NCBI GenBank assembly: GCA_964561825.1
Contig: CAZLSB010000003.1
Coordinates: 1 to 51,779 of the forward strand
Reading direction: 5' to 3'
Length of the DNA: 51,779 nt
DNA from: an uncultured Xanthomonas sp.
Lineage (GTDB): Bacteria; Pseudomonadota; Gammaproteobacteria; Xanthomonadales; SZUA-5
Shown here: positions 1 to 51,779 of the stretch, in pieces
Position numbering within the stretch: the first letter of the stretch is position 1
How the letters are laid out: every line of letters begins with the position of its first letter
The notes under the pieces: generated by a model
The model's input: only the letters and a program-made list of their open reading frames with translations
Databases searched by the model: none
What the model was told of the DNA's origin: nothing
Position numbers and translations under genes: made by a program

Positions 1-3
1 AGG

Positions 4-1254
4 TCAATCGCTGCGCAGCGCCGCGATGGGGTCCAATTGCGCGGCTTGGCGCGCTGGGTAAACGCCGAAGGCCAAACCGACGGCGGCGCACACGGCGGCG
101 GACAGCAATACTGGCAACGGTGCCCAGGCGACCGGCCAGCCGGCGAGGGCGGCGATCAAGTAGGCGATTACGCCACCGAAGAGCAGGCCGAGCGCTGCGC
201 CGATCGCGCAGATAAGCGCAGTTTCGCGCAAGAACTGGTCGACAATATCGCGACGCCTAGCGCCGATAGCGCGCATCAGGCCGATCTCACGACGGCGTTC
301 CAGCACGTTGGCGAGCATGATGTTCATGATGCCGATGCCGCCGACCAACAAACTGACGCCGGCAATCGCGGCCATCACAAAGCGAAAAATGCGCTGCGTT
401 TGCTGGTGTTGACGGTACAACTGCGCGGGCACGATCAAAGTGTAATCGTCCACGCCACTGTGCCGCTGATCGAGCACGGCGGCGAGCACTTTGGACGCCG
501 CCACAATGCCTTCTGGGTCCGCCAAGCGCAGCCAGAAGCGATCAATCTCGTCTTCCATCGGCTGAAAACGCAAACGCGCGCGCGCACTCGCCAAGGGCAC
601 AAAAACGCGATTGGCTTCCAGGCCCAGTTGCACGCCCTCGAACTGATCCTTGGCGAGATCGCGATCGGCCAGCACGCCGACCACTGCAAACCAAGCGTGG
701 TTGATTTTCACCGCTTGCCCGATGGGATCAACGTCCCCGAACAGCGTGCTTGCGGCCTGATAACCGAGCACCGCGACCGCCGCTAGCGCCGTTTCATCGT
801 CCTCACTGAGGGCGCGCCCTTGAGCGAGTTTCAGACTCGACAGCGCAAAAAACGCCGGGTCGACCGCGCTGGCCTGCACGTCGCCACCGGCCAACATGCC
901 GTACACCTGATGCGTGCGAATTTCTTTTTCCGCGGCCACTTGTTCGGCGCCGGGCACCACGTCGAGCGCGGCGCGCGCGTCGGCGCGGGTTAAGCCCAGG
1001 CTGCGCAGACGGATCTCGCGCAGCGATTCGAGATCCTGCGGTTTGGCGCGTACGATCAAATTGTGCAAGCCCAATTCTTCGACCAGTGCCAGCGCTTCCA
1101 GTCGCGAACCCTCGCCTACACCCTGCATCGCGACAATTGCGCCAACGCCAAAAATCAGCCCGAGCAGCGTCAGCCCGGTGCGTAACTTGCGCCGCCACAA
1201 CTCGGCCAGCGCCTCGCGCCAAATGTGACCCAGACCCGCATCTTCATGCTTCAT
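4..1254 (-). CDS. ABC transporter permease, MacB/FtsX family
   Basis: 416-aa ORF. It has an N-terminal TM helix (LTLLGLIFGVGAIVAM), a large extracytoplasmic insert, and a C-terminal FtsX-type TM block (GGIGIMNIMLANVLERRREIGLMRAIGARRRDI). It overlaps the upstream adaptor gene by 4 nt. Confidence 0.85.
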   Translation of the reverse strand: MKHEDAGLGHIWREALAELWRRKLRTGLTLLGLIFGVGAIVAMQGVGEGSRLEALALVEELGLHNLIVRAKPQDLESLREIRLRSLGLTRADARAALDVVPGAEQVAAEKEIRTHQVYGMLAGGDVQASAVDPAFFALSSLKLAQGRALSEDDETALAAVAVLGYQAASTLFGDVDPIGQAVKINHAWFAVVGVLADRDLAKDQFEGVQLGLEANRVFVPLASARARLRFQPMEDEIDRFWLRLADPEGIVAASKVLAAVLDQRHSGVDDYTLIVPAQLYRQHQQTQRIFRFVMAAIAGVSLLVGGIGIMNIMLANVLERRREIGLMRAIGARRRDIVDQFLRETALICAIGAALGLLFGGVIAYLIAALAGWPVAWAPLPVLLSAAVCAAVGLAFGVYPARQAAQLDPIAALRSD

Positions 1255-2450
1255 GGCGCAGTTCCGGCAGTTGGGGTGAGCACCACCGCATCACCCGCTG
1301 TCAGGCCTTCCAGCACCTGGGTGCGTGCTAAGCCGCGTTCGCCCAGCCGCACGCTGCGTTCTTGGCGCTGACCGTTTTGCCACACAAACACACGCGCGGC
1401 GCCATCGTTGGAGACAATCGCGATATTCGGCACCGACACGCCGTCATCGACACGCAGTGCGTAGACGCGCACCGACAAGGTTTGACCCGGTACTAAACCT
1501 AAGCGGGTGATGTCCTGCGCCGATACGGTGGCCTTCATGCGCAGGAATTTGATCGGGTTATTGCGACTGATCGGCTGGGCGGCGGTAGCCACCCAGGTCA
1601 AGCTCGATGCAATGCGGGGTTGCGCGCGCCCCAGCGGCGTCAATTCCAGCGCCGCGCCCACCTTGATGCCGGCTGCATCCAGCTGGGTCAGCGCGAACTG
1701 CACTTCCATGGCGCTCTCGTCGGGCAGACTGCCCAGTTCTTGCGTGGCCCACAGCATTGACCCGATGCGCGGCTTTTCGCCAGACCAATCGGCAGTCAAC
1801 ATCAACAAACCGGCGTGCGGCGCGACCAGGTCCAGCGCCTTCAAATCCTCTTCGCGCACCTTGGCGTTCAACGCATGGGTTTGTCGCTGGCTGTCCAATA
1901 CGGCCAATTCGGCGGCGCCACGTTCGCCAGTTTGATCTTTCTTCCAGTCTAGGAATGTGCGCTTTTCGCCCAAAAAATCGCGATCTTGGATGGCGTCCAA
2001 TAACTCGTTGCGCGCAATCATCAGCATTTCTGCCGACGCGTAGCGATCAGCGATCGCCAGATCAGTGCCCACTTGCGACATCTCGGCACCGATGCGTGCC
2101 TCACTACCGTCGAGCTCGCTCTCTTTGGCAGAGCGCAGCAGCGTATTGCGCAGCAGTTGCACGCGCGCTTCGGCCAGATCGACCTCACTGCGTTGCGCCG
2201 AAAAACGTGCGATGACCTGACCCGCCTTGACCGGCGTGCCTTCCGGCAGCATCCACACCAACTGGCGCTGCGCCCAGTTTTTGCCCGGCACGGTCAGCGG
2301 GGTGGCTTTCGACGAACGCAGCTCACCGAGCGTGTCGATAGACAACTCCAGCGGCTTAGACTGCACGTGTTCCAGCGGTGGGGCGAGGTCCGCCACCTCG
2401 GCGCAGGCGCCGAGCGCAAGTATCGGCAGCAGCAATACAAGGCGCTTCAT
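1251..2450 (-). CDS. HlyD-family periplasmic adaptor (membrane fusion protein), probable lipoprotein
   Basis: 399-aa ORF. Its signal peptide ends in LGAC, the same lipobox-like motif as Pal in this window. It has a lipoyl-like motif (PVKAGQVIARF), a central coiled coil and a C-terminal beta-barrel-like segment. It overlaps both neighbouring genes by 4 nt. Confidence 0.8.
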   Translation of the reverse strand: MKRLVLLLPILALGACAEVADLAPPLEHVQSKPLELSIDTLGELRSSKATPLTVPGKNWAQRQLVWMLPEGTPVKAGQVIARFSAQRSEVDLAEARVQLLRNTLLRSAKESELDGSEARIGAEMSQVGTDLAIADRYASAEMLMIARNELLDAIQDRDFLGEKRTFLDWKKDQTGERGAAELAVLDSQRQTHALNAKVREEDLKALDLVAPHAGLLMLTADWSGEKPRIGSMLWATQELGSLPDESAMEVQFALTQLDAAGIKVGAALELTPLGRAQPRIASSLTWVATAAQPISRNNPIKFLRMKATVSAQDITRLGLVPGQTLSVRVYALRVDDGVSVPNIAIVSNDGAARVFVWQNGQRQERSVRLGERGLARTQVLEGLTAGDAVVLTPTAGTAP

Positions 2451-4342
2451 GATGACTTCTCCTGCAGCAGTTCTACGCGCACCGGTTGGCCGGGTTTTAG
2501 CCCGGCGCCTGCGGGAATGGCATCAAATTCGATTTCCACATCGACCACCGGTACGGGTTTCACCCGCGAGCGCGAGCGCACCACGCGGCCTACGCTCGTG
2601 ACGCGCCCATGCATCGCTGGCGCCGCACCCCCATCAAACTCAATGCGCGCGCTTTGCCCCAAACGCACCTCGCCGACTTGCCGCTCGGGCACCTGCAAAC
2701 GCACCGCGAGACGTTGCATATCGGGAATTTGCGCGATCGATTGGCCGCGGAAGATCTGATCGCCAATATCGAATTTCTCGCCCTGGTTATTGGATAAATG
2801 CAACATCACGCCGGGGCGCGGCGCTTTGACGTTGAGCTTGCCTATGCCGGCGTCGATCTCCTGCACTTGCGCCTCAAGTTCGGCGATTTCCGCCACAATC
2901 TGCGCGCGTTCGGCCGTGCGCTGGCGGGCGGCCAACTGCTCGCGGCGCTCTACCAGCGCCATTTCGACCTCCGCGAGGCGGCGTTCAGCGGCCAGCTTTT
3001 TGTAGTCGTTCGCGGCCGATAAGGCTTCCGGTTGTTCGGCTTTACGTTGCGCTTTGGTCAGTTTGGCGCGTTGTTCAGCGGTGGCGATCGTTTCGGCGCG
3101 GCTGCGCTCGGCATGTTCTAGTTGCATCTTGTCCAGCAGCATCTGTTTCTCGTTGAGACTGCTGCGTTTTTCGTTCAACTGGCGGGTTAATTCGTTGCCG
3201 TCAAACGCGGCGACCACTTGCCCAGCGGTGACGGCGCTGCCATCGGGCACCAACTGGGTCAGCGATAACATCCAAATATCAGGGACTTCCGGCGGCGCGA
3301 TCGGACTGGCGTCACGCGCCATGATTTCGCCTTCAATGCGTTTGCTTTTCGCATTTTGCGCCACACCGACGTCTGCACTTGGGGTCAATGTGATGCGCGC
3401 GCTGGCGCCAGGGCGCAGCACCGCGCGCGCGTTGGCATCCAGTTCGACGGCGATATCCACCTCAAAATAGCGGCCTTCGCCCCATTCGGCCTTGCTCGTC
3501 GGAGCGCCGGCGATTTCCTTGATGCGCGCCGGCAGCGCGCGGCCAGGAATGGCGTCAAAGGTCACGAATGCGGGCTGATCGACCTTCAGCGCCGCCCGAT
3601 CGACCTCCAGCACCCAGGCGCGCACGCCGAGTTGGCTGGCATCTGCATCGTCGACGATCTCACCCACACGATTACCCGGATGAGCCTGCGCGCCTTCGTC
3701 ATAGCGGGTGCCGCGCCAGGGGTCAAAACCGTGAACGACCACGCCATCGCGCTCGGCGCGTAATTCGGCGACATCCACTTGCGTTTGCCAATAATCGATC
3801 TGAGTTTGCAATTGGCCTTGCTCAAGGCGCCCGTCGTCGCGGCGACGCTGGGTGGCGGCCAGCGCGGCCTGCCACTCGCTGGTTTTGACTTCCAAATCGC
3901 GTCGCGTGCGGGTCAGTTCACCCTGGTAGCGATCATGGTCCAAGCCAGACAAAAAGCGCGCCGGGATGCCGGCATCCAAGCCGGCTTTGGCCAATGCCAG
4001 CTCGGCATTGCGCAAAGCGCGCTCGGCATCGATCGCCCGCACTTCCAACTCAGCGATTTCTTTATCGGCGCGGGCCAGCGCTTGCAGCAGTTGCGAACGA
4101 AAATTACGAATGCTGGTCGCCGCCCCCGCGCCATCGATACGCAGCACCACATCGCCCTTGCGCACGCGTTCCCCATCGGCCACATAACTGCGCAATACCA
4201 CCGGCGAGTTCTGCGAAGGCGGCGTGCGCAATGCTTGCGCGCCGATCGAATACACCTCGCCCGACAACAAGGGCGCAGCGTTGACGCTCATGGTCGCGAT
4301 CAAAAACAAACTTGCGATGACCGGATGCAGAGAATTAACCAC
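2447..4342 (-). CDS. Tandem-duplicated HlyD-family adaptor (two membrane-fusion-protein units in one polypeptide)
   Basis: The ORF extends to 4414, but a GTG at 4342/4339 overlaps the stop of the ATPase gene and precedes the signal-like segment LHPVIASLFLIATMSVNA. There are two successive lipoyl-like motifs (GERVRKGDVVLRIDG and GSAVTAGQVVAAFDG). Each is followed by a long coiled coil and a beta-barrel-like segment. Confidence 0.7.
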   Translation of the reverse strand: MVNSLHPVIASLFLIATMSVNAAPLLSGEVYSIGAQALRTPPSQNSPVVLRSYVADGERVRKGDVVLRIDGAGAATSIRNFRSQLLQALARADKEIAELEVRAIDAERALRNAELALAKAGLDAGIPARFLSGLDHDRYQGELTRTRRDLEVKTSEWQAALAATQRRRDDGRLEQGQLQTQIDYWQTQVDVAELRAERDGVVVHGFDPWRGTRYDEGAQAHPGNRVGEIVDDADASQLGVRAWVLEVDRAALKVDQPAFVTFDAIPGRALPARIKEIAGAPTSKAEWGEGRYFEVDIAVELDANARAVLRPGASARITLTPSADVGVAQNAKSKRIEGEIMARDASPIAPPEVPDIWMLSLTQLVPDGSAVTAGQVVAAFDGNELTRQLNEKRSSLNEKQMLLDKMQLEHAERSRAETIATAEQRAKLTKAQRKAEQPEALSAANDYKKLAAERRLAEVEMALVERREQLAARQRTAERAQIVAEIAELEAQVQEIDAGIGKLNVKAPRPGVMLHLSNNQGEKFDIGDQIFRGQSIAQIPDMQRLAVRLQVPERQVGEVRLGQSARIEFDGGAAPAMHGRVTSVGRVVRSRSRVKPVPVVDVEIEFDAIPAGAGLKPGQPVRVELLQEKSS

Positions 4343-5012
4343 GGCGCTCGTCTCCCTCGACACGCCCATCGCGCAATCGCACATGGCGCAGTGCGTGGGC
4401 AGCCACATCGGCATCGTGGGTCACCAATACGATCGTCTGCCCCTCGGCGTGCAACTCGCCAATCAAACGCAGTACGTCGGCGGTACTTTTTGAATCCAGG
4501 TTGCCGGTCGGTTCATCGGCGAGCAGCAAACGCGGCTGACGGATCAGCGCACGCGCAATCGCCGCGCGTTGCTGCTGACCACCCGACAGTTCGCTAGGCC
4601 GATGCGTCAGCCGATCAGACAAGCCCACGCGATTGAGCAGTGCATGCGCACGCGCGGGTGCGTCGGGGTCTGCGCTGCGCGCGTAGCGCAGCGGCAGCAA
4701 CACGTTTTCGAGCACGGTGAGGCGCGGCAACAGGAAGAAACTTTGAAATACAAAGCCAATTTTGCGACTGCGCAATTCGCTGACCCGCTCATCATCGAGC
4801 GCGGCCACCACTTCGCCGTCCAGCCGGTAAGCGCCGCTTGAGGGTTGATCCAAGCAACCGAGCAGATTCAACAAGCTCGACTTGCCCGAACCCGAAGGCC
4901 CGGTGACCGCCACAAATTCACCGGCGGCAATAGCGAGGTCCACGCCAGACAGCGCGCGCACCTCCGTGCCGCCCATGTTGTAACTGCGGGTGACCGCGGA
5001 AAGCTGGATCAT
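4335..5012 (-). CDS. ABC transporter ATP-binding protein (MacB/LolD-like)
   Basis: Walker A is GPSGSGKSS, the ABC signature is LSGGQQQRAAIARAL, and Walker B is LLLADEPTGNLD. The start at the MIQLSAV methionine (5012) fits the usual N-terminus of this family. The ORF track extends to 5048. Confidence 0.9.
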   Translation of the reverse strand: MIQLSAVTRSYNMGGTEVRALSGVDLAIAAGEFVAVTGPSGSGKSSLLNLLGCLDQPSSGAYRLDGEVVAALDDERVSELRSRKIGFVFQSFFLLPRLTVLENVLLPLRYARSADPDAPARAHALLNRVGLSDRLTHRPSELSGGQQQRAAIARALIRQPRLLLADEPTGNLDSKSTADVLRLIGELHAEGQTIVLVTHDADVAAHALRHVRLRDGRVEGDERRG

Positions 5013-5255
5013 CCTAGAAACCTCAGTTGACCGCTTCTCAATACCCATAGCACCATGTTTTTTTTGGCCTTTCAGCCGCTTGACTCGTTCACCCGTTGGG
5101 TGAGTACGCTACGGGGCAGATTGCACGGTTCTGGCTGCGCATGGCTGCGTTGCAACTCGTTGGAATAGAGGAGCTATTCCGCCTCATTGCGCTTATGCCC
5201 TGCACACCCATAACCGCACACTCTACCCCGTCCAACTGAGGTTTCTAGGATCATC
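5007..5255 (-). repeat. Long-range inverted repeat enclosing a roughly 200-nt structured leader upstream of the ABC operon
   Basis: The arm at 5011-5029 (atcctagaaacctcagttg) is the exact reverse complement of 5233-5251. The match extends to 23 nt with one mismatch (5007-5029 versus 5233-5255). Nested complementary segments are 5112-5130/5212-5230 (imperfect), 5162-5168/5174-5180 and 5089-5094/5098-5103. The left arm contains the GAGG SD and the ATG of the ATPase gene. Confidence 0.75.
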
Positions 5256-5346
5256 TTTCTGGACTATTGAGCGGATACCGTCAGAGCGACGTAGGATGCC
5301 GGAGTTCCCTTTGTAAGGAAATGTCGCGACTCGCAAGATGCTTCGA

Positions 5347-5613
5347 TTAGTCCGGCCGCGTTTGCTGCTCCAAGGCGGTCAACATCGCCATGGCTTGCGC
5401 GCGCGATGCCCCGCACATGCCTGGCTGCGGTCGCAAATTGACGCAAACGGCCGGACGTTCTGGCAGACCGAACAAACGGCACCGACCGAGTGCATCCAAT
5501 TGCACGCAGGGCACGCCAGCGGGTTTGCCCGCGGGCATGCCGGGGATCGGGCTGCTGATCGACGGCGCGATACAGCAGGCGGCGCAACCAACGCGGCAAT
5601 CCAACTCAGCCAT
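5347..5613 (-). CDS. YkgJ-family cysteine-cluster protein (small Zn/Fe-chelating domain protein)
   Basis: 88-aa ORF with the cysteine pattern CRVGCAACC...C...C...C...C. It overlaps the aroE stop by 8 nt. Competing ORFs in the other frames look like GC shadows. Confidence 0.65.
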   Translation of the reverse strand: MAELDCRVGCAACCIAPSISSPIPGMPAGKPAGVPCVQLDALGRCRLFGLPERPAVCVNLRPQPGMCGASRAQAMAMLTALEQQTRPD

Positions 5614-6424
5614 GCACCACGGTTGCTAGCGCCGCCAACACCGGCGCGGTGTTCGGGCGTACACCACGCCAGCGCTGAAAGGATTCCGCCGCCTGCTCCA
5701 CCAACATACCCAGACCGTCAAACGCGGTAGCGCCGGCCGTGCGCGCGCGGGCCAAAAACGGGCTCGCCGCGGCACCATAACTGAGGTCATAGGCCACGCT
5801 ATCGGCATCCAGCAAAGCCCCGGGCAATGCAAAGCCGCCACCGCGAAATGCGGAACTGGCGTGAATCAACACATCCGCGCGGCCCACGCTGGCTAAATCA
5901 TCCAGCGCCCAAGCCTGCACCGTGCCGAGCGCGCCGGATTCCAGCGCCAACTGCAAGGCGCGCTCCGGCGTGCGATTGACGATGACGATCTCGCGCGGCA
6001 GCGCCGCTAGCAGTGGCCCCAAAATGCCACGCGTGGCGCCGCCCGCGCCAATAATCACGATGCGCCGAGCGCCAACAAAAATGCCCAAGCGATCGAAATC
6101 AGCGATCAATCCCAGCCCATCGGTGTTGTCACCGCGCCAGCGTTTGCCCGACAGTCGAATCAGCGTGTTCACCGCACCGGCGCGCGCCGCGGTGTCGCTC
6201 AACTCGTCGCATAAGTGAGCCGCTTGGGCTTTCAACGGCAGTGTGACGTTAGCGCCCTGCCCGCCCTCCTCGCCAAAGTCCCACAGCGCCAACTCAAAAT
6301 GCTCCGGCGCGGCGTCGATCGCCTCATAGCTCTGCTCAAAACCAAACTGCGCAGCAAACTGCGCATGGATCCACGGCGATCGCGAATGTGCAACCGGATG
6401 ACCAAACACGGCGAAACTCAGCAT
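5606..6424 (-). CDS. aroE: Shikimate dehydrogenase
   Basis: The N-terminus FAVFGHPVAHSRSPWIHAQFA is the typical AroE substrate motif. It has the NTD motif (GDNTDGLG) and the Rossmann loop IIGAGGATRG. Confidence 0.9.
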   Translation of the reverse strand: MLSFAVFGHPVAHSRSPWIHAQFAAQFGFEQSYEAIDAAPEHFELALWDFGEEGGQGANVTLPLKAQAAHLCDELSDTAARAGAVNTLIRLSGKRWRGDNTDGLGLIADFDRLGIFVGARRIVIIGAGGATRGILGPLLAALPREIVIVNRTPERALQLALESGALGTVQAWALDDLASVGRADVLIHASSAFRGGGFALPGALLDADSVAYDLSYGAAASPFLARARTAGATAFDGLGMLVEQAAESFQRWRGVRPNTAPVLAALATVVHG

Positions 6425-6442
6425 CTTGCGTTTACCGATACC

Positions 6443-8656
6443 TTAGGGAATGGGCTGCGCGGCAGCGTCTACTGCGGAACTCTTGCGGGTCACGCCTAAC
6501 TCGTCCAGCAATGCCTCTGCGTGTTCTACGTGCTCAAGCAGCCACAACAAATAACGGATATCCACGCTGATATTGCGTGATAACTGTGGGTTAAAACCAA
6601 AATCGCCGGCGACATTTTCCCACACGCGATCAAAATTAATGCCGACTAGTTCGCCGTAGCCATTCACCATCGGGCTGCCGGAGTTGCCGCCGCTGCTATC
6701 GCCGTCGGCCAAAAAGTTGACCGGCACGTGAATGTTGTCCGATTCAAACCCATGGGTAGGATCGCGCAGCGCAGCCAAAAGCGCTGCGGGTAACGCGAAT
6801 GGCTCTTGACCTGTGTGTTTTTCTAAAGCGCCAGCCAAACTGGTAAATGGCGTGTAATAGACGCCGTCGCGCGGCGCATAACCCTGCACGTGGGCAAAGC
6901 TAATGCGCAATGTCCCGTTAGCGTCGGGTGCAATGGGCTTACCGGCAAACGCGCGCATGGCGCGACGCCAAATCGGCCGATGAATACTGCTGACGCTATT
7001 CCATTCGCGCTCACGCTGCCGCAAAGCGCGCAAATCCGTATTCCAGGCGATCGCAAAATCGAGCAGTTCGTCTGGGCGGGCCTGCAATGTGCTCAGATCC
7101 TCAGCCAGCATGGTTTCGCGGGCATCGATATCCAGCAATGAACTTTTTTCGTACAGCTTGGCGATGGCGGCATTCAGTGCCGCGCCGGAGAGTTTTGCGA
7201 ATCGACTATCGACCGCGTTGATGCGCTGATCGTCTGGCAAAGCCAGTGCGCGTTTGACCAAGGCCGCAAAAACTAGCTGATCGGCAGGGGCAAAATAGTT
7301 TTGCTGTTCCACCCGCAAACGATCGCGCAAGCGTTGCGCATCGACCGCTTTGAAACCGCTTGCGCGCGCCGTGTCTGCCAGGCTTTGTTCGCGTGCGTTG
7401 TGCGCCAGCGTGGCGCCGAAATACAGTGCTTTGGGCAAAGGCGGGATGCCACCGGCGACTGATTCCACCCCCATTGGAATGAGGTTCAACAGAAAATTCC
7501 GCTCCCAACTAAGTTCGCGCTCGGCGAGTAGCTCGCGCAGGGCGGCCCGCGCAGCGATAGCGGCGGCGTGTTCGGGCTGCGTGCTGGCCCAGCCGGCCAG
7601 CGCCTCATCTTGCGCCTGCTGCTTGTTTACGATTAGACCGCGATCTAAGCCGGCGATCTGCCCCTGTGCATTTTTGTAGCGATTGAGAATGCCCTTGACG
7701 TTGGCCGCTAGCGCAATTTCGCCTGCGGCATTGCCGGCACTGGCTTTCTCCAAATGCGCGATCCACTCACCAAACAGGTCTTCGCGCCGCACAAAAAAGC
7801 GTTCACGGCGTTCGCGCATTTCGTCGGCAATTAACGCGCGCCAAGTAATCCCTGGATAACCGAGCAGCATGACAAAATCGTCTTTTTTTAAGCCGCGCGT
7901 AGAAATCGGAAAATAAAACTCCGGCTTATACGGGCGATTATCCTCATGCTGATCGGCTGGTTTGCCTTGTGCGCTCGCATAGGCGCGCGCAATGGCAAAA
8001 TCGCCGGTATGCCGCGGCCACATCCAATTATCGACCTCACCACCATATTCACCAATGGCACGCGGCGGCGCATACACCAAGCGCACATCACGTAATTCGG
8101 TCGATTCGATCAAGGTGTATTGCACGCCCTCGTCAAATGCCGAGACCTTGCATTTGGTATCGGCTTGCCGCTGACATTCACTCACCAAACGCTGTTGTTT
8201 CGCCTCAATAGCAGCCAAACGTTGGAGTGGCTCGGCATCGGCTGGAATGGCGGCGCGAATTTGCGCAGTTACATCGGTAAATCGCCGTGGTATTTCCACC
8301 CGCAAGCTCGTGCCGGCGAGTTCCTCTTCCACTTTGCGGGCCAGAAAACCGTGGGTGATCAAATCACGCTGCGGCGTACTGTGTTGCGCAATCAGCGGAA
8401 ACAAACAATGGTGATTGGTGATAATCAGCCCAGTCGCCGACACAAACGCGCCCGAACAACCGGCGACGTTCACCGTGCCTGCCAACAAACCGGTACCGCG
8501 TTTGCCATCCCAGAGTTCGGCCGGCGACAATTTTAGACCCTGCTCGGCAAGCCAAGCCGGATCAATTTCCAATACTTGGCCCGGCGTCCATTTGCCATCC
8601 AGAGCCAAGGCGGGTGTGGCGACCAGCGCCGCGAGTAACAAAGTTAGGGTTTTCAT
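6443..8656 (-). CDS. S46-family serine peptidase (dipeptidyl-peptidase 7/11-like)
   Basis: 737 aa with a signal peptide. The catalytic His context is GCSGAFVSATGLIITNHHC. The catalytic Ser context near the C-terminus is GGNSGSPMVN. This layout is typical of S46. Confidence 0.85.
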   Translation of the reverse strand: MKTLTLLLAALVATPALALDGKWTPGQVLEIDPAWLAEQGLKLSPAELWDGKRGTGLLAGTVNVAGCSGAFVSATGLIITNHHCLFPLIAQHSTPQRDLITHGFLARKVEEELAGTSLRVEIPRRFTDVTAQIRAAIPADAEPLQRLAAIEAKQQRLVSECQRQADTKCKVSAFDEGVQYTLIESTELRDVRLVYAPPRAIGEYGGEVDNWMWPRHTGDFAIARAYASAQGKPADQHEDNRPYKPEFYFPISTRGLKKDDFVMLLGYPGITWRALIADEMRERRERFFVRREDLFGEWIAHLEKASAGNAAGEIALAANVKGILNRYKNAQGQIAGLDRGLIVNKQQAQDEALAGWASTQPEHAAAIAARAALRELLAERELSWERNFLLNLIPMGVESVAGGIPPLPKALYFGATLAHNAREQSLADTARASGFKAVDAQRLRDRLRVEQQNYFAPADQLVFAALVKRALALPDDQRINAVDSRFAKLSGAALNAAIAKLYEKSSLLDIDARETMLAEDLSTLQARPDELLDFAIAWNTDLRALRQREREWNSVSSIHRPIWRRAMRAFAGKPIAPDANGTLRISFAHVQGYAPRDGVYYTPFTSLAGALEKHTGQEPFALPAALLAALRDPTHGFESDNIHVPVNFLADGDSSGGNSGSPMVNGYGELVGINFDRVWENVAGDFGFNPQLSRNISVDIRYLLWLLEHVEHAEALLDELGVTRKSSAVDAAAQPIP

Positions 8657-8690
8657 GGGATGCAGTATAAGCGTGCCGGTGCCGACCTTC

Positions 8691-11279
8691 TCACTGCAAC
8701 CACATTGGCACCGCTAACCCGAGCGCCGCGTAGCCTTGTTTGGCGTCGCTGGCATAGCGGTTGGCGCGCGTGGCATCGCCCAAGGCGCTGGCCAGCAAAC
8801 TGCGCATCATTAAAATGTCGGCGGCTTCATCGAGTTGCGCTAGGCCTAACTCTTGCAGTGCGGTCCATTGTTGCGCTAGCGCTTCATCGATCGCGATTGC
8901 CGGTTTGCCATTGCGCCATTGCGCGAAGGCCATCAAGGCCCGCGCGTAGGCGGCCAAAGGATGCACGCCGCCCGCGGCGAGCTCAAATCCGTCGCTGGCC
9001 TGCGGCAACACATCAATAGCGCTGGGCCAGTTGCCCATTTGCACATAGCTGCGGCCCAGTTCCAGTTGCAGTTGCGCCAGCCATCGCCGATCACTTGAGG
9101 CGCCTTGCAGCAACGCCGTCAAACGCTGCACCGCACCCGTAGCATCACCTTGCAGCCGCGCGAGCACTGCGCGCGCCAGTTCCGTATCAAGCTGATCGGA
9201 GTGCGCGGCCGGCAAATGGCGTAGACGTAGCGTGTCAGCTTGCGCCAATGCCTCAGTAGCCTCAGGCCAGCGCGCCAGCCGCGCGAGCACCAGCGCCCGC
9301 CCGCGCTGCGCCTCCGCGGCGCGCGTGCTGTCCGCCAGTCCACCGGTAGCCAGCAATTGTAGACAGCGATCAAAAGCGGCCAGCGCGGCCGGATAGTCGT
9401 CCAAACGCAGCAACGCGACGCCTAGATTGTTGTAATCAACCGCCAATCCCGGATCGTTGCCACCTAACAGAGCCATGCGATCGGCCAAACGGGCGTGGCT
9501 ATTGCTCAGCGCCTGCACCCAGTGGCCGCGTAACCCCAACAGGTGGTCGAGTAGCGTGCGATTTTTCAAACGCAGCGCGCTGTGTTCGCCGGGCAGTTGA
9601 TCGAGCAAGGCCATAGCCTCGCGGATGGCAGATTCAGCGCCTGACCAATCGCCGACTTTGCGCCGCGCTAAGCCGATATTGTTCAGCACCGACACCATCA
9701 GCGTGCTGGGCCCTGGATAGAGTGCCGATAGTTGCGCATGACCGCGTTCGGCCATCGCCAAACCGCGTTCTTGCTGACCATATTCGATCAGCGACTGACC
9801 CAGCAGCACGCGCAACTCGCCTTGCGAGGACGGCTGATCGTTGAGTTCGAGATCCACGCGCTGCGCCATCGTGAGCAACAGTTCTTCCACGCTGAGCTTG
9901 CGACCGGAGCGCTGCATACTGGCGAGATCCAGGCTGCTCACCAGAAAGTTCTTGGTAACCTCGGAACGCGCGTATTCGCGCTCCACCTGCACGCGCGCTT
10001 GTTCGGCGAAAACCGCGGCGCTGCGTGCGCGCTCGGCCTGCCAGACGGCGACGCCCAGGCCGGTGAGCAAGCCCGCCACCGCAATCGCACCGGCCAGCAC
10101 ACCCAGCCGATGGCGCGCGATAAATTTGCGGAATCGATAGCTGCGGCTGTCCGGACGGGCGCGAATCGGTCGTCCGTTGAGGAAATGGTCAATGTCTTCG
10201 GCCAACATCGCCGCCGAGCCGTAGCGCCGCTCAGCCTCGGGGTGGATGGCTTTGAGAATCAGCGTATCAAGATCACCACGCAGTTGTTTTGCCCAACTGA
10301 CCCGCTCACACTGAACGGGTAATTCCGCCGCTTGTCCCAATTCCGCGGCGGCAAGGCTAGGCCGCGTTGCGCGTTCGCCGGTGATCTCCTGGGCCAGCAA
10401 GTCCATGCGCCCGCTGCGCCGATGTGGCAAACGGCCTACGCTGAGTTCATAGAGCAGCACGCCCAGTCCATAGACGTCGGCGGCCACACCGACTTCTTCG
10501 CCGCGCACTTGTTCTGGCGCTGCATAAGCGGGCGACAGCACCCGCACGCCGGTGGCGGTCTGCACCAGTTCGTCGGTGTCGTCACCCAGCACTTTGGCAA
10601 TGCCGAAATCGAGCAAATGCGGACGCCCGTCGCTATCAACCAGCACATTGCTGGGTTTCAAATCGCGATGCACGATCAACTGACGATGCGCATAGTCGAC
10701 CACTCGGGCGATCTCCGCGACCAACCGCAAGCGCGCTGGCAACCCCAACTTTTGTTTACGGGCGTAGCCGGTCAGCGGTTCGCCGCAGATGTAATCCATC
10801 GCCAAGAATGGGCGGCCATCGGCGGTGACGCCGGCGTCCAGCAAGGTGGCGATCGCCGGATGATTAAGCTTGGCCAGGATGCGCCGTTCTTGCAAAAAAC
10901 GTTGCAGCAGCGCGTGCGAATCCATCCCGCGTTTCAGCAGTTTGACCGCTGCGGTTTGCACCACATCGCCCTGATGGCGTTGCGCCAGCCAGACCTCGCC
11001 CATACCACCGCGGCCCAACAAATGCTGCACCCGCCAACTTGGGCCAAACTCGGGAGTGGCCTCGGCTGCCACCGGTGCCAGCACATCCTCGCGCTGTTCC
11101 AGCACACCTTGAGTGCGCGCATCGGCAATTAACATCGAGCGCACTTCGGCCGCCAAACTGCTATCGGTTTGCGCCAACTCGGCGAGCGCCAATTCCTGCG
11201 CGGCGGCCGACAGATCAAGCAGCAAATCAAAATGCTTGGACAGCTCATGCCAACGCCGTGTGCGCGGATCGGCGCTCAT
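8691..11279 (-). CDS. Ser/Thr protein kinase with a TM helix and a C-terminal TPR-like repeat region
   Basis: Hanks kinase motifs are present: GRGGMGEVW, AVK, HRDLKPSNVLV, DFG, SPAYAAPE. A TM segment (VLAGAIAVAGLLTGLGVAVW) is followed by about 480 aa of TPR-like helical repeats. Confidence 0.9.
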   Translation of the reverse strand: MSADPRTRRWHELSKHFDLLLDLSAAAQELALAELAQTDSSLAAEVRSMLIADARTQGVLEQREDVLAPVAAEATPEFGPSWRVQHLLGRGGMGEVWLAQRHQGDVVQTAAVKLLKRGMDSHALLQRFLQERRILAKLNHPAIATLLDAGVTADGRPFLAMDYICGEPLTGYARKQKLGLPARLRLVAEIARVVDYAHRQLIVHRDLKPSNVLVDSDGRPHLLDFGIAKVLGDDTDELVQTATGVRVLSPAYAAPEQVRGEEVGVAADVYGLGVLLYELSVGRLPHRRSGRMDLLAQEITGERATRPSLAAAELGQAAELPVQCERVSWAKQLRGDLDTLILKAIHPEAERRYGSAAMLAEDIDHFLNGRPIRARPDSRSYRFRKFIARHRLGVLAGAIAVAGLLTGLGVAVWQAERARSAAVFAEQARVQVEREYARSEVTKNFLVSSLDLASMQRSGRKLSVEELLLTMAQRVDLELNDQPSSQGELRVLLGQSLIEYGQQERGLAMAERGHAQLSALYPGPSTLMVSVLNNIGLARRKVGDWSGAESAIREAMALLDQLPGEHSALRLKNRTLLDHLLGLRGHWVQALSNSHARLADRMALLGGNDPGLAVDYNNLGVALLRLDDYPAALAAFDRCLQLLATGGLADSTRAAEAQRGRALVLARLARWPEATEALAQADTLRLRHLPAAHSDQLDTELARAVLARLQGDATGAVQRLTALLQGASSDRRWLAQLQLELGRSYVQMGNWPSAIDVLPQASDGFELAAGGVHPLAAYARALMAFAQWRNGKPAIAIDEALAQQWTALQELGLAQLDEAADILMMRSLLASALGDATRANRYASDAKQGYAALGLAVPMWLQ

Positions 11280-11339
11280 GTGTGTAGAGTGCCGCGAACG
11301 GCTACTTGCGGCGCACTAGAGCAGACCGGCGCGCGCCGA

Positions 11340-11939
11340 TCAGTCCTCGGGTAGCGCGCTTGCGGCATCACCGCTGCTCAGGATTTGGTACAAAAATGCC
11401 CGCGCGCGGCGCCAATCGCGCTTCAAAGTGCGCTCGGATACATCCAATAACGGCGCGATCTCCGATAACTCTAAGCCACCAAAAAAGCGCATTTCCACGA
11501 CTTGCGCCAAGCGTGAATCCAACTCGGCCAGCTGATCAAGCGCCTGATTCAGCGCTAATAATTCGTCGTCATGACCGCCCGCCGACACCTCCAGCGCGAC
11601 ACCATCTAGGGTTTGCGCACGCAAGCCACCGCCGCGCCGTTCGGCCTGCCGCTCACGCGCGCGATCAATCAAGATTTGCCGCATCGCGCGTGCCGCCGTG
11701 GCAAAAAAATGCTGCCGATCATTGAACTCAGTCGGCGCCCGCGACAGCTTGAAATACGCCTCGTGGACCAAGGACGTGGCACCCCCGTGTTCGCGATCAC
11801 CACGCAACTGGCGTTCCGCCAAACGATGCAGCTCACGATAGACATGCGCGTACAGCCGCTCCTGCGCGTGCGCGCTGCCCTTGCGCGCATCGCCCAGCAA
11901 CATCGTGATTTCTTCGATACGCACGGCTTCGAATTCCAT
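11340..11939 (-). CDS. ECF-type sigma-70 family RNA polymerase sigma factor (kinase-associated type)
   Basis: The ATG at 11939 (MEFEAVRIEEITMLL) is the probable start. The ORF-track extension to 12212 is Cys/Trp-rich and not protein-like. Region 2 is LVHEAYFKL and region 4 is RFFGGLELSEIAPLLDVSERTLKRDW. It lies 60 nt upstream of the kinase gene. Confidence 0.85.
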   Translation of the reverse strand: MEFEAVRIEEITMLLGDARKGSAHAQERLYAHVYRELHRLAERQLRGDREHGGATSLVHEAYFKLSRAPTEFNDRQHFFATAARAMRQILIDRARERQAERRGGGLRAQTLDGVALEVSAGGHDDELLALNQALDQLAELDSRLAQVVEMRFFGGLELSEIAPLLDVSERTLKRDWRRARAFLYQILSSGDAASALPED

Positions 11940-12345
11940 CGTCGCATTGTCGTAGATTTCTGCGCGCAGCGGGAGGGCGGTTTGAGGGTTAGTTGTTGCC
12001 GTGTGACGCAGGAGCGCGCGGGCGATAAGTGCTGTGATCACCTCGCGCCAGCGCAAAATCAAGCGTTCATGCACCTCGCCTGGCGCCATACAATGGCAGG
12101 ACCTGCGAGCAGCCGCACATCCCGTGTCGTGCCAACACCAGACTAAAGTAGCATGTGGGTATCCGCCCTTGGTTGGGTTGCGCCTAGACTTACCCGCATT
12201 GGGCTGCGACAATAGCGTTGGCTGCGCCGCGATTTGTTCGACTAAAACCAGCTGTTATTCCACAGCGAGAGCAGCCTTCCGCGCGCCAGCGTTCGATATC
12301 GTCGCGTCACCTGACGCGTGTTAAGCCATTAGGAGGCTTAAGCCT

Positions 12346-13383
12346 TTGGTCCCCCAGTTCCGCCTGAGCAGAGCCTTGGTCATTGCCAGTTTCGTGGCAA
12401 GTAGCATCGTCTGCGGTCCACTGTGGGCGCCGCCGCTACCCCCACCTTCAAAGGTGCTGCAGAGCCCGCGAACGCAAGTGGTGGTGGGGACTTACGTTGA
12501 CCGGTTGGCCGATGGTCGCTATCGCTTTAAGAAAGTCGACGATTTGCGCGGCCCAGACAGCGCGCCTGATGAAATTGTCGTCCGTGGTCCAGATTGGCTG
12601 CTGGGGTGGCTGAGTCCGAACACGCAGTATCTGTTTGCCTACACGGCCTATGTGCGCAATCCGCGCTTTCGCAAAGAAACGATTGTTGACACCAACGGTC
12701 CACAATTGATCGATTCGTCCGGGTTGGAACCCGCTCTCTTTATTGAAGCGGCCGGTTTGCGCGAGCAGTTAATCCACACGCTCGATAAACCCAGCCTGCA
12801 AACAGACGCGTTCATTGAACAGATTGCCGCTGGCTTGGGCAGCACAGACATTCAGCTGCAAAACTTTTACGCGGCCGAGTTGAATTTGCTGCCTGATTTG
12901 GGCAAACGCAAAGATAAGTCACTGGTCAAAGCGGTTACCGCCTTACTCAAAAATGCTGATGGTCATCCCACCGCGCGCGCCACTTTATTGCGCGTAGCGG
13001 CGGCAAATCCAGGCACTTATTCGCGTGCGCTGTTAACTGAGGTGGTGGACCAGGTACTGCTCGAAGCGCCACTGGTCGGCTACCAAGATCCCCATTCGCG
13101 CGACGGTGAATTGCTAAGCGCTGCGCTACAGCTGACCCGCGAACCATCCTTTACGGTAAGGCGCGCAGCGCTGGAACGGCTGGTAAGTTGTGATAACACC
13201 GCATTGGCTGAGGACGCGCTATTGGCACTACGCAGCCACTTTCCGGAACACGAACGGAGCGCCGTATTAACTACGCTGAAGCAGACGCAGCTACCGACGG
13301 TTACACGAGAATTTCTGCTTGATCACCTGCGCCGCCTAGATTTGGCGGCCAAACATCTGACGAAAACAGTACCAGAATCCTGA
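12346..13383 (+). CDS. Hypothetical exported protein, helical-repeat-like C-terminal half
   Basis: 345-aa ORF with a TTG start 9 nt after an AGGAGG at 12331-12336. It has a hydrophobic N-terminus (ALVIASFVASSIVCGPLWA). I recognise no family. Confidence 0.55.
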   Translation: MVPQFRLSRALVIASFVASSIVCGPLWAPPLPPPSKVLQSPRTQVVVGTYVDRLADGRYRFKKVDDLRGPDSAPDEIVVRGPDWLLGWLSPNTQYLFAYTAYVRNPRFRKETIVDTNGPQLIDSSGLEPALFIEAAGLREQLIHTLDKPSLQTDAFIEQIAAGLGSTDIQLQNFYAAELNLLPDLGKRKDKSLVKAVTALLKNADGHPTARATLLRVAAANPGTYSRALLTEVVDQVLLEAPLVGYQDPHSRDGELLSAALQLTREPSFTVRRAALERLVSCDNTALAEDALLALRSHFPEHERSAVLTTLKQTQLPTVTREFLLDHLRRLDLAAKHLTKTVPES

Positions 13384-13397
13384 TAAGGGGACGGCAA

Positions 13398-16253
13398 ATG
13401 CGCGGTAAAACCAAGGTTGCAGCCATATTATTGGTTGCTTTTTCCGGCGCTCAGGCGGCTGAAATCCGTATGGAAATCAGCCACTCAGCGCGTAACGACA
13501 CCTCGCGCCCGTTGCGCGACATCATCGCCGACATGGGGCCGGTGTTAAGTCCATCGGCCGACAATTTGCGGATTGTCGAGAATATCTTCCTGAAGTCGCC
13601 GATCCAGCAGCCCGGCTTGCAGCAAAACCAAGGTCGGGGGGCACTGCTGCCAAAGTACCAGTCTGAACCCTCGATGTTGCCGACGCCGCCCGCCATCACC
13701 TCGTTTGATGGATTGCGGATCGGTAACGGTGGCTTAGGCATGCCGCCCGACACCAACGGCGATGTCAGCCCGGCGCACTACATCCAATGGATCAACAGCA
13801 GCTGGGGCATCTTCGACAAAGTCACCGGTATCCAAAGTGGGGTCACGGTGGCCGGCAATTCGTTCTGGAACGGCTTTGGTGGCGCTTGCCAAACCAGCAA
13901 CGACGGTGATCCACTGGCCATTTGGGATGACACCGCGCAACGTTGGGTGATGAGCCAGTTCATCACCAGCGCGCCGTTCAAACAATGCGTGGCAATTTCA
14001 ACCACGGCCGATCCACTCGGCCCCTATCACCGCTACGAGTTTGTATCGCCGATTTTTGGCGACTATCCGCATATGGGTGTGTGGACCGAAGTCGGCGGCA
14101 CGCAAAATGCATATCTGATGGTCACCCACGATTTCAGTGGAAACCCGCTGAGCTTCCAAGGTGCCAGCTACGTGGCCATGGAGCGCGACAAAATGCTCGC
14201 CGGTTTGCCGGCCGGCGTGGTGCGTTTCTCCGGTTTTGATGCGTATGGCGCGCAACCGATTCACTTGGATGGCACGCTAAAGGCGCGGTCCGGTGCCTGT
14301 CCGCTATTTGTGCACTTTGACTCGGCAGATTCCAGCTATTTGTTTTGGGATTTGTGCCTGAACTGGATTACGCCGGCCAGCAGCACGATTTCGGCGAATC
14401 CACAGCGGGTGTTGTCGTCTATTCCAATTCGTCCGAACTCCACCCAAACCCCGCAGCTTGGCACCACCGCATTGCTGGACTCTTTCGGTCCCAACATCAT
14501 GTACCGGGCTGCGGCGCGAACTTTTGATGCCGGCGCGCCGTTCACGACCTCCCTGGTGATCAACCATTCGGTGCTCGGCCCTGCCGACCAGGGCGCTATC
14601 AAATGGGTGCATTTTGACCTGAAGCAGGGTGTGGGTAGCCCGGCGCCAATGATTAAATCGATTGTCGATGAAGGCATTTTCGCGCCCGATGCGCGCTCGC
14701 GCTGGATGGGCAGTATTGCGATCGACAAAAACGGCAATATCGGCCTGGGCTACACCCGATCGAGCAGCACCAGCAACCCCGCGATCATGCTGAGCTCGCG
14801 CAAGTTGGGCGACCCACCCAGCGAATTGCGCGATGAAACCGCTTGCACGCCGCTGACCACCGGTTCGCAGACCACTACCAATGGTCGGTGGGGCGACTAT
14901 TCGTCGATGAGCGTTGATCCAGTCGATGACTGCACCTTCTGGCACACCAACGAGTACTACGCGACAACCTCTTCCAGCAGCTACCGCACGCGTATTTGTT
15001 CGTTCGTACTGGATGGCTGTGGTGATGCTAACTTTGCGGTGGTTGCCGATACGCCCAAACGCATCGAACAGTGTGCGGCGACCACCGTCACCGATCCCAC
15101 TTGGGACCTACGCGCGGGTGCATTATTTGGATTCAACGGCAATGTGATGTTCAGCGCGACCGGCGCTCCGGGTGGCACGACCCCCAGCTTTGCGCCGGCC
15201 AATGTGATCGCCCCGGGCGCCACGGTCTTCACGCTGACCGGTGGTGCGGCCTTGACTTCCGGCGAGTACGCATTCAGTTTGGTCGGTACTAGCGGCGCGC
15301 TGGTGCGCAGCGTGCCGGTGAGCTTAGGAATATCGTCTGCTGCGGCAGCCGCGCCGGCCTTGTCGGCTCCTGCCAATGCCGCGCTCAATGTCAGCCAACG
15401 TCCCACCTTGGTTTGGGCGGCCGCGCCCGGTGCGCTGAGCTATGACGTGCAGATCGCCACGGATGTGGCGTTCACCAACATCATCGCGAGCACCACCTTG
15501 ACCACCACCAGTTGGACGCCGGGTTTAAGTTTTGACGCGCTGCGCACCTTCTACTGGCGCGTGCGCTCGAAGAACTACTGCGGTGACGGTGTATTCGCCA
15601 CAGTCAGATCCTTCACCACTGGCTTGGCGGGCGTTTGCGTGGCAGGTCAACCGGTGACGATCTTTGAAGATACCGTCGATCCGGGCGTCAATGGCTGGAC
15701 GACCAGCGGCACCGGCGGTACGACGTGGACACGCGTCACAGCGCCGGCCGGTACCCGGATGAGCACGATGGTGTGGCGCGTAGCAAACAATACGGTGACC
15801 AGTGATCGCGGTTTGATTTCACCGGCGATCGTCATTCCGCCAACCGCAGCTGAGGTGACCCTCACCTACGACACCTACCACAGCTTTGAGGTGGACGGCG
15901 CTACGGGCTGTTGGGACGCAGGTTCTCTGGAAGCCAGCACCGACAATGGCAGCACCTGGAATCCATTGAGCGACACGCGCATGTTGACTGATCCTTACAA
16001 GACGACGATCACCGACGGCGCACCATTGGCGGGTCGGCAGGGTTGGTGTCAGTTGACAGTGAGTCCGTTCTCTTTCCTGACTGGATTCGAGGACACGGCG
16101 CAGGTCATTCCAGCGCGCAGCATCGTTGATTTAGGCGGTTTCGCGGGTCAGAGCATTCGACTGCGCTTCCGCGCGACCACCGATAGCAACACCGCCGCCC
16201 TGGCACCCAACGGCTGGTTAGTGGACAACATCAAGGTGCAGCGCTGCCAGTAG
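13398..16253 (+). CDS. Large secreted protein of unknown function (signal peptide, FN3-like segment, C-terminal jelly-roll/MAM-like segment)
   Basis: 951 aa with the signal peptide KVAAILLVAFSGAQAAE. The FN3-like stretch is PTLVWAAAPGALSYDVQIATDVAFTNII...YWRVRS. The C-terminal segment GWTTSG...WRV...GSLEASTDNGSTW...IRLRFRATTDSN...WLVDNIKV resembles MAM/choice-of-anchor-type domains. The domain names are tentative. Confidence 0.7.
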   Translation: MRGKTKVAAILLVAFSGAQAAEIRMEISHSARNDTSRPLRDIIADMGPVLSPSADNLRIVENIFLKSPIQQPGLQQNQGRGALLPKYQSEPSMLPTPPAITSFDGLRIGNGGLGMPPDTNGDVSPAHYIQWINSSWGIFDKVTGIQSGVTVAGNSFWNGFGGACQTSNDGDPLAIWDDTAQRWVMSQFITSAPFKQCVAISTTADPLGPYHRYEFVSPIFGDYPHMGVWTEVGGTQNAYLMVTHDFSGNPLSFQGASYVAMERDKMLAGLPAGVVRFSGFDAYGAQPIHLDGTLKARSGACPLFVHFDSADSSYLFWDLCLNWITPASSTISANPQRVLSSIPIRPNSTQTPQLGTTALLDSFGPNIMYRAAARTFDAGAPFTTSLVINHSVLGPADQGAIKWVHFDLKQGVGSPAPMIKSIVDEGIFAPDARSRWMGSIAIDKNGNIGLGYTRSSSTSNPAIMLSSRKLGDPPSELRDETACTPLTTGSQTTTNGRWGDYSSMSVDPVDDCTFWHTNEYYATTSSSSYRTRICSFVLDGCGDANFAVVADTPKRIEQCAATTVTDPTWDLRAGALFGFNGNVMFSATGAPGGTTPSFAPANVIAPGATVFTLTGGAALTSGEYAFSLVGTSGALVRSVPVSLGISSAAAAAPALSAPANAALNVSQRPTLVWAAAPGALSYDVQIATDVAFTNIIASTTLTTTSWTPGLSFDALRTFYWRVRSKNYCGDGVFATVRSFTTGLAGVCVAGQPVTIFEDTVDPGVNGWTTSGTGGTTWTRVTAPAGTRMSTMVWRVANNTVTSDRGLISPAIVIPPTAAEVTLTYDTYHSFEVDGATGCWDAGSLEASTDNGSTWNPLSDTRMLTDPYKTTITDGAPLAGRQGWCQLTVSPFSFLTGFEDTAQVIPARSIVDLGGFAGQSIRLRFRATTDSNTAALAPNGWLVDNIKVQRCQ

Positions 16254-16280
16254 GTAGTCCTTCACACCCCTGTAGGTGAG

Positions 16281-16309
16281 GCGCGGACCGCAAGGTCCGC
16301 GCTTTTTTT
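16281..16309 (+). terminator. Rho-independent terminator after the 951-aa gene
   Basis: The stem is GCGCGGACC / GGTCCGCGC (9 bp, perfect) with a GCAA loop, followed by T7 at 16303-16309. Confidence 0.85.
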
Positions 16310-16360
16310 ATGTCCATTGCTTGGCGATACTCTGCGTCCGACAATTTGATGTTGCCTGCC

Positions 16361-17362
16361 ATGGCTCTGCCTACCCAGAATCCTGATGCGCCGGAGTTCG
16401 CCCGCCGCTATGTAAACCTCGCCGACGCGCGCTTAGGTGCCGTTGCGTTGGCCGCCAGCGATGATTTTTTCGCCGAGCGCTCGCGCATGCTCAATCCGGA
16501 GCCGGCGGTGTTCATTGCGGGCAAATACGATCAAAACGGCAAGTGGATGGACGGCTGGGAAAGCCGCCGCAAACGCGGCCCCGGTCACGATTGGTGCATC
16601 GTCAGGCTAGCGCGGCCCGGCACAATCGTCGGCGTGGATCTTGATACCAGTCACTTCACCGGCAATTTCCCACCGGCGGCGTCGATTGACGGCTGCGCGC
16701 AAAACGGCGATGTCATTGCCGAAAGCGACTGGTTCCCGTTGCTACCGGATGTCAATCTGGGTGGCAATCAGCATCACTACCACGCAATCGCAGTCGCGCG
16801 ACGAGTCACGCATTTGCGCATTAACTTGTTTCCCGATGGTGGGCTGGCGCGACTACGCGCCTATGGAAAACCCGATCTAGGTGCAATTGCCGACGATGGT
16901 TTGATCGATCTGCTCGCCGCGCTCAATGGCGCCACGGTGGTGGCCGCCAACAATCAGCATTTTGGCTTGGCCTCCAGTCTTTTGCTGCCCGGTCGCGGCG
17001 TCAATATGGGCGATGGTTGGGAAACCCGTCGACGCCGCGAACCCGGCAATGATTGGTGCGTGCTGGCACTCGCGCGGCCCGGCCTGATCGAAGCAATCGA
17101 AGTTGATACCTGCCACTTCAAAGGCAATTATCCGGATCGTTGTTCCATGCAGGCGGCGCTGGTGACCGGCGGCACCGCCGAATCGCTGATCACCCAATCG
17201 ATGTTCTGGCCGGTGTTGTTGCCCGAGCAGAAGCTTGCGATGGATCTGCAACACTACTATCGCGCTGAAATTCTCTCGCACGGACCAGTCAGCCACGTGC
17301 GCTTCAATATCTACCCAGACGGCGGCGTTTCGCGCCTGCGCCTGCTTGGGCGCGTGGCCTGA
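16361..17362 (+). CDS. alc: Allantoicase
   Basis: It has the two-repeat allantoicase architecture. [11 protein letters not shown]...[39 protein letters not shown] is repeated as [12 protein letters not shown]. The track start at 16310 lies inside the terminator T-tract, so M14 (16349) or M18 (16361) is more likely. Confidence 0.85.
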
Positions 17363-17389
17363 CTGCTCGGTGACCGCTTTTTGAGGCCT

Positions 17390-17875
17390 ATGACAAAGCT
17401 CATTCTCGTTGAAACACTCCATGCGGACGCATTTGCCGAATTCGGCTCGGTCATTGCGCCACACGCAGCACGCCAGGTTTTTCCGATCAATCAAGGCACC
17501 ACGCAGCGTTACCACGCGTTGGCAACCGCAGATGTGGTCGACGGCCAAGTCGCCATCAGTTTGGCCCGCGCACAAGCCTGCACCTTGCCCTTCATGATCA
17601 CCCTGCTCGAGCGCCATCCACTGGGCAGCCAGGCTTTCATTCCGCTGCACGGCACGCGCTATTTGATCGTGGTGGCAAGCACACCGGACTCCCCGCCGCG
17701 CGCTTTTCTGGCCGATCAGGGTGAGGGCGTGCAATACCATCGTGGCACTTGGCATCACCCTTTGATCGCGCTCGATCAAGGTGGTGATTTCCTCATCATC
17801 GATCGGGTAGGCGCGGGCAACAACTGCGAAGAGGTGCACTTATCGCCAGCGTGGTTGTTGGCAGGAATCGATTGA
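17390..17875 (+). CDS. allA: Ureidoglycolate lyase
   Basis: The N-terminus LILVETLHADAFAEFGSVIA and the segment LERHPLGSQAFIPL match the AllA family pattern. ATG at 17390; the track begins at a TTG at 17381. Confidence 0.8.
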   Translation: MTKLILVETLHADAFAEFGSVIAPHAARQVFPINQGTTQRYHALATADVVDGQVAISLARAQACTLPFMITLLERHPLGSQAFIPLHGTRYLIVVASTPDSPPRAFLADQGEGVQYHRGTWHHPLIALDQGGDFLIIDRVGAGNNCEEVHLSPAWLLAGID

Positions 17876-17877
17876 AT

Positions 17878-18255
17878 TCAACCTAGCAGCAAAACCACCA
17901 TGCAAACCGCTGTTCCCACTAGGGCCGCGCCGTAACACAACAGCCTGGCCAACATGCCGGCGTGGATACCTAGATCGTGCAGCGTGTGAAAAATGCGGTG
18001 CGCGCTGTGCCATAAAAATAGAGAAATCACCAGAAACACGGCCAGTTTGATCGGCCAAGCTTGCAGTAACGCCAGCACATTCGCGTAACTGGCAGCCTCA
18101 CTAGGCAGGCCGATGCCCAGCGGTGCGGCGAAACCGGTGATCCACACCAGTGCCGCTCCAATCAGCGCCGACAACATGCCACCGGCGCCAAACAACAGCC
18201 AAAAAATCGGTGCATTGGAGCGTTTCACGAGGCCAACCTCATCGCCAATCCCCAC
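17878..18255 (-). CDS. frdD: Fumarate reductase membrane anchor subunit D
   Basis: KRSNAPIFWLLFGAGGMLSA aligns by eye with E. coli FrdD [20 protein letters not shown]. An alternative GTG start at 18228 would form a GTGA overlap with the frdC stop. Confidence 0.8.
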   Translation of the reverse strand: MGIGDEVGLVKRSNAPIFWLLFGAGGMLSALIGAALVWITGFAAPLGIGLPSEAASYANVLALLQAWPIKLAVFLVISLFLWHSAHRIFHTLHDLGIHAGMLARLLCYGAALVGTAVCMVVLLLG

Positions 18256-18623
18256 ACCAATACGCTGGCCAATAGCGCGGCAATCAATCCCGCGTTGCTA
18301 ATCGTTGCTGCACTCAATCGTTCGCCGCCAAGCCTAATCGGCGGCAGCGTGCGCGGCATGATGTGGAACCAAGTCCAGCTGTGATACAGAAATCCGAGCA
18401 GCAAAAGACCGTGCAGCAGTAAACTGGGCGTGCTGCGGAGCAGTGTCAGCCATTGATCCCAAGCCGCCTCGCCGCGCGCCAATGCCAGCAGACCAGCCAA
18501 TAAAATCAGCGCGTAAGCAGCCACACACAGCGCCGTGCCTTCATGAATCATGTATTCGACGAAATACGGGTTCTTGCGCCACCAACCCGCCATCGTCCGT
18601 CGATATGGGCGCCGCAGACTCAT
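18225..18623 (-). CDS. frdC: Fumarate reductase membrane anchor subunit C
   Basis: RRPYRRTMAGWWRKNPYFVEYMIHEGTAL resembles E. coli FrdC [29 protein letters not shown]. It has three TM helices. Confidence 0.85.
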   Translation of the reverse strand: MSLRRPYRRTMAGWWRKNPYFVEYMIHEGTALCVAAYALILLAGLLALARGEAAWDQWLTLLRSTPSLLLHGLLLLGFLYHSWTWFHIMPRTLPPIRLGGERLSAATISNAGLIAALLASVLVWGLAMRLAS

Positions 18624-18634
18624 GCTTGAGCGCC

Positions 18635-19384
18635 TTATGGCTGCAAAAAGCGCAGGAAATAATCCTTGGCGCTCTCGGTCTTATTGATATTGACGGCATT
18701 CGCCGGATCGACATCTTTCGGACACACTTCCGAGCAATAGCCCACTGCGGTGCAGTTAAACACGCCCTCTTCTGCATAGACCAAGGGCATGCGCTGCGCG
18801 CTACCGGCGTCGCGGCTATCCAGTTTGTAGCGTTGCACCAGCGCCATCGCCGCAGGCCCAATAAAATCGGAGTTCAGGCCAAATTGCGGACAGGCGGCGT
18901 AACACAGCAAGCAGTTGATGCACGAGCTGAGTTGCTCGTAGCGAGCCAGCTGTTGCGGTGTTTGCAGGTATTCGCCTTGGCTCAGTGCGCGCACTTCCTT
19001 GGGGATGATGTACGGTTTGATCAAACTGAGTTTGCTCATGAAATCATCCATGACCACGACCAAATCGCGCTCGATTGGAAAATGCGCGAGCGCTTCAATT
19101 CGCAAGGTGCCCGGATAGAGATCGCGCAAAAAGATGCTGCAGGCCAACTTCGGCACACCGTTGATCATCATGCCGCAGCTGCCGCAAATCGCCATCCGAC
19201 ATGACCAGCGATACGACAAGGTGCCGTCCAGTTCATCCTTGATGTACTGCAAACCTTGTAAAACCGACATGTCATCAGTGAACGGCACCTCAAAAGCCTG
19301 CACCACCGGCGCTTGCTCTTGCTCAGGCCGATAACGCAGCACTTCGATGCGAATGGTGCGCGGTTTGACTTTTACTTGGCTCAT
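18635..19384 (-). CDS. frdB: Fumarate reductase iron-sulfur subunit
   Basis: 2Fe-2S, 4Fe-4S and 3Fe-4S cysteine clusters are present (CRMAICGSCGMMING, CINCLLCYAACP, CTAVGYCSEVCP). It overlaps frdA by 4 nt. Confidence 0.9.
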   Translation of the reverse strand: MSQVKVKPRTIRIEVLRYRPEQEQAPVVQAFEVPFTDDMSVLQGLQYIKDELDGTLSYRWSCRMAICGSCGMMINGVPKLACSIFLRDLYPGTLRIEALAHFPIERDLVVVMDDFMSKLSLIKPYIIPKEVRALSQGEYLQTPQQLARYEQLSSCINCLLCYAACPQFGLNSDFIGPAAMALVQRYKLDSRDAGSAQRMPLVYAEEGVFNCTAVGYCSEVCPKDVDPANAVNINKTESAKDYFLRFLQP

Positions 19385-21198
19385 GGCGGGCCTTGCGCTG
19401 ACTTATTTTTGGCGTCCGCGGCTTCACCGGCGGCGCCATAGGCACGCACGCCGGGTGGTGAATGGGTGATTTTGACCGCTGCGTAGCTGATCACCGGTGG
19501 CGCATCGCCCGCGAAAGTGGCCAGTGAGTGTTGCAGGTAGTTGGCGTCGTCGCGCTTTTGATAAGCATCCAGACGCTGGTGCGCACCGCGTGATTCCTTG
19601 CGATGCAGCGCCGACACGGCCATCGCCTGCGCCACCTGCAACTGATAGCCAAGTTCAATGGCCAACAGCCATTCGGTATTGAACACGCTGGAGCCGTCAT
19701 CCACGCGCACCCGTTGGTAACGCTCGCGCAAACGGGCAAGTTCATCGCAGGTGGCCTGCATTTCATCGCCCGTGCGATAAATGCCCACTCCGCGTTCCAT
19801 GGTCTGCGCCATTTCGCGGCGCAAGACGGAAATACGCTCAGTGCCACGATTGTCACCCACCAAACTGAGCGCGCGCGTTTGCGCGGCCTGTGCTTGTTGC
19901 ATTAAGCGCGTGCCATTGCCGGGAGCGAGCTTGCGCGCGTACGCAGCGGCGTGATCGCCCGCGACTTTGCCAAACACGCAGATTTCCGACAGCGAGTTTG
20001 ATCCCAATCGATTTGCGCCATGAATGCCGACACTGGAGCACTCGCCGGCAGCATACAAACCCGGCATCGGGCTTGCGCATTGTCCATCGACCAAGATGCC
20101 GCCCATCGTGTAGTGCGCCGCCGGACGCACCGGGATTGGCGTGAGCGCAGGATCGATGCCCATGAATTGCTTCGCCAACTCGCAGATTTGCGGCAGGCGT
20201 TCGCGCAATTTCTGGGCGCCAAGATGCCGCAGATCCAGATGCACCGCCGAACCCTGCGGTCCTTCAATCGTGCGGCCTTTTTGCTGCTCGTACCAGAAAG
20301 CCTGACTGAGCCGATCCCGCGGGCCCAGTTCCATCGCTTTATTGCGCGGCGTGGGTTCGGCCGGCCCCAAACCGTAGTCCTGCAGATAACGATAGCCATC
20401 CTTGTTGACCAAAAAGCCGCCCTCACCACGACAAGCCTCGGTAAACAACAAACCGGTCCCCGGCATGCAGGTCGGGTGATATTGCACAAACTCCATATCG
20501 CGCAGCGGCACGCCATGTCGGTACGCCAGCGCCATGCCATCGCCGGTGACGATGCCGCCATTGGTGTTTTCGCGAAAAACACGACCGGCGCCACCCGTAG
20601 CGATGATCACCGACCTGGCCTCAATCATGACGAATTCGCCAGACGCAATGTGGATAGCCACAGCGCCCTTAGCGCAGCCCTCTTCCACTAATAGATCGAC
20701 GCAAAAGTACTCGTCGAAGCGTTTGATGGACGGAAACTGCAACGAGGTCTGAAACAGCGTGTGCAGCATATGAAAGCCGGATCTATCGGCGGCAAACCAC
20801 GTGCGTTCGATCTTCATGCCACCAAAGGCGCGCACATTGATATGTCCGTCCGGCTTGCGGCTCCAGGGACAACCCCAATGTTCCAACTGCACCATTTCTT
20901 CGGTGCAATGGGCGACAAAATAGTCAACGACATCTTGCTCGCACAGCCAATCGCCGCCCGCCACGGTGTCATGAAAGTGATGTTGCAAACTGTCGTGCGC
21001 CTGCACCACGCCCGCAGCGCCGCCCTCAGCGGCCACCGTGTGGCTGCGCATCGGGTAGACCTTGGAGATCAGCGCGACGGTCAGTGAGGGATCTTGTTGC
21101 GCAATGGCAATAGCCGCGCGTAGCCCAGCGCCCCCCGCTCCAATGATCGCCACATCCGCCCGGAACGCTTGCACAATCGCCTCAATGGAACGCCGCAA
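19381..21198 (-). CDS. frdA: Fumarate reductase flavoprotein subunit
   Basis: There is near-colinear similarity by eye to E. coli FrdA (ADVAIIGAGGAGLRAAIA, SKVYPMRSHTVAAEGG, HFHDTVAGGDWLCEQDVVDYF, RPAAHYTMGGI). The true start could be a few codons inside the ORF. Confidence 0.92.
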   Translation of the reverse strand: MRRSIEAIVQAFRADVAIIGAGGAGLRAAIAIAQQDPSLTVALISKVYPMRSHTVAAEGGAAGVVQAHDSLQHHFHDTVAGGDWLCEQDVVDYFVAHCTEEMVQLEHWGCPWSRKPDGHINVRAFGGMKIERTWFAADRSGFHMLHTLFQTSLQFPSIKRFDEYFCVDLLVEEGCAKGAVAIHIASGEFVMIEARSVIIATGGAGRVFRENTNGGIVTGDGMALAYRHGVPLRDMEFVQYHPTCMPGTGLLFTEACRGEGGFLVNKDGYRYLQDYGLGPAEPTPRNKAMELGPRDRLSQAFWYEQQKGRTIEGPQGSAVHLDLRHLGAQKLRERLPQICELAKQFMGIDPALTPIPVRPAAHYTMGGILVDGQCASPMPGLYAAGECSSVGIHGANRLGSNSLSEICVFGKVAGDHAAAYARKLAPGNGTRLMQQAQAAQTRALSLVGDNRGTERISVLRREMAQTMERGVGIYRTGDEMQATCDELARLRERYQRVRVDDGSSVFNTEWLLAIELGYQLQVAQAMAVSALHRKESRGAHQRLDAYQKRDDANYLQHSLATFAGDAPPVISYAAVKITHSPPGVRAYGAAGEAADAKNKSAQGPP

Positions 21199-21257
21199 AC
21201 TGAAGCAAACAGTAAGCGACTCAAACCAAAGGCGTGTTGAGTCAAATCAAGGGCGAA

Positions 21258-22160
21258 CTATTCGGTGGGCGCGTTCAAATCAGCTTCGCTGAAATCAACG
21301 TCTTCGACTTCCAGCAAGGTGGTTTGGCCGCGTTCGCGCCGTCGCCGCGGGTGCAGGCGTAGCTGACGTTTAGACAACCAATCCAGCGATGTGCGTAACC
21401 ACCACCAGCGATGGATGCGGTACGCCAATCGGGCGCAACAGACCAACACCACAATGACCAATGCTGCCACTTGGCCAAATAACAAAAAGAGCCATGACAG
21501 CGCCAGCACGCCGGCGATCACATCAATCGAATCGTCTGATTCCAGGAAGACGTCACGGGTTCCGACGGTGCCCGTTTTTGCGGTTGTAACCCACAGCAGT
21601 GCACGCAAACTGCGCGTCACAAACACGCCAATCATCAACACTGGCAGGAACAAATTGGACAATACGGCCTTCCATTCCAACACGCCCAACTTGGTCATCG
21701 AAATCGCAACGATGGGCAAAACCAGCAAGGCCAAAATGCCAGATAGCACTAAAGTGGGTTGCAACTTCGGCTTCAGGCGCCCCGCCAGACGTACCGTTTC
21801 ACCCCTTTCAACGGTCCGACAAATAGCCAGAACTTCCTCAACGCGGTGCTCGCGTGCATGACTGTAATGCACCCAGCGCGACGCCAATCCGTAACGCATG
21901 CCATCAATGAGCACCGACAAAACCGCATTAAAGAGCAAAAACAGCAAAATCCCGGCCGGCGTCCAACCTAGCCAAAGGCCTAAGCCAAGAACCAAGAACG
22001 AGCGCGCGACCACCCAAATTTGCGCGCGCGCGTGCTGCATGCCACGCGACAACACGTGATTGCGGGCGCGCGCCAGTTCTTTCCCCAGCACCGCCAGTTC
22101 ACCATTGCGGATGGGGACGCGCTTACGCCGAATCAACAATGACAGAGCACCCAACATCAT
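21258..22160 (-). CDS. Hypothetical polytopic inner-membrane protein
   Basis: The start is taken at MMLGALSLL (22160). The track extension to 22325 is Arg/Cys-rich. There are at least six hydrophobic helices. I recognise no family. Confidence 0.55.
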   Translation of the reverse strand: MMLGALSLLIRRKRVPIRNGELAVLGKELARARNHVLSRGMQHARAQIWVVARSFLVLGLGLWLGWTPAGILLFLLFNAVLSVLIDGMRYGLASRWVHYSHAREHRVEEVLAICRTVERGETVRLAGRLKPKLQPTLVLSGILALLVLPIVAISMTKLGVLEWKAVLSNLFLPVLMIGVFVTRSLRALLWVTTAKTGTVGTRDVFLESDDSIDVIAGVLALSWLFLLFGQVAALVIVVLVCCARLAYRIHRWWWLRTSLDWLSKRQLRLHPRRRRERGQTTLLEVEDVDFSEADLNAPTE

Positions 22161-22494
22161 TTCGATAACCTCAGGTGATCTAGAACGATTGCACTTGGCG
22201 CATGGGAGGCGTCGCCCTGCCGCGCAGTGTCGAAGCCTTCGGGCTGCAAAGCTTGCCCGGCCAGCGGCTAGCTCACGGCCGTTAAGACTAACAGCCTGTC
22301 GTACTTGTGAGAAATCGGCTGTCAATTAGCGCAATTCAACTAGTGGACCGACCTGTTTGTCATCAATTCGCAACAACGCCGGCGCTTTCATTGTTTCGTC
22401 TACCACACGGAACGAAGCTTATTCGGGCGGATTGGCAATACTGTTTGCCTGGGTTTGATGCGATGCGCAGCACCTATTTGACAGGAGTATTTCA

Positions 22495-22983
22495 ATGAAC
22501 AGCCCTAAACGCCATACCGGTCGACGACTCGTTGCCCTTTCGTTGGCGCTCAGTCCGGTTATTGCGCAGGCCGACTATGTCCCTACGGCAATCAATCGCG
22601 CGTTCATTGACCCCGCCAGCTTGCCGGTGGTTGTCGACGGCTACCAAGGCGGCGACGAAGTATCATTTATCTTTGAAACCACGCCCGAAATTACCGGCGG
22701 CGCCACCTCGGGGGTGGGCGCGTGGTCGACGGTGTACTTGCCACGCGGTGCACGCGTCTTTGCCGCGGAACGGCTGGTGGATTCAGGTGGCGTCTACGTA
22801 ACCATCCCCGCACGTGACCTTGCCACCATGTCCAGTGCTGAGCCAGGTGGCGCCGGTGGCGATTCGGCGCTGCGCTCATTCTTTTTGATCACAGAAGACG
22901 TTTGCGGCGGCCCCGGCCTGCAAGATGTGCTTGCAGGCCGGGTCGCTGGCGTAGCTATCCATTTTTGGATGCGGAAAAGCTAG
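22495..22983 (+). CDS. Hypothetical small exported protein, possibly a truncated remnant
   Basis: 162 aa with an AGGAG 7 nt upstream of the ATG and the signal peptide LVALSLALSPVIAQA. I recognise no family. The C-terminus ends abruptly (AIHFWMRKS). Confidence 0.45.
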   Translation: MNSPKRHTGRRLVALSLALSPVIAQADYVPTAINRAFIDPASLPVVVDGYQGGDEVSFIFETTPEITGGATSGVGAWSTVYLPRGARVFAAERLVDSGGVYVTIPARDLATMSSAEPGGAGGDSALRSFFLITEDVCGGPGLQDVLAGRVAGVAIHFWMRKS

Positions 22984-23040
22984 ATGGAATGTCCTTGGGA
23001 TGGAGTTGAGTCCGACTGCTGGAATGCTTTCAGCGGGGAT

Positions 23041-23682
23041 CTACTTACCAGCAACATTGCCCCACAGCAGCTTGTGCAACTGCAACTGAAAGCGCACCGG
23101 CAATCGATCGGTCAGTATCCAGTCCACTAAGTCGGTGGGCGCCAAACGGTCGGCTACCGGCGAAAACAACACCTGACAGATGCTTTGCAGTTGGCGAGTA
23201 CGACATTGTTCGCTTGCCCAGTCGTAATCGGCGCGATCGGCAATGACAAACTTGATCTGATCCAAGCGGGTCAGCAGTTCAAGATTCTCGTAACGATTGC
23301 GCGCCACTTCGCCGGAGCCCGGGCATTTCAGGTCAAGCACCTTGCGCACCCGCGGGTCGACTAGTGAAACGTCCATCGCGCCTGAGGTTTCCAGGGATAC
23401 CTCATGGCCGGCGTCACACAAGGCCGTCAATAATGGCAAACAGGCGCGCTGCGCCAGCGGTTCACCGCCCGTGACACAGACGTGTCGGGTAGCGTAACTG
23501 GCAACCGTGGCCAACACCTCGTCTAGACTGCGCTTGTCACCACCTTGGAAGGAATAGGTGGTGTCGCACCAGACGCAGCGCAAGGGACAGCCGGTAAGAC
23601 GTACAAACACCGTCGGCCAGCCGACCGCGTCTGCTTCACCCTGAATCGAGTGAAAAATTTCGGTGATCCGCAAGCTACTCAT
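23041..23682 (-). CDS. queE: 7-carboxy-7-deazaguanine synthase (radical SAM)
   Basis: The start is at MSSLRITEIFHSIQGE (23682). The radical-SAM cluster is CPLRCVWCDT. The track extension to 23889 overlaps cpoB and is not protein-like. Confidence 0.88.
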   Translation of the reverse strand: MSSLRITEIFHSIQGEADAVGWPTVFVRLTGCPLRCVWCDTTYSFQGGDKRSLDEVLATVASYATRHVCVTGGEPLAQRACLPLLTALCDAGHEVSLETSGAMDVSLVDPRVRKVLDLKCPGSGEVARNRYENLELLTRLDQIKFVIADRADYDWASEQCRTRQLQSICQVLFSPVADRLAPTDLVDWILTDRLPVRFQLQLHKLLWGNVAGK

Positions 23683-23756
23683 GCCGAACGATTTTTCCAC
23701 TCCGACGCAAGCGGCAGCCCGGATGGCGCACAGCGCATCCGGGACACACTCCGGGT

Positions 23757-24626
23757 CTAACGCCCATCCAGGCGCAAGGCGCGCAAACGGCCCTGAGCGA
23801 GACGCGCGACCGGGGTATCCGGATAACGTGACACCACCTCGTTCAGCGTGCTGGCCGCGCGACCGGTATCGCCCAATTCGTATTGGCAATAGCCAATTTT
23901 CAAAAGGCCATCGGGTGCTTTGCGGCTATCAGGGAAACGAGACAGCAAGTTTTGGAAAGTTTCCAGTGCAATCTGGTAATTCTGCGTCACGTAATAGGAT
24001 TCGCCCAGCCAATAGGTGGCGTTGGCGGCGAATTCACCATCCGGAAACTGTTGCAGAAAGCTGGAGAATAACTGCGAGGATTCTGCGTAGCGGCCCTGTT
24101 TGAGCGCTTCGAAAGCAGTCTCATAGGCCAACTTTTCGTCGGCGTTTGGCGTGGAAACGGCGCCTCCGACGGTTTCTGCGCCCGCGGGAATCGCTGCTGC
24201 CGGCTGCGCCAGAGTGGTGACCGGCTCGTCAAAACTCAGTTGCTCGGGCGCATTGCTAGCGGCCGGCTCACTGGCCGCTGGCCGCGAAGGCACGGTCATT
24301 CCGCCGCCCTCCAGGCGCTGCAAACGCGAATCTAGATCGACATATTGATCGCGTTGGCGCTTTTTCAGGTTTTCAATTTCGAACGCCTGATTTTCGACCA
24401 AACCACGCAAGCTCTGCACTTCTGCCTGCAGTTCCTGTTGCCGCACGAGTAATTCCGACACGTTGCCAGAATTACCGCTGCCCTGTACTTGTCGTTCTAA
24501 TTGCTCAACGCGCTCAGCCAAGCTGAGGCGACTTTGCCCAAAGGCCGACCCGGAAACGCAAACGGCGGCCACCAGGGCCGCCGTCAGGGATCGAAGTCGT
24601 AAGTTCTGAACGTCGATCATGATCAC
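23757..24626 (-). CDS. cpoB: Tol-Pal system protein CpoB/YbgF
   Basis: It has a signal peptide, an N-terminal coiled coil (LERQVQG...QQELQAEVQSLRG) and C-terminal TPR repeats. It sits immediately downstream of pal. Confidence 0.85.
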   Translation of the reverse strand: MIMIDVQNLRLRSLTAALVAAVCVSGSAFGQSRLSLAERVEQLERQVQGSGNSGNVSELLVRQQELQAEVQSLRGLVENQAFEIENLKKRQRDQYVDLDSRLQRLEGGGMTVPSRPAASEPAASNAPEQLSFDEPVTTLAQPAAAIPAGAETVGGAVSTPNADEKLAYETAFEALKQGRYAESSQLFSSFLQQFPDGEFAANATYWLGESYYVTQNYQIALETFQNLLSRFPDSRKAPDGLLKIGYCQYELGDTGRAASTLNEVVSRYPDTPVARLAQGRLRALRLDGR

Positions 24627-24637
24627 AGCACTGCCTG

Positions 24638-25159
24638 TTATTGCTTGGCGGTGTAAACGATCTCAGCGCGACGATTCTTCGACCAGCAGTTGTCACTGCT
24701 GTCGGTGCAAATCGGACGCTCTTCACCGTAGCTGACCACACCAACCTGCTCACCACGGCCACCGTTGGCGAGCAGTAAATCGCGTACTGAATTGCCGCGA
24801 CGCTCGCCGAGGGCAACGTTGTACTCGCGCGAACCGCGCTCGTCAGCGTGACCTTCCAGAGAAATCCTGGCGCCCGGATTGGCTGCCAGCCACTTGCCGT
24901 GGCACTTCAGCATTTCCAGCGCTTCCGACTTGATCGTAGCTTGATCGTAGTCGAAGTAGGCGATGCGCGAAACCAGGCACGGCTTGCTGTCGAGCAGCGC
25001 CGGGTTGGTCCAGCTCTCGTCTTGCATCGGCTGCGTTGGGGTCTGCTCGGTGGTACGCACTGGGTCAGACTGCATCGGCTTAACAACTTCTTTCTTTGTA
25101 CAAGCGCCCAAGCCAGCAACAGCGAGAGCGAGAACCAGGACGCGAATCGGGGTATTCAT
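24638..25159 (-). CDS. pal: Peptidoglycan-associated lipoprotein
   Basis: The lipobox is LGAC. The OmpA-like C-terminal domain is LEGHADERGSREYNVALGERRGNSV...RRAEIVY. Confidence 0.92.
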   Translation of the reverse strand: MNTPIRVLVLALAVAGLGACTKKEVVKPMQSDPVRTTEQTPTQPMQDESWTNPALLDSKPCLVSRIAYFDYDQATIKSEALEMLKCHGKWLAANPGARISLEGHADERGSREYNVALGERRGNSVRDLLLANGGRGEQVGVVSYGEERPICTDSSDNCWSKNRRAEIVYTAKQ

Positions 25160-25220
25160 TGGTTTTTTTCCTTAACTACGTATGACAGCGAACAAGACGT
25201 GAATTCTAAGTTTTTCGGGT

Positions 25221-26540
25221 TCAACGTTGCCTGAAGGGGCCCCAGGCGGGTTCACGGACGTCGCCGTCCGGCAGAGCTAGCCGCTGTCGCACCGATCCAT
25301 CGACCGATGCGGCATACAGTACACCGCGATTGCCCTCGCGGGCGGCGTACAAAATCATGCTTGCATTGGGGGCAAAGCTTGGGGATTCGTCCAATGGACC
25401 TGGAGAAATCAAGCGAACCGCCCCCGCGCCCCCGCGCTCGCGATCAACAACCGCAATACGATACACGTTCTTATTGCCTTGCACCATTGCCAACAAGCGA
25501 CCGTCGTAGGAGGCCGTGACTTTGGCATTATACTCACCTGCGGCACTGATGCGTTCAGGCGTGCCGCCATCGACGGAAACGCCATAAATCTGCGGTTTGC
25601 CGGAGCGATCGGAAGTGAACAGCAGACTGTTGCCACCCGGCATCCACGCAGCTTCGGTATCGATCGCAAAATGCCGTGTCAGTTGCGTCAAGCCGTTGTT
25701 CGCCAGGTTGAGTAGGTAGATCTCCGGATTGCCGCCTTTGGATAAAGTGACTGCCAGCCGTGTGCCGTCCGGTGAGAAGGTGGGCGCGCCATTAATGCCT
25801 TTGAACGAACTCACTAAGCGCCGTGAACCGGTGGCCAGTTCATGCACGTAGATCGTGTGCCCGCCTTGCCGTTCAAAACTGACATAAGCCAGGTAGCGCC
25901 CGTCGGGTGACCAGGATGGCGACAAAAACGGCTCAGAATTCCACACGATACGCTGCGGGTTAAAGCCGTCGGAATCGGCGATCCAAATGGCGTATTCGTA
26001 TTTCCCTTCGCCCTGTCGTTTGGCGGTGATGTATGCCACGCGGGTGAAAAATGCACCGCGCACGCCGAGGATTTTCTCGTAGACCAAATCGGCGATTTGG
26101 TGCGACACGGCGCGAAACTCACCGGGGCGCACCGGCAGCGCCAATGCCAACAGCGATTGCTGCTTCAGCACATCATGCAATTCAAATTCGACGCGGAAGC
26201 CCGCCTCACCGGCACTGAGCACGCGGCCGATCACCAGATAATCTTGTTTGAGCATTTTCCAGGTCGGAAAACGCACATCGGCGGCGCGCGCTGGCAGTTC
26301 GACCACATCTTCCTTGCGCAGCACCCGGAACTGACCGGAGCGATTCAAGTCAGCGCGCACAATTTGATCAATGGCGGAAGGATCAGGCATGGAAGCCGCT
26401 TCCCACGCGAATGGCACAATGGCCACTGGAATGGCCGCTTCGCGTCCGTCGACGATATCGATTTCCAAGCCTTGCGCATTGGCGATTCGCGCGCCACTGA
26501 CCAGGATCAACAATAAAAGGGCGCTAATTAATCTTTGCAT
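25221..26540 (-). CDS. tolB: Tol-Pal system beta-propeller protein TolB
   Basis: It has a signal peptide and the repeated propeller motif P.WSPDG..LAY/F.S.R.G. The start is at M6 (26540) or at the ORF limit 26555. Confidence 0.9.
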   Translation of the reverse strand: MQRLISALLLLILVSGARIANAQGLEIDIVDGREAAIPVAIVPFAWEAASMPDPSAIDQIVRADLNRSGQFRVLRKEDVVELPARAADVRFPTWKMLKQDYLVIGRVLSAGEAGFRVEFELHDVLKQQSLLALALPVRPGEFRAVSHQIADLVYEKILGVRGAFFTRVAYITAKRQGEGKYEYAIWIADSDGFNPQRIVWNSEPFLSPSWSPDGRYLAYVSFERQGGHTIYVHELATGSRRLVSSFKGINGAPTFSPDGTRLAVTLSKGGNPEIYLLNLANNGLTQLTRHFAIDTEAAWMPGGNSLLFTSDRSGKPQIYGVSVDGGTPERISAAGEYNAKVTASYDGRLLAMVQGNKNVYRIAVVDRERGGAGAVRLISPGPLDESPSFAPNASMILYAAREGNRGVLYAASVDGSVRQRLALPDGDVREPAWGPFRQR

Positions 26541-26544
26541 CGGT

Positions 26545-27444
26545 TCACCCGTCATAGCGGAAGTTGAAATTCAACGAGGATTGGAAGACTGACTCAAAAC
26601 CCATGTACGGCAGCGGACTGGCACGTTCCACGGCCTCAATAATGGACCGTTGAATCAGCGGATCGGCATTGCAAGGTGATCCAATCGTCACCCCAATCAC
26701 TTCGCCACCTGGAATTTGCCGCACGCGCAGCGAACAACGAATGCCAGCCGGCGTATTGGCAGGCCGTCGCCAATTCTGCGTAACCACTTCTTGGATCAAG
26801 CCGGCGTATTGGCTGAGCAAATCGTTAGCAACGTCCTGACCTGGGCGCTGACTACCCTCCGGCTGCTTAGGTTCAGACGCTTGGGTGAGGATTTGATCGG
26901 CGCGCTGCGCTTCTTGGGCACGCGCGAGGCGCTGCTCTTCGGCCTGCGTTTGCCGCGCAGCTTCAGCGCGCTGTCGGCGGATGTCTTCGAGCTGCTGCGC
27001 GCGCTGCTGTTCAATCTCTTGCTGGCGGCGCAAATCTTCTTGCTGCAGCCGCAGCTCTTCACGCTGGCGTTCCAAATTGAGCGCGTCTGGAAGCGCCGCG
27101 GCTGGCGCTTGCGGGCGTTGATCGGTCACGTCATCCGGCTTGGCCTGTGGTGGCGGTGGCGGCGGCGCAGGCTCTGGTTTGGCGATCGGTTCTTTGACCG
27201 GCTCAGGTTCAGGCGCGGGTTTCGGAACCGCCGGTTGCACGGGTTTCGGCGTGGGTTTGGCCGCCGGTTTGGGCAAGGGTCGGCCGATATTCATATCGAC
27301 GAGCACCGCTTCCAGCGCGCCACCGGAGATCACCGGCTTTTTCGGCGGACTGACCAACAAGCCAGCAAACATCATCAACGCAGCGAGCACATGCACGCCA
27401 ACGGCGTAGGCAAAAGCGCGGGTTTGGTCGCGGGTCGATTCCAT
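26545..27444 (-). CDS. tolA: Tol-Pal system protein TolA
   Basis: It has an N-terminal TM helix, a Pro/Lys-rich and E/Q/R-rich helical linker, and a C-terminal TolA/TonB-like domain. It sits between tolR and tolB. Confidence 0.85.
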   Translation of the reverse strand: MESTRDQTRAFAYAVGVHVLAALMMFAGLLVSPPKKPVISGGALEAVLVDMNIGRPLPKPAAKPTPKPVQPAVPKPAPEPEPVKEPIAKPEPAPPPPPPQAKPDDVTDQRPQAPAAALPDALNLERQREELRLQQEDLRRQQEIEQQRAQQLEDIRRQRAEAARQTQAEEQRLARAQEAQRADQILTQASEPKQPEGSQRPGQDVANDLLSQYAGLIQEVVTQNWRRPANTPAGIRCSLRVRQIPGGEVIGVTIGSPCNADPLIQRSIIEAVERASPLPYMGFESVFQSSLNFNFRYDG

Positions 27445-27494
27445 GGCTCAGGCTGCAACTGGCGTTGGCAGCTGGGCAACGCAGGACTGCGATC

Positions 27495-27920
27495 TCACTT
27501 TTCTGGCTCCGGCGTTATCGGATCCGCCATCAGACCCACGCGCGGCGCGCCTGCGGCCTGCAGCGCAACCATGGCCTGATAAACCGTGCCGTAATCCACC
27601 GAGCGATCACCACCCACCAACACCGGTACTTTGGGGTTATTGCGTACGAACGCACCCACTTTGCTGGTCAGCCCTTCCAGGTCAATGGACTCGCGCTCAC
27701 CAGCAATGGTCAAAAAGAATGCGCCATCTCGATCCACACTGACGATCAGCGGGTCTTCCGGCGTTTCCAAGGGATTGGCGTTGGCTTGCGGTAAATCCAG
27801 CTCTACACCCAAATTCATCAACGGTGCGGTGACCATAAAAATGATCAGTAGCACCAACATCACGTCGATGTACGGCACCACATTGATATCAGATACAGGT
27901 TTGCGGCGTTTGCGGCGCAT
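27495..27920 (-). CDS. tolR: Tol-Pal system protein TolR (ExbD family)
   Basis: DINVVPYIDVMLVLLIIFMVTAP is the ExbD/TolR signature TM segment. 141 aa. Confidence 0.9.
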   Translation of the reverse strand: MRRKRRKPVSDINVVPYIDVMLVLLIIFMVTAPLMNLGVELDLPQANANPLETPEDPLIVSVDRDGAFFLTIAGERESIDLEGLTSKVGAFVRNNPKVPVLVGGDRSVDYGTVYQAMVALQAAGAPRVGLMADPITPEPEK

Positions 27921-28030
27921 GGCTTATCGACTACGAAAGAAAAGGGAACTTAAAAAATCAACACTACCCGTGCATCAAACTGCAATAACGCGCCCAAGGG
28001 TGAATTGGGGTTTTGCAGGCGTTGAGTCAA

Positions 28031-28717
28031 TCAATGCTCCTCGCTGTGCGCTTGCCTTTGCAGGATGCTGCTGAATTCTTCCTGAAAAGTGTCATAACGC
28101 AATTCAATCCGTTCGACGGCATTACTGAAACGGTTGTAGAAAATCACCGCTGGAATGGCCGCGAACAGGCCCATCGCGGTGGCGATCAGTGCTTCTGAAA
28201 TACCGGGCGCGACCATGGCGATGGTCGCCTCTTTGACCGCGGCCAGTCCGTGAAAAGCCACCATGATTCCCCAAACGGTGCCGAACAAGCCCACGTAGGG
28301 GCTGATCGAACCAACCGTCGCCAAGTTGTTGAGGTTTTGTTCGAGCTTATCGACCTCGCGTGACAGCGCCACGCGCATCGCGCGCTGGCTGCCTTCCAGC
28401 AAAGTGCGCGAGTCATTCTGGCGGCGTTGGCGCATCCGCGCGAACTCGCGAAAACCCGCCTCGAACACGCCTTCCAATCCTTCCGAGGGCCGACCGCGAT
28501 TACTTACTTCACGGTACAGCTGCGCCAAATCAGCACCCGACCAGAAGCGTTCCTCGAATTCGTTGGCGGTTTTAGTCGCCTGCGCGATCACCGCTTTTTT
28601 GCGGAAAATGATCCACCACGACCAGACCGACGCGGCGAGTAACAAGGCCATCACCACTTGCACCGGCAAGCTAGCGCCCAGCATGAGTTCCCAAAGATTC
28701 AGTTCACCACTAGTCAC
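28031..28717 (-). CDS. tolQ: Tol-Pal system protein TolQ (MotA/ExbB family)
   Basis: 228 aa with three TM helices. The conserved C-terminal segment is GLFGTVWGIMVAF...GISEALIATAMGLFAAIPAV. Confidence 0.9.
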   Translation of the reverse strand: MTSGELNLWELMLGASLPVQVVMALLLAASVWSWWIIFRKKAVIAQATKTANEFEERFWSGADLAQLYREVSNRGRPSEGLEGVFEAGFREFARMRQRRQNDSRTLLEGSQRAMRVALSREVDKLEQNLNNLATVGSISPYVGLFGTVWGIMVAFHGLAAVKEATIAMVAPGISEALIATAMGLFAAIPAVIFYNRFSNAVERIELRYDTFQEEFSSILQRQAHSEEH

Positions 28718-28759
28718 CGCTCAATCTCCATCAAAAACGCAGGTAATTCGGTCAAGGGA

Positions 28760-29191
28760 TTATTGAATTGCCGCTAACAAATCCGCCGGAATCGGAATCG
28801 GTCGAAACTTGAGCGCATCCAAACAGGCGATTTCGACGTCGGCCCGACACAATTCAACGCCATTGCGTAACTCCATGATGCTTTGCGTCACGCTAAAGCT
28901 GGCGCGCCGCGCGGCGGTCAGCAACACGCTAATTCGCAACGTGTCGTCAAGTCGCGCCGGTTTCAGAAACTCTAACTGCATTGAGTAGACAGCAAACACC
29001 ACTTGTTTGCTCTGCTGCAAGGCATATTGCTCATAACCCTTCGCACGCAGCCACTCGGTGCGCGCGCGCTCCAAGAACTTCACATAATTGGCGTGATACA
29101 CCACCCCGCCGGCATCGGTGTCTTCCCAGTAGACGCGGGCGGGCCAGTGGAAGGCGGTCTTGCTATTGGGCATTGTAGGCATGGCGATCAA
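28760..29191 (-). CDS. ybgC: Tol-Pal-associated acyl-CoA thioesterase YbgC
   Basis: The hotdog-fold thioesterase motif is RVYWEDTDAGGVVYHANY. It sits between ruvB and tolQ. Confidence 0.85.
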   Translation of the reverse strand: MIAMPTMPNSKTAFHWPARVYWEDTDAGGVVYHANYVKFLERARTEWLRAKGYEQYALQQSKQVVFAVYSMQLEFLKPARLDDTLRISVLLTAARRASFSVTQSIMELRNGVELCRADVEIACLDALKFRPIPIPADLLAAIQ

Positions 29192-29255
29192 GACTAATAG
29201 GCTTCAAAAAGAGGAATGCGGACCGCTGTACCAACAACCAACAACCAACAACCAT

Positions 29256-30299
29256 TCACGCATCTTCGAACAAATCCACCGACGCATCAGGGCGCCGCGG
29301 CGGCTTGAGGCCCAGGTGCAAATAGGCCTTGCGGGTGACCATGCGGCCACGCGCGGTGCGCATCAGGAAGCCTTGTTGAATCAAATACGGCTCCACCACA
29401 TCTTCGATGGTGCCACGTTCTTCGCTAAGCGCCGCGGCCATACTGTCGACACCCACCGGGCCACCGTCAAAATGTTCGATCATCAGGCCTAACAAGCGCC
29501 GATCCAGCGCATCAAAACCCTCCGCGTCGACTTTCAGCATTTCCATCGCGCCAGCCGCGGCCTTTAGCGTGATCACGCCATCGCCTTTGATTTCGGCGTA
29601 GTCGCGCGCACGGCGCAGCAAACGATTGGCAATACGCGGCGTGCCCCGTGAGCGTCGGGCGATTTCAACCGCGCCGTCGGCATCACAGCGGATCGCCAAA
29701 ATGCCCGCTGAGCGGGTGACGATACGGGTCAGTTCTTCGACCGTATAAAACTCCAAACGCTGCACGATGCCGAATCGATCGCGCAGCGGCGCCGTCAACA
29801 AACCCGCTCGTGTGGTGGCGCCGATCAGCGTGAAGGGTGGCAAATCAAGTTTGATCGAGCGTGCCGAGGGTCCCTCGCCGATCATAATGTCGATCTGAAA
29901 ATCTTCCATCGCCGGATACAACACTTCTTCGACCACCGGCGATAAGCGGTGAATTTCGTCGACAAACAGCACATCGCGCGGCTGCAGATTGGTCAGCAGC
30001 GCAGCGAGGTCACCGGCGCGTTCCAATACCGGACCTGATGTTTGGCGCAGATTGACGCCCAACTCATTGGCAATCACGTGCGCCAGCGTGGTCTTGCCCA
30101 AACCCGGCGGCCCAAATATCAACACGTGATCGAGCGCCTCACCGCGCCGACGCGTCGCCTCGATGTAGATCTCCATTTGCTCGCGCACCGCCACTTGCCC
30201 GAGATATTCGGACAAGCGCCGTGGCCGGATATTGGCGTCCACCGACTCTTCCTCGCGCGACGCGGCGGGTGAGACGATGCGCGTGTCGCTGCTGGTCAT
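29256..30299 (-). CDS. ruvB: Holliday junction branch migration DNA helicase RuvB
   Basis: Walker A is GPPGLGKTT and Walker B is LFVDEIHRL, with [20 protein letters not shown]. The start is at MTSSDTR (30299). The track extends to 30380. Confidence 0.93.
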
Positions 30300-30487
30300 C
30301 GTGATCGCGCGCTCCAGTGGTCTTTCGGTCAGCGTAGGCAGCAACGGCTTGGCGCTGCGCGAGGTTTTCGGCGCACGCAAAGCGCCGGGGATTCTGAACG
30401 AGCGCGACGGGATAACAAAGCGCAGCTTGCCGAGTGGTTCCGCCTACGTTTAGGCTGCGCGACCTCGTGCATACGGATTGAATACTT

Positions 30488-31411
30488 ATGAAGCCGCGTT
30501 CCATCACGTTAATTGGCGCACCCACCGATGTGGGAGCCGCCGATCGCGGCGCCTCGATGGGCCCTGAAGCACTGCGCGTGGCGGGTTTGCGGGAGGCACT
30601 GATGGCGCGCGGGTTGATCGTTGAAGATCGTGGCAATCTGGTGGGCCCGATCAATCCCATGCAGCCGCCAGAAGATGGTTATCGCCATTTGCCTGAAGTT
30701 AGCGCCTGGAACAGACAGGTTTTTGATGCCGTCGGCGCAGCGCTGGATGACGGTCGATTGCCGATTCTGCTCGGCGGCGATCATTGTTTGGCAGTCGGCT
30801 CGATCGCCGCGGTGTCGGCGCATTGCCGGCGGGTGGGCAAAAAATTGCGCGTAATCTGGCTGGATGCACACGCCGATTTTAATACCAGCGAAATCACGCC
30901 GTCGGGCAATACCCACGGCATGCCGGTCGCCTGCTTGTTTGGCATCGGCCCGGCGGCGCTGGTCAACATCGCAGGTTTCGCGCCGGCCTTGCAGCGCGAT
31001 CAGATCCACCAGATTGGCATCCGCTCGGTTGATCCGGGTGAACGCCAGTTGGTGCACGAGCAAGAAGTGTCGATTTTCGATATGCGCTATGTAGACGAAC
31101 ATGGCATGCGCAAAGTCATGCACGAGGCCCTGGCCGGCCTGGATGCGCATACCCATCTACACGTCAGTTTTGATGTGGATTTCCTTGACCCGGAAATTGC
31201 GCCCGGCGTCGGCACCACGGTGCCCGGCGGCCCGAATTTCCGTGAAGCGCAGTTGGTGATGGAAATGATCGCCGACACCGGCCTGTTGGCATCGCTAGAC
31301 GTGGTGGAGCTCAACCCGGCCTTTGACGATCACAACCGCACTGCATTGTTGGCCGTGGATTTGATCGAAAGCCTGTTTGGCAAATCGACGCTGATGCGCT
31401 CGCGGACGTAG
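30488..31411 (+). CDS. Arginase (ureohydrolase family)
   Basis: The Mn-binding motifs are GGDHCLAVGS, DAHADFNT and SFDVDFLDP. 307 aa. Confidence 0.85.
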   Translation: MKPRSITLIGAPTDVGAADRGASMGPEALRVAGLREALMARGLIVEDRGNLVGPINPMQPPEDGYRHLPEVSAWNRQVFDAVGAALDDGRLPILLGGDHCLAVGSIAAVSAHCRRVGKKLRVIWLDAHADFNTSEITPSGNTHGMPVACLFGIGPAALVNIAGFAPALQRDQIHQIGIRSVDPGERQLVHEQEVSIFDMRYVDEHGMRKVMHEALAGLDAHTHLHVSFDVDFLDPEIAPGVGTTVPGGPNFREAQLVMEMIADTGLLASLDVVELNPAFDDHNRTALLAVDLIESLFGKSTLMRSRT

Positions 31412-31498
31412 TGACGTCGCCGGGGCGCGCTCTATTGCTACCCAACTGCTCGATTTCGGCTCATGCTGAGTTTCGTCGCAAATTAGTTTGAGGCCTGC

Positions 31499-32497
31499 AT
31501 GCTCGCCGCCTATATCGACCGCTACGGCGGTCCGTCTGTGTTGAACATGGGCGAACTTCCGGAGCCCAGCGCTGGCCCCGGTGATTTGTTGGTCGATGTT
31601 GCCGCCGCCAGCGTCAATCCCGTCGATTTCAAGTTGCGCGATGGCAAGCTCAAGTCCTTGCTGCGTTTTGGTTTTCCGTTGATTCTCGGCAATGATTTAT
31701 CGGGCACGGTGCGCGCGGTCGGCAGTGCGGTGCGGCGCTTCAAAGTGGGCGATAAGATTGTCGCGCGCTTAGGTAAATCGCGCATCGGCGCCTTTGCACA
31801 AGTCGCGCTGGTGGCCGAAGTGGACGCCGCGTTGGCACCGACGTCGATCGATTTGATCGACGCCGCGGCGCTGCCGCTGGCCGGTTTAACCGCGTGGCAG
31901 GCGCTGTTCGAGTTGGGGCAATTGCGCGCCGGCATGAGCTTATTGGTGCACGCCGGGGCCGGTGGCGTTGGGCATTTTGCGCTGCAACTGGGCCGTTGGA
32001 AGGGCGCGCGGGTGATCACCACGGCGAGTACGAAGAATTTTGAGCGCTGCTTGGCGCTCGGCGCCGATCAGGTGATTGATTATCGCCATACGCGCTTCCA
32101 AGACGTGCTGCGCGACATTGACGTCGCACTTGATACGCAGGGCGGCGAAACCTTATTGCACAGCATCGCGGTGAGCAAAGTAGGTGGGCAGGTGATTTCG
32201 ATCAGCGCCATGCCAACGCCCGAGGTCGCGCGTGAATGGGGCGCAAAGGCGCCGCTGACTTGGATTTTGGCTCTGCTGACTCGCAAAGAAAGAAACGCAG
32301 CGCGCGCGCGTGGCGTGCATTACCGTTATTTGTTCATGCGGCCGGATGGCGCACAACTGGGTGAATTGGTCGGCTTGGTGAATAGCGGCGTGCTCAAACC
32401 GACCATCGAGCGTCGTTATCCCTTGCGCGAAGCCGCCGCCGCGCTCGCCCACGTGGAAGCCGGCCACGCAGTGGGCAAAGTGCTGATCGTTCCTTAA
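31499..32497 (+). CDS. NAD(P)H-dependent oxidoreductase, medium-chain dehydrogenase/quinone oxidoreductase family
   Basis: It has a GroES-like N-terminal domain and the Rossmann loop VHAGAGGVGHFALQL. The C-terminus GHAVGKVLIV is typical of the family. Confidence 0.8.
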   Translation: MLAAYIDRYGGPSVLNMGELPEPSAGPGDLLVDVAAASVNPVDFKLRDGKLKSLLRFGFPLILGNDLSGTVRAVGSAVRRFKVGDKIVARLGKSRIGAFAQVALVAEVDAALAPTSIDLIDAAALPLAGLTAWQALFELGQLRAGMSLLVHAGAGGVGHFALQLGRWKGARVITTASTKNFERCLALGADQVIDYRHTRFQDVLRDIDVALDTQGGETLLHSIAVSKVGGQVISISAMPTPEVAREWGAKAPLTWILALLTRKERNAARARGVHYRYLFMRPDGAQLGELVGLVNSGVLKPTIERRYPLREAAAALAHVEAGHAVGKVLIVP

Positions 32498-32530
32498 CCG
32501 CTTGATTTTGCCAGCGGCAAGCCGTCAGGC

Positions 32531-33883
32531 CTACGCACCAAGTCGACGCAGCAACACGGCAAATCGCCAGTTCAGCAAGATGGCTGCCATCGTCAAGCCG
32601 CCGATGAAGCCAATCCACAGGCCGGGGGCGCCCCAGTTGGCGCCAAAACCCAAGGTCCAGGCGAGTGGAAAGCCGATGCCCCAATAGGCGAGCGCGGTGA
32701 TGTACATCGGAAATTGGGTGTCTTTGAGGCCGCGCAAAGCGCCGGCAGCCACCACTTGAATACCGTCGGACACTTGAAAAATGCCGGCCAGGGCCATCAA
32801 CTGTGCGGCCAATGGCACCAATTGCGCGGCGTTCGGTGCGTATAGCCGGGTGATCTGCGCGGCAAAAATCAACATGATGCTGGCCGAAAAGAGTTGCGTG
32901 AGCAGCGCCAAGCCCAAGCCGGAAACACCCGCACGACGCACGCCGAGCAAATCACCGGCGCCGCGTGCATGGCCTACACGCACGGTCACGGCCTGCGCCA
33001 GCCCTAGCGGAATCATGAAAGCGACTGACGCGACGTTGACGGCAATCTGATGCGCGGCCGCCCAATCGCCGCCGATCCGACCCATTAACAGCGCCACGAC
33101 GATGAACAATCCGCCCTCCATCTGCCAAGTAAAAGCCATCGGCAGCCCGAGTGCCAACAAGGCGCGGAGCGGCTCGCGCTGCGGTCGATTGAGCTGCAGA
33201 ATCGGACCAAAACGCCTAAACCAATGCGCGCGATGCAAGTACCATGCGAGTCCGATCACTTCTAAGCTCAGGCAGATTGCCGTCGCCAGGCCCAAACCGA
33301 AGGTGCCGAGCGCCGGAATGGGTCCGGCCCCAAAGGCCATTAGCGTGGCCAATGGCACCAGGGCCAGCAGCCCCAAAGTGGACGCCACCATGCCCGGTTT
33401 GGTGCGCCCCAGACCATCGGCATAACCACGCAACATGAAAAACGCGGCCAAAGCTGGCCCACCAAAGCCCACCCCGAGCAGAAATTCGCTGGCGTGCGGA
33501 TACAGCTGCGCGTCCACGCCTATCGCCCGCAGCAGCACGCTGGCGTTGAAACAGATCAACATGACCACCAGCCCCAAGCCAATGACCAGCCACCAGGCTT
33601 GGCGCGCGCGCGGCGCAATCTCGTCAAAACGCTGGGCGCCGAATAGTTGCGCCACCGTGGGCGTCACCGCGCCGAGCACGCCGACGGTCAATAACAGCGA
33701 AAAAGTGTAAATCGCGGTGCCCACCGCCACGCCGCCGAGCGCCGCCGAGCTGATCCGACCGGCGATAACGCTGTCAGCCACGCCCATGCCCATCGCGGAA
33801 AGCTGGCCCACCACCAAGGGCGCCGCCAATCGCAGCGTCGCCATCAGGTGCTCGGGATAGCTAACGGCAGTGTCACGAGTCAT
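32531..33883 (-). CDS. MATE-family multidrug efflux transporter
   Basis: 450 aa with about 12 TM helices. The N-terminus LRLAAPLVVGQLSAMGMGVADSVIAGR is typical of NorM-like MATE proteins. Confidence 0.85.
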   Translation of the reverse strand: MTRDTAVSYPEHLMATLRLAAPLVVGQLSAMGMGVADSVIAGRISSAALGGVAVGTAIYTFSLLLTVGVLGAVTPTVAQLFGAQRFDEIAPRARQAWWLVIGLGLVVMLICFNASVLLRAIGVDAQLYPHASEFLLGVGFGGPALAAFFMLRGYADGLGRTKPGMVASTLGLLALVPLATLMAFGAGPIPALGTFGLGLATAICLSLEVIGLAWYLHRAHWFRRFGPILQLNRPQREPLRALLALGLPMAFTWQMEGGLFIVVALLMGRIGGDWAAAHQIAVNVASVAFMIPLGLAQAVTVRVGHARGAGDLLGVRRAGVSGLGLALLTQLFSASIMLIFAAQITRLYAPNAAQLVPLAAQLMALAGIFQVSDGIQVVAAGALRGLKDTQFPMYITALAYWGIGFPLAWTLGFGANWGAPGLWIGFIGGLTMAAILLNWRFAVLLRRLGA

Positions 33884-33947
33884 GGGCTGGCTTTGCGCGA
33901 AGGGCGGCGTATCTTACGGGGCTTGCAAGGACTTTCGGGACAGACGA

Positions 33948-34928
33948 ATGGCTACAGCGTTGGTGACGGGTGCGACCGGTTTCCTCGGCGGTCATCTGGT
34001 GCAGCTTTTATTGGATCGCGATTACCAGGTACGCGTTTTGTATCGATCGGAAACCTCGTTGGCGCCGCTGACCGGCCTGGACGTGCAGACCTTTCGTGGC
34101 GATGTCACGGATGTCGCCTCGTTGGACGGCGCGCTCACGGGCAAGGTCGACGTGTTATTCCACGTCGCCGCCAGCACCGCCTCGTGGCGACCGAAGTTCG
34201 CCGAACAGATGCGCATCAACGTCGATGGCACGCGCAACGTGGTGCAAGCCGCACTGCGCGCTGGGGTTGGGCGCTTGGTGCACACCTCCAGCGTAGCGGT
34301 CTATGGTCTGACCAATGAGGTCATCAATGAACGCTCGCCGCATTTGGGGCGGGATTCTTGGATCAATTACTCGCGCAGCAAAGCACTTGGCGAAGAGGAA
34401 GTACAAATCGGCATTCGCGCGGGTTTGGACGCGGTGATCTGCAACCCCACGCACATCTTTGGGCCGGGCGATACGCATAACTGGGCGCGCTTGATCATGT
34501 TGATTGATAAGCAAAAACTTCCCGGCGTGCCACCCGGCAGCGGCGCTTTTGTGGATGTGCGGGAGGCCGCGCACGCGCTGATTGCCGCAGCCGAACGCGG
34601 CGCCAGCGGTGAGAGTTATTTGCTCGGTGGCGAAGAAACCAGCTTTCTCGATCTGGTGCAGCGTATCGGCCGGCAATTGGGCAAACCCACGCCGAATAAA
34701 TCGATGCCCGCGTTTGCCATGCGGCTGTACGCCCAAGTGTTAGATGGAATAAGCCGCATCACCCAACGCGAGCCAGACCTCACGCCGGAATCAGTGGCTT
34801 TTGTTTGCCATCATATGCACTGCGACATCAGTAAAGCGCGGCGCGTGCTGAATTTGCAAGTCACCCAACTGGATCATTTGCTGGCAGACACCGTTAAGTG
34901 GCTGCGTCAGCAACGTTTGGTGTCCTAG
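33948..34928 (+). CDS. NAD-dependent epimerase/dehydratase (extended SDR, dihydroflavonol-reductase-like)
   Basis: The start is at MATALVTGATGFLGGHLV (33948). It has the glycine-rich NAD loop TGATGFLG and the YSRSK catalytic motif. Confidence 0.8.
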   Translation: MATALVTGATGFLGGHLVQLLLDRDYQVRVLYRSETSLAPLTGLDVQTFRGDVTDVASLDGALTGKVDVLFHVAASTASWRPKFAEQMRINVDGTRNVVQAALRAGVGRLVHTSSVAVYGLTNEVINERSPHLGRDSWINYSRSKALGEEEVQIGIRAGLDAVICNPTHIFGPGDTHNWARLIMLIDKQKLPGVPPGSGAFVDVREAAHALIAAAERGASGESYLLGGEETSFLDLVQRIGRQLGKPTPNKSMPAFAMRLYAQVLDGISRITQREPDLTPESVAFVCHHMHCDISKARRVLNLQVTQLDHLLADTVKWLRQQRLVS

Positions 34929-34933
34929 CCCAC

Positions 34934-36076
34934 ATGCACCCAGACAGCAGCGCCCCGCAGTTGGATACCTTGCGCGCAGCGCGCACCCGCCGTGAGCGCA
35001 AGGCGCTGGCGTGGCAAGGGCGCCAGTGCGAAAACTGCAGCGTGGCGCTGCAAGGGCCGTTTTGCCATCAATGCGGACAACCGGAGCGCACCCCGATTCG
35101 CAATTTGCTGGCGCTGTCGAGTGACGCGGTTGACTATTTGTTTGATGTTGATGCGCGCGTTTATCGCACTCTGCGCAGTTTGTTCTTTTTCCCTGGGCGC
35201 TTGACTGAGCTGTACTTGCGCGGCGAACGCATGAGTTTCGTGCGGCCTTTGCGCGTCTATCTGATCATCAGCGCGTTGTTGTTTGTGGTTGTAAACGCGA
35301 CCAGCGATATCGACGGCGTCGCGCAATTTAACGATGAGCCATTCAAGGTCGAAAACGACAGCAAAGCCACAACCAGCGACGCCAAAACGCTCGACACCTC
35401 AGCCACCGATAAACCTGCGGCCGCTGGCGGGCCCGCAGCGCCAGAAAAACCCGAAGCGCCCGACAAAACGGAGCAAACGGATAAGCCGCAGACCTCGGAT
35501 AAGCCCAAAAAAGAGCCAATCTCGCTGACCATTTTTGGCGACACGCCCTGGCATCGGACCGACAATCCGTTTATTTTGAGTGGGCTGCCGACCAGCGTTA
35601 ACGACTGGATGAACGATTACATCGGCATCATTGAAACAAAGCTGCAACTGGTGCGCGACGATCCTAAACGTCTAGGTCATGCTTTTTTGCAGGTATTGCC
35701 GCAGAGTTTGTTTGTACTGCTGCCGATCTTTGCATTGCTGCTGAAAATCGTGCTGATTTTTAAGCGGCGCATGTATATGGAACACTTGATGGTGGCGGTC
35801 CACAGTCACACCTTCATTTACATCGGTATTCTGCTGTCGATCGGCTTGTCCAAACTGGCTGAGCATTGGCCAACGGGCTGGGCTAACCCGTGGTGGCTGC
35901 TGATGGGTTTGGCGATCGCCTGGATTCCGCTCAATCTGTTTTTGACCCAAAAGCGCGTCTATCGGCAAACGTGGTGGGGCGCATCCATTGGCTTTATGGT
36001 CATCAGCACCTTGTATCTTTGTCTGATCAGTCTCACCACCATGGGTGCTTTGGTGATGAGTTTGGTCTCTCTTTAA
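34934..36076 (+). CDS. DUF3667-like membrane protein (N-terminal zinc-ribbon, Pro/Lys-rich linker, polytopic C-terminus)
   Basis: The zinc ribbon is CENCSVALQGPFCHQCGQ. The low-complexity linker is KPAAAGGPAAPEKPEAPDKTEQTDKPQTSDKPKKEP. Several C-terminal TM helices follow. The start is at M13 of the ORF. Confidence 0.65.
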   Translation: MHPDSSAPQLDTLRAARTRRERKALAWQGRQCENCSVALQGPFCHQCGQPERTPIRNLLALSSDAVDYLFDVDARVYRTLRSLFFFPGRLTELYLRGERMSFVRPLRVYLIISALLFVVVNATSDIDGVAQFNDEPFKVENDSKATTSDAKTLDTSATDKPAAAGGPAAPEKPEAPDKTEQTDKPQTSDKPKKEPISLTIFGDTPWHRTDNPFILSGLPTSVNDWMNDYIGIIETKLQLVRDDPKRLGHAFLQVLPQSLFVLLPIFALLLKIVLIFKRRMYMEHLMVAVHSHTFIYIGILLSIGLSKLAEHWPTGWANPWWLLMGLAIAWIPLNLFLTQKRVYRQTWWGASIGFMVISTLYLCLISLTTMGALVMSLVSL

Positions 36077-36089
36077 TCTGGAAAAAAGC

Positions 36090-36410
36090 ATGATCGTTTA
36101 CGAAGTCAGCACCAAAGTTCATGAAGCGGTGGCCGATGAATACCGCGCTTGGTTGGGCGACCACGTGCGCGAACTGCTGACCTTGCCGGGTTTTGTCAGC
36201 GCAGAAGTGCTCGTGGTAGAACCGCAACAGCCAACGCCAGAGCACCAGGAACTGGTGGTCCACTATCGTCTGGAAAGCCACCACGCGCTGCTACGCTACC
36301 TCGCTGAACACGCGCCACGCATGCGCGCCAAGGCCGGCGAACGCTTTGCTGGCCTAGCGCAGATTGAGCGACGGGTGCTTGCGCCTTTGGTTGAGATGCT
36401 GCCGGTTTGA
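36090..36410 (+). CDS. Small conserved hypothetical protein (DUF4286-like)
   Basis: 106 aa. MIVYEVSTKVHEAVADEYRAWLGDHVRELL resembles the DUF4286 pattern as I remember it. It lies immediately upstream of priA. Confidence 0.5.
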   Translation: MIVYEVSTKVHEAVADEYRAWLGDHVRELLTLPGFVSAEVLVVEPQQPTPEHQELVVHYRLESHHALLRYLAEHAPRMRAKAGERFAGLAQIERRVLAPLVEMLPV

Positions 36411-36428
36411 CCGCATGACTAGATCGCC

Positions 36429-38588
36429 ATGACGTGGCGTGTCCGGGTTGCGGTACCGGTTCCCATCAACAAGCTGTTCGATTACGCCAGCGAAAACGAA
36501 GCGCCCGCGGGCGTGCGCGTAGTGATCGAATTTGGCAAGCGCAAGCTGGTCGGCGTGGTGGTGGACAGCGCGCCGGGCGCCATTGAGGGTTTGAAGCCCA
36601 TCTTGCAGGTGCTCGACAGCCAAGCGCTCTTGGATCCCGCGCTGTGGGCTTTGCTTCCGCGAGTGGCGCGTTATTACCTAGCGCCGCTCGGCGAGACGCT
36701 CGCCACGGCGTTCCCCGCCGGCTTGCGGCGCATCGATCCCATGGTATTGCCAGAACGGCGTTTGTACGCACTGACCGCCGCTGGGCGTCTGGCAACGGCA
36801 CCGCGCGGCGTCGCCAAACAACGGCTCTGGCAACGATTACACGATGCGCCAGCCATTGAGAGTCAATTGGCGCAGTTGCATGCGCGCTGGCGGCCGATTT
36901 TGACCGAGTGGGGCGCCGCCGGCTGGACCGAATCCTGGGCGCTGTCGCCGTATGCGCCGCCGCCGATTTTGGCGCCGGCACCGCCGTTGAGTGTCGCGCA
37001 GGCGCAGGTACTGGCGCAGGTGCGCGAGCACGGTGCACAGTTTGGCGTTTTCGTCTTGGACGGCGTGACCGGTAGCGGTAAAACCGAAGTCTATCTGCGC
37101 TTGATCGCTGATGTGCTGGCGCGCGATCAGCAAGCCTTGTTGCTGGTGCCGGAAATTGGCCTGACGCCGCAGTTGCTGGCCCGCGTGCGCGAGCGCTTGC
37201 CCGGCCGCGTGGCCGCGCTGCATTCGGAACTGTCCGAGGGTGAGCGGGTCGAGGCCTTTGCGGCGGCCGCCCGTGGTGAGGTCGATGTGCTCATCGGCAC
37301 GCGTTCGGCGGTCTGGACACCGCTGCCGCGCCTCGCCTTGGTCATCGTCGACGAGGAACACGATGCTTCCTACAAACAACAAGATGGCATCCGCTACAGC
37401 GCGCGTGACATCGCCGTGCTGCGCGCGCAGCGGGTGGCGGCGCCGGTGCTGCTGGGCAGCGCCACGCCAAGCTTAGAGAGTTTGCGTAAAGTGCAATTGG
37501 GCCATTACCAGCGCCTCTCGATGCCGACCCGGATTGGCACCGCCAAACAACCGCGCTGGCGGGTGGTCGATCTGCGCGCCTTGCGACTGACGGACGGCCT
37601 AGCACCAACGACGCTGACCGTGATTGCTGAGCACTTGAACGCCGGCGGCCAAGTGCTGGTCTTCAAAAATCGCCGCGGTTATGCGCCGGCCCTGCTCTGC
37701 CACGATTGCGGCTGGTATGCGCAATGCCCGAATTGCGATAGCGCGCTGACCTTCCACCGCGGCGCGGCGTGGCTGCGCTGCCATCACTGCGACTTTCAGC
37801 AGCGTCCGCCGCTGGTTTGCCCGAATTGCAGCAGCCTAGCTTTGGTGCCTCAAGGCGCCGGTACCGAGCGGCTTGAGGCAAGCCTTGCCGCCGCGTTCCC
37901 ACAAACCCCGATTGTGCGGCTGGATCGGGATACCACCAGTCGCAAATCCAGCTTTGCGACGGCCATTGACGAGTTGTTACGCGGCATTCCGACGCTGATC
38001 GTGGGCACGCAGATGCTCGCCAAGGGCCATCATTTGCCGGCGGTGACATTGGCGGTGATCGTCGGTGTGGATGAGGGGCTGATGAGCGCCGATTTTCGGG
38101 CCAGCGAACGCTTGGCGCAGTTGATCGTGCAAGTCGCCGGTCGCGCCGGTCGAGCGGAACGCGCTGGCGAAGTGCTGTTGCAAACCCATGTGCCCGAACA
38201 CCCGTTGTTAAGCACTTTGCTGCGCAAAGGCTACGGCGAATACGCGCGTTTGGCGCTGTTGGAGCGGGCAGATACCGGTTTGCCGCCGGTCGGCCATGCC
38301 GCTTTACTACGCGCTGAACATATCGATGGCGGTAAAGCCGATCTCTTTTTGAGCGCCGTGTTGGCGGACTGCCGCAAAGAACTACGCGACGCGGTCGACG
38401 TGTCCGGCCCATTGCCAGCGCCGCAGCCGCGTCGTCAGGCGCGCTGGCGCTTCCAATTGGTGGTGATGGCCAACGAACGCCGACCGCTACATGCCTTCCT
38501 AGCCGCCGCCGTAGACGCCGCCTACCGCCACGCACGCGATCGCAATTTGCGCTGGAGCGTGGATGTCGATCCTTTGGATTTTGGGTAG
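36429..38588 (+). CDS. priA: Primosomal replication restart helicase PriA
   Basis: Walker A is GVTGSGKTEVY and the DEAH box is VDEEHD. The Cys-rich zinc module is CHDCGWYAQCPNCDSALTFH...CHHCDF...CPNCSS. Confidence 0.93.
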   Translation: MTWRVRVAVPVPINKLFDYASENEAPAGVRVVIEFGKRKLVGVVVDSAPGAIEGLKPILQVLDSQALLDPALWALLPRVARYYLAPLGETLATAFPAGLRRIDPMVLPERRLYALTAAGRLATAPRGVAKQRLWQRLHDAPAIESQLAQLHARWRPILTEWGAAGWTESWALSPYAPPPILAPAPPLSVAQAQVLAQVREHGAQFGVFVLDGVTGSGKTEVYLRLIADVLARDQQALLLVPEIGLTPQLLARVRERLPGRVAALHSELSEGERVEAFAAAARGEVDVLIGTRSAVWTPLPRLALVIVDEEHDASYKQQDGIRYSARDIAVLRAQRVAAPVLLGSATPSLESLRKVQLGHYQRLSMPTRIGTAKQPRWRVVDLRALRLTDGLAPTTLTVIAEHLNAGGQVLVFKNRRGYAPALLCHDCGWYAQCPNCDSALTFHRGAAWLRCHHCDFQQRPPLVCPNCSSLALVPQGAGTERLEASLAAAFPQTPIVRLDRDTTSRKSSFATAIDELLRGIPTLIVGTQMLAKGHHLPAVTLAVIVGVDEGLMSADFRASERLAQLIVQVAGRAGRAERAGEVLLQTHVPEHPLLSTLLRKGYGEYARLALLERADTGLPPVGHAALLRAEHIDGGKADLFLSAVLADCRKELRDAVDVSGPLPAPQPRRQARWRFQLVVMANERRPLHAFLAAAVDAAYRHARDRNLRWSVDVDPLDFG

Positions 38589-38709
38589 ATGCGGGAGCGG
38601 CGTTTGATCACAGATCGAACCCAGCAAAGGCCCCGCCGGCATGCCGGCCAAGCATGCGTGTGCTCACCCCGCTATGATTGGCGGTCTCCTCCGGCCAGCA
38701 AGGATAGTC

Positions 38710-39630
38710 ATGAGCCAAAACCTTCCCGATTTCATCTGGTTCAATGGCAAATTGGTGCCGTGGGCCGAAGCGAACGTGCATGTGATGTCGCACGCGCTGC
38801 ACTATGGGTCTTCGGTTTTTGAGGGCATTCGGGCCTATCAAACGCCCAAGGGTCCGGCGATTTTTCGCTACACCGACCATATGAAGCGGCTCTATGCGTC
38901 GGCCAGCATGTATGACCTGGAGATCGAATACGATTTGGCTACCCTGTTGGCGGCCGGTCGTGAAGTCATCACGGCAAACGGTTTAACCAACGCTTATTTG
39001 CGTCCGCTGGCGTGGCGCGGTTCCGGCGGTTTTGGTCTGGGCGCGGATAATCCGACCGGTTGCATGATCGCCGCGTGGGTGTGGGGCCCCTATTTGGGTG
39101 CACAAGCCATTGTCGATGGCATTGACGCTTGTATTTCCACTTGGCGCCGCGTTGCGCCGGCAACCCTGCCCGCGACAGCCAAGGCGGGCGGCAATTATTT
39201 GTCCAGCATCTTGGTATCGCGCGAAGCCAAACGGCTGGGATTCCACGAGGGCATCGCGCTGACGCACGATGGTTATCTGGCGGAAGGCGCGGGCGAGAAC
39301 ATTTTTTTGGTGTTTGGCAAGACCATCTACACCCCACCCATCGCGGCATCGATCCTGCATGGCATCACCCGCGGCACGGCGATCACCTTGGCACAAGAAC
39401 TTGGTTATGAAATCAAACAAGAAAACTTGCCGCGCGAGATGATTTATCTAGCCGATGAGGTGTTCATGACCGGCACCGCTGCCGAAATCACGCCGATCCG
39501 CAGCGTTGACCGCAAAGTGATTGGCGCCGGTGTACCCGGGCCGACCACCCGTGAGGTTCAACAACGCTTCTTTGGCTTATTCGATGGCAGCGTCGAAGAC
39601 CCGCACGGCTGGCTGGAATACGTCGCCTAG
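38710..39630 (+). CDS. ilvE: Branched-chain amino acid aminotransferase
   Basis: The start is at MSQNLPDFIWFNGKLVPW (ATG 38710). Fold-type IV PLP motifs are HALHYGSSVFEGIRAY and GGNYLSS. The track extension to 38641 is unlikely. Confidence 0.9.
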   Translation: MSQNLPDFIWFNGKLVPWAEANVHVMSHALHYGSSVFEGIRAYQTPKGPAIFRYTDHMKRLYASASMYDLEIEYDLATLLAAGREVITANGLTNAYLRPLAWRGSGGFGLGADNPTGCMIAAWVWGPYLGAQAIVDGIDACISTWRRVAPATLPATAKAGGNYLSSILVSREAKRLGFHEGIALTHDGYLAEGAGENIFLVFGKTIYTPPIAASILHGITRGTAITLAQELGYEIKQENLPREMIYLADEVFMTGTAAEITPIRSVDRKVIGAGVPGPTTREVQQRFFGLFDGSVEDPHGWLEYVA

Positions 39631-41333
39631 CGGCGCTTGCGTGACCACACTTTGCGACCATCGAGCCAAGTCGAGTTGACCTCGATGGTTAATAAGCCGC
39701 GGCCACGCAAGCGCTGCGGGTCGATCGACAATTCCACAAAATCGGCGCGTTTGCCCACTTCCAGGGTGCCGATGGTGCCTTCCGCAAAGCCGGCGTAAGC
39801 GGCGCCTCGGGTAAAACCGTCCAGCGTTTCATTCAAGGTGAGTCGCTGATCGGGCAACCAACCCCCTTTCGGCGCGCCTTTGGCGTCTTGTCGAGTCACT
39901 GCGGCATAAATGCCCAAAACCGGCTGCACGCGTTCCACTGGAAAATCCGAGCCCAGCGCAATGCGTACGCCCTGGTCCATAAAACGGCGCCACGCATACG
40001 CGCCACGCAGGCGCTGCGCGCCAATACGCGCCTGCGCCCACGGCATATCGCTGGTCGCGTGAGTCGGTTGCATCGATGCGATGACACCGAGTTGGGCAAA
40101 ACGGGCGATGTCTGCGGGCGCGACCACCTGCGCATGTTCGATACGTGGCCGCAGGCGCGCGCGCTGCTCGGCGCTCAGCGCGGCAAAGGCATCCAGCACG
40201 GCGCGATTGGCACGATCGCCAATCGCATGCACCGCTGGCTGTATGCCGCAAGCCGCAGCGCGGGCGATGATTTTATTCAGTTGCGCCGGCGTTTGGATCA
40301 ACAATCCGCGATTGCCCGCGTCATCGTCGTAGTCGGCCAAGAGCGCCGCGCCGCGACTGCCGAGGGCCCCGTCGGCATACAGTTTGACCGCGCGCACGCT
40401 CAAACGACCACCCGGATGTTGGTACGGGCCGTCGCGGCAGAGCTGCGCCAGCGCCGCCGCATCGCCATCGGCCATTGCGTAAATGCGCAGCGGCAAGGCG
40501 TCGTCATCGGCCAAATCGCGATACAGCGCTAGATTTTCGCTCGACACGCCGGCATCGTGCACGCCCGTCAAGCCCGCGGCGACCGCGCTATCCAGCGCCA
40601 GCCGTAGCGCGCGGCGACGCACGGCGCGGTCCGCCTTAGGAACGCGCGTTTCTACCAAACCCATCGCTGCGTCGATCAGCACACCGCTGGGTTTGCCATC
40701 GGCGCCGCGCAAAATTCGACCGCCCTCAGGGTCTTTGCTGTGCTCATCGATTCCGGCCGCGCGCAGCGCCGCTGAATTGGCCCAGCCGGCGTGACCATCG
40801 ATGCGCTCCAGCCACACCGGGCGATCGGCAATCACCCGATCCAAATCCGCGGCGGTCGGAAACGCCTGCTCTGGCCAGTCGTTCTGATCCCAGCCACGAC
40901 CGAGCAGCCAATCGCCGGGTGCCAGATCTTTGGCTTTGGTCAACAAACGCTCGTAGATCTGCGCACGATCACGGGTGTCGACCAAATCAGCCTGCAACAG
41001 GGAAAACCCTAAACCCAGCAGATGTCCGTGCGCATCAATCAATCCGGGGATGACCGTGCCGGCCAGCACGATCTCCTGCACGCCGCGCTTGCGACTCTCC
41101 AGCAGCTTGCGTAAATCGGCACTTCTACCCTGCGCGAGCACCCGGCCTTCGGCGTCAAAAGCGAGTGCACTCACCGGCTCAGCACTCAACGCGGTGGGAT
41201 AAATACGCCCAATCAGCAGCGTATCCGGCTTGGCTTGTGCAAATGACAGTGTGCTGACCAACAAGCTGGCGCAAAGCAAGCCGCGCACCAAGTGCATGAA
41301 CATCTGACCAGCCGTTAGCGATCGCATGAGCAT
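39627..41333 (-). CDS. Secreted metal-dependent amidohydrolase (Amidohydro_3-like)
   Basis: It has a signal-like N-terminus (LLCASLLVSTLSFAQA), the metal-binding motif GLIDAHGHL, and the downstream motifs HAIGDRA and GSDFPVE. The start is ambiguous, with Met codons at 41333, 41327, 41303 and 41297. The ORF limit is 41426. Confidence 0.8.
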   Translation of the reverse strand: MLMRSLTAGQMFMHLVRGLLCASLLVSTLSFAQAKPDTLLIGRIYPTALSAEPVSALAFDAEGRVLAQGRSADLRKLLESRKRGVQEIVLAGTVIPGLIDAHGHLLGLGFSLLQADLVDTRDRAQIYERLLTKAKDLAPGDWLLGRGWDQNDWPEQAFPTAADLDRVIADRPVWLERIDGHAGWANSAALRAAGIDEHSKDPEGGRILRGADGKPSGVLIDAAMGLVETRVPKADRAVRRRALRLALDSAVAAGLTGVHDAGVSSENLALYRDLADDDALPLRIYAMADGDAAALAQLCRDGPYQHPGGRLSVRAVKLYADGALGSRGAALLADYDDDAGNRGLLIQTPAQLNKIIARAAACGIQPAVHAIGDRANRAVLDAFAALSAEQRARLRPRIEHAQVVAPADIARFAQLGVIASMQPTHATSDMPWAQARIGAQRLRGAYAWRRFMDQGVRIALGSDFPVERVQPVLGIYAAVTRQDAKGAPKGGWLPDQRLTLNETLDGFTRGAAYAGFAEGTIGTLEVGKRADFVELSIDPQRLRGRGLLTIEVNSTWLDGRKVWSRKRR

Positions 41334-41517
41334 GAGAAACCCTGACCCGTGTTCAGCCTGCGCAAGGTTATACAGCGCGGGTGGCCCGAAGACTTCCCAA
41401 CCTTCAAGGTTTCGTATTGAGTTCAACTCCGGCGGAACGATTCACTCGCTGGACACCTCTGCAGTCAGTCCAGGCCCACCCATTTTCCGACCTGAATCAG
41501 TGACCCAAGTCCTAGGC

Positions 41518-41549
41518 AGCCACGCCTCTCGCCTCGTGGCTTATTTTTG
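41518..41549 (+). terminator. Terminator-like hairpin with no upstream plus-strand gene
   Basis: The 7-bp stem is AGCCACG (41518-41524) / CGTGGCT (41535-41541) with a 10-nt loop, followed by TATTTTTGG. A second hairpin, CTGGAC/GTCCAG, lies at 41449-41473. No plus-strand ORF lies upstream. Confidence 0.3.
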
Positions 41550-42346
41550 GTCGATTGTTCGCCTCGCAGGTGTTGTGATCCGATCTCGTAGGCGTCTACT
41601 TGGTGGTCTTGTTGTGTTCTCCGGGGAAGTGCGCAAGTTTTTGGTTAAGAAATGTTTGGTGACCACGCTGATTGTGCCACCGTCCACGCCGCGGCGGCGG
41701 GGCTGAGCGGCCCGCGCAGAGCTTGGGCGTGCCCTTGCTTCAAAGTCTCATTGAACAGCGGACCGGGTGAAGGCCGCAAAGCCCTCCCCCATTTCAGAAG
41801 TCCCAATATCTGGCTCTCGTGTGGTCCGGATCTCGAGTCGTTCAACCTCGTCGATTCCCTGATCTCGCACGCAAACCTCCGACGGGGGACAAGCGCGTTC
41901 AGCCTCCGCTTCGGCATGGGTTGTTGGGGGTTGATGACGGGCGCCCTTCGAGCTTCATGAGAGCTTTAGCCTGCTCTTGACGCGCCGCCGCAGCGCGGAC
42001 AACATACAATCACTCGCCGATACGAAGGGTTCGGCACACGCGGTTGGTTGTTCCGTGTAAGGCGACACCGCCTGCGTGCCAGCCTTCAGAGCAACCTGTT
42101 GCCGATGCTTCTGCAAGGAGCTTCCCCATATTGCTCGGCCTGATAGTGATTCCCGATAGGCCGCTGATGATCGTACAGCGGGTAAGGGTGACCGCCCAAG
42201 TGCGGACGCGAGCGAGCGCCGGCATGCTGCGGGTGTGCTCGGACCTGAGCCGAGGAATCCACGTGCGGAAAGGGATGGGTGACGTGGAGATCGAACTCTC
42301 TCGGTGCACTGCGCCGACGCGAGAACCGTCCTGGCTTTCAGCGTGC

Positions 42347-44434
42347 ATGTTGCATGTCTTAGCCATCTTGGCGACCTTGGTGCTTGCTTTGTCGCAACCC
42401 GCTCAGGCTCGAGCGCCGGAAGGCAAGGCCGTCGCTGTGGTGTACGACGACTCGGGAAGCATGAACAGCCCTAGTAGGCGCTGGGTAATGGCGAACTATG
42501 CCCTGCAAGCGCTGGTGTCAACGCTCGGCGAGAGCGACACGCTGATCATCGTTTGGATGAACGTTGAAAGCCCCTCCGTTTATAAGGGGGCTTCCGAATT
42601 CGATAACGCGATCAAGGATCTGTCGCGACAGCCGGCACCTAGAAATGGCGGCACCCCATTCTCCTCAGTGCTGAGGGCCATTCAGCAGCTCGAAATCCAT
42701 GGCGCTCCAGAGAAATGGCTGTTGATCGTCACTGATGGTGAGTTTACCGAATCAGGCCAGGGCGACTTCGATCAACGCGCCCTGGAACGTGCTGTCGCCG
42801 CCGAAGTGCGCACGGGCTTCGTGCTGTTGGAGCTCGAAACCAACGACATTGCGACAAAGTGGCAGAACGCGGTCGGGGCGGAGATATTTGTCGCAAGCAA
42901 CCCTGAATCCGTGATCAGTGCGGTCGGCCGAGCTGCCGCTTGGCTGAACAACATTCCGGTGAGTGGCACCGGACTCGACGTGGAGTCCCAAGGCAACATC
43001 GTCCACGTTCGCTCGCAGTTTCCTATGTATCGTGTCCTTGCGCTTCGCCAGGACGCGGCTTCTGTCGAGCTTCGTCGCATCCAGACCGCCTCCACCCGCG
43101 TCGACAAGCTCCGCGAGCATCGATTTACCCCGCGCGAGCGACTTCGCGGCTTACCGGAACGGGGTAGCGTCCTCCACATCGCCAACCCGGATTTTTCGCC
43201 ACTTCTGCCGGATGCTGCCCGACAGGTTGCTGAGCTTGAGTTCGCCGCACCGCTTAACATTCGCAAGACGTCGTTCTTGCCAGTGGTTGCGGCTTCGCTC
43301 TCCCTAGAAGTCTTGGACTTGAGCGGCCAACCGCTTGAGGTCGAGCAAGGAAACCGAGTGAGTTGCGATGACAAGGTGCAAGTCGTGGCCAAGATCGTAG
43401 ACCACCTCGGGCAATCGCTTACGGCGCTGCGTTCTGACATCGCATCCTTTCGGGTGCGATTGCGGACAGGAAAGGGCGAGCCGCTCGACTACTCCGAACC
43501 TGTAGATGCCTTTTCGCGCATAGTGAAGCTCGGCACTCTTGGAGGCGAGACCATTCTCACGGCAACGGCGGAGTACCCAGGGTACTTCCACTTTACCAGC
43601 GCACCCTTACGTATCCGGCAGCAGGAGTGCCAGCGATCGATCACGCTTGAGGTGACCGCCGGCCTGAACTCAAGCGGCAGGTGGCAGCATCCAGTTGACT
43701 CGCTCTCAGAAGCGCGGTTTGTCCAATTGGCAGTCAAAGTGGACGGTCAGCCCGCCAGTCTCACAGAGCTTGAGCGCTGGAAAGTCGAGCTGGGTGAGCA
43801 CGAAAGCGCCATGGAAACTCGGATCGAGCATGGTCAAGTCCTGATTCGCCCGAAGCCCTGCAACTGCCTGTTCTGGTGGCTCCAACCAGAGGCTGGTACA
43901 TACGACATCCCATTCACCTTGCGAACCGGCCGGGCGCGAGACGAAATCGAGACGCGGGTGCTGAGCATGGAACTTCAACCTCTGGAGGGTTGGGGCCGCC
44001 GCCTGCGCTGGTATGGATGCCCATTTGCAGCGTTGGCTGGGCTCGCATTGCTGCTCTGGTATCTGCATCGACTTGCCACAAAGCACCGCTTTGGGCCCGG
44101 CTCCCGGTTCCTCTGCGAGGAGACTCCCAAGGGCGGCGGAACCATTCAACCGCAGACCATAATTCTGAGGGACCAGGGCAGACTCTTTTGGCGTTGGCTT
44201 TGGCCTAGCAAGGCGGAGCGAATGGTCGCATTTGGCATTCTGTTTCGCGCCTCTGCGGGCGGGGAGCTAGTGGCGGACGGCCGCACCTTGGGCAAGCAAC
44301 ACCGCATTCCCGGCTGGCGTTTTGACCCACAGCGTCGAAACGATCAGGTCCAGGACGACGCAACGGTCGGCGACCGAACAAGAGTGACCATTGACCGACC
44401 CGCCACTGACTTCAAAGCGACCTATCGCAACTAG
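42347..44434 (+). CDS. Membrane-anchored von Willebrand factor A (vWA/MIDAS) domain protein, first gene of the cassette
   Basis: The signal-like N-terminus is MLHVLAILATLVLALSQPAQA. An alternative start at 42275 is possible, and the ORF limit is 42044. The MIDAS motif DDSGS lies at 42446-42460, with GGTP and VTDGEF downstream. About 330 aa of unassigned sequence follow, then a TM helix (FAALAGLALLLWYL, about 44010-44060) and a C-terminal tail of about 130 aa. Confidence 0.8.
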   Translation: MLHVLAILATLVLALSQPAQARAPEGKAVAVVYDDSGSMNSPSRRWVMANYALQALVSTLGESDTLIIVWMNVESPSVYKGASEFDNAIKDLSRQPAPRNGGTPFSSVLRAIQQLEIHGAPEKWLLIVTDGEFTESGQGDFDQRALERAVAAEVRTGFVLLELETNDIATKWQNAVGAEIFVASNPESVISAVGRAAAWLNNIPVSGTGLDVESQGNIVHVRSQFPMYRVLALRQDAASVELRRIQTASTRVDKLREHRFTPRERLRGLPERGSVLHIANPDFSPLLPDAARQVAELEFAAPLNIRKTSFLPVVAASLSLEVLDLSGQPLEVEQGNRVSCDDKVQVVAKIVDHLGQSLTALRSDIASFRVRLRTGKGEPLDYSEPVDAFSRIVKLGTLGGETILTATAEYPGYFHFTSAPLRIRQQECQRSITLEVTAGLNSSGRWQHPVDSLSEARFVQLAVKVDGQPASLTELERWKVELGEHESAMETRIEHGQVLIRPKPCNCLFWWLQPEAGTYDIPFTLRTGRARDEIETRVLSMELQPLEGWGRRLRWYGCPFAALAGLALLLWYLHRLATKHRFGPGSRFLCEETPKGGGTIQPQTIILRDQGRLFWRWLWPSKAERMVAFGILFRASAGGELVADGRTLGKQHRIPGWRFDPQRRNDQVQDDATVGDRTRVTIDRPATDFKATYRN

Positions 44435-44470
44435 CTTTTCCGATCAACTTTCGCTCCTCGGAGATTTGAC

Positions 44471-47400
44471 ATGCTCGACAGTCCAACCCTTCTCATTGGC
44501 CTAGGCGGTATCGGCGGCCAGATCGCTTACCGCGTTTGGCAGCGCGTTCCCGAGTCGGCAAGAAAGATCGTTGGACTACATATATTCGACACCGACCGCA
44601 ACCCGGATTCTGGCCTCGGAAGGCCTGAGTACGCTCCGCTGTGGGACAGTGGCGCCATTACCCAGACCTCTCCCGACAAGTCTGTCCAAGAGTGCGTCGA
44701 CGGCTTGAAAGGCAAGTCCGAAGTTCAGCGTTGGTTTCCACTCAGCGACACCATCGGCCAGCTTTCGATGACGGATGGTGCCATGCAGGTCCGTGTTGTC
44801 TCCCGTCTGGCGTGGCTCGACACGTTGGCGCGAGGCGACCTCAGGAACCTGGATGCTGCCATTGAAAAGCTGCATGTCGTTCGCCCACAGCGAGGAAAGT
44901 CCGCGTTCCGTGTCCTGTTGATCAACACGCTTGCCGGCGGCACCGGGTCCGGATTGTTCCTTCAAGTCGCACTTTATATTCGCAACTATCTGGAGGCGAA
45001 GCGCGGGCGCAGCGACGTCACCATTCGAAATCTGAGCCTGCTTCCGGGAATTTTTCTCGGCACCGGAGGATTTTCCGGAAGACCAAAGCAGATCCAAAGC
45101 GTTCAAGCCAACGCCTATGCATCGGTTAAGGAGTTGGAGGCTGTGATGGTGGCCAGGCACAGCACAATGACCCCGGAAGACAAACGCTTCCTTTTTCCGT
45201 TGGAACTCGAGTATGTGCCCTCCCGATCTGAGACTTCCGTGATTGACATCGGCGCTGCGCCTTTCGAGACGATCTTTCTGCTGGACCGAATCAACGCCGC
45301 TGGACAGTCGATGACCGCGGCATCCTCTTACATCGAGCAAGCGATCGATACGATCTACCTGCAGCTCATTTCCCCTCTGGAAGGCCGCATTGCGGGACAA
45401 ACCAACAACCTGGTTCGCGCCATCGATGCATCCGGCGGACGCGGCCGTTACGCCAGTATGGGTGTGGGCACACTGCGTTTTCCTTATGAAGATATCGTCC
45501 GATACTTGGCGCTTCGCTGGGCCGCCCATGGCCTGGACGACCAGTGGCTGTCGATCGACCGGCAGTGGCGGCGCGAAGTAGAGGAAGCTAAGCGCCGACA
45601 GGCCAGCAATCCGTCGGTAGAGATCCCCACCCGCCGCCAGCGGTTCGTCGAGGTGCTCGAACATCGGGCCAAAGCCGATCCGCCTCATCGCTTCTTTTTA
45701 TCCATGCTGCGTTCGACCCAAAAAATCGGTCGCGACGCCTACGATCAGGAAGTTTGCACCGATACCGTCAGCCTTTGGACCTCAGCGGTGCGACTTAGGA
45801 TCGCAACAGCGCTCGACAAGGCGGGAGGGCTGCAACTTACCCGCGCGCTCGATTCGACGGCGCTCAAGAACCCTGAGCTGTTTGTCGGCGAAGTCGCGCA
45901 GAATCACGCCCAGATTCTCCGCCTGCACGCACAAGCCGAGGAGCGTGTCATGCGAAGCGCGCAGCTGATCGCAAACGACATTCTCTGGGAAGACGCTAAC
46001 CAAGAGCCGTTCGTGGTCATGGATACCAAGGGACGCGAACTGGCGGTTTACCGTCTAAACACATGGTTGCTTCACCCCGGGACGGACGGCCATGCGGTTC
46101 ATGGCTTGCATCCGGTCGCCGTTCGCTACTTTCTCTATCGAGCGTATTTTGCCGTCGATGACGCACTATCGAAGACGCAGAGCGATACCGAACAACTGGT
46201 CGAGAATCTTGAAGCCATGCGCAGCAAGTACGACAACCCGAAGACACCGGTTGTCGAGTCCGTTGTGAACCGTGCCGAGGAAGTCAAGTTGAAGCACAGG
46301 TTCTGGAAGCCAGGTGAGCTGAAAGCATTCGCCGAGCAGTATGAAAAAGAGTCGCGTGCGCACATCGCATTGATTCAGTCGTGGGCATTGACGTCGATCG
46401 AGTTCGAAACGCTAAAGCGAGTCCGAAGCGTACTTGAGTCGATGGTTGCCGATTGGGAACGCTTCTTCGATGCCTTGGATGGCCATCTTGCGCAGCGCTT
46501 TCGAAGCGAAATCGAGATCGAGTCGCGAAAGAACGAGTCGGCGAACTCGATGGAGCTGCCGGTGCTGGGAAGGGCCCAGGACAAGGAGCGTTTCTGGTCA
46601 GACGTCAATCGTGGTTTTTCCGATGATGCGGTGAGTCCCGAAATATGCGCTCGACTCTACATTGCACATTTCCTGGACGCCCATGAGCGCCACATCGATC
46701 TGGACAAATACCAGCGACAGCGCCACGGGAAGGCCAACGCCGAAGAACGTCTTTTCAAGGAGCATGTCGTTGCCTGGTGCGAAGAACAATTGCGTCAACG
46801 CTCCGACTTGAGGTTGGACATCATCAGCGCCTTGCAAAAGGAATGGCAGTTGTCCGGCACCGGCGACTGCTCCGAAGACTGGATCCTAGCGCGCATAGCG
46901 GGACTGCGTTCCATGGTCGCCCCGTGGCTTCCAGATGTTGGCGAAGGCCGCTTCGAGCAAATGGAGTTCTGGGGCTTGCCGTCGGTCGTTAAGAGCAATC
47001 TCCCACCCGCGGATTTCGCCTCGCTCTTCGAGGGGGGCGGCGGCAATCCAGTTGTGTCCGAGGAATTCTCTCCGTTCGAGATCAAACGGTTCGTTGCGCG
47101 CTTCGCAATGAGCGTCTCCGACATTCCCGACTTCAAGCTCGATAGCGGCAGCTACGCGCGCGAGTATCGGCAGATGCGAGACCAGACGCTCGCTGACCCC
47201 AGCCGGGGAATTCCGGTACACATCGACAAACGCTGGGATTCACCCGCGTTTTTGCGCGAGATCGACGATGCCGAGCAGGACATCGCGGCCGATCGACTGC
47301 GACGCGCTGTTCTGTACGGCATCCTCCACGACGAGTTCGTGCTTCGAGAACACGACAGCCAAGGATACTGGGCGTTCATGGAGAACCAGCAGTCCCTGCC

Positions 47401-47899
47401 TTTGACGCTGTCTAGCGGTAAACGAGCTCCACCAACGCTGCTGGGGTTGTTCGATGGCCTCGCCATGCATTTCCGATGCGTCGACAATGCTCTGCGCATC
47501 GCATTCGATCGAGAGGATCGGGCGCGCTCGACTGACGACTCAACGTTCTCGAGCTTGCCGCTGCCCAACGCTGGGTTGAAGATGCTGCGCAGGCTAGTGA
47601 AGTTTGGCGACTCGAATCAGGACACACGAAGCCGGCAGCTTTTCGCAGCACTGCTCGACGCGTTCTGCGACGAGATCGCCTGTTGCGCGCTGCGCCAAAC
47701 AGGGCTTGATCATCCGATAACCGCAGTCAACTTGGCGGAGAAAGCAATGAAATCGCTTCGAGAGCGCGCCGCGCGCGCCGTGCCCGCTAAAGAGCGGACC
47801 AAGAGCCTGACTGCGGCCTTGGCGGCGCTCGAGCATCGGCCGAAGCTCTGGCGCAAGCGCGTCGATAACGACCTGCTTCCGGCGCCCAAGTACTGGTAG
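44471..47899 (+). CDS. Giant tubulin/FtsZ-superfamily-like GTPase (Tubulin_2-like N-domain plus a helical extension of about 850 aa)
   Basis: 1142 aa. The glycine-rich T1-like loop is LLIGLGGIGGQ (G10-G16, 44498-44518). AGGTGSG at residues 155-161 (44933-44953) exactly fits the tubulin signature [SAG]-G-G-T-G-[SA]-G. The T1-T4 spacing is like that of tubulin. GGAG lies upstream of the ATG. Confidence 0.8.
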   Translation: MLDSPTLLIGLGGIGGQIAYRVWQRVPESARKIVGLHIFDTDRNPDSGLGRPEYAPLWDSGAITQTSPDKSVQECVDGLKGKSEVQRWFPLSDTIGQLSMTDGAMQVRVVSRLAWLDTLARGDLRNLDAAIEKLHVVRPQRGKSAFRVLLINTLAGGTGSGLFLQVALYIRNYLEAKRGRSDVTIRNLSLLPGIFLGTGGFSGRPKQIQSVQANAYASVKELEAVMVARHSTMTPEDKRFLFPLELEYVPSRSETSVIDIGAAPFETIFLLDRINAAGQSMTAASSYIEQAIDTIYLQLISPLEGRIAGQTNNLVRAIDASGGRGRYASMGVGTLRFPYEDIVRYLALRWAAHGLDDQWLSIDRQWRREVEEAKRRQASNPSVEIPTRRQRFVEVLEHRAKADPPHRFFLSMLRSTQKIGRDAYDQEVCTDTVSLWTSAVRLRIATALDKAGGLQLTRALDSTALKNPELFVGEVAQNHAQILRLHAQAEERVMRSAQLIANDILWEDANQEPFVVMDTKGRELAVYRLNTWLLHPGTDGHAVHGLHPVAVRYFLYRAYFAVDDALSKTQSDTEQLVENLEAMRSKYDNPKTPVVESVVNRAEEVKLKHRFWKPGELKAFAEQYEKESRAHIALIQSWALTSIEFETLKRVRSVLESMVADWERFFDALDGHLAQRFRSEIEIESRKNESANSMELPVLGRAQDKERFWSDVNRGFSDDAVSPEICARLYIAHFLDAHERHIDLDKYQRQRHGKANAEERLFKEHVVAWCEEQLRQRSDLRLDIISALQKEWQLSGTGDCSEDWILARIAGLRSMVAPWLPDVGEGRFEQMEFWGLPSVVKSNLPPADFASLFEGGGGNPVVSEEFSPFEIKRFVARFAMSVSDIPDFKLDSGSYAREYRQMRDQTLADPSRGIPVHIDKRWDSPAFLREIDDAEQDIAADRLRRAVLYGILHDEFVLREHDSQGYWAFMENQQSLPLTLSSGKRAPPTLLGLFDGLAMHFRCVDNALRIAFDREDRARSTDDSTFSSLPLPNAGLKMLRRLVKFGDSNQDTRSRQLFAALLDAFCDEIACCALRQTGLDHPITAVNLAEKAMKSLRERAARAVPAKERTKSLTAALAALEHRPKLWRKRVDNDLLPAPKYW

Positions 47900-47926
47900 G
47901 TCTCAGGTACTCAGGACAGCCCGGCC

Positions 47927-49657
47927 ATGCATGTACTTTGTTTCGATCATCGCGGCCTGATCGGCAACTTGCTGCCCTCCGCCTTGTTGCCGGAGGCTGG
48001 AGGCGAGCTGCTGATCGTGCCGGGTCTCGAGGGCGCGCATGGCGATGCGGTGGTTGATTTCGTGCATGCCCAAAGGCAGCACGGTGCCCCTTGGGAAATA
48101 TGGCACCTATGGGATACGTCGAGCACTAGGACCCATGTCGAGTCCTTGGCCAACCAGTTGGAGTCCCTCATTCGGGACAATGCGGAGTGTGCGCTGCATT
48201 GCCTTTGCGTCGTGCCCCTTTCGGCAGGTTCTGTGACGTTCAGCTTCCTTGGTCGCACGAGTCCAGCCAGCGAACGCGCATGGCTGCCCACCCCGCAACG
48301 CTGGACTTGGGTCGAACTCGGACTGCAGCGCGACCAAGGCCAAGACCTCCACGCGCTCCTCCCACTGGTGCTGCGGTTTTGGCTTTCCCGAGCGGATCTT
48401 GGTATCGCCGAGCTTACGACCTGGAACAAGCATGGCTGCTATCGCCTTCTGTTCAAGCACTCTGCTGAGGCACTCGGCGATACTCGGCGCCTGCTGGCGC
48501 AACGCTGGCGCGCGGCGAACCAACAGCTATTGAAGGATGTTGAGGCGCTTCGAGGCGCACCGTGCGAAGGCACGAATTTCCTCAAGCTGCCGGAACATTT
48601 TGTTGCCGAGCTTCGGCTGCCGTACGACGGCAGTGGCCGTGCTGTTGGTCGATCCGCAGGATCGACGGCCGGGGAACTGGGATGGTTTTTCTCACCCGAG
48701 GACTTTGCTCGCATCAGGGCTTGGACCGGCGGTCAACTCGCGACGTTCGGCATCGAGCTTAGACGCGCTCGCGACGCTGCCGATGCAGCTTACCGAGCGC
48801 AGTTGAACGCGTTCTATCGCGGGGATACTGGCTCTGAATCCACCGCCGAGACTCCTCAGGCCGCCGTGACCAGACTGCGGGGAGAATGCGAGCGCTTGCG
48901 TAGCGACACCCCTTCGGAGCAGGACCTCTTAGAGGACCACGAGGGCCTCTTGGTGGAACTGCGGCGCAGGGAAAGTTTTTGGCTGGCAGATCTGTTCGTC
49001 GCATTGCGTCATCGACCGAGTCGGCGGATGACCCGGTGGATTGTCGCCACCGCTGCCATCGTTCTTGGCGTCGTCGTCGCGTACCTCGCGCAGGTAGGGT
49101 CCGCCACGCCGCCTGCCGACGAGACACGATGGTGGTGGGCATTGAGCGGCGGCATCGTTCTTCTGTCCGCATTCTTGTTCGGTTTGACCCGGGCTCGACG
49201 CGTCTTCCGCGCTCGCCTGCAAACCGTTGTGTCCGAGATTGCTGCGTACTGGAACCGCGCAAGGCAAATTCATGCGGACCACACCGATATGCTTAATCGG
49301 CAACTGCGCCTGATTGCACTGCAGCACAACCTCGTTATCGCTGAAGCGGCGCAGAAAAAGCGTGAGCGCGCCGTCGCACAGAGTCTCTACCACGTGAATC
49401 GTCTCGACGAATATATCCGGCAGAACGCGGCTTCCATGCCCGACTCGCCGTCCACGAACGCTGTGCTCCCGCCTCCCATTATCCGCATCGATCAATCTGA
49501 ACGCCTGAACCCCGCGTATCGTTGGATCGGAGATCCTGCGCCCATTGAGCTGGCAGTCCCCGGGAGCGTATTCCAAGCCGCCCCCAGCAAGTTCAATCAC
49601 GACGGCCGTCTGTCGGGAATCAAGCGCATCGACATACAGGTCTTGTCGTCGCCATGA
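47927..49657 (+). CDS. Hypothetical bitopic/hairpin membrane protein with coiled-coil regions, third gene of the cassette
   Basis: 576 aa. A soluble N-terminal region of about 360 aa is followed by two adjacent TM helices (WIVATAAIVLGVVVAYLAQV and WWWALSGGIVLLSAFLFGLT, about 49030-49190) and a helical C-terminal region. I recognise no family. Confidence 0.7.
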   Translation: MHVLCFDHRGLIGNLLPSALLPEAGGELLIVPGLEGAHGDAVVDFVHAQRQHGAPWEIWHLWDTSSTRTHVESLANQLESLIRDNAECALHCLCVVPLSAGSVTFSFLGRTSPASERAWLPTPQRWTWVELGLQRDQGQDLHALLPLVLRFWLSRADLGIAELTTWNKHGCYRLLFKHSAEALGDTRRLLAQRWRAANQQLLKDVEALRGAPCEGTNFLKLPEHFVAELRLPYDGSGRAVGRSAGSTAGELGWFFSPEDFARIRAWTGGQLATFGIELRRARDAADAAYRAQLNAFYRGDTGSESTAETPQAAVTRLRGECERLRSDTPSEQDLLEDHEGLLVELRRRESFWLADLFVALRHRPSRRMTRWIVATAAIVLGVVVAYLAQVGSATPPADETRWWWALSGGIVLLSAFLFGLTRARRVFRARLQTVVSEIAAYWNRARQIHADHTDMLNRQLRLIALQHNLVIAEAAQKKRERAVAQSLYHVNRLDEYIRQNAASMPDSPSTNAVLPPPIIRIDQSERLNPAYRWIGDPAPIELAVPGSVFQAAPSKFNHDGRLSGIKRIDIQVLSSP

Positions 49658-50406
49658 TGATGGCGCTCCTTCCGTATGCCCTTCTCGTTGGCGTCCTGCT
49701 GATCTTGTGGCTGACGAACTTCCGGCGCAGGCGGCGCAACGAGCAGTGGCTGTTTCCTGTTGCCGCGCTCGTGTTTTCGGTCGCCGCGCTGGCGGCGGTC
49801 TACTGGCTTCGCGAGGAGTACTTGTCGCTGCTGGCGCGCTACGACCTCTGGGTGCAGTGGACTGAAGCAATCGTTCCCATCGTCGTCCCTAAGGACGTCT
49901 TCGGACTGCTTCCTTGGCTGAACGGAGTGTTCCTGCTTCTGTTTTCGCTGATCAAATTGTTGCTCAGGGGTTCGCTGGCGCTCGTTGCTCGACTGCGCAA
50001 GACGACACCTCGGGGCGACAGCGCCTGGGGCGCCTATGCGCATGTCAAGGACCAGGGCTGGCAACGGCAGCCAGAGTGGTACTTTGCCTTGCAAGCATGC
50101 CGTGCGCTGACGGTGCTGGCCTTCTTCCTGCTGCTTGTTTGCTGGCAGGTCTACGAGGGGCGCTGGTCGCCACCGCTGACGCCGATCCTCCCGGCCATGG
50201 CGTTGGTGATCTTCGCAGAGTGTGCCGCCTACCTTGGTGGACAGTCCCCGGGGTGTGGGGCTGTGGAACTCCATGGTGATGACGTTTCAGTTTCGGCATT
50301 CGGCAACTACTCAAAGGTCTGGAAGGAGATGCTTGCGATCTGGCCGAAGCACTGGCTGGCGACAGGCTCGGCGCGAATCTGGAGGCGACCCCATGGGCCC
50401 CGATAG
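49654..50406 (+). CDS. Hypothetical polytopic membrane protein, fourth gene of the cassette
   Basis: 250 aa with about five hydrophobic helices (for example ALLPYALLVGVLLILWL, FPVAALVFSVAALAAVYWL, ALTVLAFFLLLVCW). It has an ATGA start/stop overlap with the preceding gene. Confidence 0.7.
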   Translation: MMMALLPYALLVGVLLILWLTNFRRRRRNEQWLFPVAALVFSVAALAAVYWLREEYLSLLARYDLWVQWTEAIVPIVVPKDVFGLLPWLNGVFLLLFSLIKLLLRGSLALVARLRKTTPRGDSAWGAYAHVKDQGWQRQPEWYFALQACRALTVLAFFLLLVCWQVYEGRWSPPLTPILPAMALVIFAECAAYLGGQSPGCGAVELHGDDVSVSAFGNYSKVWKEMLAIWPKHWLATGSARIWRRPHGPR

Positions 50407-51779
50407 CCATCGGGCTCGCGCCTCTGAATCAGTCGGCGATGAGGAACTTGCCGCCGTATCCAATTGGATCGAGCAACGTCACAACGTGCTGCTGCTGAGT
50501 TGGCCCAACCCGCGTTTGGCGCGGTTGTTGCGCGCTGCCATCGAACGGCGAATCGGTCGCGGCAACAACGCGGTGCTGCTGGTAGAGAACGATGTGCAAC
50601 TCGCCGCTTCGAAAGTCTTGGCGCCGCCCGATCTGCAGGTCGCCGGGTCATTCACTTGCAGGGGCTACACCCGGCGAAGGTTCCTGGACGAAGTCGACGC
50701 CGCCAGCGCCGATGTCTGGTTCAAGCACCTCGACCTAATCGTCATTCCGTTTGCCGACGATACGTTTCACGCGCCCTTCGAATGGGAGCATGTCTGCTTC
50801 CGGATCATTGATCGCTACCGGCGAGCAGAGCTTCCGCTTCCGCAGTTTGTCCTGGTCTGTTCGCCGCGCAACCATGCCGAGGCTGCACTACGGCGCAACT
50901 TACCCATCTTCGATACGAGTGCGCGCCCGTACGCGACCGGCCAACATCGGCCGCATGAACAGGCATTGTCCGGTGTCGACACCAAGCACATCTGGTGGAC
51001 GCTCTGGGCGGCGGAACAGCGCTACGTAGGCGCCATTCTTCAAGCGCGACCGGACGTGGATTACGGCGTCGCTCCCGTCCTCGCCTACTTCGCGGGCCTG
51101 CGTCGAGTCGCGCCAAGCCGATACGCCAACCATCCAGGCGTGCACATGGACGACCAAGCCGAAGCTCTGCAGATCCAGATCGCTTCCCTTGGCGCTCGTC
51201 CTCCAAACGATGTTGTAACAGCTCAATCGAACACCCAGTTCTCCCGGTCCGAGCCCTGTAGCGGAGAAGTGATTCACGACGCCACAGGAAACGCCTGGCG
51301 TGCTCTTCGGGCATTCACCGAGCGCGGGGGAGAGGCGGTATTGCTGGGAATCGCCTGTGCGCCGACGCTGCTCAGGGGGTACCTGATCGACAACGCCGCC
51401 TATTACGCGAGCAGTGTTCTGGAGCCGCTCACACCCAGCATGGTCAACAGCGAGTCAGTTGTCGCCACCCAGATCTACCTGCGTCTGACGCCTGCCGGGA
51501 CTCGGCTCCCCATGGTGGAAGTCCGTAACGCCTTGGAGGGCATTCCGGTTGCGGACCGCAGCGTGCACACCTTCGCGCGGCTGCGTGCGGCATTTGAATC
51601 CGTATTCGGAAATGCCGTGGCCAGCGCGCTGGCACTCGAAGTAGGCGAGCGCTGGGGTGACGCCGAACAACGGTTTATTCGCGAAACGTCAGTGTTCCTC
51701 GGCACGGTACCGATAGCCGATGACGCCGACTGGCTCAAAGGATGCCGCGTCGTCGACGAAGACGGCAACGATCTTGATC
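50393..51779 (+). CDS. Hypothetical protein, fifth gene of the cassette (5' part only; runs off the window end)
   Basis: It is not in the supplied track because it has no in-window stop. The ATG at 50393 lies 8 nt after GGAGG (50381-50385) and overlaps the gene 4 stop by 14 nt. I read 462 sense codons to 51779 with no stop (MGPDSHRARASESVGDEELAAVSNWIEQRHNVLLLSWPNPRLARLL...). All other frames here hold only short ORFs. Confidence 0.75.
   Translation, partial: MGPDSHRARASESVGDEELAAVSNWIEQRHNVLLLSWPNPRLARLLRAAIERRIGRGNNAVLLVENDVQLAASKVLAPPDLQVAGSFTCRGYTRRRFLDEVDAASADVWFKHLDLIVIPFADDTFHAPFEWEHVCFRIIDRYRRAELPLPQFVLVCSPRNHAEAALRRNLPIFDTSARPYATGQHRPHEQALSGVDTKHIWWTLWAAEQRYVGAILQARPDVDYGVAPVLAYFAGLRRVAPSRYANHPGVHMDDQAEALQIQIASLGARPPNDVVTAQSNTQFSRSEPCSGEVIHDATGNAWRALRAFTERGGEAVLLGIACAPTLLRGYLIDNAAYYASSVLEPLTPSMVNSESVVATQIYLRLTPAGTRLPMVEVRNALEGIPVADRSVHTFARLRAAFESVFGNAVASALALEVGERWGDAEQRFIRETSVFLGTVPIADDADWLKGCRVVDEDGNDLD

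Follow-up and report, generated by a model that had tools for sequence, protein, structure and literature searches.

The window analyzed here is one stretch of 51,779 nucleotides, and its last part (42347–51779) holds five open reading frames. The coordinates of the five were confirmed, and all lie on the + strand, as do the features located below unless noted. They are g1 (42347–44434; 695 aa), g2 (44471–47899; 1142 aa), g3 (47927–49657; 576 aa), g4 (49654–50406; 250 aa), and g5, which begins at 50393 and runs beyond 51779. The end of the window interrupts g5, leaving 462 aa of a full length of 996 aa. Spacers of 36 nt (g1/g2) and 27 nt (g2/g3) are followed by overlaps of 4 nt (g3/g4) and 14 nt (g4/g5), which reproduces the co-directional packing reported in the initial annotation. 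The g1 frame opens at 42044, but its start was set at 42347 because the orthologues begin at the signal peptide. A promoter-like block (TTGACG-17 nt-CAACAT; 41977..42005) precedes g1 by ~340 nt. Present once in the window, it is kept in the pairwise alignment with the 88%-identical cassette of locus L001 and marks the rough start of similarity to that cassette. A generic sigma-70 promoter scan of 41300–44600 returned no site, so the block is a candidate promoter, and the single terminator-like site that the scan reported is on the opposite strand. These scan results would suit a reading in which the five frames are fortuitous neighbors that form no single functional unit, or in part are not real genes. 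We consider this extremely unlikely given the conservation described below.

The g1 product is a predicted type-I membrane protein with a vWA/MIDAS domain. An N-terminal signal-like segment (aa 1–23; 42347–42415) precedes a predicted periplasmic vWA domain with the MIDAS DxSxS motif (42446–42460), the MIDAS Thr (42647–42661), and a TDG motif (42728–42742). MIDAS residues D34, S36, S38, T103, and D130 are invariant in alignment A6, as are P620 and E624 in the tail. The expected Pfam vWA assignment is firm across the orthologues, with VWA_2 matched in 5 of 12 (best 8.4e-9) and VWA in 3 of 12, but the PF13519 (VWA_2) match of the window protein is weak and falls below the cut-off (E 1.5e-4; 22.8 bits versus 27). 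The vWA domain is followed by an unassigned, beta-rich region of ~355 aa. The TM helix (aa 558–576; 44018–44074) scores under the 1.6 hydropathy threshold and was called from the sequence and its alignment to the TM segments of orthologues. A predicted cytoplasmic tail of 119 aa (aa 577–695) carries a conserved RWLWPSKAE motif (44192–44218). These data support the earlier description of a signal sequence, a vWA/MIDAS domain, a late TM helix, and a tail.

The g2 product is assigned to FtsZl1/Tubulin_2 and is predicted to be a cytoplasmic protein with a tubulin/FtsZ GTPase fold at its N terminus. PF13809 (Tubulin_2) matches with an E-value of 8.8e-45 over 354 of 356 profile positions, and the tubulin-like GTPase domain spans aa 7–354 (44489–45532). 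A T1-like loop, GLGGIGG, is encoded at 44498–44518. The G156-G161 motif pointed out previously was located as the T4 signature AGGTGSG (aa 155–161; 44933–44953). Residues G10, G12, G13, G15, G156, G157, T158, G161, N214, and N313 are invariant in alignment A1. The AlphaFold2 (AF2) model is confident, with a pLDDT of 87.8 and a pTM of 0.75, and its top 50 Foldseek matches in the PDB are exclusively tubulin, gamma-tubulin, TubZ, or BtubAB (E 5e-4 to 3e-3; ~360–410 aligned columns; TM 0.31–0.42). Phage tubulins rank first in the BFVD search. The tubulin/FtsZ assignment made from the motifs thus stands on both profile and fold. The C-terminal ~780 aa are helical and alpha/beta and include a 70-residue helix (aa 615–685), and hydropathy reveals no TM segments in g2.

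The pairing at the center of the initial annotation, a vWA protein with a tubulin-like GTPase plus membrane partners, was already in the literature. Makarova and Koonin (2010) described the vWA + FtsZl1 pair in silico, for example BA_3638/BA_3637 of B. anthracis, which is the same subfamily pair as g1/g2, and predicted that FtsZl1 operons function in 'membrane remodeling'. In that reading the locus would be a constitutive membrane-remodeling or cytoskeletal machine. GTP-dependent g2 filaments, anchored by g1, g3, and g4, would shape, bud, or sever membrane or organize the envelope, and a protease encoded by g5 would process or recycle components. The tubulin fold and long coiled-coil of g2 and the three membrane proteins of the operon agree with this proposal. 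However, FtsZ-type filaments depend on T6-H7 elements, which could not be aligned in FtsZl1 (Makarova and Koonin, 2010).

Hydropathy predicts that g3 is a membrane protein in which a TM hairpin joins a cytoplasmic N-domain (~365 aa) to a helical C-terminal part (~150 aa) that carries a conserved YH motif (49385–49405). The two hairpin helices, anticipated earlier, were found at aa 372–390 (49040–49096) and aa 403–421 (49133–49189). Orthologues from Firmicutes, Desulfobacterota, and Rhodothermia were combined in an HMM that matches the window protein with an E-value of 8.7e-12; the hhalign probability is 97.1% over 267 columns. Pfam searches assigned no family to g3 or to g4, a result that would also suit fortuitous adjacency. 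The g4 product has five hydrophobic segments, in line with the previous estimate of about five TM helices, and its loop charge bias predicts an N-out, C-in orientation. In most genomes g4 and g5 are a single polypeptide, and phmmer searches with either one return the same 1195–1460-aa open reading frame in other loci. The g4 product is therefore the likely membrane anchor of g5, and the fusion together with the charge bias places g5 on the predicted cytoplasmic side. Since g4 and g5 are fused elsewhere, the five genes represent four functional units.

The part of g5 inside the window comprises an SF2-helicase-like N-domain that lacks NTPase motifs and the beginning of a conserved central domain. 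Protein P0076 is identical to this fragment at 461 of 462 positions. Hydropathy detects no TM segments, as expected for the soluble protein described at first, but that description also recorded no recognizable motif, and two motifs lie past the window end. Alignments A4 and A8 locate a Cys4 zinc ribbon (C775, C778, C797, C800) and an HExxH…E zincin signature (H897, E898, H901, E923). These residues are invariant or at least 90% conserved in 33 diverse members, and the HExxH motif is lost in one orthologue (L077). The earlier statement that the cassette contains no enzyme is thus overturned by the metallopeptidase signature near the end of full-length g5, which identifies g4 + g5 as a putative membrane-tethered zinc protease. 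The g5 family forms 942 clusters at 50% identity, and its Pfam matches are weak but consistent (DUF6782 in 11 of 15 members, BSP in 8 of 15).

The g5 N-domain raises the idea of a DNA-directed membrane system. The helicase-like domain, zinc ribbon, and SprT/Wss1-like zincin, joined in a subclade by an FtsK/SpoIIIE ATPase, would act on membrane-located DNA or DNA-protein complexes. Such a system might keep out, take up, or segregate DNA, whether foreign or the cell's own, and g2 would be a TubZ-like DNA-moving filament. The best Foldseek matches of g5 are the MrfA DUF1998 helicase and domain 1 of SF2 helicases, the Cys4 ribbon adjoins the zincin, the Foldseek matches of g2 include TubZ, and an FtsK/SpoIIIE gene lies directly 3' of g4/5 in L006/L007 and in seven metagenome loci. 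We nevertheless regard this system as improbable. The g5 model is of low confidence (pLDDT 53.9) and the MrfA match has an rmsd of ~29 Å. Alignment A4 shows no conservation at the Walker A and DExH positions, and no helicase or DUF1998 Pfam match was obtained in 15 + 33 members. No DNA-binding domain was found in g1–g3, the FtsK gene accompanies only a minority of cassettes, and FtsK-family ATPases move proteins too.

In 76 of 80 loci the gene immediately 5' of g2 is a g1 homologue. The g3 and g4/5 genes are jointly present in 24 of 71 loci, and none of the 71 has one alone. A search that started from g5 homologues found g3 and g2 in all 21 loci, and g1 in each of the 16 with enough DNA. These data show that g3–g5 are an obligately linked module that strictly co-occurs with the g1 + g2 pair. 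The proposal of a conserved five-gene set holds insofar as the genes were found together in other genomes from both search directions; g4/g5 are fused in most of these, and g1 and g2 alone are universal. The B. cereus group retains only g1 + g2, and the pair occurs in ~40 B. cereus-group and Ectobacillus species. The same gene order and strand, with genes closely spaced or overlapping, recur in Pseudomonadota, Bacillota, Desulfobacterota, Rhodothermia, and gut metagenomes, and the 4-nt g3/g4 overlap is kept in most loci. Conservation of the gene set greatly exceeds chance, and the five genes form a genuine operon that belongs to a bacterial tubulin-like system. The co-occurrence data and the g4–g5 fusion contradict fortuitous adjacency. 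The distribution across phyla is patchy, and searches of plasmids, phages, and viral contigs showed the cassette to be essentially absent from them.

The genomic context is mixed and provides evidence both for a remodeling machine and for a conflict system. Eleven B. cereus group/Ectobacillus loci read gene by gene share a recurring neighborhood of g1 + g2, and Pfam analysis of two identified housekeeping genes (GerA operon, formate dehydrogenase, EamA, squalene-hopene cyclase). This synteny is atypical for a defense system. The pair is apparently vertical there, and the upstream neighbors in the window are also housekeeping genes (TolQ, RuvB, PriA, amidohydrolase). Both observations favor the remodeling machine, as does the lack of any match to defense HMMs. 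On the other hand, the L001 cassette shares only 41960/42093–51779 with the window and its flanks differ. The cassettes of L089/L090 are bordered by RAMP genes, and integrase and DDE/Tn3 transposase genes lie beside relatives; g1 is broken in one copy among these. Other five-gene relatives adjoin NACHT-type STAND giants or prophage-type genes. These neighbors and the patchy distribution argue against a constitutive remodeling machine, which also gives no role to the helicase-like domain or the Cys4-zincin, and we judge it rather unlikely.

The RAMP genes could instead mean that the cassette is an ancillary type III CRISPR-Cas or cyclic-oligonucleotide effector recruited by neighboring RAMP/Cas10-type loci, akin to other membrane or protease ancillary effectors. 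The relative in L093 adjoins a different RAMP and CorA-like cluster with no detectable homology to the RAMP clusters of L089/L090, and a Csm6-like gene lies downstream of the cassette in three Bacillaceae genera. However, domain searches with the five proteins revealed neither CARF nor SAVED nor another sensor domain, and no repeat arrays were found in the RAMP- and Csm6-type neighbor loci checked. Most cassettes have no cas neighbor, among them those of the window, of L001, and, the three Bacillaceae apart, of 21 genome loci, and a defense island would yield the same adjacency. An ancillary CRISPR role is thus very doubtful.

PADLOC, NCBIfam, and PDB sequence searches with the components were empty, so no characterized system was matched, and our literature search found no functional study of the FtsZl1-vWA system. 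The vWA protein, tubulin-like GTPase, and membrane partners are already published; the g3–g5 module ending in a zincin is new. The locus is the FtsZl1 (Tubulin_2)-vWA operon in an extended form of four units, and our preferred explanation, held tentatively, is that it acts as an outside-in sensor-effector machine. The periplasmic vWA/MIDAS domain of g1 would engage a ligand or an envelope perturbation, which would alter or cluster the g1 tails. On the inner membrane face the tails may then nucleate g2, which would assemble or switch in a GTP-dependent way. The g2 scaffold and g3 would recruit or activate the membrane-tethered zincin, which would cleave a target; we infer the GTP binding, polymerization, tail-g2 contact, and proteolysis. 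The housekeeping context of the two-gene pair and of the region upstream in the window counts against the sensor-effector machine, as do the lack of a PADLOC match, the near-absence from plasmids, phages, and viral contigs, the HExxH loss in L077, and the low-confidence g5 model. The different L001 flanks, the RAMP, integrase, transposase, STAND, prophage, and Csm6-like neighbors, and the broken g1 point to accessory, mobile behavior of the five-gene clade. We propose that g1 + g2 are the minimal machine and that g3–g5 are an add-on output module, and an accessory, horizontally mobile role in conflict or envelope stress is the more likely one for the five-gene form.

The cassette consists of five forward-strand ORFs, and the spacing described in the initial annotation was reproduced in full. 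The vWA gene g1 (42347–44434, 695 aa) is followed after 36 nt by the tubulin-like gene g2 (44471–47899, 1142 aa) and after a further 27 nt by g3 (47927–49657, 576 aa). g3 overlaps g4 (49654–50406, 250 aa) by 4 nt, an overlap conserved among loci in other genomes, and g4 overlaps g5 by 14 nt. g5 starts at 50393 and is cut by the window end, leaving at least 462 aa in the window. By hydropathy, the N-terminus of g1 is signal-like, g3 has a TM hairpin (residues 372–390 and 403–421), and g4 has five hydrophobic segments; hydrophobic TM segments were not detected in g2 or g5. The late TM helix of g1 (aa 558–576) is below the scan threshold and was read from the sequence and from alignment with the TM segments of orthologues. 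The predicted order of g1 is a signal peptide, a periplasmic vWA domain, a β-rich region of ~355 aa, the TM helix, and a cytoplasmic tail of 119 aa. Loop charges indicate an N-out, C-in orientation for g4. An earlier g1 start at 42044 was discarded; every orthologue begins at the signal peptide, and the gene call at L001, a locus carrying an 88% identical cassette, concurs. A generic promoter and terminator scan gave nothing informative.

The g2 protein belongs to the Tubulin_2 family. The expected Pfam profile, PF13809, matches aa 7–354 over profile positions 1–354 of 356 with 153.9 bits (E 8.8e-45), well above the curated cut-off of 27 bits, and is present in all 74 of the 74 g2 homologues. 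The canonical Tubulin profile PF00091 reaches only E 0.11, and a PDB sequence search with the g2 profile returned no match. The AlphaFold model computed from a 39-sequence alignment is confident (pLDDT 87.8, pTM 0.75) and has a tubulin-type fold, which together with the profile match bears out the family assignment. Foldseek's 50 best PDB matches are exclusively tubulin, γ-tubulin, TubZ, or BtubAB with a probability of 1.00 over 357–411 aligned columns; TM-scores are modest (0.31–0.42). Phage tubulins and FtsZ lead the matches in the BFVD collection of viral models. The glycine-rich T1-like loop GLGGIGG is at aa 10–16 and the T4 signature AGGTGSG, corresponding to the superfamily pattern GGGTG[ST]G, is at aa 155–161. 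Residues G10, G12, G13, G15, G156, G157, T158, and G161 are invariant across the 39 sequences. As regards the T7 'synergy' loop, which with the activation domain closes the GTPase site in filaments, the sequence alignment shows an invariant N313, preceded by ED in most sequences and by QT in the window.

g2 thus shares with FtsZ, TubZ/PhuZ, BtubAB, and the tubulins an N-terminal fold of ~360–400 residues, the T1 loop, and the GGTGSG T4 motif. Unlike these proteins, it has no assignable T7 loop, its operon couples it to membrane proteins, not to division or partition genes, and it carries an additional C-terminal region of ~780 residues beyond about residue 360. In the model this region consists of long helices (468–505, 548–584, and 615–685), small α/β domains, and a helical C-terminus (990–1132); the long helices and helical C-terminus agree with the published description of the FtsZl1 family. 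The phage collection also contains a g2 homologue, at 6988–9744 of MT836542.1, that is 24% identical to the query across 83% of its length. This contig of 9.8 kb, unannotated and labelled 'Bacteriophage sp.', comes from human faeces and may be a bacterial fragment that was wrongly classified.

The vWA assignment of g1 rests more on its orthologues than on the window protein. The expected profile match was sub-threshold in the window (VWA_2, 22.8 bits, E 1.5e-4, cut-off 27); among 12 orthologues, five match VWA_2 (best 8.4e-9) and three match VWA (best 4.9e-6). The complete MIDAS (DxSxS … T … D) is formed by D34, S36, S38, T103, and D130, which are invariant in the 12 orthologues from several phyla. 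Two residues within the RWLWPSxAE motif of the tail are likewise invariant among the orthologues. The sole match of a g1 profile search against the PDB was the CobT vWA domain (E 0.78). At L090, a related locus, g1 is broken: three ORFs (310, 318, and 94 aa; 7078–9254) stand in place of one 724-aa ORF, which suggests decay of the vWA gene.

g3 has no known Pfam family. An HMM built from non-proteobacterial g3 members matches the window protein with E 8.7e-12, and the hhalign probability is 97%; by these profile comparisons, the g3 members of different phyla are genuine orthologues. Queries with g4 and g5 match the same ORF of 1195–1460 aa in other loci, and g4 and g5 are a single protein (g4/5) in most genomes. 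The full-length g5 is 996 aa, as read from P0076, a protein from another metagenome that is identical to the window fragment at 461 of 462 residues. Past the window end, P0076 contains a Cys4 ribbon followed by an HExxH…E zincin signature (H897, E898, H901, and E923). The four cysteines and E898 are invariant in an alignment of 33 diverse g5-family members (A8); for H897, H901, and E923, conservation is 90% or higher. The downstream glutamate lies 22 residues past the second histidine in P0076 and 18 in the fused orthologue from L002. The family contains 942 clusters at 50% identity (E ≤ 1e-3), mostly 1200–1500 aa long. A few A8 members (P0088–P0214) carry extra domains: a transglutaminase-like core in two, and a subtilase S8 domain and Cu_amine_oxidN1 in one each.

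The end of g5 resembles zinc-finger–zincin peptidases such as the DA1-like LIM-peptidases, SprT/Wss1, DUF6782, and BSP in having a Cys4 ribbon immediately before HExxH…E. Profile matches are weak but recurrent, and all are under curated cut-offs: DUF6782, a putative metallopeptidase family, matches 11 of 15 g5 members (best 3.4e-5), BSP matches 8 of 15 (best 8e-4), and a DA1-like profile matches one. Bit scores inspected for four proteins were 15.2–17.3 against DUF6782 and BSP cut-offs of 27 and 23.8, and none of the g5-family members scanned passes a Pfam cut-off. Unlike those peptidases, the putative zincin ends a membrane-tethered protein of 1000–1460 aa.

The N-terminal part of g5 is probably a helicase-like, NTPase-dead scaffold, an assignment we regard as tentative. 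Homologue searches yielded 5–6 proteins and only six sequences were admitted to the AlphaFold alignment; because of this shallow alignment the model is poor (pLDDT 53.9 overall), with block means mostly of 62–86 over aa 21–160. The best overall Foldseek match of this low-confidence model is the DUF1998 helicase MrfA (6znp, E 1.7e-4), and the N-terminal part resembles SF2 helicase domain 1 of Mtr4, eIF4A, MDA5, and RIG-I over ~180 columns at an rmsd of ~5 Å. The Walker A (GxGK[ST]) and DExH/D motifs are not conserved at the aligned positions, which have no conserved lysine or acidic pair: motif I positions read SWPNPRLA, DPVYGEIRP, or AGMYDEISP, and motif II positions read PFADD, PEAER, NIDES, or NASAT. 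None of the 15 and 33 family members scanned matches a Pfam helicase or DUF1998 profile. The helicase-like structural matches, the non-conserved motifs, and the missing profile matches together give rise to the scaffold label. As modeled, g5 would share a RecA-like first domain with the MrfA/DUF1998 helicases and the DrmA/DrmB-type defence helicases, and a four-cysteine zinc site follows further downstream. It differs from them in its non-conserved helicase motifs, its membrane anchor, and its terminal putative zincin. PDB sequence searches with g4/5 and g1 profiles returned nothing useful.

The proposal that the five genes form a cassette held up when linkage was counted from both ends. Close relatives (88% and 46–52% identity) have the same five genes, and the order g1–g2–g3–(g4/5) occurs in distant Alteribacter, Desulfovibrio, Sutcliffiella, Evansella, Neobacillus, Paenibacillus, Syntrophomonas, Desulfobacca, Rhodothermia, and Panacagrimonas. 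A g1 homologue lies immediately upstream of g2 in 76 of the 80 loci with enough upstream DNA. g3 and g4/5 are both present in 24 of 71 loci with enough downstream DNA, and no locus (0/71) has just one of them. The reverse search started from 51 metagenome loci picked out by the motif HExxHxWQ. g3 and g2 are upstream in 21 of 21 such loci with at least 2.8 kb of upstream DNA, and g1 is additionally present in 16 of 16 where the upstream DNA reaches 7.3 kb or more. In the B. cereus group and Ectobacillus the g1–g2 pair occurs without g3–g5, and it is found across the B. cereus-group species of the genome collection. By these counts g1 and g2 are the universal core and g3–g5 is an obligately linked add-on. 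That the five ORFs are no functional unit is hardly credible.

Pairing of a vWA protein with a tubulin-like GTPase and membrane partners, offered by the initial annotation as uncharacterised, was assigned correctly, but the core idea is not new. Makarova and Koonin (2010; PMC2875224) defined the FtsZl1 family, described its vWA partner with an intact MIDAS together with membrane proteins specific to particular lineages, and proposed that the whole is a machine for membrane remodelling. They could not align the T6–H7 region of FtsZl1. Their tables list the B. anthracis pair BA_3638 (vWA, 730 aa) and BA_3637 (FtsZl1, 1156 aa) along with other B. cereus-group pairs. By sequence these pairs belong to the same subfamily as window g1–g2; they are direct homologues, 28–29% identical over ~950 residues. 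The window resembles the FtsZl1–vWA operons in its Tubulin_2-family g2 with an FtsZ-like domain at its N-terminus, coiled coil, and helical C-terminus, in the MIDAS-intact vWA membrane protein directly upstream, and in having accessory membrane proteins. It differs in lacking a GTPase, kinase, or OmpA partner and in its g3 and g4–g5 proteins, which are absent from families A1–A2, B1–B9, GTPase, and OmpA. The published accessory families (A1–A2, B1–B9, GTPase, OmpA, and kinases) include no Zn-ribbon or zincin protein, and none of the operons retrieved from Additional file 5 of PMC2875224 has a ~720-aa and then a ~1280-aa protein after FtsZl1. The new detail is therefore the g3–g5 protease module and its strict linkage. 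A later phylogenetic study used Tubulin_2 proteins as an outgroup only, and a search of the accessible literature, including defence islands and Bacillus locus tags, found no experimental or functional follow-up on FtsZl1. Constitutive membrane remodelling, as published for FtsZl1, would account for the membrane partners common to these operons; for the window cassette we consider it a somewhat unlikely role.

The surroundings of the cassette vary between loci. The window is a Gram-negative chromosomal segment with Tol-Pal genes, RuvB, PriA, SdhA, MacB/HlyD, and an S46 peptidase. A tRNA scan of the window found no genes, hence no tRNA attachment site was seen, and Rfam gave no matches. Elsewhere in the window, an 862-aa Ser/Thr protein kinase fused to TPR repeats (8691–11279, reverse strand) adjoins the S46 peptidase gene (6443–8656), and a forward-strand run of ORFs (12346–17875) encodes products of 345, 951, 350, and 164 aa, the first two without a Pfam match at E 1e-5. 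Similarity between the window and L001 begins only at ~41960–42093, at a common TTGACG-17-CAACAT block, and the flanks differ. In L001, three genes (19384–23414, reverse strand) are convergent with the cassette: one for a vWA protein, one for a PP2C_2 phosphatase, and an unannotated one of 985 aa. We take this layout to resemble TerY-type vWA–phosphatase–kinase triads.

Several five-gene relatives have defence-type or mobile-type neighbours. Two giant STAND-type proteins, one of 1678 aa that combines NPHP3_N/NACHT and WD40 and one of 1489 aa that combines NPHP3_N and TPR, are encoded directly upstream of the 49% identical cassette of L094 (1–7671), and prophage-type genes adjoin another relative. 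RAMP genes flank the 50–52% identical cassettes of L089 (1–3391 and 20413–21546) and L090, where an integrase and DDE/Tn3 transposases are present, and a RAMP cluster with a CorA-like gene adjoins that of L093 (1–6079). A Csm6-like gene lies directly 3′ of the cassette in three Bacillaceae genera, Alteribacter, Sutcliffiella, and Evansella (L002:19458–20954, L009:19506–20963, and L010:12121–13599), with Pfam matches to Csm6_6H and Cas_Cas02710 in L002. These genes raise an ancillary role in type III CRISPR, which is very improbable. The RAMP clusters of L089/L090 and L093 have no detectable homology to each other, and the RAMP-flanked loci contain no repeat arrays. An FtsK/SpoIIIE-family gene of ~1170 aa lies directly 3′ of g4/5 in L006 (19824–23327) and L007 and after g4/5 in seven further metagenome loci (L106, L107, L111, L115, L123, L129, and L135). 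Its product may be a sixth component in this subclade. The FtsK neighbour and the helicase-like domain of g5 suggest a DNA-directed role, which we rate as improbable.

Read locus by locus, neighbours of the defence or mobile type occur at L089/L090, L093, L094, L001, and L002/L009/L010, and those of the window and the B. cereus group are housekeeping genes. Three results stand against a defence role. First, neither the five window proteins nor seven full-length g5 or g4/5 orthologues matched any model of PADLOC-DB v2, which includes Zorya, at E up to 1. NCBIfam was likewise empty for the window proteins and PDB sequence searches gave nothing useful, so no characterised system was matched, as the initial annotation had anticipated. 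Second, the cassette is virtually absent from the plasmid, phage, and viral-contig collections; because these searches were near-empty, we conclude that it is not typical mobile-element cargo. Third, the B. cereus-group pair has a recurring neighbourhood with a GerA operon, formate dehydrogenase, EamA, DUF212, and squalene-hopene cyclase. Within this group the DNA right after g1–g2 is variable (L013:13621–20675 versus L016:12078–15510). In some species a GerA-type germination operon and a formate-dehydrogenase-like gene stand ahead of the EamA/DUF212/squalene-hopene-cyclase block as an insert; in others this insert is missing or there is an ORF of ~460 aa.

Domain identities, predicted topology, and gene linkage are direct results of the analysis, and from them we infer a mechanism. 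Our tentative first choice is that the five-gene cassette is a transmembrane sensor-effector machine. The periplasmic vWA/MIDAS domain of g1 would bind a ligand or sense an envelope change, and the conserved g1 tail would then nucleate or switch the g2 GTPase at the membrane. Assembly of g2, together with g3, would control the membrane-tethered zincin. We presume an analogy to the logic of Zorya, with a membrane/periplasmic sensor, a long cytoplasmic helical element, and effectors including a helicase-like protein, and to that of integrins, with an extracellular vWA/I-domain receptor tied to a cytoplasmic filament-forming protein. Neither ZorABCD nor the integrins share sequence or domain homology with the cassette. 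For the five-gene form of this sensor-effector machine we are inclined to see an accessory role in conflict or stress.

Within the tubulin superfamily no branch is more divergent than FtsZl1/Tubulin_2, and since 2010 it has had only a computational prediction of membrane remodelling. The present analysis adds one FtsZl1 subfamily with a minimal two-gene core, a vWA receptor and a tubulin-like protein, and the strictly linked output module of that core, which ends in a membrane-tethered putative metalloprotease from a family of ~940 clusters at 50% identity. The boldest reading, and on balance an unlikely one, is that an immune or stress system senses the envelope and transduces the signal through a polymer of a tubulin-fold GTPase: the vWA receptor triggers FtsZl1 assembly at the membrane, and this turns on the tethered zincin, which with its dead-helicase scaffold executes the response. 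If true, it would make the cassette the first sensor-effector or immune machine built on a tubulin in bacteria, and more than 900 protein clusters now without annotation would gain a function. The B. cereus-group hosts of the core pair are genetically tractable, and the T4 loop, MIDAS, HExxH, and Cys4 residues offer mutable positions with which to ask what a non-division bacterial tubulin does.

Follow-up and report, generated by a model that had tools for sequence, protein, structure and literature searches.

The window, i.e., the whole stretch of 51,779 nucleotides analyzed here, raises the question of why a bacterial protein of 1142 residues should carry the signature of tubulin, and of what it could do together with its neighbors. 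The corresponding gene, named gene B, has an ATG start and stays open for 1142 codons, and it lies in a chromosomal context that includes PriA, TolB and SdhA. It is the second gene of an operon, A-B-C-D-E:

42347..44434, + strand: gene A, exported vWA protein, 695 aa from the ATG at 42347 (VWA_2 match, MIDAS, orthologs, hydropathy)
44471..47899, + strand: gene B, protein assigned to the FtsZl1/Tubulin_2 family, 1142 aa (open reading frame, PF13809, homologs, AlphaFold2 model)
47927..49657, + strand: gene C, 576 aa, conserved transmembrane hairpin at aa ~372-421 (hydropathy, 9 orthologs)
49654..50406, + strand: gene D, 250 aa, multipass membrane protein with about 5 transmembrane segments (hydropathy, orthologs)
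50393..51779, + strand: gene E, 5' part only, as the window ends here (89% identity to aa 1-462 of the ortholog of locus L001, which has 996 aa)

Family Assignment of the Gene B Protein

Residues 7-354 of the gene B protein match profile positions 1-354 of 356 of Pfam PF13809 (E = 8.8e-45, 153.9 bits, with a gathering cutoff of 27 bits), a clear outcome for the first of the two Pfam comparisons that the preliminary description had suggested. The same profile was found in all 67 homologs of gene B, most of them 1110-1200 aa long, and NCBI names the relatives "tubulin-like domain-containing protein". The FtsZl1 family was first described by Makarova and Koonin (2010, Biol Direct 5:33; PMC2875224), with an architecture comprising an FtsZ-like N-domain, a coiled coil and a helical C-domain and, in most operons, a vWA neighbor with an intact MIDAS motif. 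Gene B agrees with this definition in its length, in the helices of its AlphaFold2 model and in the adjoining vWA gene. We are therefore dealing, almost certainly, with a protein that belongs over its full length to the FtsZl1 family (Pfam PF13809, Tubulin_2), and not with a new family, as FtsZl1 was described in 2010 and has both a Pfam model and an NCBI name.

Relatives from the Bacillus cereus group were recovered by tblastn in more than 30 species (E ~1e-115 over aa 2-953, 29% identity), and each of these loci holds an open reading frame of ~1120-1156 aa with a vWA reading frame of ~700 aa just 5' of it. The 2010 supplement gives BA_3637/BA_3638 and BT9727_3335/3336 as FtsZl1 and vWA pairs; these were matched to our tblastn loci by group of organisms, order of the genes and size of the proteins. 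A literature search found no experimental report on any FtsZl1 protein.

Nucleotide-Binding Loops

Conservation was scored over 39 relatives of gene B, and the following elements were delimited in the N-terminal part of the protein:

44489..45532, + strand: Tubulin_2 (FtsZ/tubulin-like GTP-binding) domain, aa 7-354 (PF13809, Foldseek, hhalign to FtsZ)
44498..44515, + strand: T1 loop, G10-L-G12-G13-I-G15, with G10, G12, G13 and G15 invariant in the 39 relatives; pairs with FtsZ GVGGGG
44588..44593, + strand: T2, D40-T41 (FDTD), invariant in the 39 relatives; pairs with FtsZ N-T-D
44777..44794, + strand: T3, G103-A104-M-Q-V-R108, with G103, A104 and R108 invariant; pairs with FtsZ GAGANPEVGR
44933..44953, + strand: T4 signature, A155-G-G-T-G-S-G161, with G156, G157, T158 and G161 invariant; pairs with FtsZ GGGTGTG

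As previously proposed, AGGTGSG at residues 155-161 fits the PROSITE tubulin pattern exactly, and LLIGLGGIGGQ at residues 7-17 holds a T1-like loop, its GLGGIG pairing with the GVGGGG of FtsZ. The pattern [SAG]GGTG[SA]G occurs only once across the six frames of the 51.8-kb window, and its chance expectation is ~2e-5 per protein of gene B's composition. Comparison of the gene B family with E. coli FtsZ by hhalign gave E = 7e-4, and comparison with the FtsZ profile gave E = 9.5e-4 and 4.4e-4, with loops T1-T5 paired in order and HH probabilities of just 22-34%. The second Pfam comparison, with PF00091, had a mixed outcome: the gene B protein alone scored 13.1 bits (E = 0.11), below the gathering cutoff of 33 bits, but 27 of the 39 relatives gave matches, likewise below threshold (25-31 bits, best 4e-7). 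Moreover, Pfam returned no match to FtsZ_C (PF12327) or Tubulin_C (PF03953) in gene B or its relatives. With PF00091 below its cutoff and neither C-terminal domain present, a canonical FtsZ or tubulin was rejected as the identity of gene B. Nevertheless, the core of the preliminary description, an N-terminal GTP-binding domain of FtsZ/tubulin type, holds, as PF13809, the T1-T5 pairing and the structural matches presented below all agree on it.

A tubulin-like spacing between T1 and T4 had also been noted. The distance itself is right (146 residues from G10 to G156), but it is not evidence of kinship with tubulin, because the extra residues appear in the FtsZ alignment as family-specific inserts: ~30 aa between S3 and T3, and shorter stretches following T2 and H3. 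Judging from this alignment, the spacing stems from such inserts, and not from a closer relation to tubulin. In tubulin, most of the extra length falls within loops H1-S2 and H2-S3, elsewhere than the inserts of gene B, which lie mainly between S3 and T3. Makarova and Koonin likewise remarked on family-specific inserts in FtsZl1 (PMC2875224).

The preliminary description had identified no GxxNxD T7 loop by eye; the gene B protein indeed contains no such motif, and profile methods assign no catalytic loop either; mapping of T7 by profile alignment gave two mutually incompatible placements, both of low confidence. One of several candidate T7-like positions is:

45404..45409, + strand: N312-N313, with N313 invariant and position 312 being Asp in 35 of 39 relatives

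Position 312 is Asn in gene B, and T/A311-N312 is found in the window protein and its three nearest relatives, as opposed to (E)D in the 35. The near-invariant acidic residues downstream of T5 are E247, D/E266, D/E272 and D312; the candidates E247, E266 and D272 are retained in the window protein. The T6-H7 part of FtsZl1 was not identified in 2010 either (PMC2875224).

Predicted Fold and C-Terminal Region

An AlphaFold2 model of the gene B protein was obtained with a pLDDT of 87.8. When this model was compared with the PDB by Foldseek, the best 50 matches were all tubulin, BtubA/B or TubZ (probability 1.00, E from 5e-4 to 3e-3, TM-score on the target 0.30-0.42, 9-13% identity), with alignments of 357-411 columns on tubulins of 393-449 residues; among viral structures, the best matches were phage tubulin or FtsZ. 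A sequence search of the PDB with the gene B protein, alone or as a profile, returned no match. Because the TM-scores are modest, a tubulin-like fold can be taken as secure for the nucleotide-binding half only, as far as the model goes. The remainder of the protein can be summarized as follows:

45788..47896, + strand: C-terminal region, aa 440-1142, long helices and then an alpha/beta part (AlphaFold2 models, invariant columns)

The long helices of the model span aa 468-505 (38 residues), 548-584 (37) and 615-685 (71), and the invariant motifs of this region are H547-P548..R552, P818, Y899 and H917-x-D919..W922. A Foldseek search of the PDB with the C-terminal region found no structural relative (best E = 0.07, probability at most 0.2). 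The helical extension without counterpart in tubulin or FtsZ, read earlier from the letters alone, is thus borne out by the long helices predicted past residue ~360 and by the lack of a significant PDB fold match. The same applies to the proposed lack of membrane segments, as the hydropathy of gene B never reaches the transmembrane threshold. The gene B protein is cytoplasmic, since it has neither a signal peptide nor a transmembrane helix.

Operon Partners and Distribution

Gene A lies directly upstream of gene B in ~70 of 84 related loci, and 36 nt separate the two genes in the window. The mechanical reading frame of gene A starts at TTG 42044, and the ortholog alignment begins only at ~aa 97 of this long frame; the ATG at 42347 gives the N-terminus MLHVLAILATLVLALSQPAQA|RAPEG and a length equal to that of the L001 ortholog. 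The protein is predicted to consist of a signal peptide, a vWA domain, one transmembrane helix at ~aa 555-573 and, in the cytoplasm, a tail of ~120 aa. Its match to Pfam VWA_2 is weak (E = 2e-4); the MIDAS is intact, with D-x-S-x-S, T and D invariant in 18 orthologs.

The five genes are tightly packed, with gaps of 36 and 27 nt followed by overlaps of 4 and 14 nt, the former being the ATGA shared by the stop of gene C and the start of gene D. Orthologs of gene C have 12-23% identity and no invariant column, and no family was found for it in Pfam, PADLOC or NCBIfam. In other phyla, D and E are fused into one protein, and gene D corresponds to its N-terminal portion. All 12 full-length orthologs of gene E have an invariant Cys4 zinc ribbon and an invariant HExxH metallopeptidase motif at the C-terminus, a part that for gene E itself falls outside the window; in addition, three orthologs of gene E give weak repeated Pfam matches to BSP (PF04450) and DUF6782. 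No Walker A motif was found in A, C, D and E or in full-length E orthologs, and gene B is the sole NTPase of the operon.

The cassette A-B-C-D/E was found in Pseudomonadota (Gamma- and Zetaproteobacteria, Rubrivivax), Desulfovibrio, Bacillota and Bacteroidota. Members of the B. cereus group conserve the A-B pair alone, without adjoining C or D/E, and the pair is stably and vertically inherited there in a core-like syntenic position. The gene B family is present in 6 of 72,556 plasmid records and in one phage record, and the cassette is equal in composition to the host DNA. A Csm6-like gene follows the cassette of Alteribacter, and in L001 a module of PP2C and vWA adjoins it. A search of PADLOC-DB v2 with A-E of the window and the orthologs from loci L001-L003 gave no match.

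Proposed Role and Alternative Explanations

Taken as a whole, membership in FtsZl1 combined with a role in a membrane complex is the explanation that we favor, and we consider it probable by a modest measure. In this scheme, the gene B protein would bind GTP and assemble or switch at the cytoplasmic side of a complex in the inner membrane, and in this complex gene A would be a type-I membrane protein directing a MIDAS-competent vWA domain toward the periplasm and its tail toward the cytoplasm. In the subfamily of the window, the complex would also hold C, as a two-helix membrane hairpin, and membrane-anchored D and E, with the zinc ribbon and HExxH. An extracellular ligand or metal bound by the vWA domain could then induce GTP-dependent oligomerization of gene B inside the cell, followed by a membrane-proximal output, which in this subfamily would probably be proteolysis by gene E. 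The specific proposal that gene B works as a nucleotide-dependent assembly or switch subunit of such a complex is tentative. Moreover, a peptidase output cannot hold for the FtsZl1 family in general, because the B. cereus group keeps only A-B.

According to the original Makarova-Koonin hypothesis, gene B would instead form a GTP-dependent polymer of FtsZ/TubZ type, possibly through a novel interface that involves its C-terminal stalk, and this cytomotive filament, along with the membrane partners, would deform the inner membrane or turn parts of it into vesicles. All characterized members of the superfamily polymerize (PMC2875224), every partner of gene B is a membrane protein, and stable inheritance in the B. 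cereus group suits a cell-biological role; in addition, Foldseek alignments spanning most of the tubulin chain hint at a possible second, activation-like domain, and near-invariant acidic residues are available downstream of T5. These arguments are weakened by a T7 loop that cannot be aligned, by the T6-H7 part that also escaped the 2010 analysis, by TM-scores compatible with superposition of the N-domain alone, by the patchy distribution of the family, and by a conserved zincin partner ill-suited to a pure remodeling machine, so that we regard the filament as possible but not likely. The missing T7 motif would rather fit a non-hydrolyzing regulatory module, in which GTP would be bound as a static cofactor or would switch the conformation, and no polymer would form, by analogy with pseudo-enzymes or with the non-exchangeable N-site of alpha-tubulin. 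The T/A311-N312 pair of the window protein and its nearest relatives, and a 2011 review that thought FtsZl1 may not form filaments (PMC3160578), are in line with this idea. Nevertheless, it seems unlikely, as the phosphate- and ribose-binding loops are all strictly conserved, the acidic candidates other than position 312 are intact, and the catalytic role of D312 is putative. A biological-conflict (immune) system may appear attractive given that Kaur et al. (2020, eLife 9:e52696; PMC7159879) described tubulin, coiled-coil and vWA modules within GAP1-N2 GTPase-centric conflict systems. By analogy, the exported vWA domain or the cytoplasmic parts would sense an invader, the tubulin-like NTPase would provide thresholded multimerization in the manner of MoxR/STAND, and the metallopeptidase E would be the effector. 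The unrelated flanks of the cassette in distant phyla, the fast evolution of gene C, the effector-like zincin in E, the Csm6-like gene in Alteribacter and the PP2C and vWA module in L001 would agree with this. We doubt it, however: no component has a PADLOC family, the defining DO-GTPase, GAP1 and FNIII are missing, Walker A motifs are lacking from all partners, the pair is core-like and syntenic in the B. cereus group, the cassette has the composition of host DNA, and the family is nearly absent from plasmids and phages. A GAP1-N2 GTPase-centric system in particular, which would call for DO-type GTPases with zinc ribbons and for GAP1 and FNIII-repeat components nearby, was rejected, given the lack of Walker A in A, C, D and E, of matching Pfam families, and of such genes after the cassette in L001-L003 (the region downstream of the window's E lies outside the window).

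Two further alternatives concern the identity of gene B itself, and both are very improbable. Its glycine motifs could come from a different fold, Rossmann-like or P-loop, as might be suspected from the non-significant PF00091 score of the protein alone and from the lack of a PDB sequence match for protein or profile. However, PF13809 matches strongly, PF00091 is detected in most relatives, four to five loops line up in the same order with the FtsZ profile, the best 50 PDB matches and the best viral ones are exclusively tubulin, TubZ or FtsZ, and gene B lacks a Walker A motif. A non-tubulin fold, named earlier as what would overturn the assignment, is thus effectively refuted, since both profile and structure similarity were found. 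As to a plasmid or phage DNA-segregation tubulin of TubZ or PhuZ type, TubZ chains are indeed among the best structural matches and phage tubulins lead the viral ones, but the context is chromosomal, no TubR-like gene or centromere repeat adjoins, gene B has an exported vWA protein as its conserved partner, plasmid and phage records are few, and TubZ/PhuZ have no 700-aa C-terminal extension. This class was rejected for gene B, a chromosomal protein of 1142 aa, in place of about 300-480 aa, with a vWA partner instead of an adaptor or centromere.

Comparison with Known Systems

FtsZ and the gene B protein are both cytoplasmic, and their T1 (GxGGxG), T2 (NTD in FtsZ, DTD in gene B), T3 (GAGxxPxxG and GAGxxR), T4 (GGTGTG and GGTGSG) and S5-T5 align in order. 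In contrast to FtsZ, gene B has ~60 extra residues between T1 and T4 and a 700-aa extension, lacks FtsZ_C, a recognizable T7 NxDxxD and a C-terminal FtsA/ZipA-binding peptide, and is part of a vWA operon, whereas FtsZ belongs to the dcw cluster. Tubulin, BtubA/B and TubZ/PhuZ provide the best structural matches to the gene B model, and its T4 fits the PROSITE tubulin signature; gene B differs from tubulin and BtubA/B in having no Tubulin_C domain, and from TubZ/PhuZ in having neither a TubR/centromere partner nor a phage or plasmid context.

With the vWA-coupled NTPase systems (the MoxR-vWA ternary and GAP1-N2 systems), the locus shares an NTPase predicted to multimerize that is paired with a vWA protein, plus an effector-like component that varies, and their firmicute versions also have an extracellular vWA and a tubulin fused to a coiled coil. 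Unlike them, the window operon holds one tubulin and one vWA without MoxR, DO-GTPase, GAP1 or FNIII, has no PADLOC match, and belongs to a type of locus that is core-like in the B. cereus group.

In comparison with other FtsZl1 proteins, the operon of the window adds C, D and E to the vWA-FtsZl1 pair, and genes for a GTPase, OmpA or a kinase are absent from it. No peptidase is among the families associated with FtsZl1 in 2010 (B1-B9, GTPase, OmpA, protein kinases), whereas gene E orthologs carry HExxH, and the D312N replacement sets the subclade of the window apart. Overall, FtsZl1 (e.g., BA_3637 of B. anthracis, whose vWA partner is BA_3638) shares with gene B the full-length Pfam family, a size of ~1100 aa, the AGGTGSG/GGTGSG signature, the inserts between T1 and T4, a T6-H7/T7 part that resists alignment, and a vWA gene directly upstream.

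Identity of the tubulin-like protein

The ORF of the tubulin-like protein B (44471-47899, (+) strand) has an ATG start and 1142 codons, and both glycine-rich motifs that had led the preliminary description to propose a tubulin/FtsZ-type protein were recovered, namely the T4 signature AGGTGSG at residues 155-161 and the T1-like loop LLIGLGGIGGQ at residues 7-17. The PROSITE-type pattern [SAG]GGTG[SA]G occurs a single time in the window when all six reading frames are searched, and its chance expectation is about 2e-5 per protein of B's composition. No hydrophobic stretch exceeded the transmembrane (TM) threshold, in agreement with the description of B as a protein without a TM segment. Of the two Pfam families proposed for comparison, PF13809 (Tubulin_2, 'Tubulin like') was matched with E=8.8e-45 (153.9 bits versus a gathering cutoff of 27) over residues 7-354, essentially the whole profile, whereas the classical Tubulin/FtsZ GTPase family PF00091 was not significant for B alone (E=0.11). 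In 27 of 39 B relatives, PF00091 gave a sub-threshold match (best 4e-7, 25-31 bits versus a cutoff of 33) spanning profile positions 3-166 of 190.

A database search returned 67 homologs, most of them 1110-1200 aa long and all 67 carrying PF13809; the named ones (from Alteribacter, Desulfovibrio and MAGs) are labelled 'tubulin-like doman-containing protein' by their source. Scanning of the GTDB species representatives yielded at least 486 relatives, more than 30 of which belong to Bacillus cereus-group species (E about 1e-115 over B residues 2-953). According to Santana-Molina et al. (2023; PMC9871819), Tubulin_2 is the same family as the 'FtsZ-like' proteins described by Makarova and Koonin (2010; PMC2875224), whose supplement lists FtsZl1 and von Willebrand factor A (vWA) pairs such as BA_3637/BA_3638, BCZK3285/6 and BT9727_3335/6; our B. 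cereus-group loci were compared with these pairs by organism group, gene order and protein sizes, and agree in all three. Altogether, the Pfam match, the homologs, the literature and the link to the founding members identify B as a bona fide, full-length FtsZl1 member. The core interpretation of B as a tubulin/FtsZ-type protein was right, and it reveals no new protein class, as the family has been recognised in the literature since 2010 and is modelled in Pfam.

Fold and nucleotide-binding loops

In a 39-sequence alignment, G10, G12, G13 and G15 (T1), D40-T41 (T2), G103-A104..R108 (T3) and G156-G157-T158..G161 (T4) are invariant, and R186 and P192 (S5-T5) nearly so. With hhalign, these loops paired in order with those of FtsZ, both for the E. 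coli protein (E=7e-4) and for a 54-sequence FtsZ profile (E=9.5e-4 and 4.4e-4). This profile was built from 50%-identity representatives; the homolog search with E. coli FtsZ gave only 98-100% identical enterobacterial sequences, unusable as a profile. The HH probabilities of these alignments are as low as 22-34%, consistent with the distant relationship described in 2010, and phmmer and family-profile searches of PDB sequences retrieved no FtsZ or tubulin, only spurious helical matches. An AlphaFold2 model of full-length B (pLDDT 87.8, pTM 0.75) was compared with known structures by Foldseek, and the best 50 PDB matches were all alpha-, beta- or gamma-tubulin, BtubA/B or TubZ (probability 1.00, E from 5e-4, 357-411 aligned columns, 9-13% identity); the best viral structure matches were phage tubulins and FtsZ. 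The glycine motifs might have belonged to another Rossmann or P-loop fold, as the preliminary description had considered, but the ordered loop pairing and the exclusively tubulin-type top matches exclude this, and the FtsZ/tubulin fold stands. The TM-scores reach only 0.30-0.42 of the target, so that, in the model, the nucleotide-binding half of B is the only part securely equivalent to tubulin.

The distance between T1 and T4, 146 residues from G10 to G156, is as previously estimated, but its supposed resemblance to tubulin was not upheld. According to the FtsZ alignments, most of the excess is a stretch of about 30 residues inserted between S3 and T3 (aa ~68-100), a region with an invariant S67 and near-invariant W88 and P90; the remainder is made up of smaller inserts after T2 and after H3. 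In tubulin, the extra length is found in the H1-S2 and H2-S3 loops, elsewhere than in B, and the numerical likeness is therefore coincidental. Makarova and Koonin regarded the FtsZl1 inserts as family-specific (PMC2875224).

The T7 region and the C-terminal part

As had been noted by eye, no GxxNxD motif of the catalytic T7 'synergy' loop is recognisable in B; according to Makarova and Koonin (PMC2875224), T6-H7 and the C-terminal polymerisation domain are not identifiable in FtsZl1. Alignment of family sub-alignments with a single FtsZ sequence by hhalign gave nothing significant beyond H4. The FtsZ-profile alignment is extendable with low confidence to residue ~327 (mapping M2), in which case helix 284-300 would correspond to H7, 301-313 to T7 and R326-Y327-x-G-A-G to S7. 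When the downstream segment alone was compared with the profile (E 0.3-0.5, not significant), a different mapping (M1/3) was preferred, with P264-Y-D-F placed on T7 'NVDFAD' and 284-302 '..QLxSPL' on FtsZ H9 '..AIxSPLL'. The pairings made by eye, of FLxDxxN with S6/T6, Y287 with H7, D312-N313 with T7 and RYxGAG with FtsZ GYAMMG, were rejected, being of low confidence in the full-path alignment and contradicted by the downstream-only test; given this contradiction, we claim no T7 assignment for B. Helix 205-229 was also discarded as H7 (Y216..E221 versus F182..D187 of FtsZ), since the FtsZ-profile alignment puts it on H5.

Conserved acidic candidates among B relatives are E247 (31/39), D/E266 (36/39), D/E272 (37/39), D312 (35/39) and D363 (39/39). 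Residue 312 (window 45404-45406) is Asp in the family consensus, within a conserved S-x-E-D-N motif whose N313 is invariant, and Asn in B and its three nearest relatives, with T or A at 311. The locus thus carries a naturally occurring substitution, D312N, at one of the positions considered as candidates for catalysis, and it could alter GTPase activity if residue 312 lies in the catalytic loop.

The long helical part for which no tubulin or FtsZ counterpart had been expected spans residues 440-1142 and has helices of up to 71 residues. Modelled alone (703 aa, pLDDT 85), it consists of long helices plus an alpha/beta portion and has no significant PDB match (best E=0.07). Its invariant motifs H547-P548-x-x-x-R552 (window 46109-46126) and H917-x-D919-x-x-W922 (window 47219-47236), with P818 and Y899 also invariant, suggest a conserved binding or catalytic site.

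The operon and its partners

Gene B lies in a tight, co-directional cluster, whose genes are separated by 36 and 27 nt or overlap by 4 and 14 nt:

42347-44434, (+): gene A, 695 aa from ATG 42347, signal peptide (…ALSQPAQA/RAPEG), vWA domain
44471-47899, (+): gene B, FtsZl1 protein
downstream of B, (+): gene C, 576 aa, conserved TM hairpin, the rest poorly conserved (12-23% identity)
downstream of C, (+): gene D, 250 aa, multipass
50393 to past the window end, (+): gene E, sharing 89% identity with residues 1-462 of a 996-aa ortholog

Listed mechanically, gene A is an ORF of 796 aa (42044-44434) starting at TTG 42044. The part that can be aligned with orthologs begins only at about aa 97, and ATG 42347 is the best start, as it yields the signal peptide and the length of the closest ortholog; the first ~100 codons (42044-42346) are probably not translated. 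Protein A starts with a Sec-type signal peptide, and the MIDAS residues of its vWA domain do not vary among 18 orthologs. A single TM helix near residues 555-573 is followed by basic residues and a tail of about 120 aa. This arrangement predicts that A is a type-I membrane protein with an exported vWA ectodomain. Full-length E orthologs have an invariant C-terminal Cys4 zinc ribbon and HExxH..E motif (12/12); the zincin families BSP and DUF6782 were matched weakly. D and E are a case of gene fission or fusion: they form one protein of 1255-1394 aa in Bacillota, Bacteroidota, Desulfovibrio and Rubrivivax (e.g., L002:15538-19407, L003:15571-19338 and L006:15512-19348) and are separate, overlapping genes in the window (49654-51779), in the closest relative, L001, and in loci L005 and L063, from Panacagrimonas and a zetaproteobacterium.

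No Walker A motif was found in any partner of B, which makes B the only NTPase of the cassette, and no cassette protein matched NCBIfam or PADLOC. The ~900 nt between a divergent amidohydrolase gene and A (41427-42346) contain no sigma-70-like promoter, Rfam family or terminator; overall, the promoter/terminator scan, Rfam and tRNA searches and the composition profile gave nothing informative.

Distribution and genomic context

Conservation of the cassette extends from Gammaproteobacteria to Bacillota and Bacteroidota. In the B. cereus group (L008-L041), only the A-B pair is present, with no adjoining C, D or E; the species, B. cytotoxicus among them, have 85-98% of its upstream flank in common, and its downstream flank is variable. 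Outside this group, the flanks are unrelated. The window represents chromosomal DNA of a diderm bacterium (TolB, SdhA, MacB/HlyD, PriA, peptidase S46), and the cassette has the GC content of the rest of the window, and on this composition recent horizontal acquisition was rejected. Plasmids and phages hold hardly any B relatives (6 records and 1 record, respectively), and on this context, chromosomal and with few such records, a TubZ-like segregation role was rejected as well. The single record from the phage collection (MT836542.1, 6988-8127) is a Tubulin_2 N-domain 33% identical to B (E=2e-53) on a 9.8-kb unannotated 'Bacteriophage sp.' contig from human faeces, which is perhaps a bacterial fragment wrongly assigned to a phage, or else a rare case of a copy carried by one.

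Several neighbouring genes were also recorded. Locus L001, whose B is 88% identical, encodes a 985-aa protein, a PP2C phosphatase and another vWA protein past the cassette (19384-23414, (-)), a region corresponding to sequence beyond the window end. In Alteribacter natronophilus, a Csm6_6H/Cas_Cas02710 protein directly downstream of the cassette (L002:19458-20954, (+)) is the only defence-flavoured neighbour seen. Within the window, the following were observed:

8691-11279, (-): 862-aa Ser/Thr protein kinase with TPR repeats, 33 kb from B, any link being only putative
13398-16253, (+): 951-aa ORF without Pfam match at E<=1e-5
1251-2450, (-): 399-aa ORF inside the MacB/HlyD efflux cluster, without Pfam match at E<=1e-5

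Kinases are frequent FtsZl1 neighbours according to Makarova and Koonin (PMC2875224).

Possible functions

In the cytoplasmic protein B, a nucleotide-binding domain of the tubulin superfamily, its phosphate-binding loops intact, is fused to a long helical region, and B is genetically coupled to the MIDAS-vWA membrane protein A. We tentatively favour a role for B as a GTP-dependent assembly or switch element at the cytoplasmic face of a membrane complex, the likely output of which, in the window's subfamily, would be the membrane-anchored zincin E; this is plausible, if short of probable. The 2010 hypothesis of a cytomotive membrane-remodelling filament appears somewhat unlikely, and it overlaps in part with the membrane switch, as do the other alternatives. 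A conflict or immune system of the kind described by Kaur et al. (2020; PMC7159879) is unlikely: although the PP2C and vWA neighbours in L001 resemble the kinase/PP2C/vWA theme of that work, the window locus lacks the DO-GTPase, GAP1 and FNIII components that define such systems, the locus is core-like in B. cereus, and none of the cassette components matches PADLOC.

We also doubt that B binds GTP without hydrolysing it. Given the alignment of a near-whole tubulin chain (357-411 columns) and several near-invariant acidic residues downstream of T5, FtsZl1 might retain a cryptic, rearranged activation domain, although T6-H7 and the C-domain were inferred in 2010 to be missing. An FtsZl1 protein with such a domain and with vWA, membrane and zinc-ribbon/HExxH partners might even constitute a trans-membrane signalling or immune machine built on a tubulin and not recognised before, in which extracellular ligand binding would lead to GTP-dependent polymerisation inside the cell and then to protease activation, but we regard this reading as a whole as quite improbable.

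Our literature search, which included the B. anthracis and B. cereus locus tags, found no experimental study of any FtsZl1 protein, and FtsZl1/Tubulin_2 appears to be the only large tubulin-superfamily branch without experimental data. The compact operon picture, with a predicted exported MIDAS-vWA type-I protein, a cytoplasmic FtsZl1, a membrane hairpin protein and a membrane-anchored zinc-ribbon/HExxH protein, could guide experiments on FtsZl1 polymerisation, GTP hydrolysis and membrane remodelling. What the locus adds to the known picture of the family is modest, namely the extended vWA-FtsZl1-C-D/E(zincin) layout and the D312N substitution.
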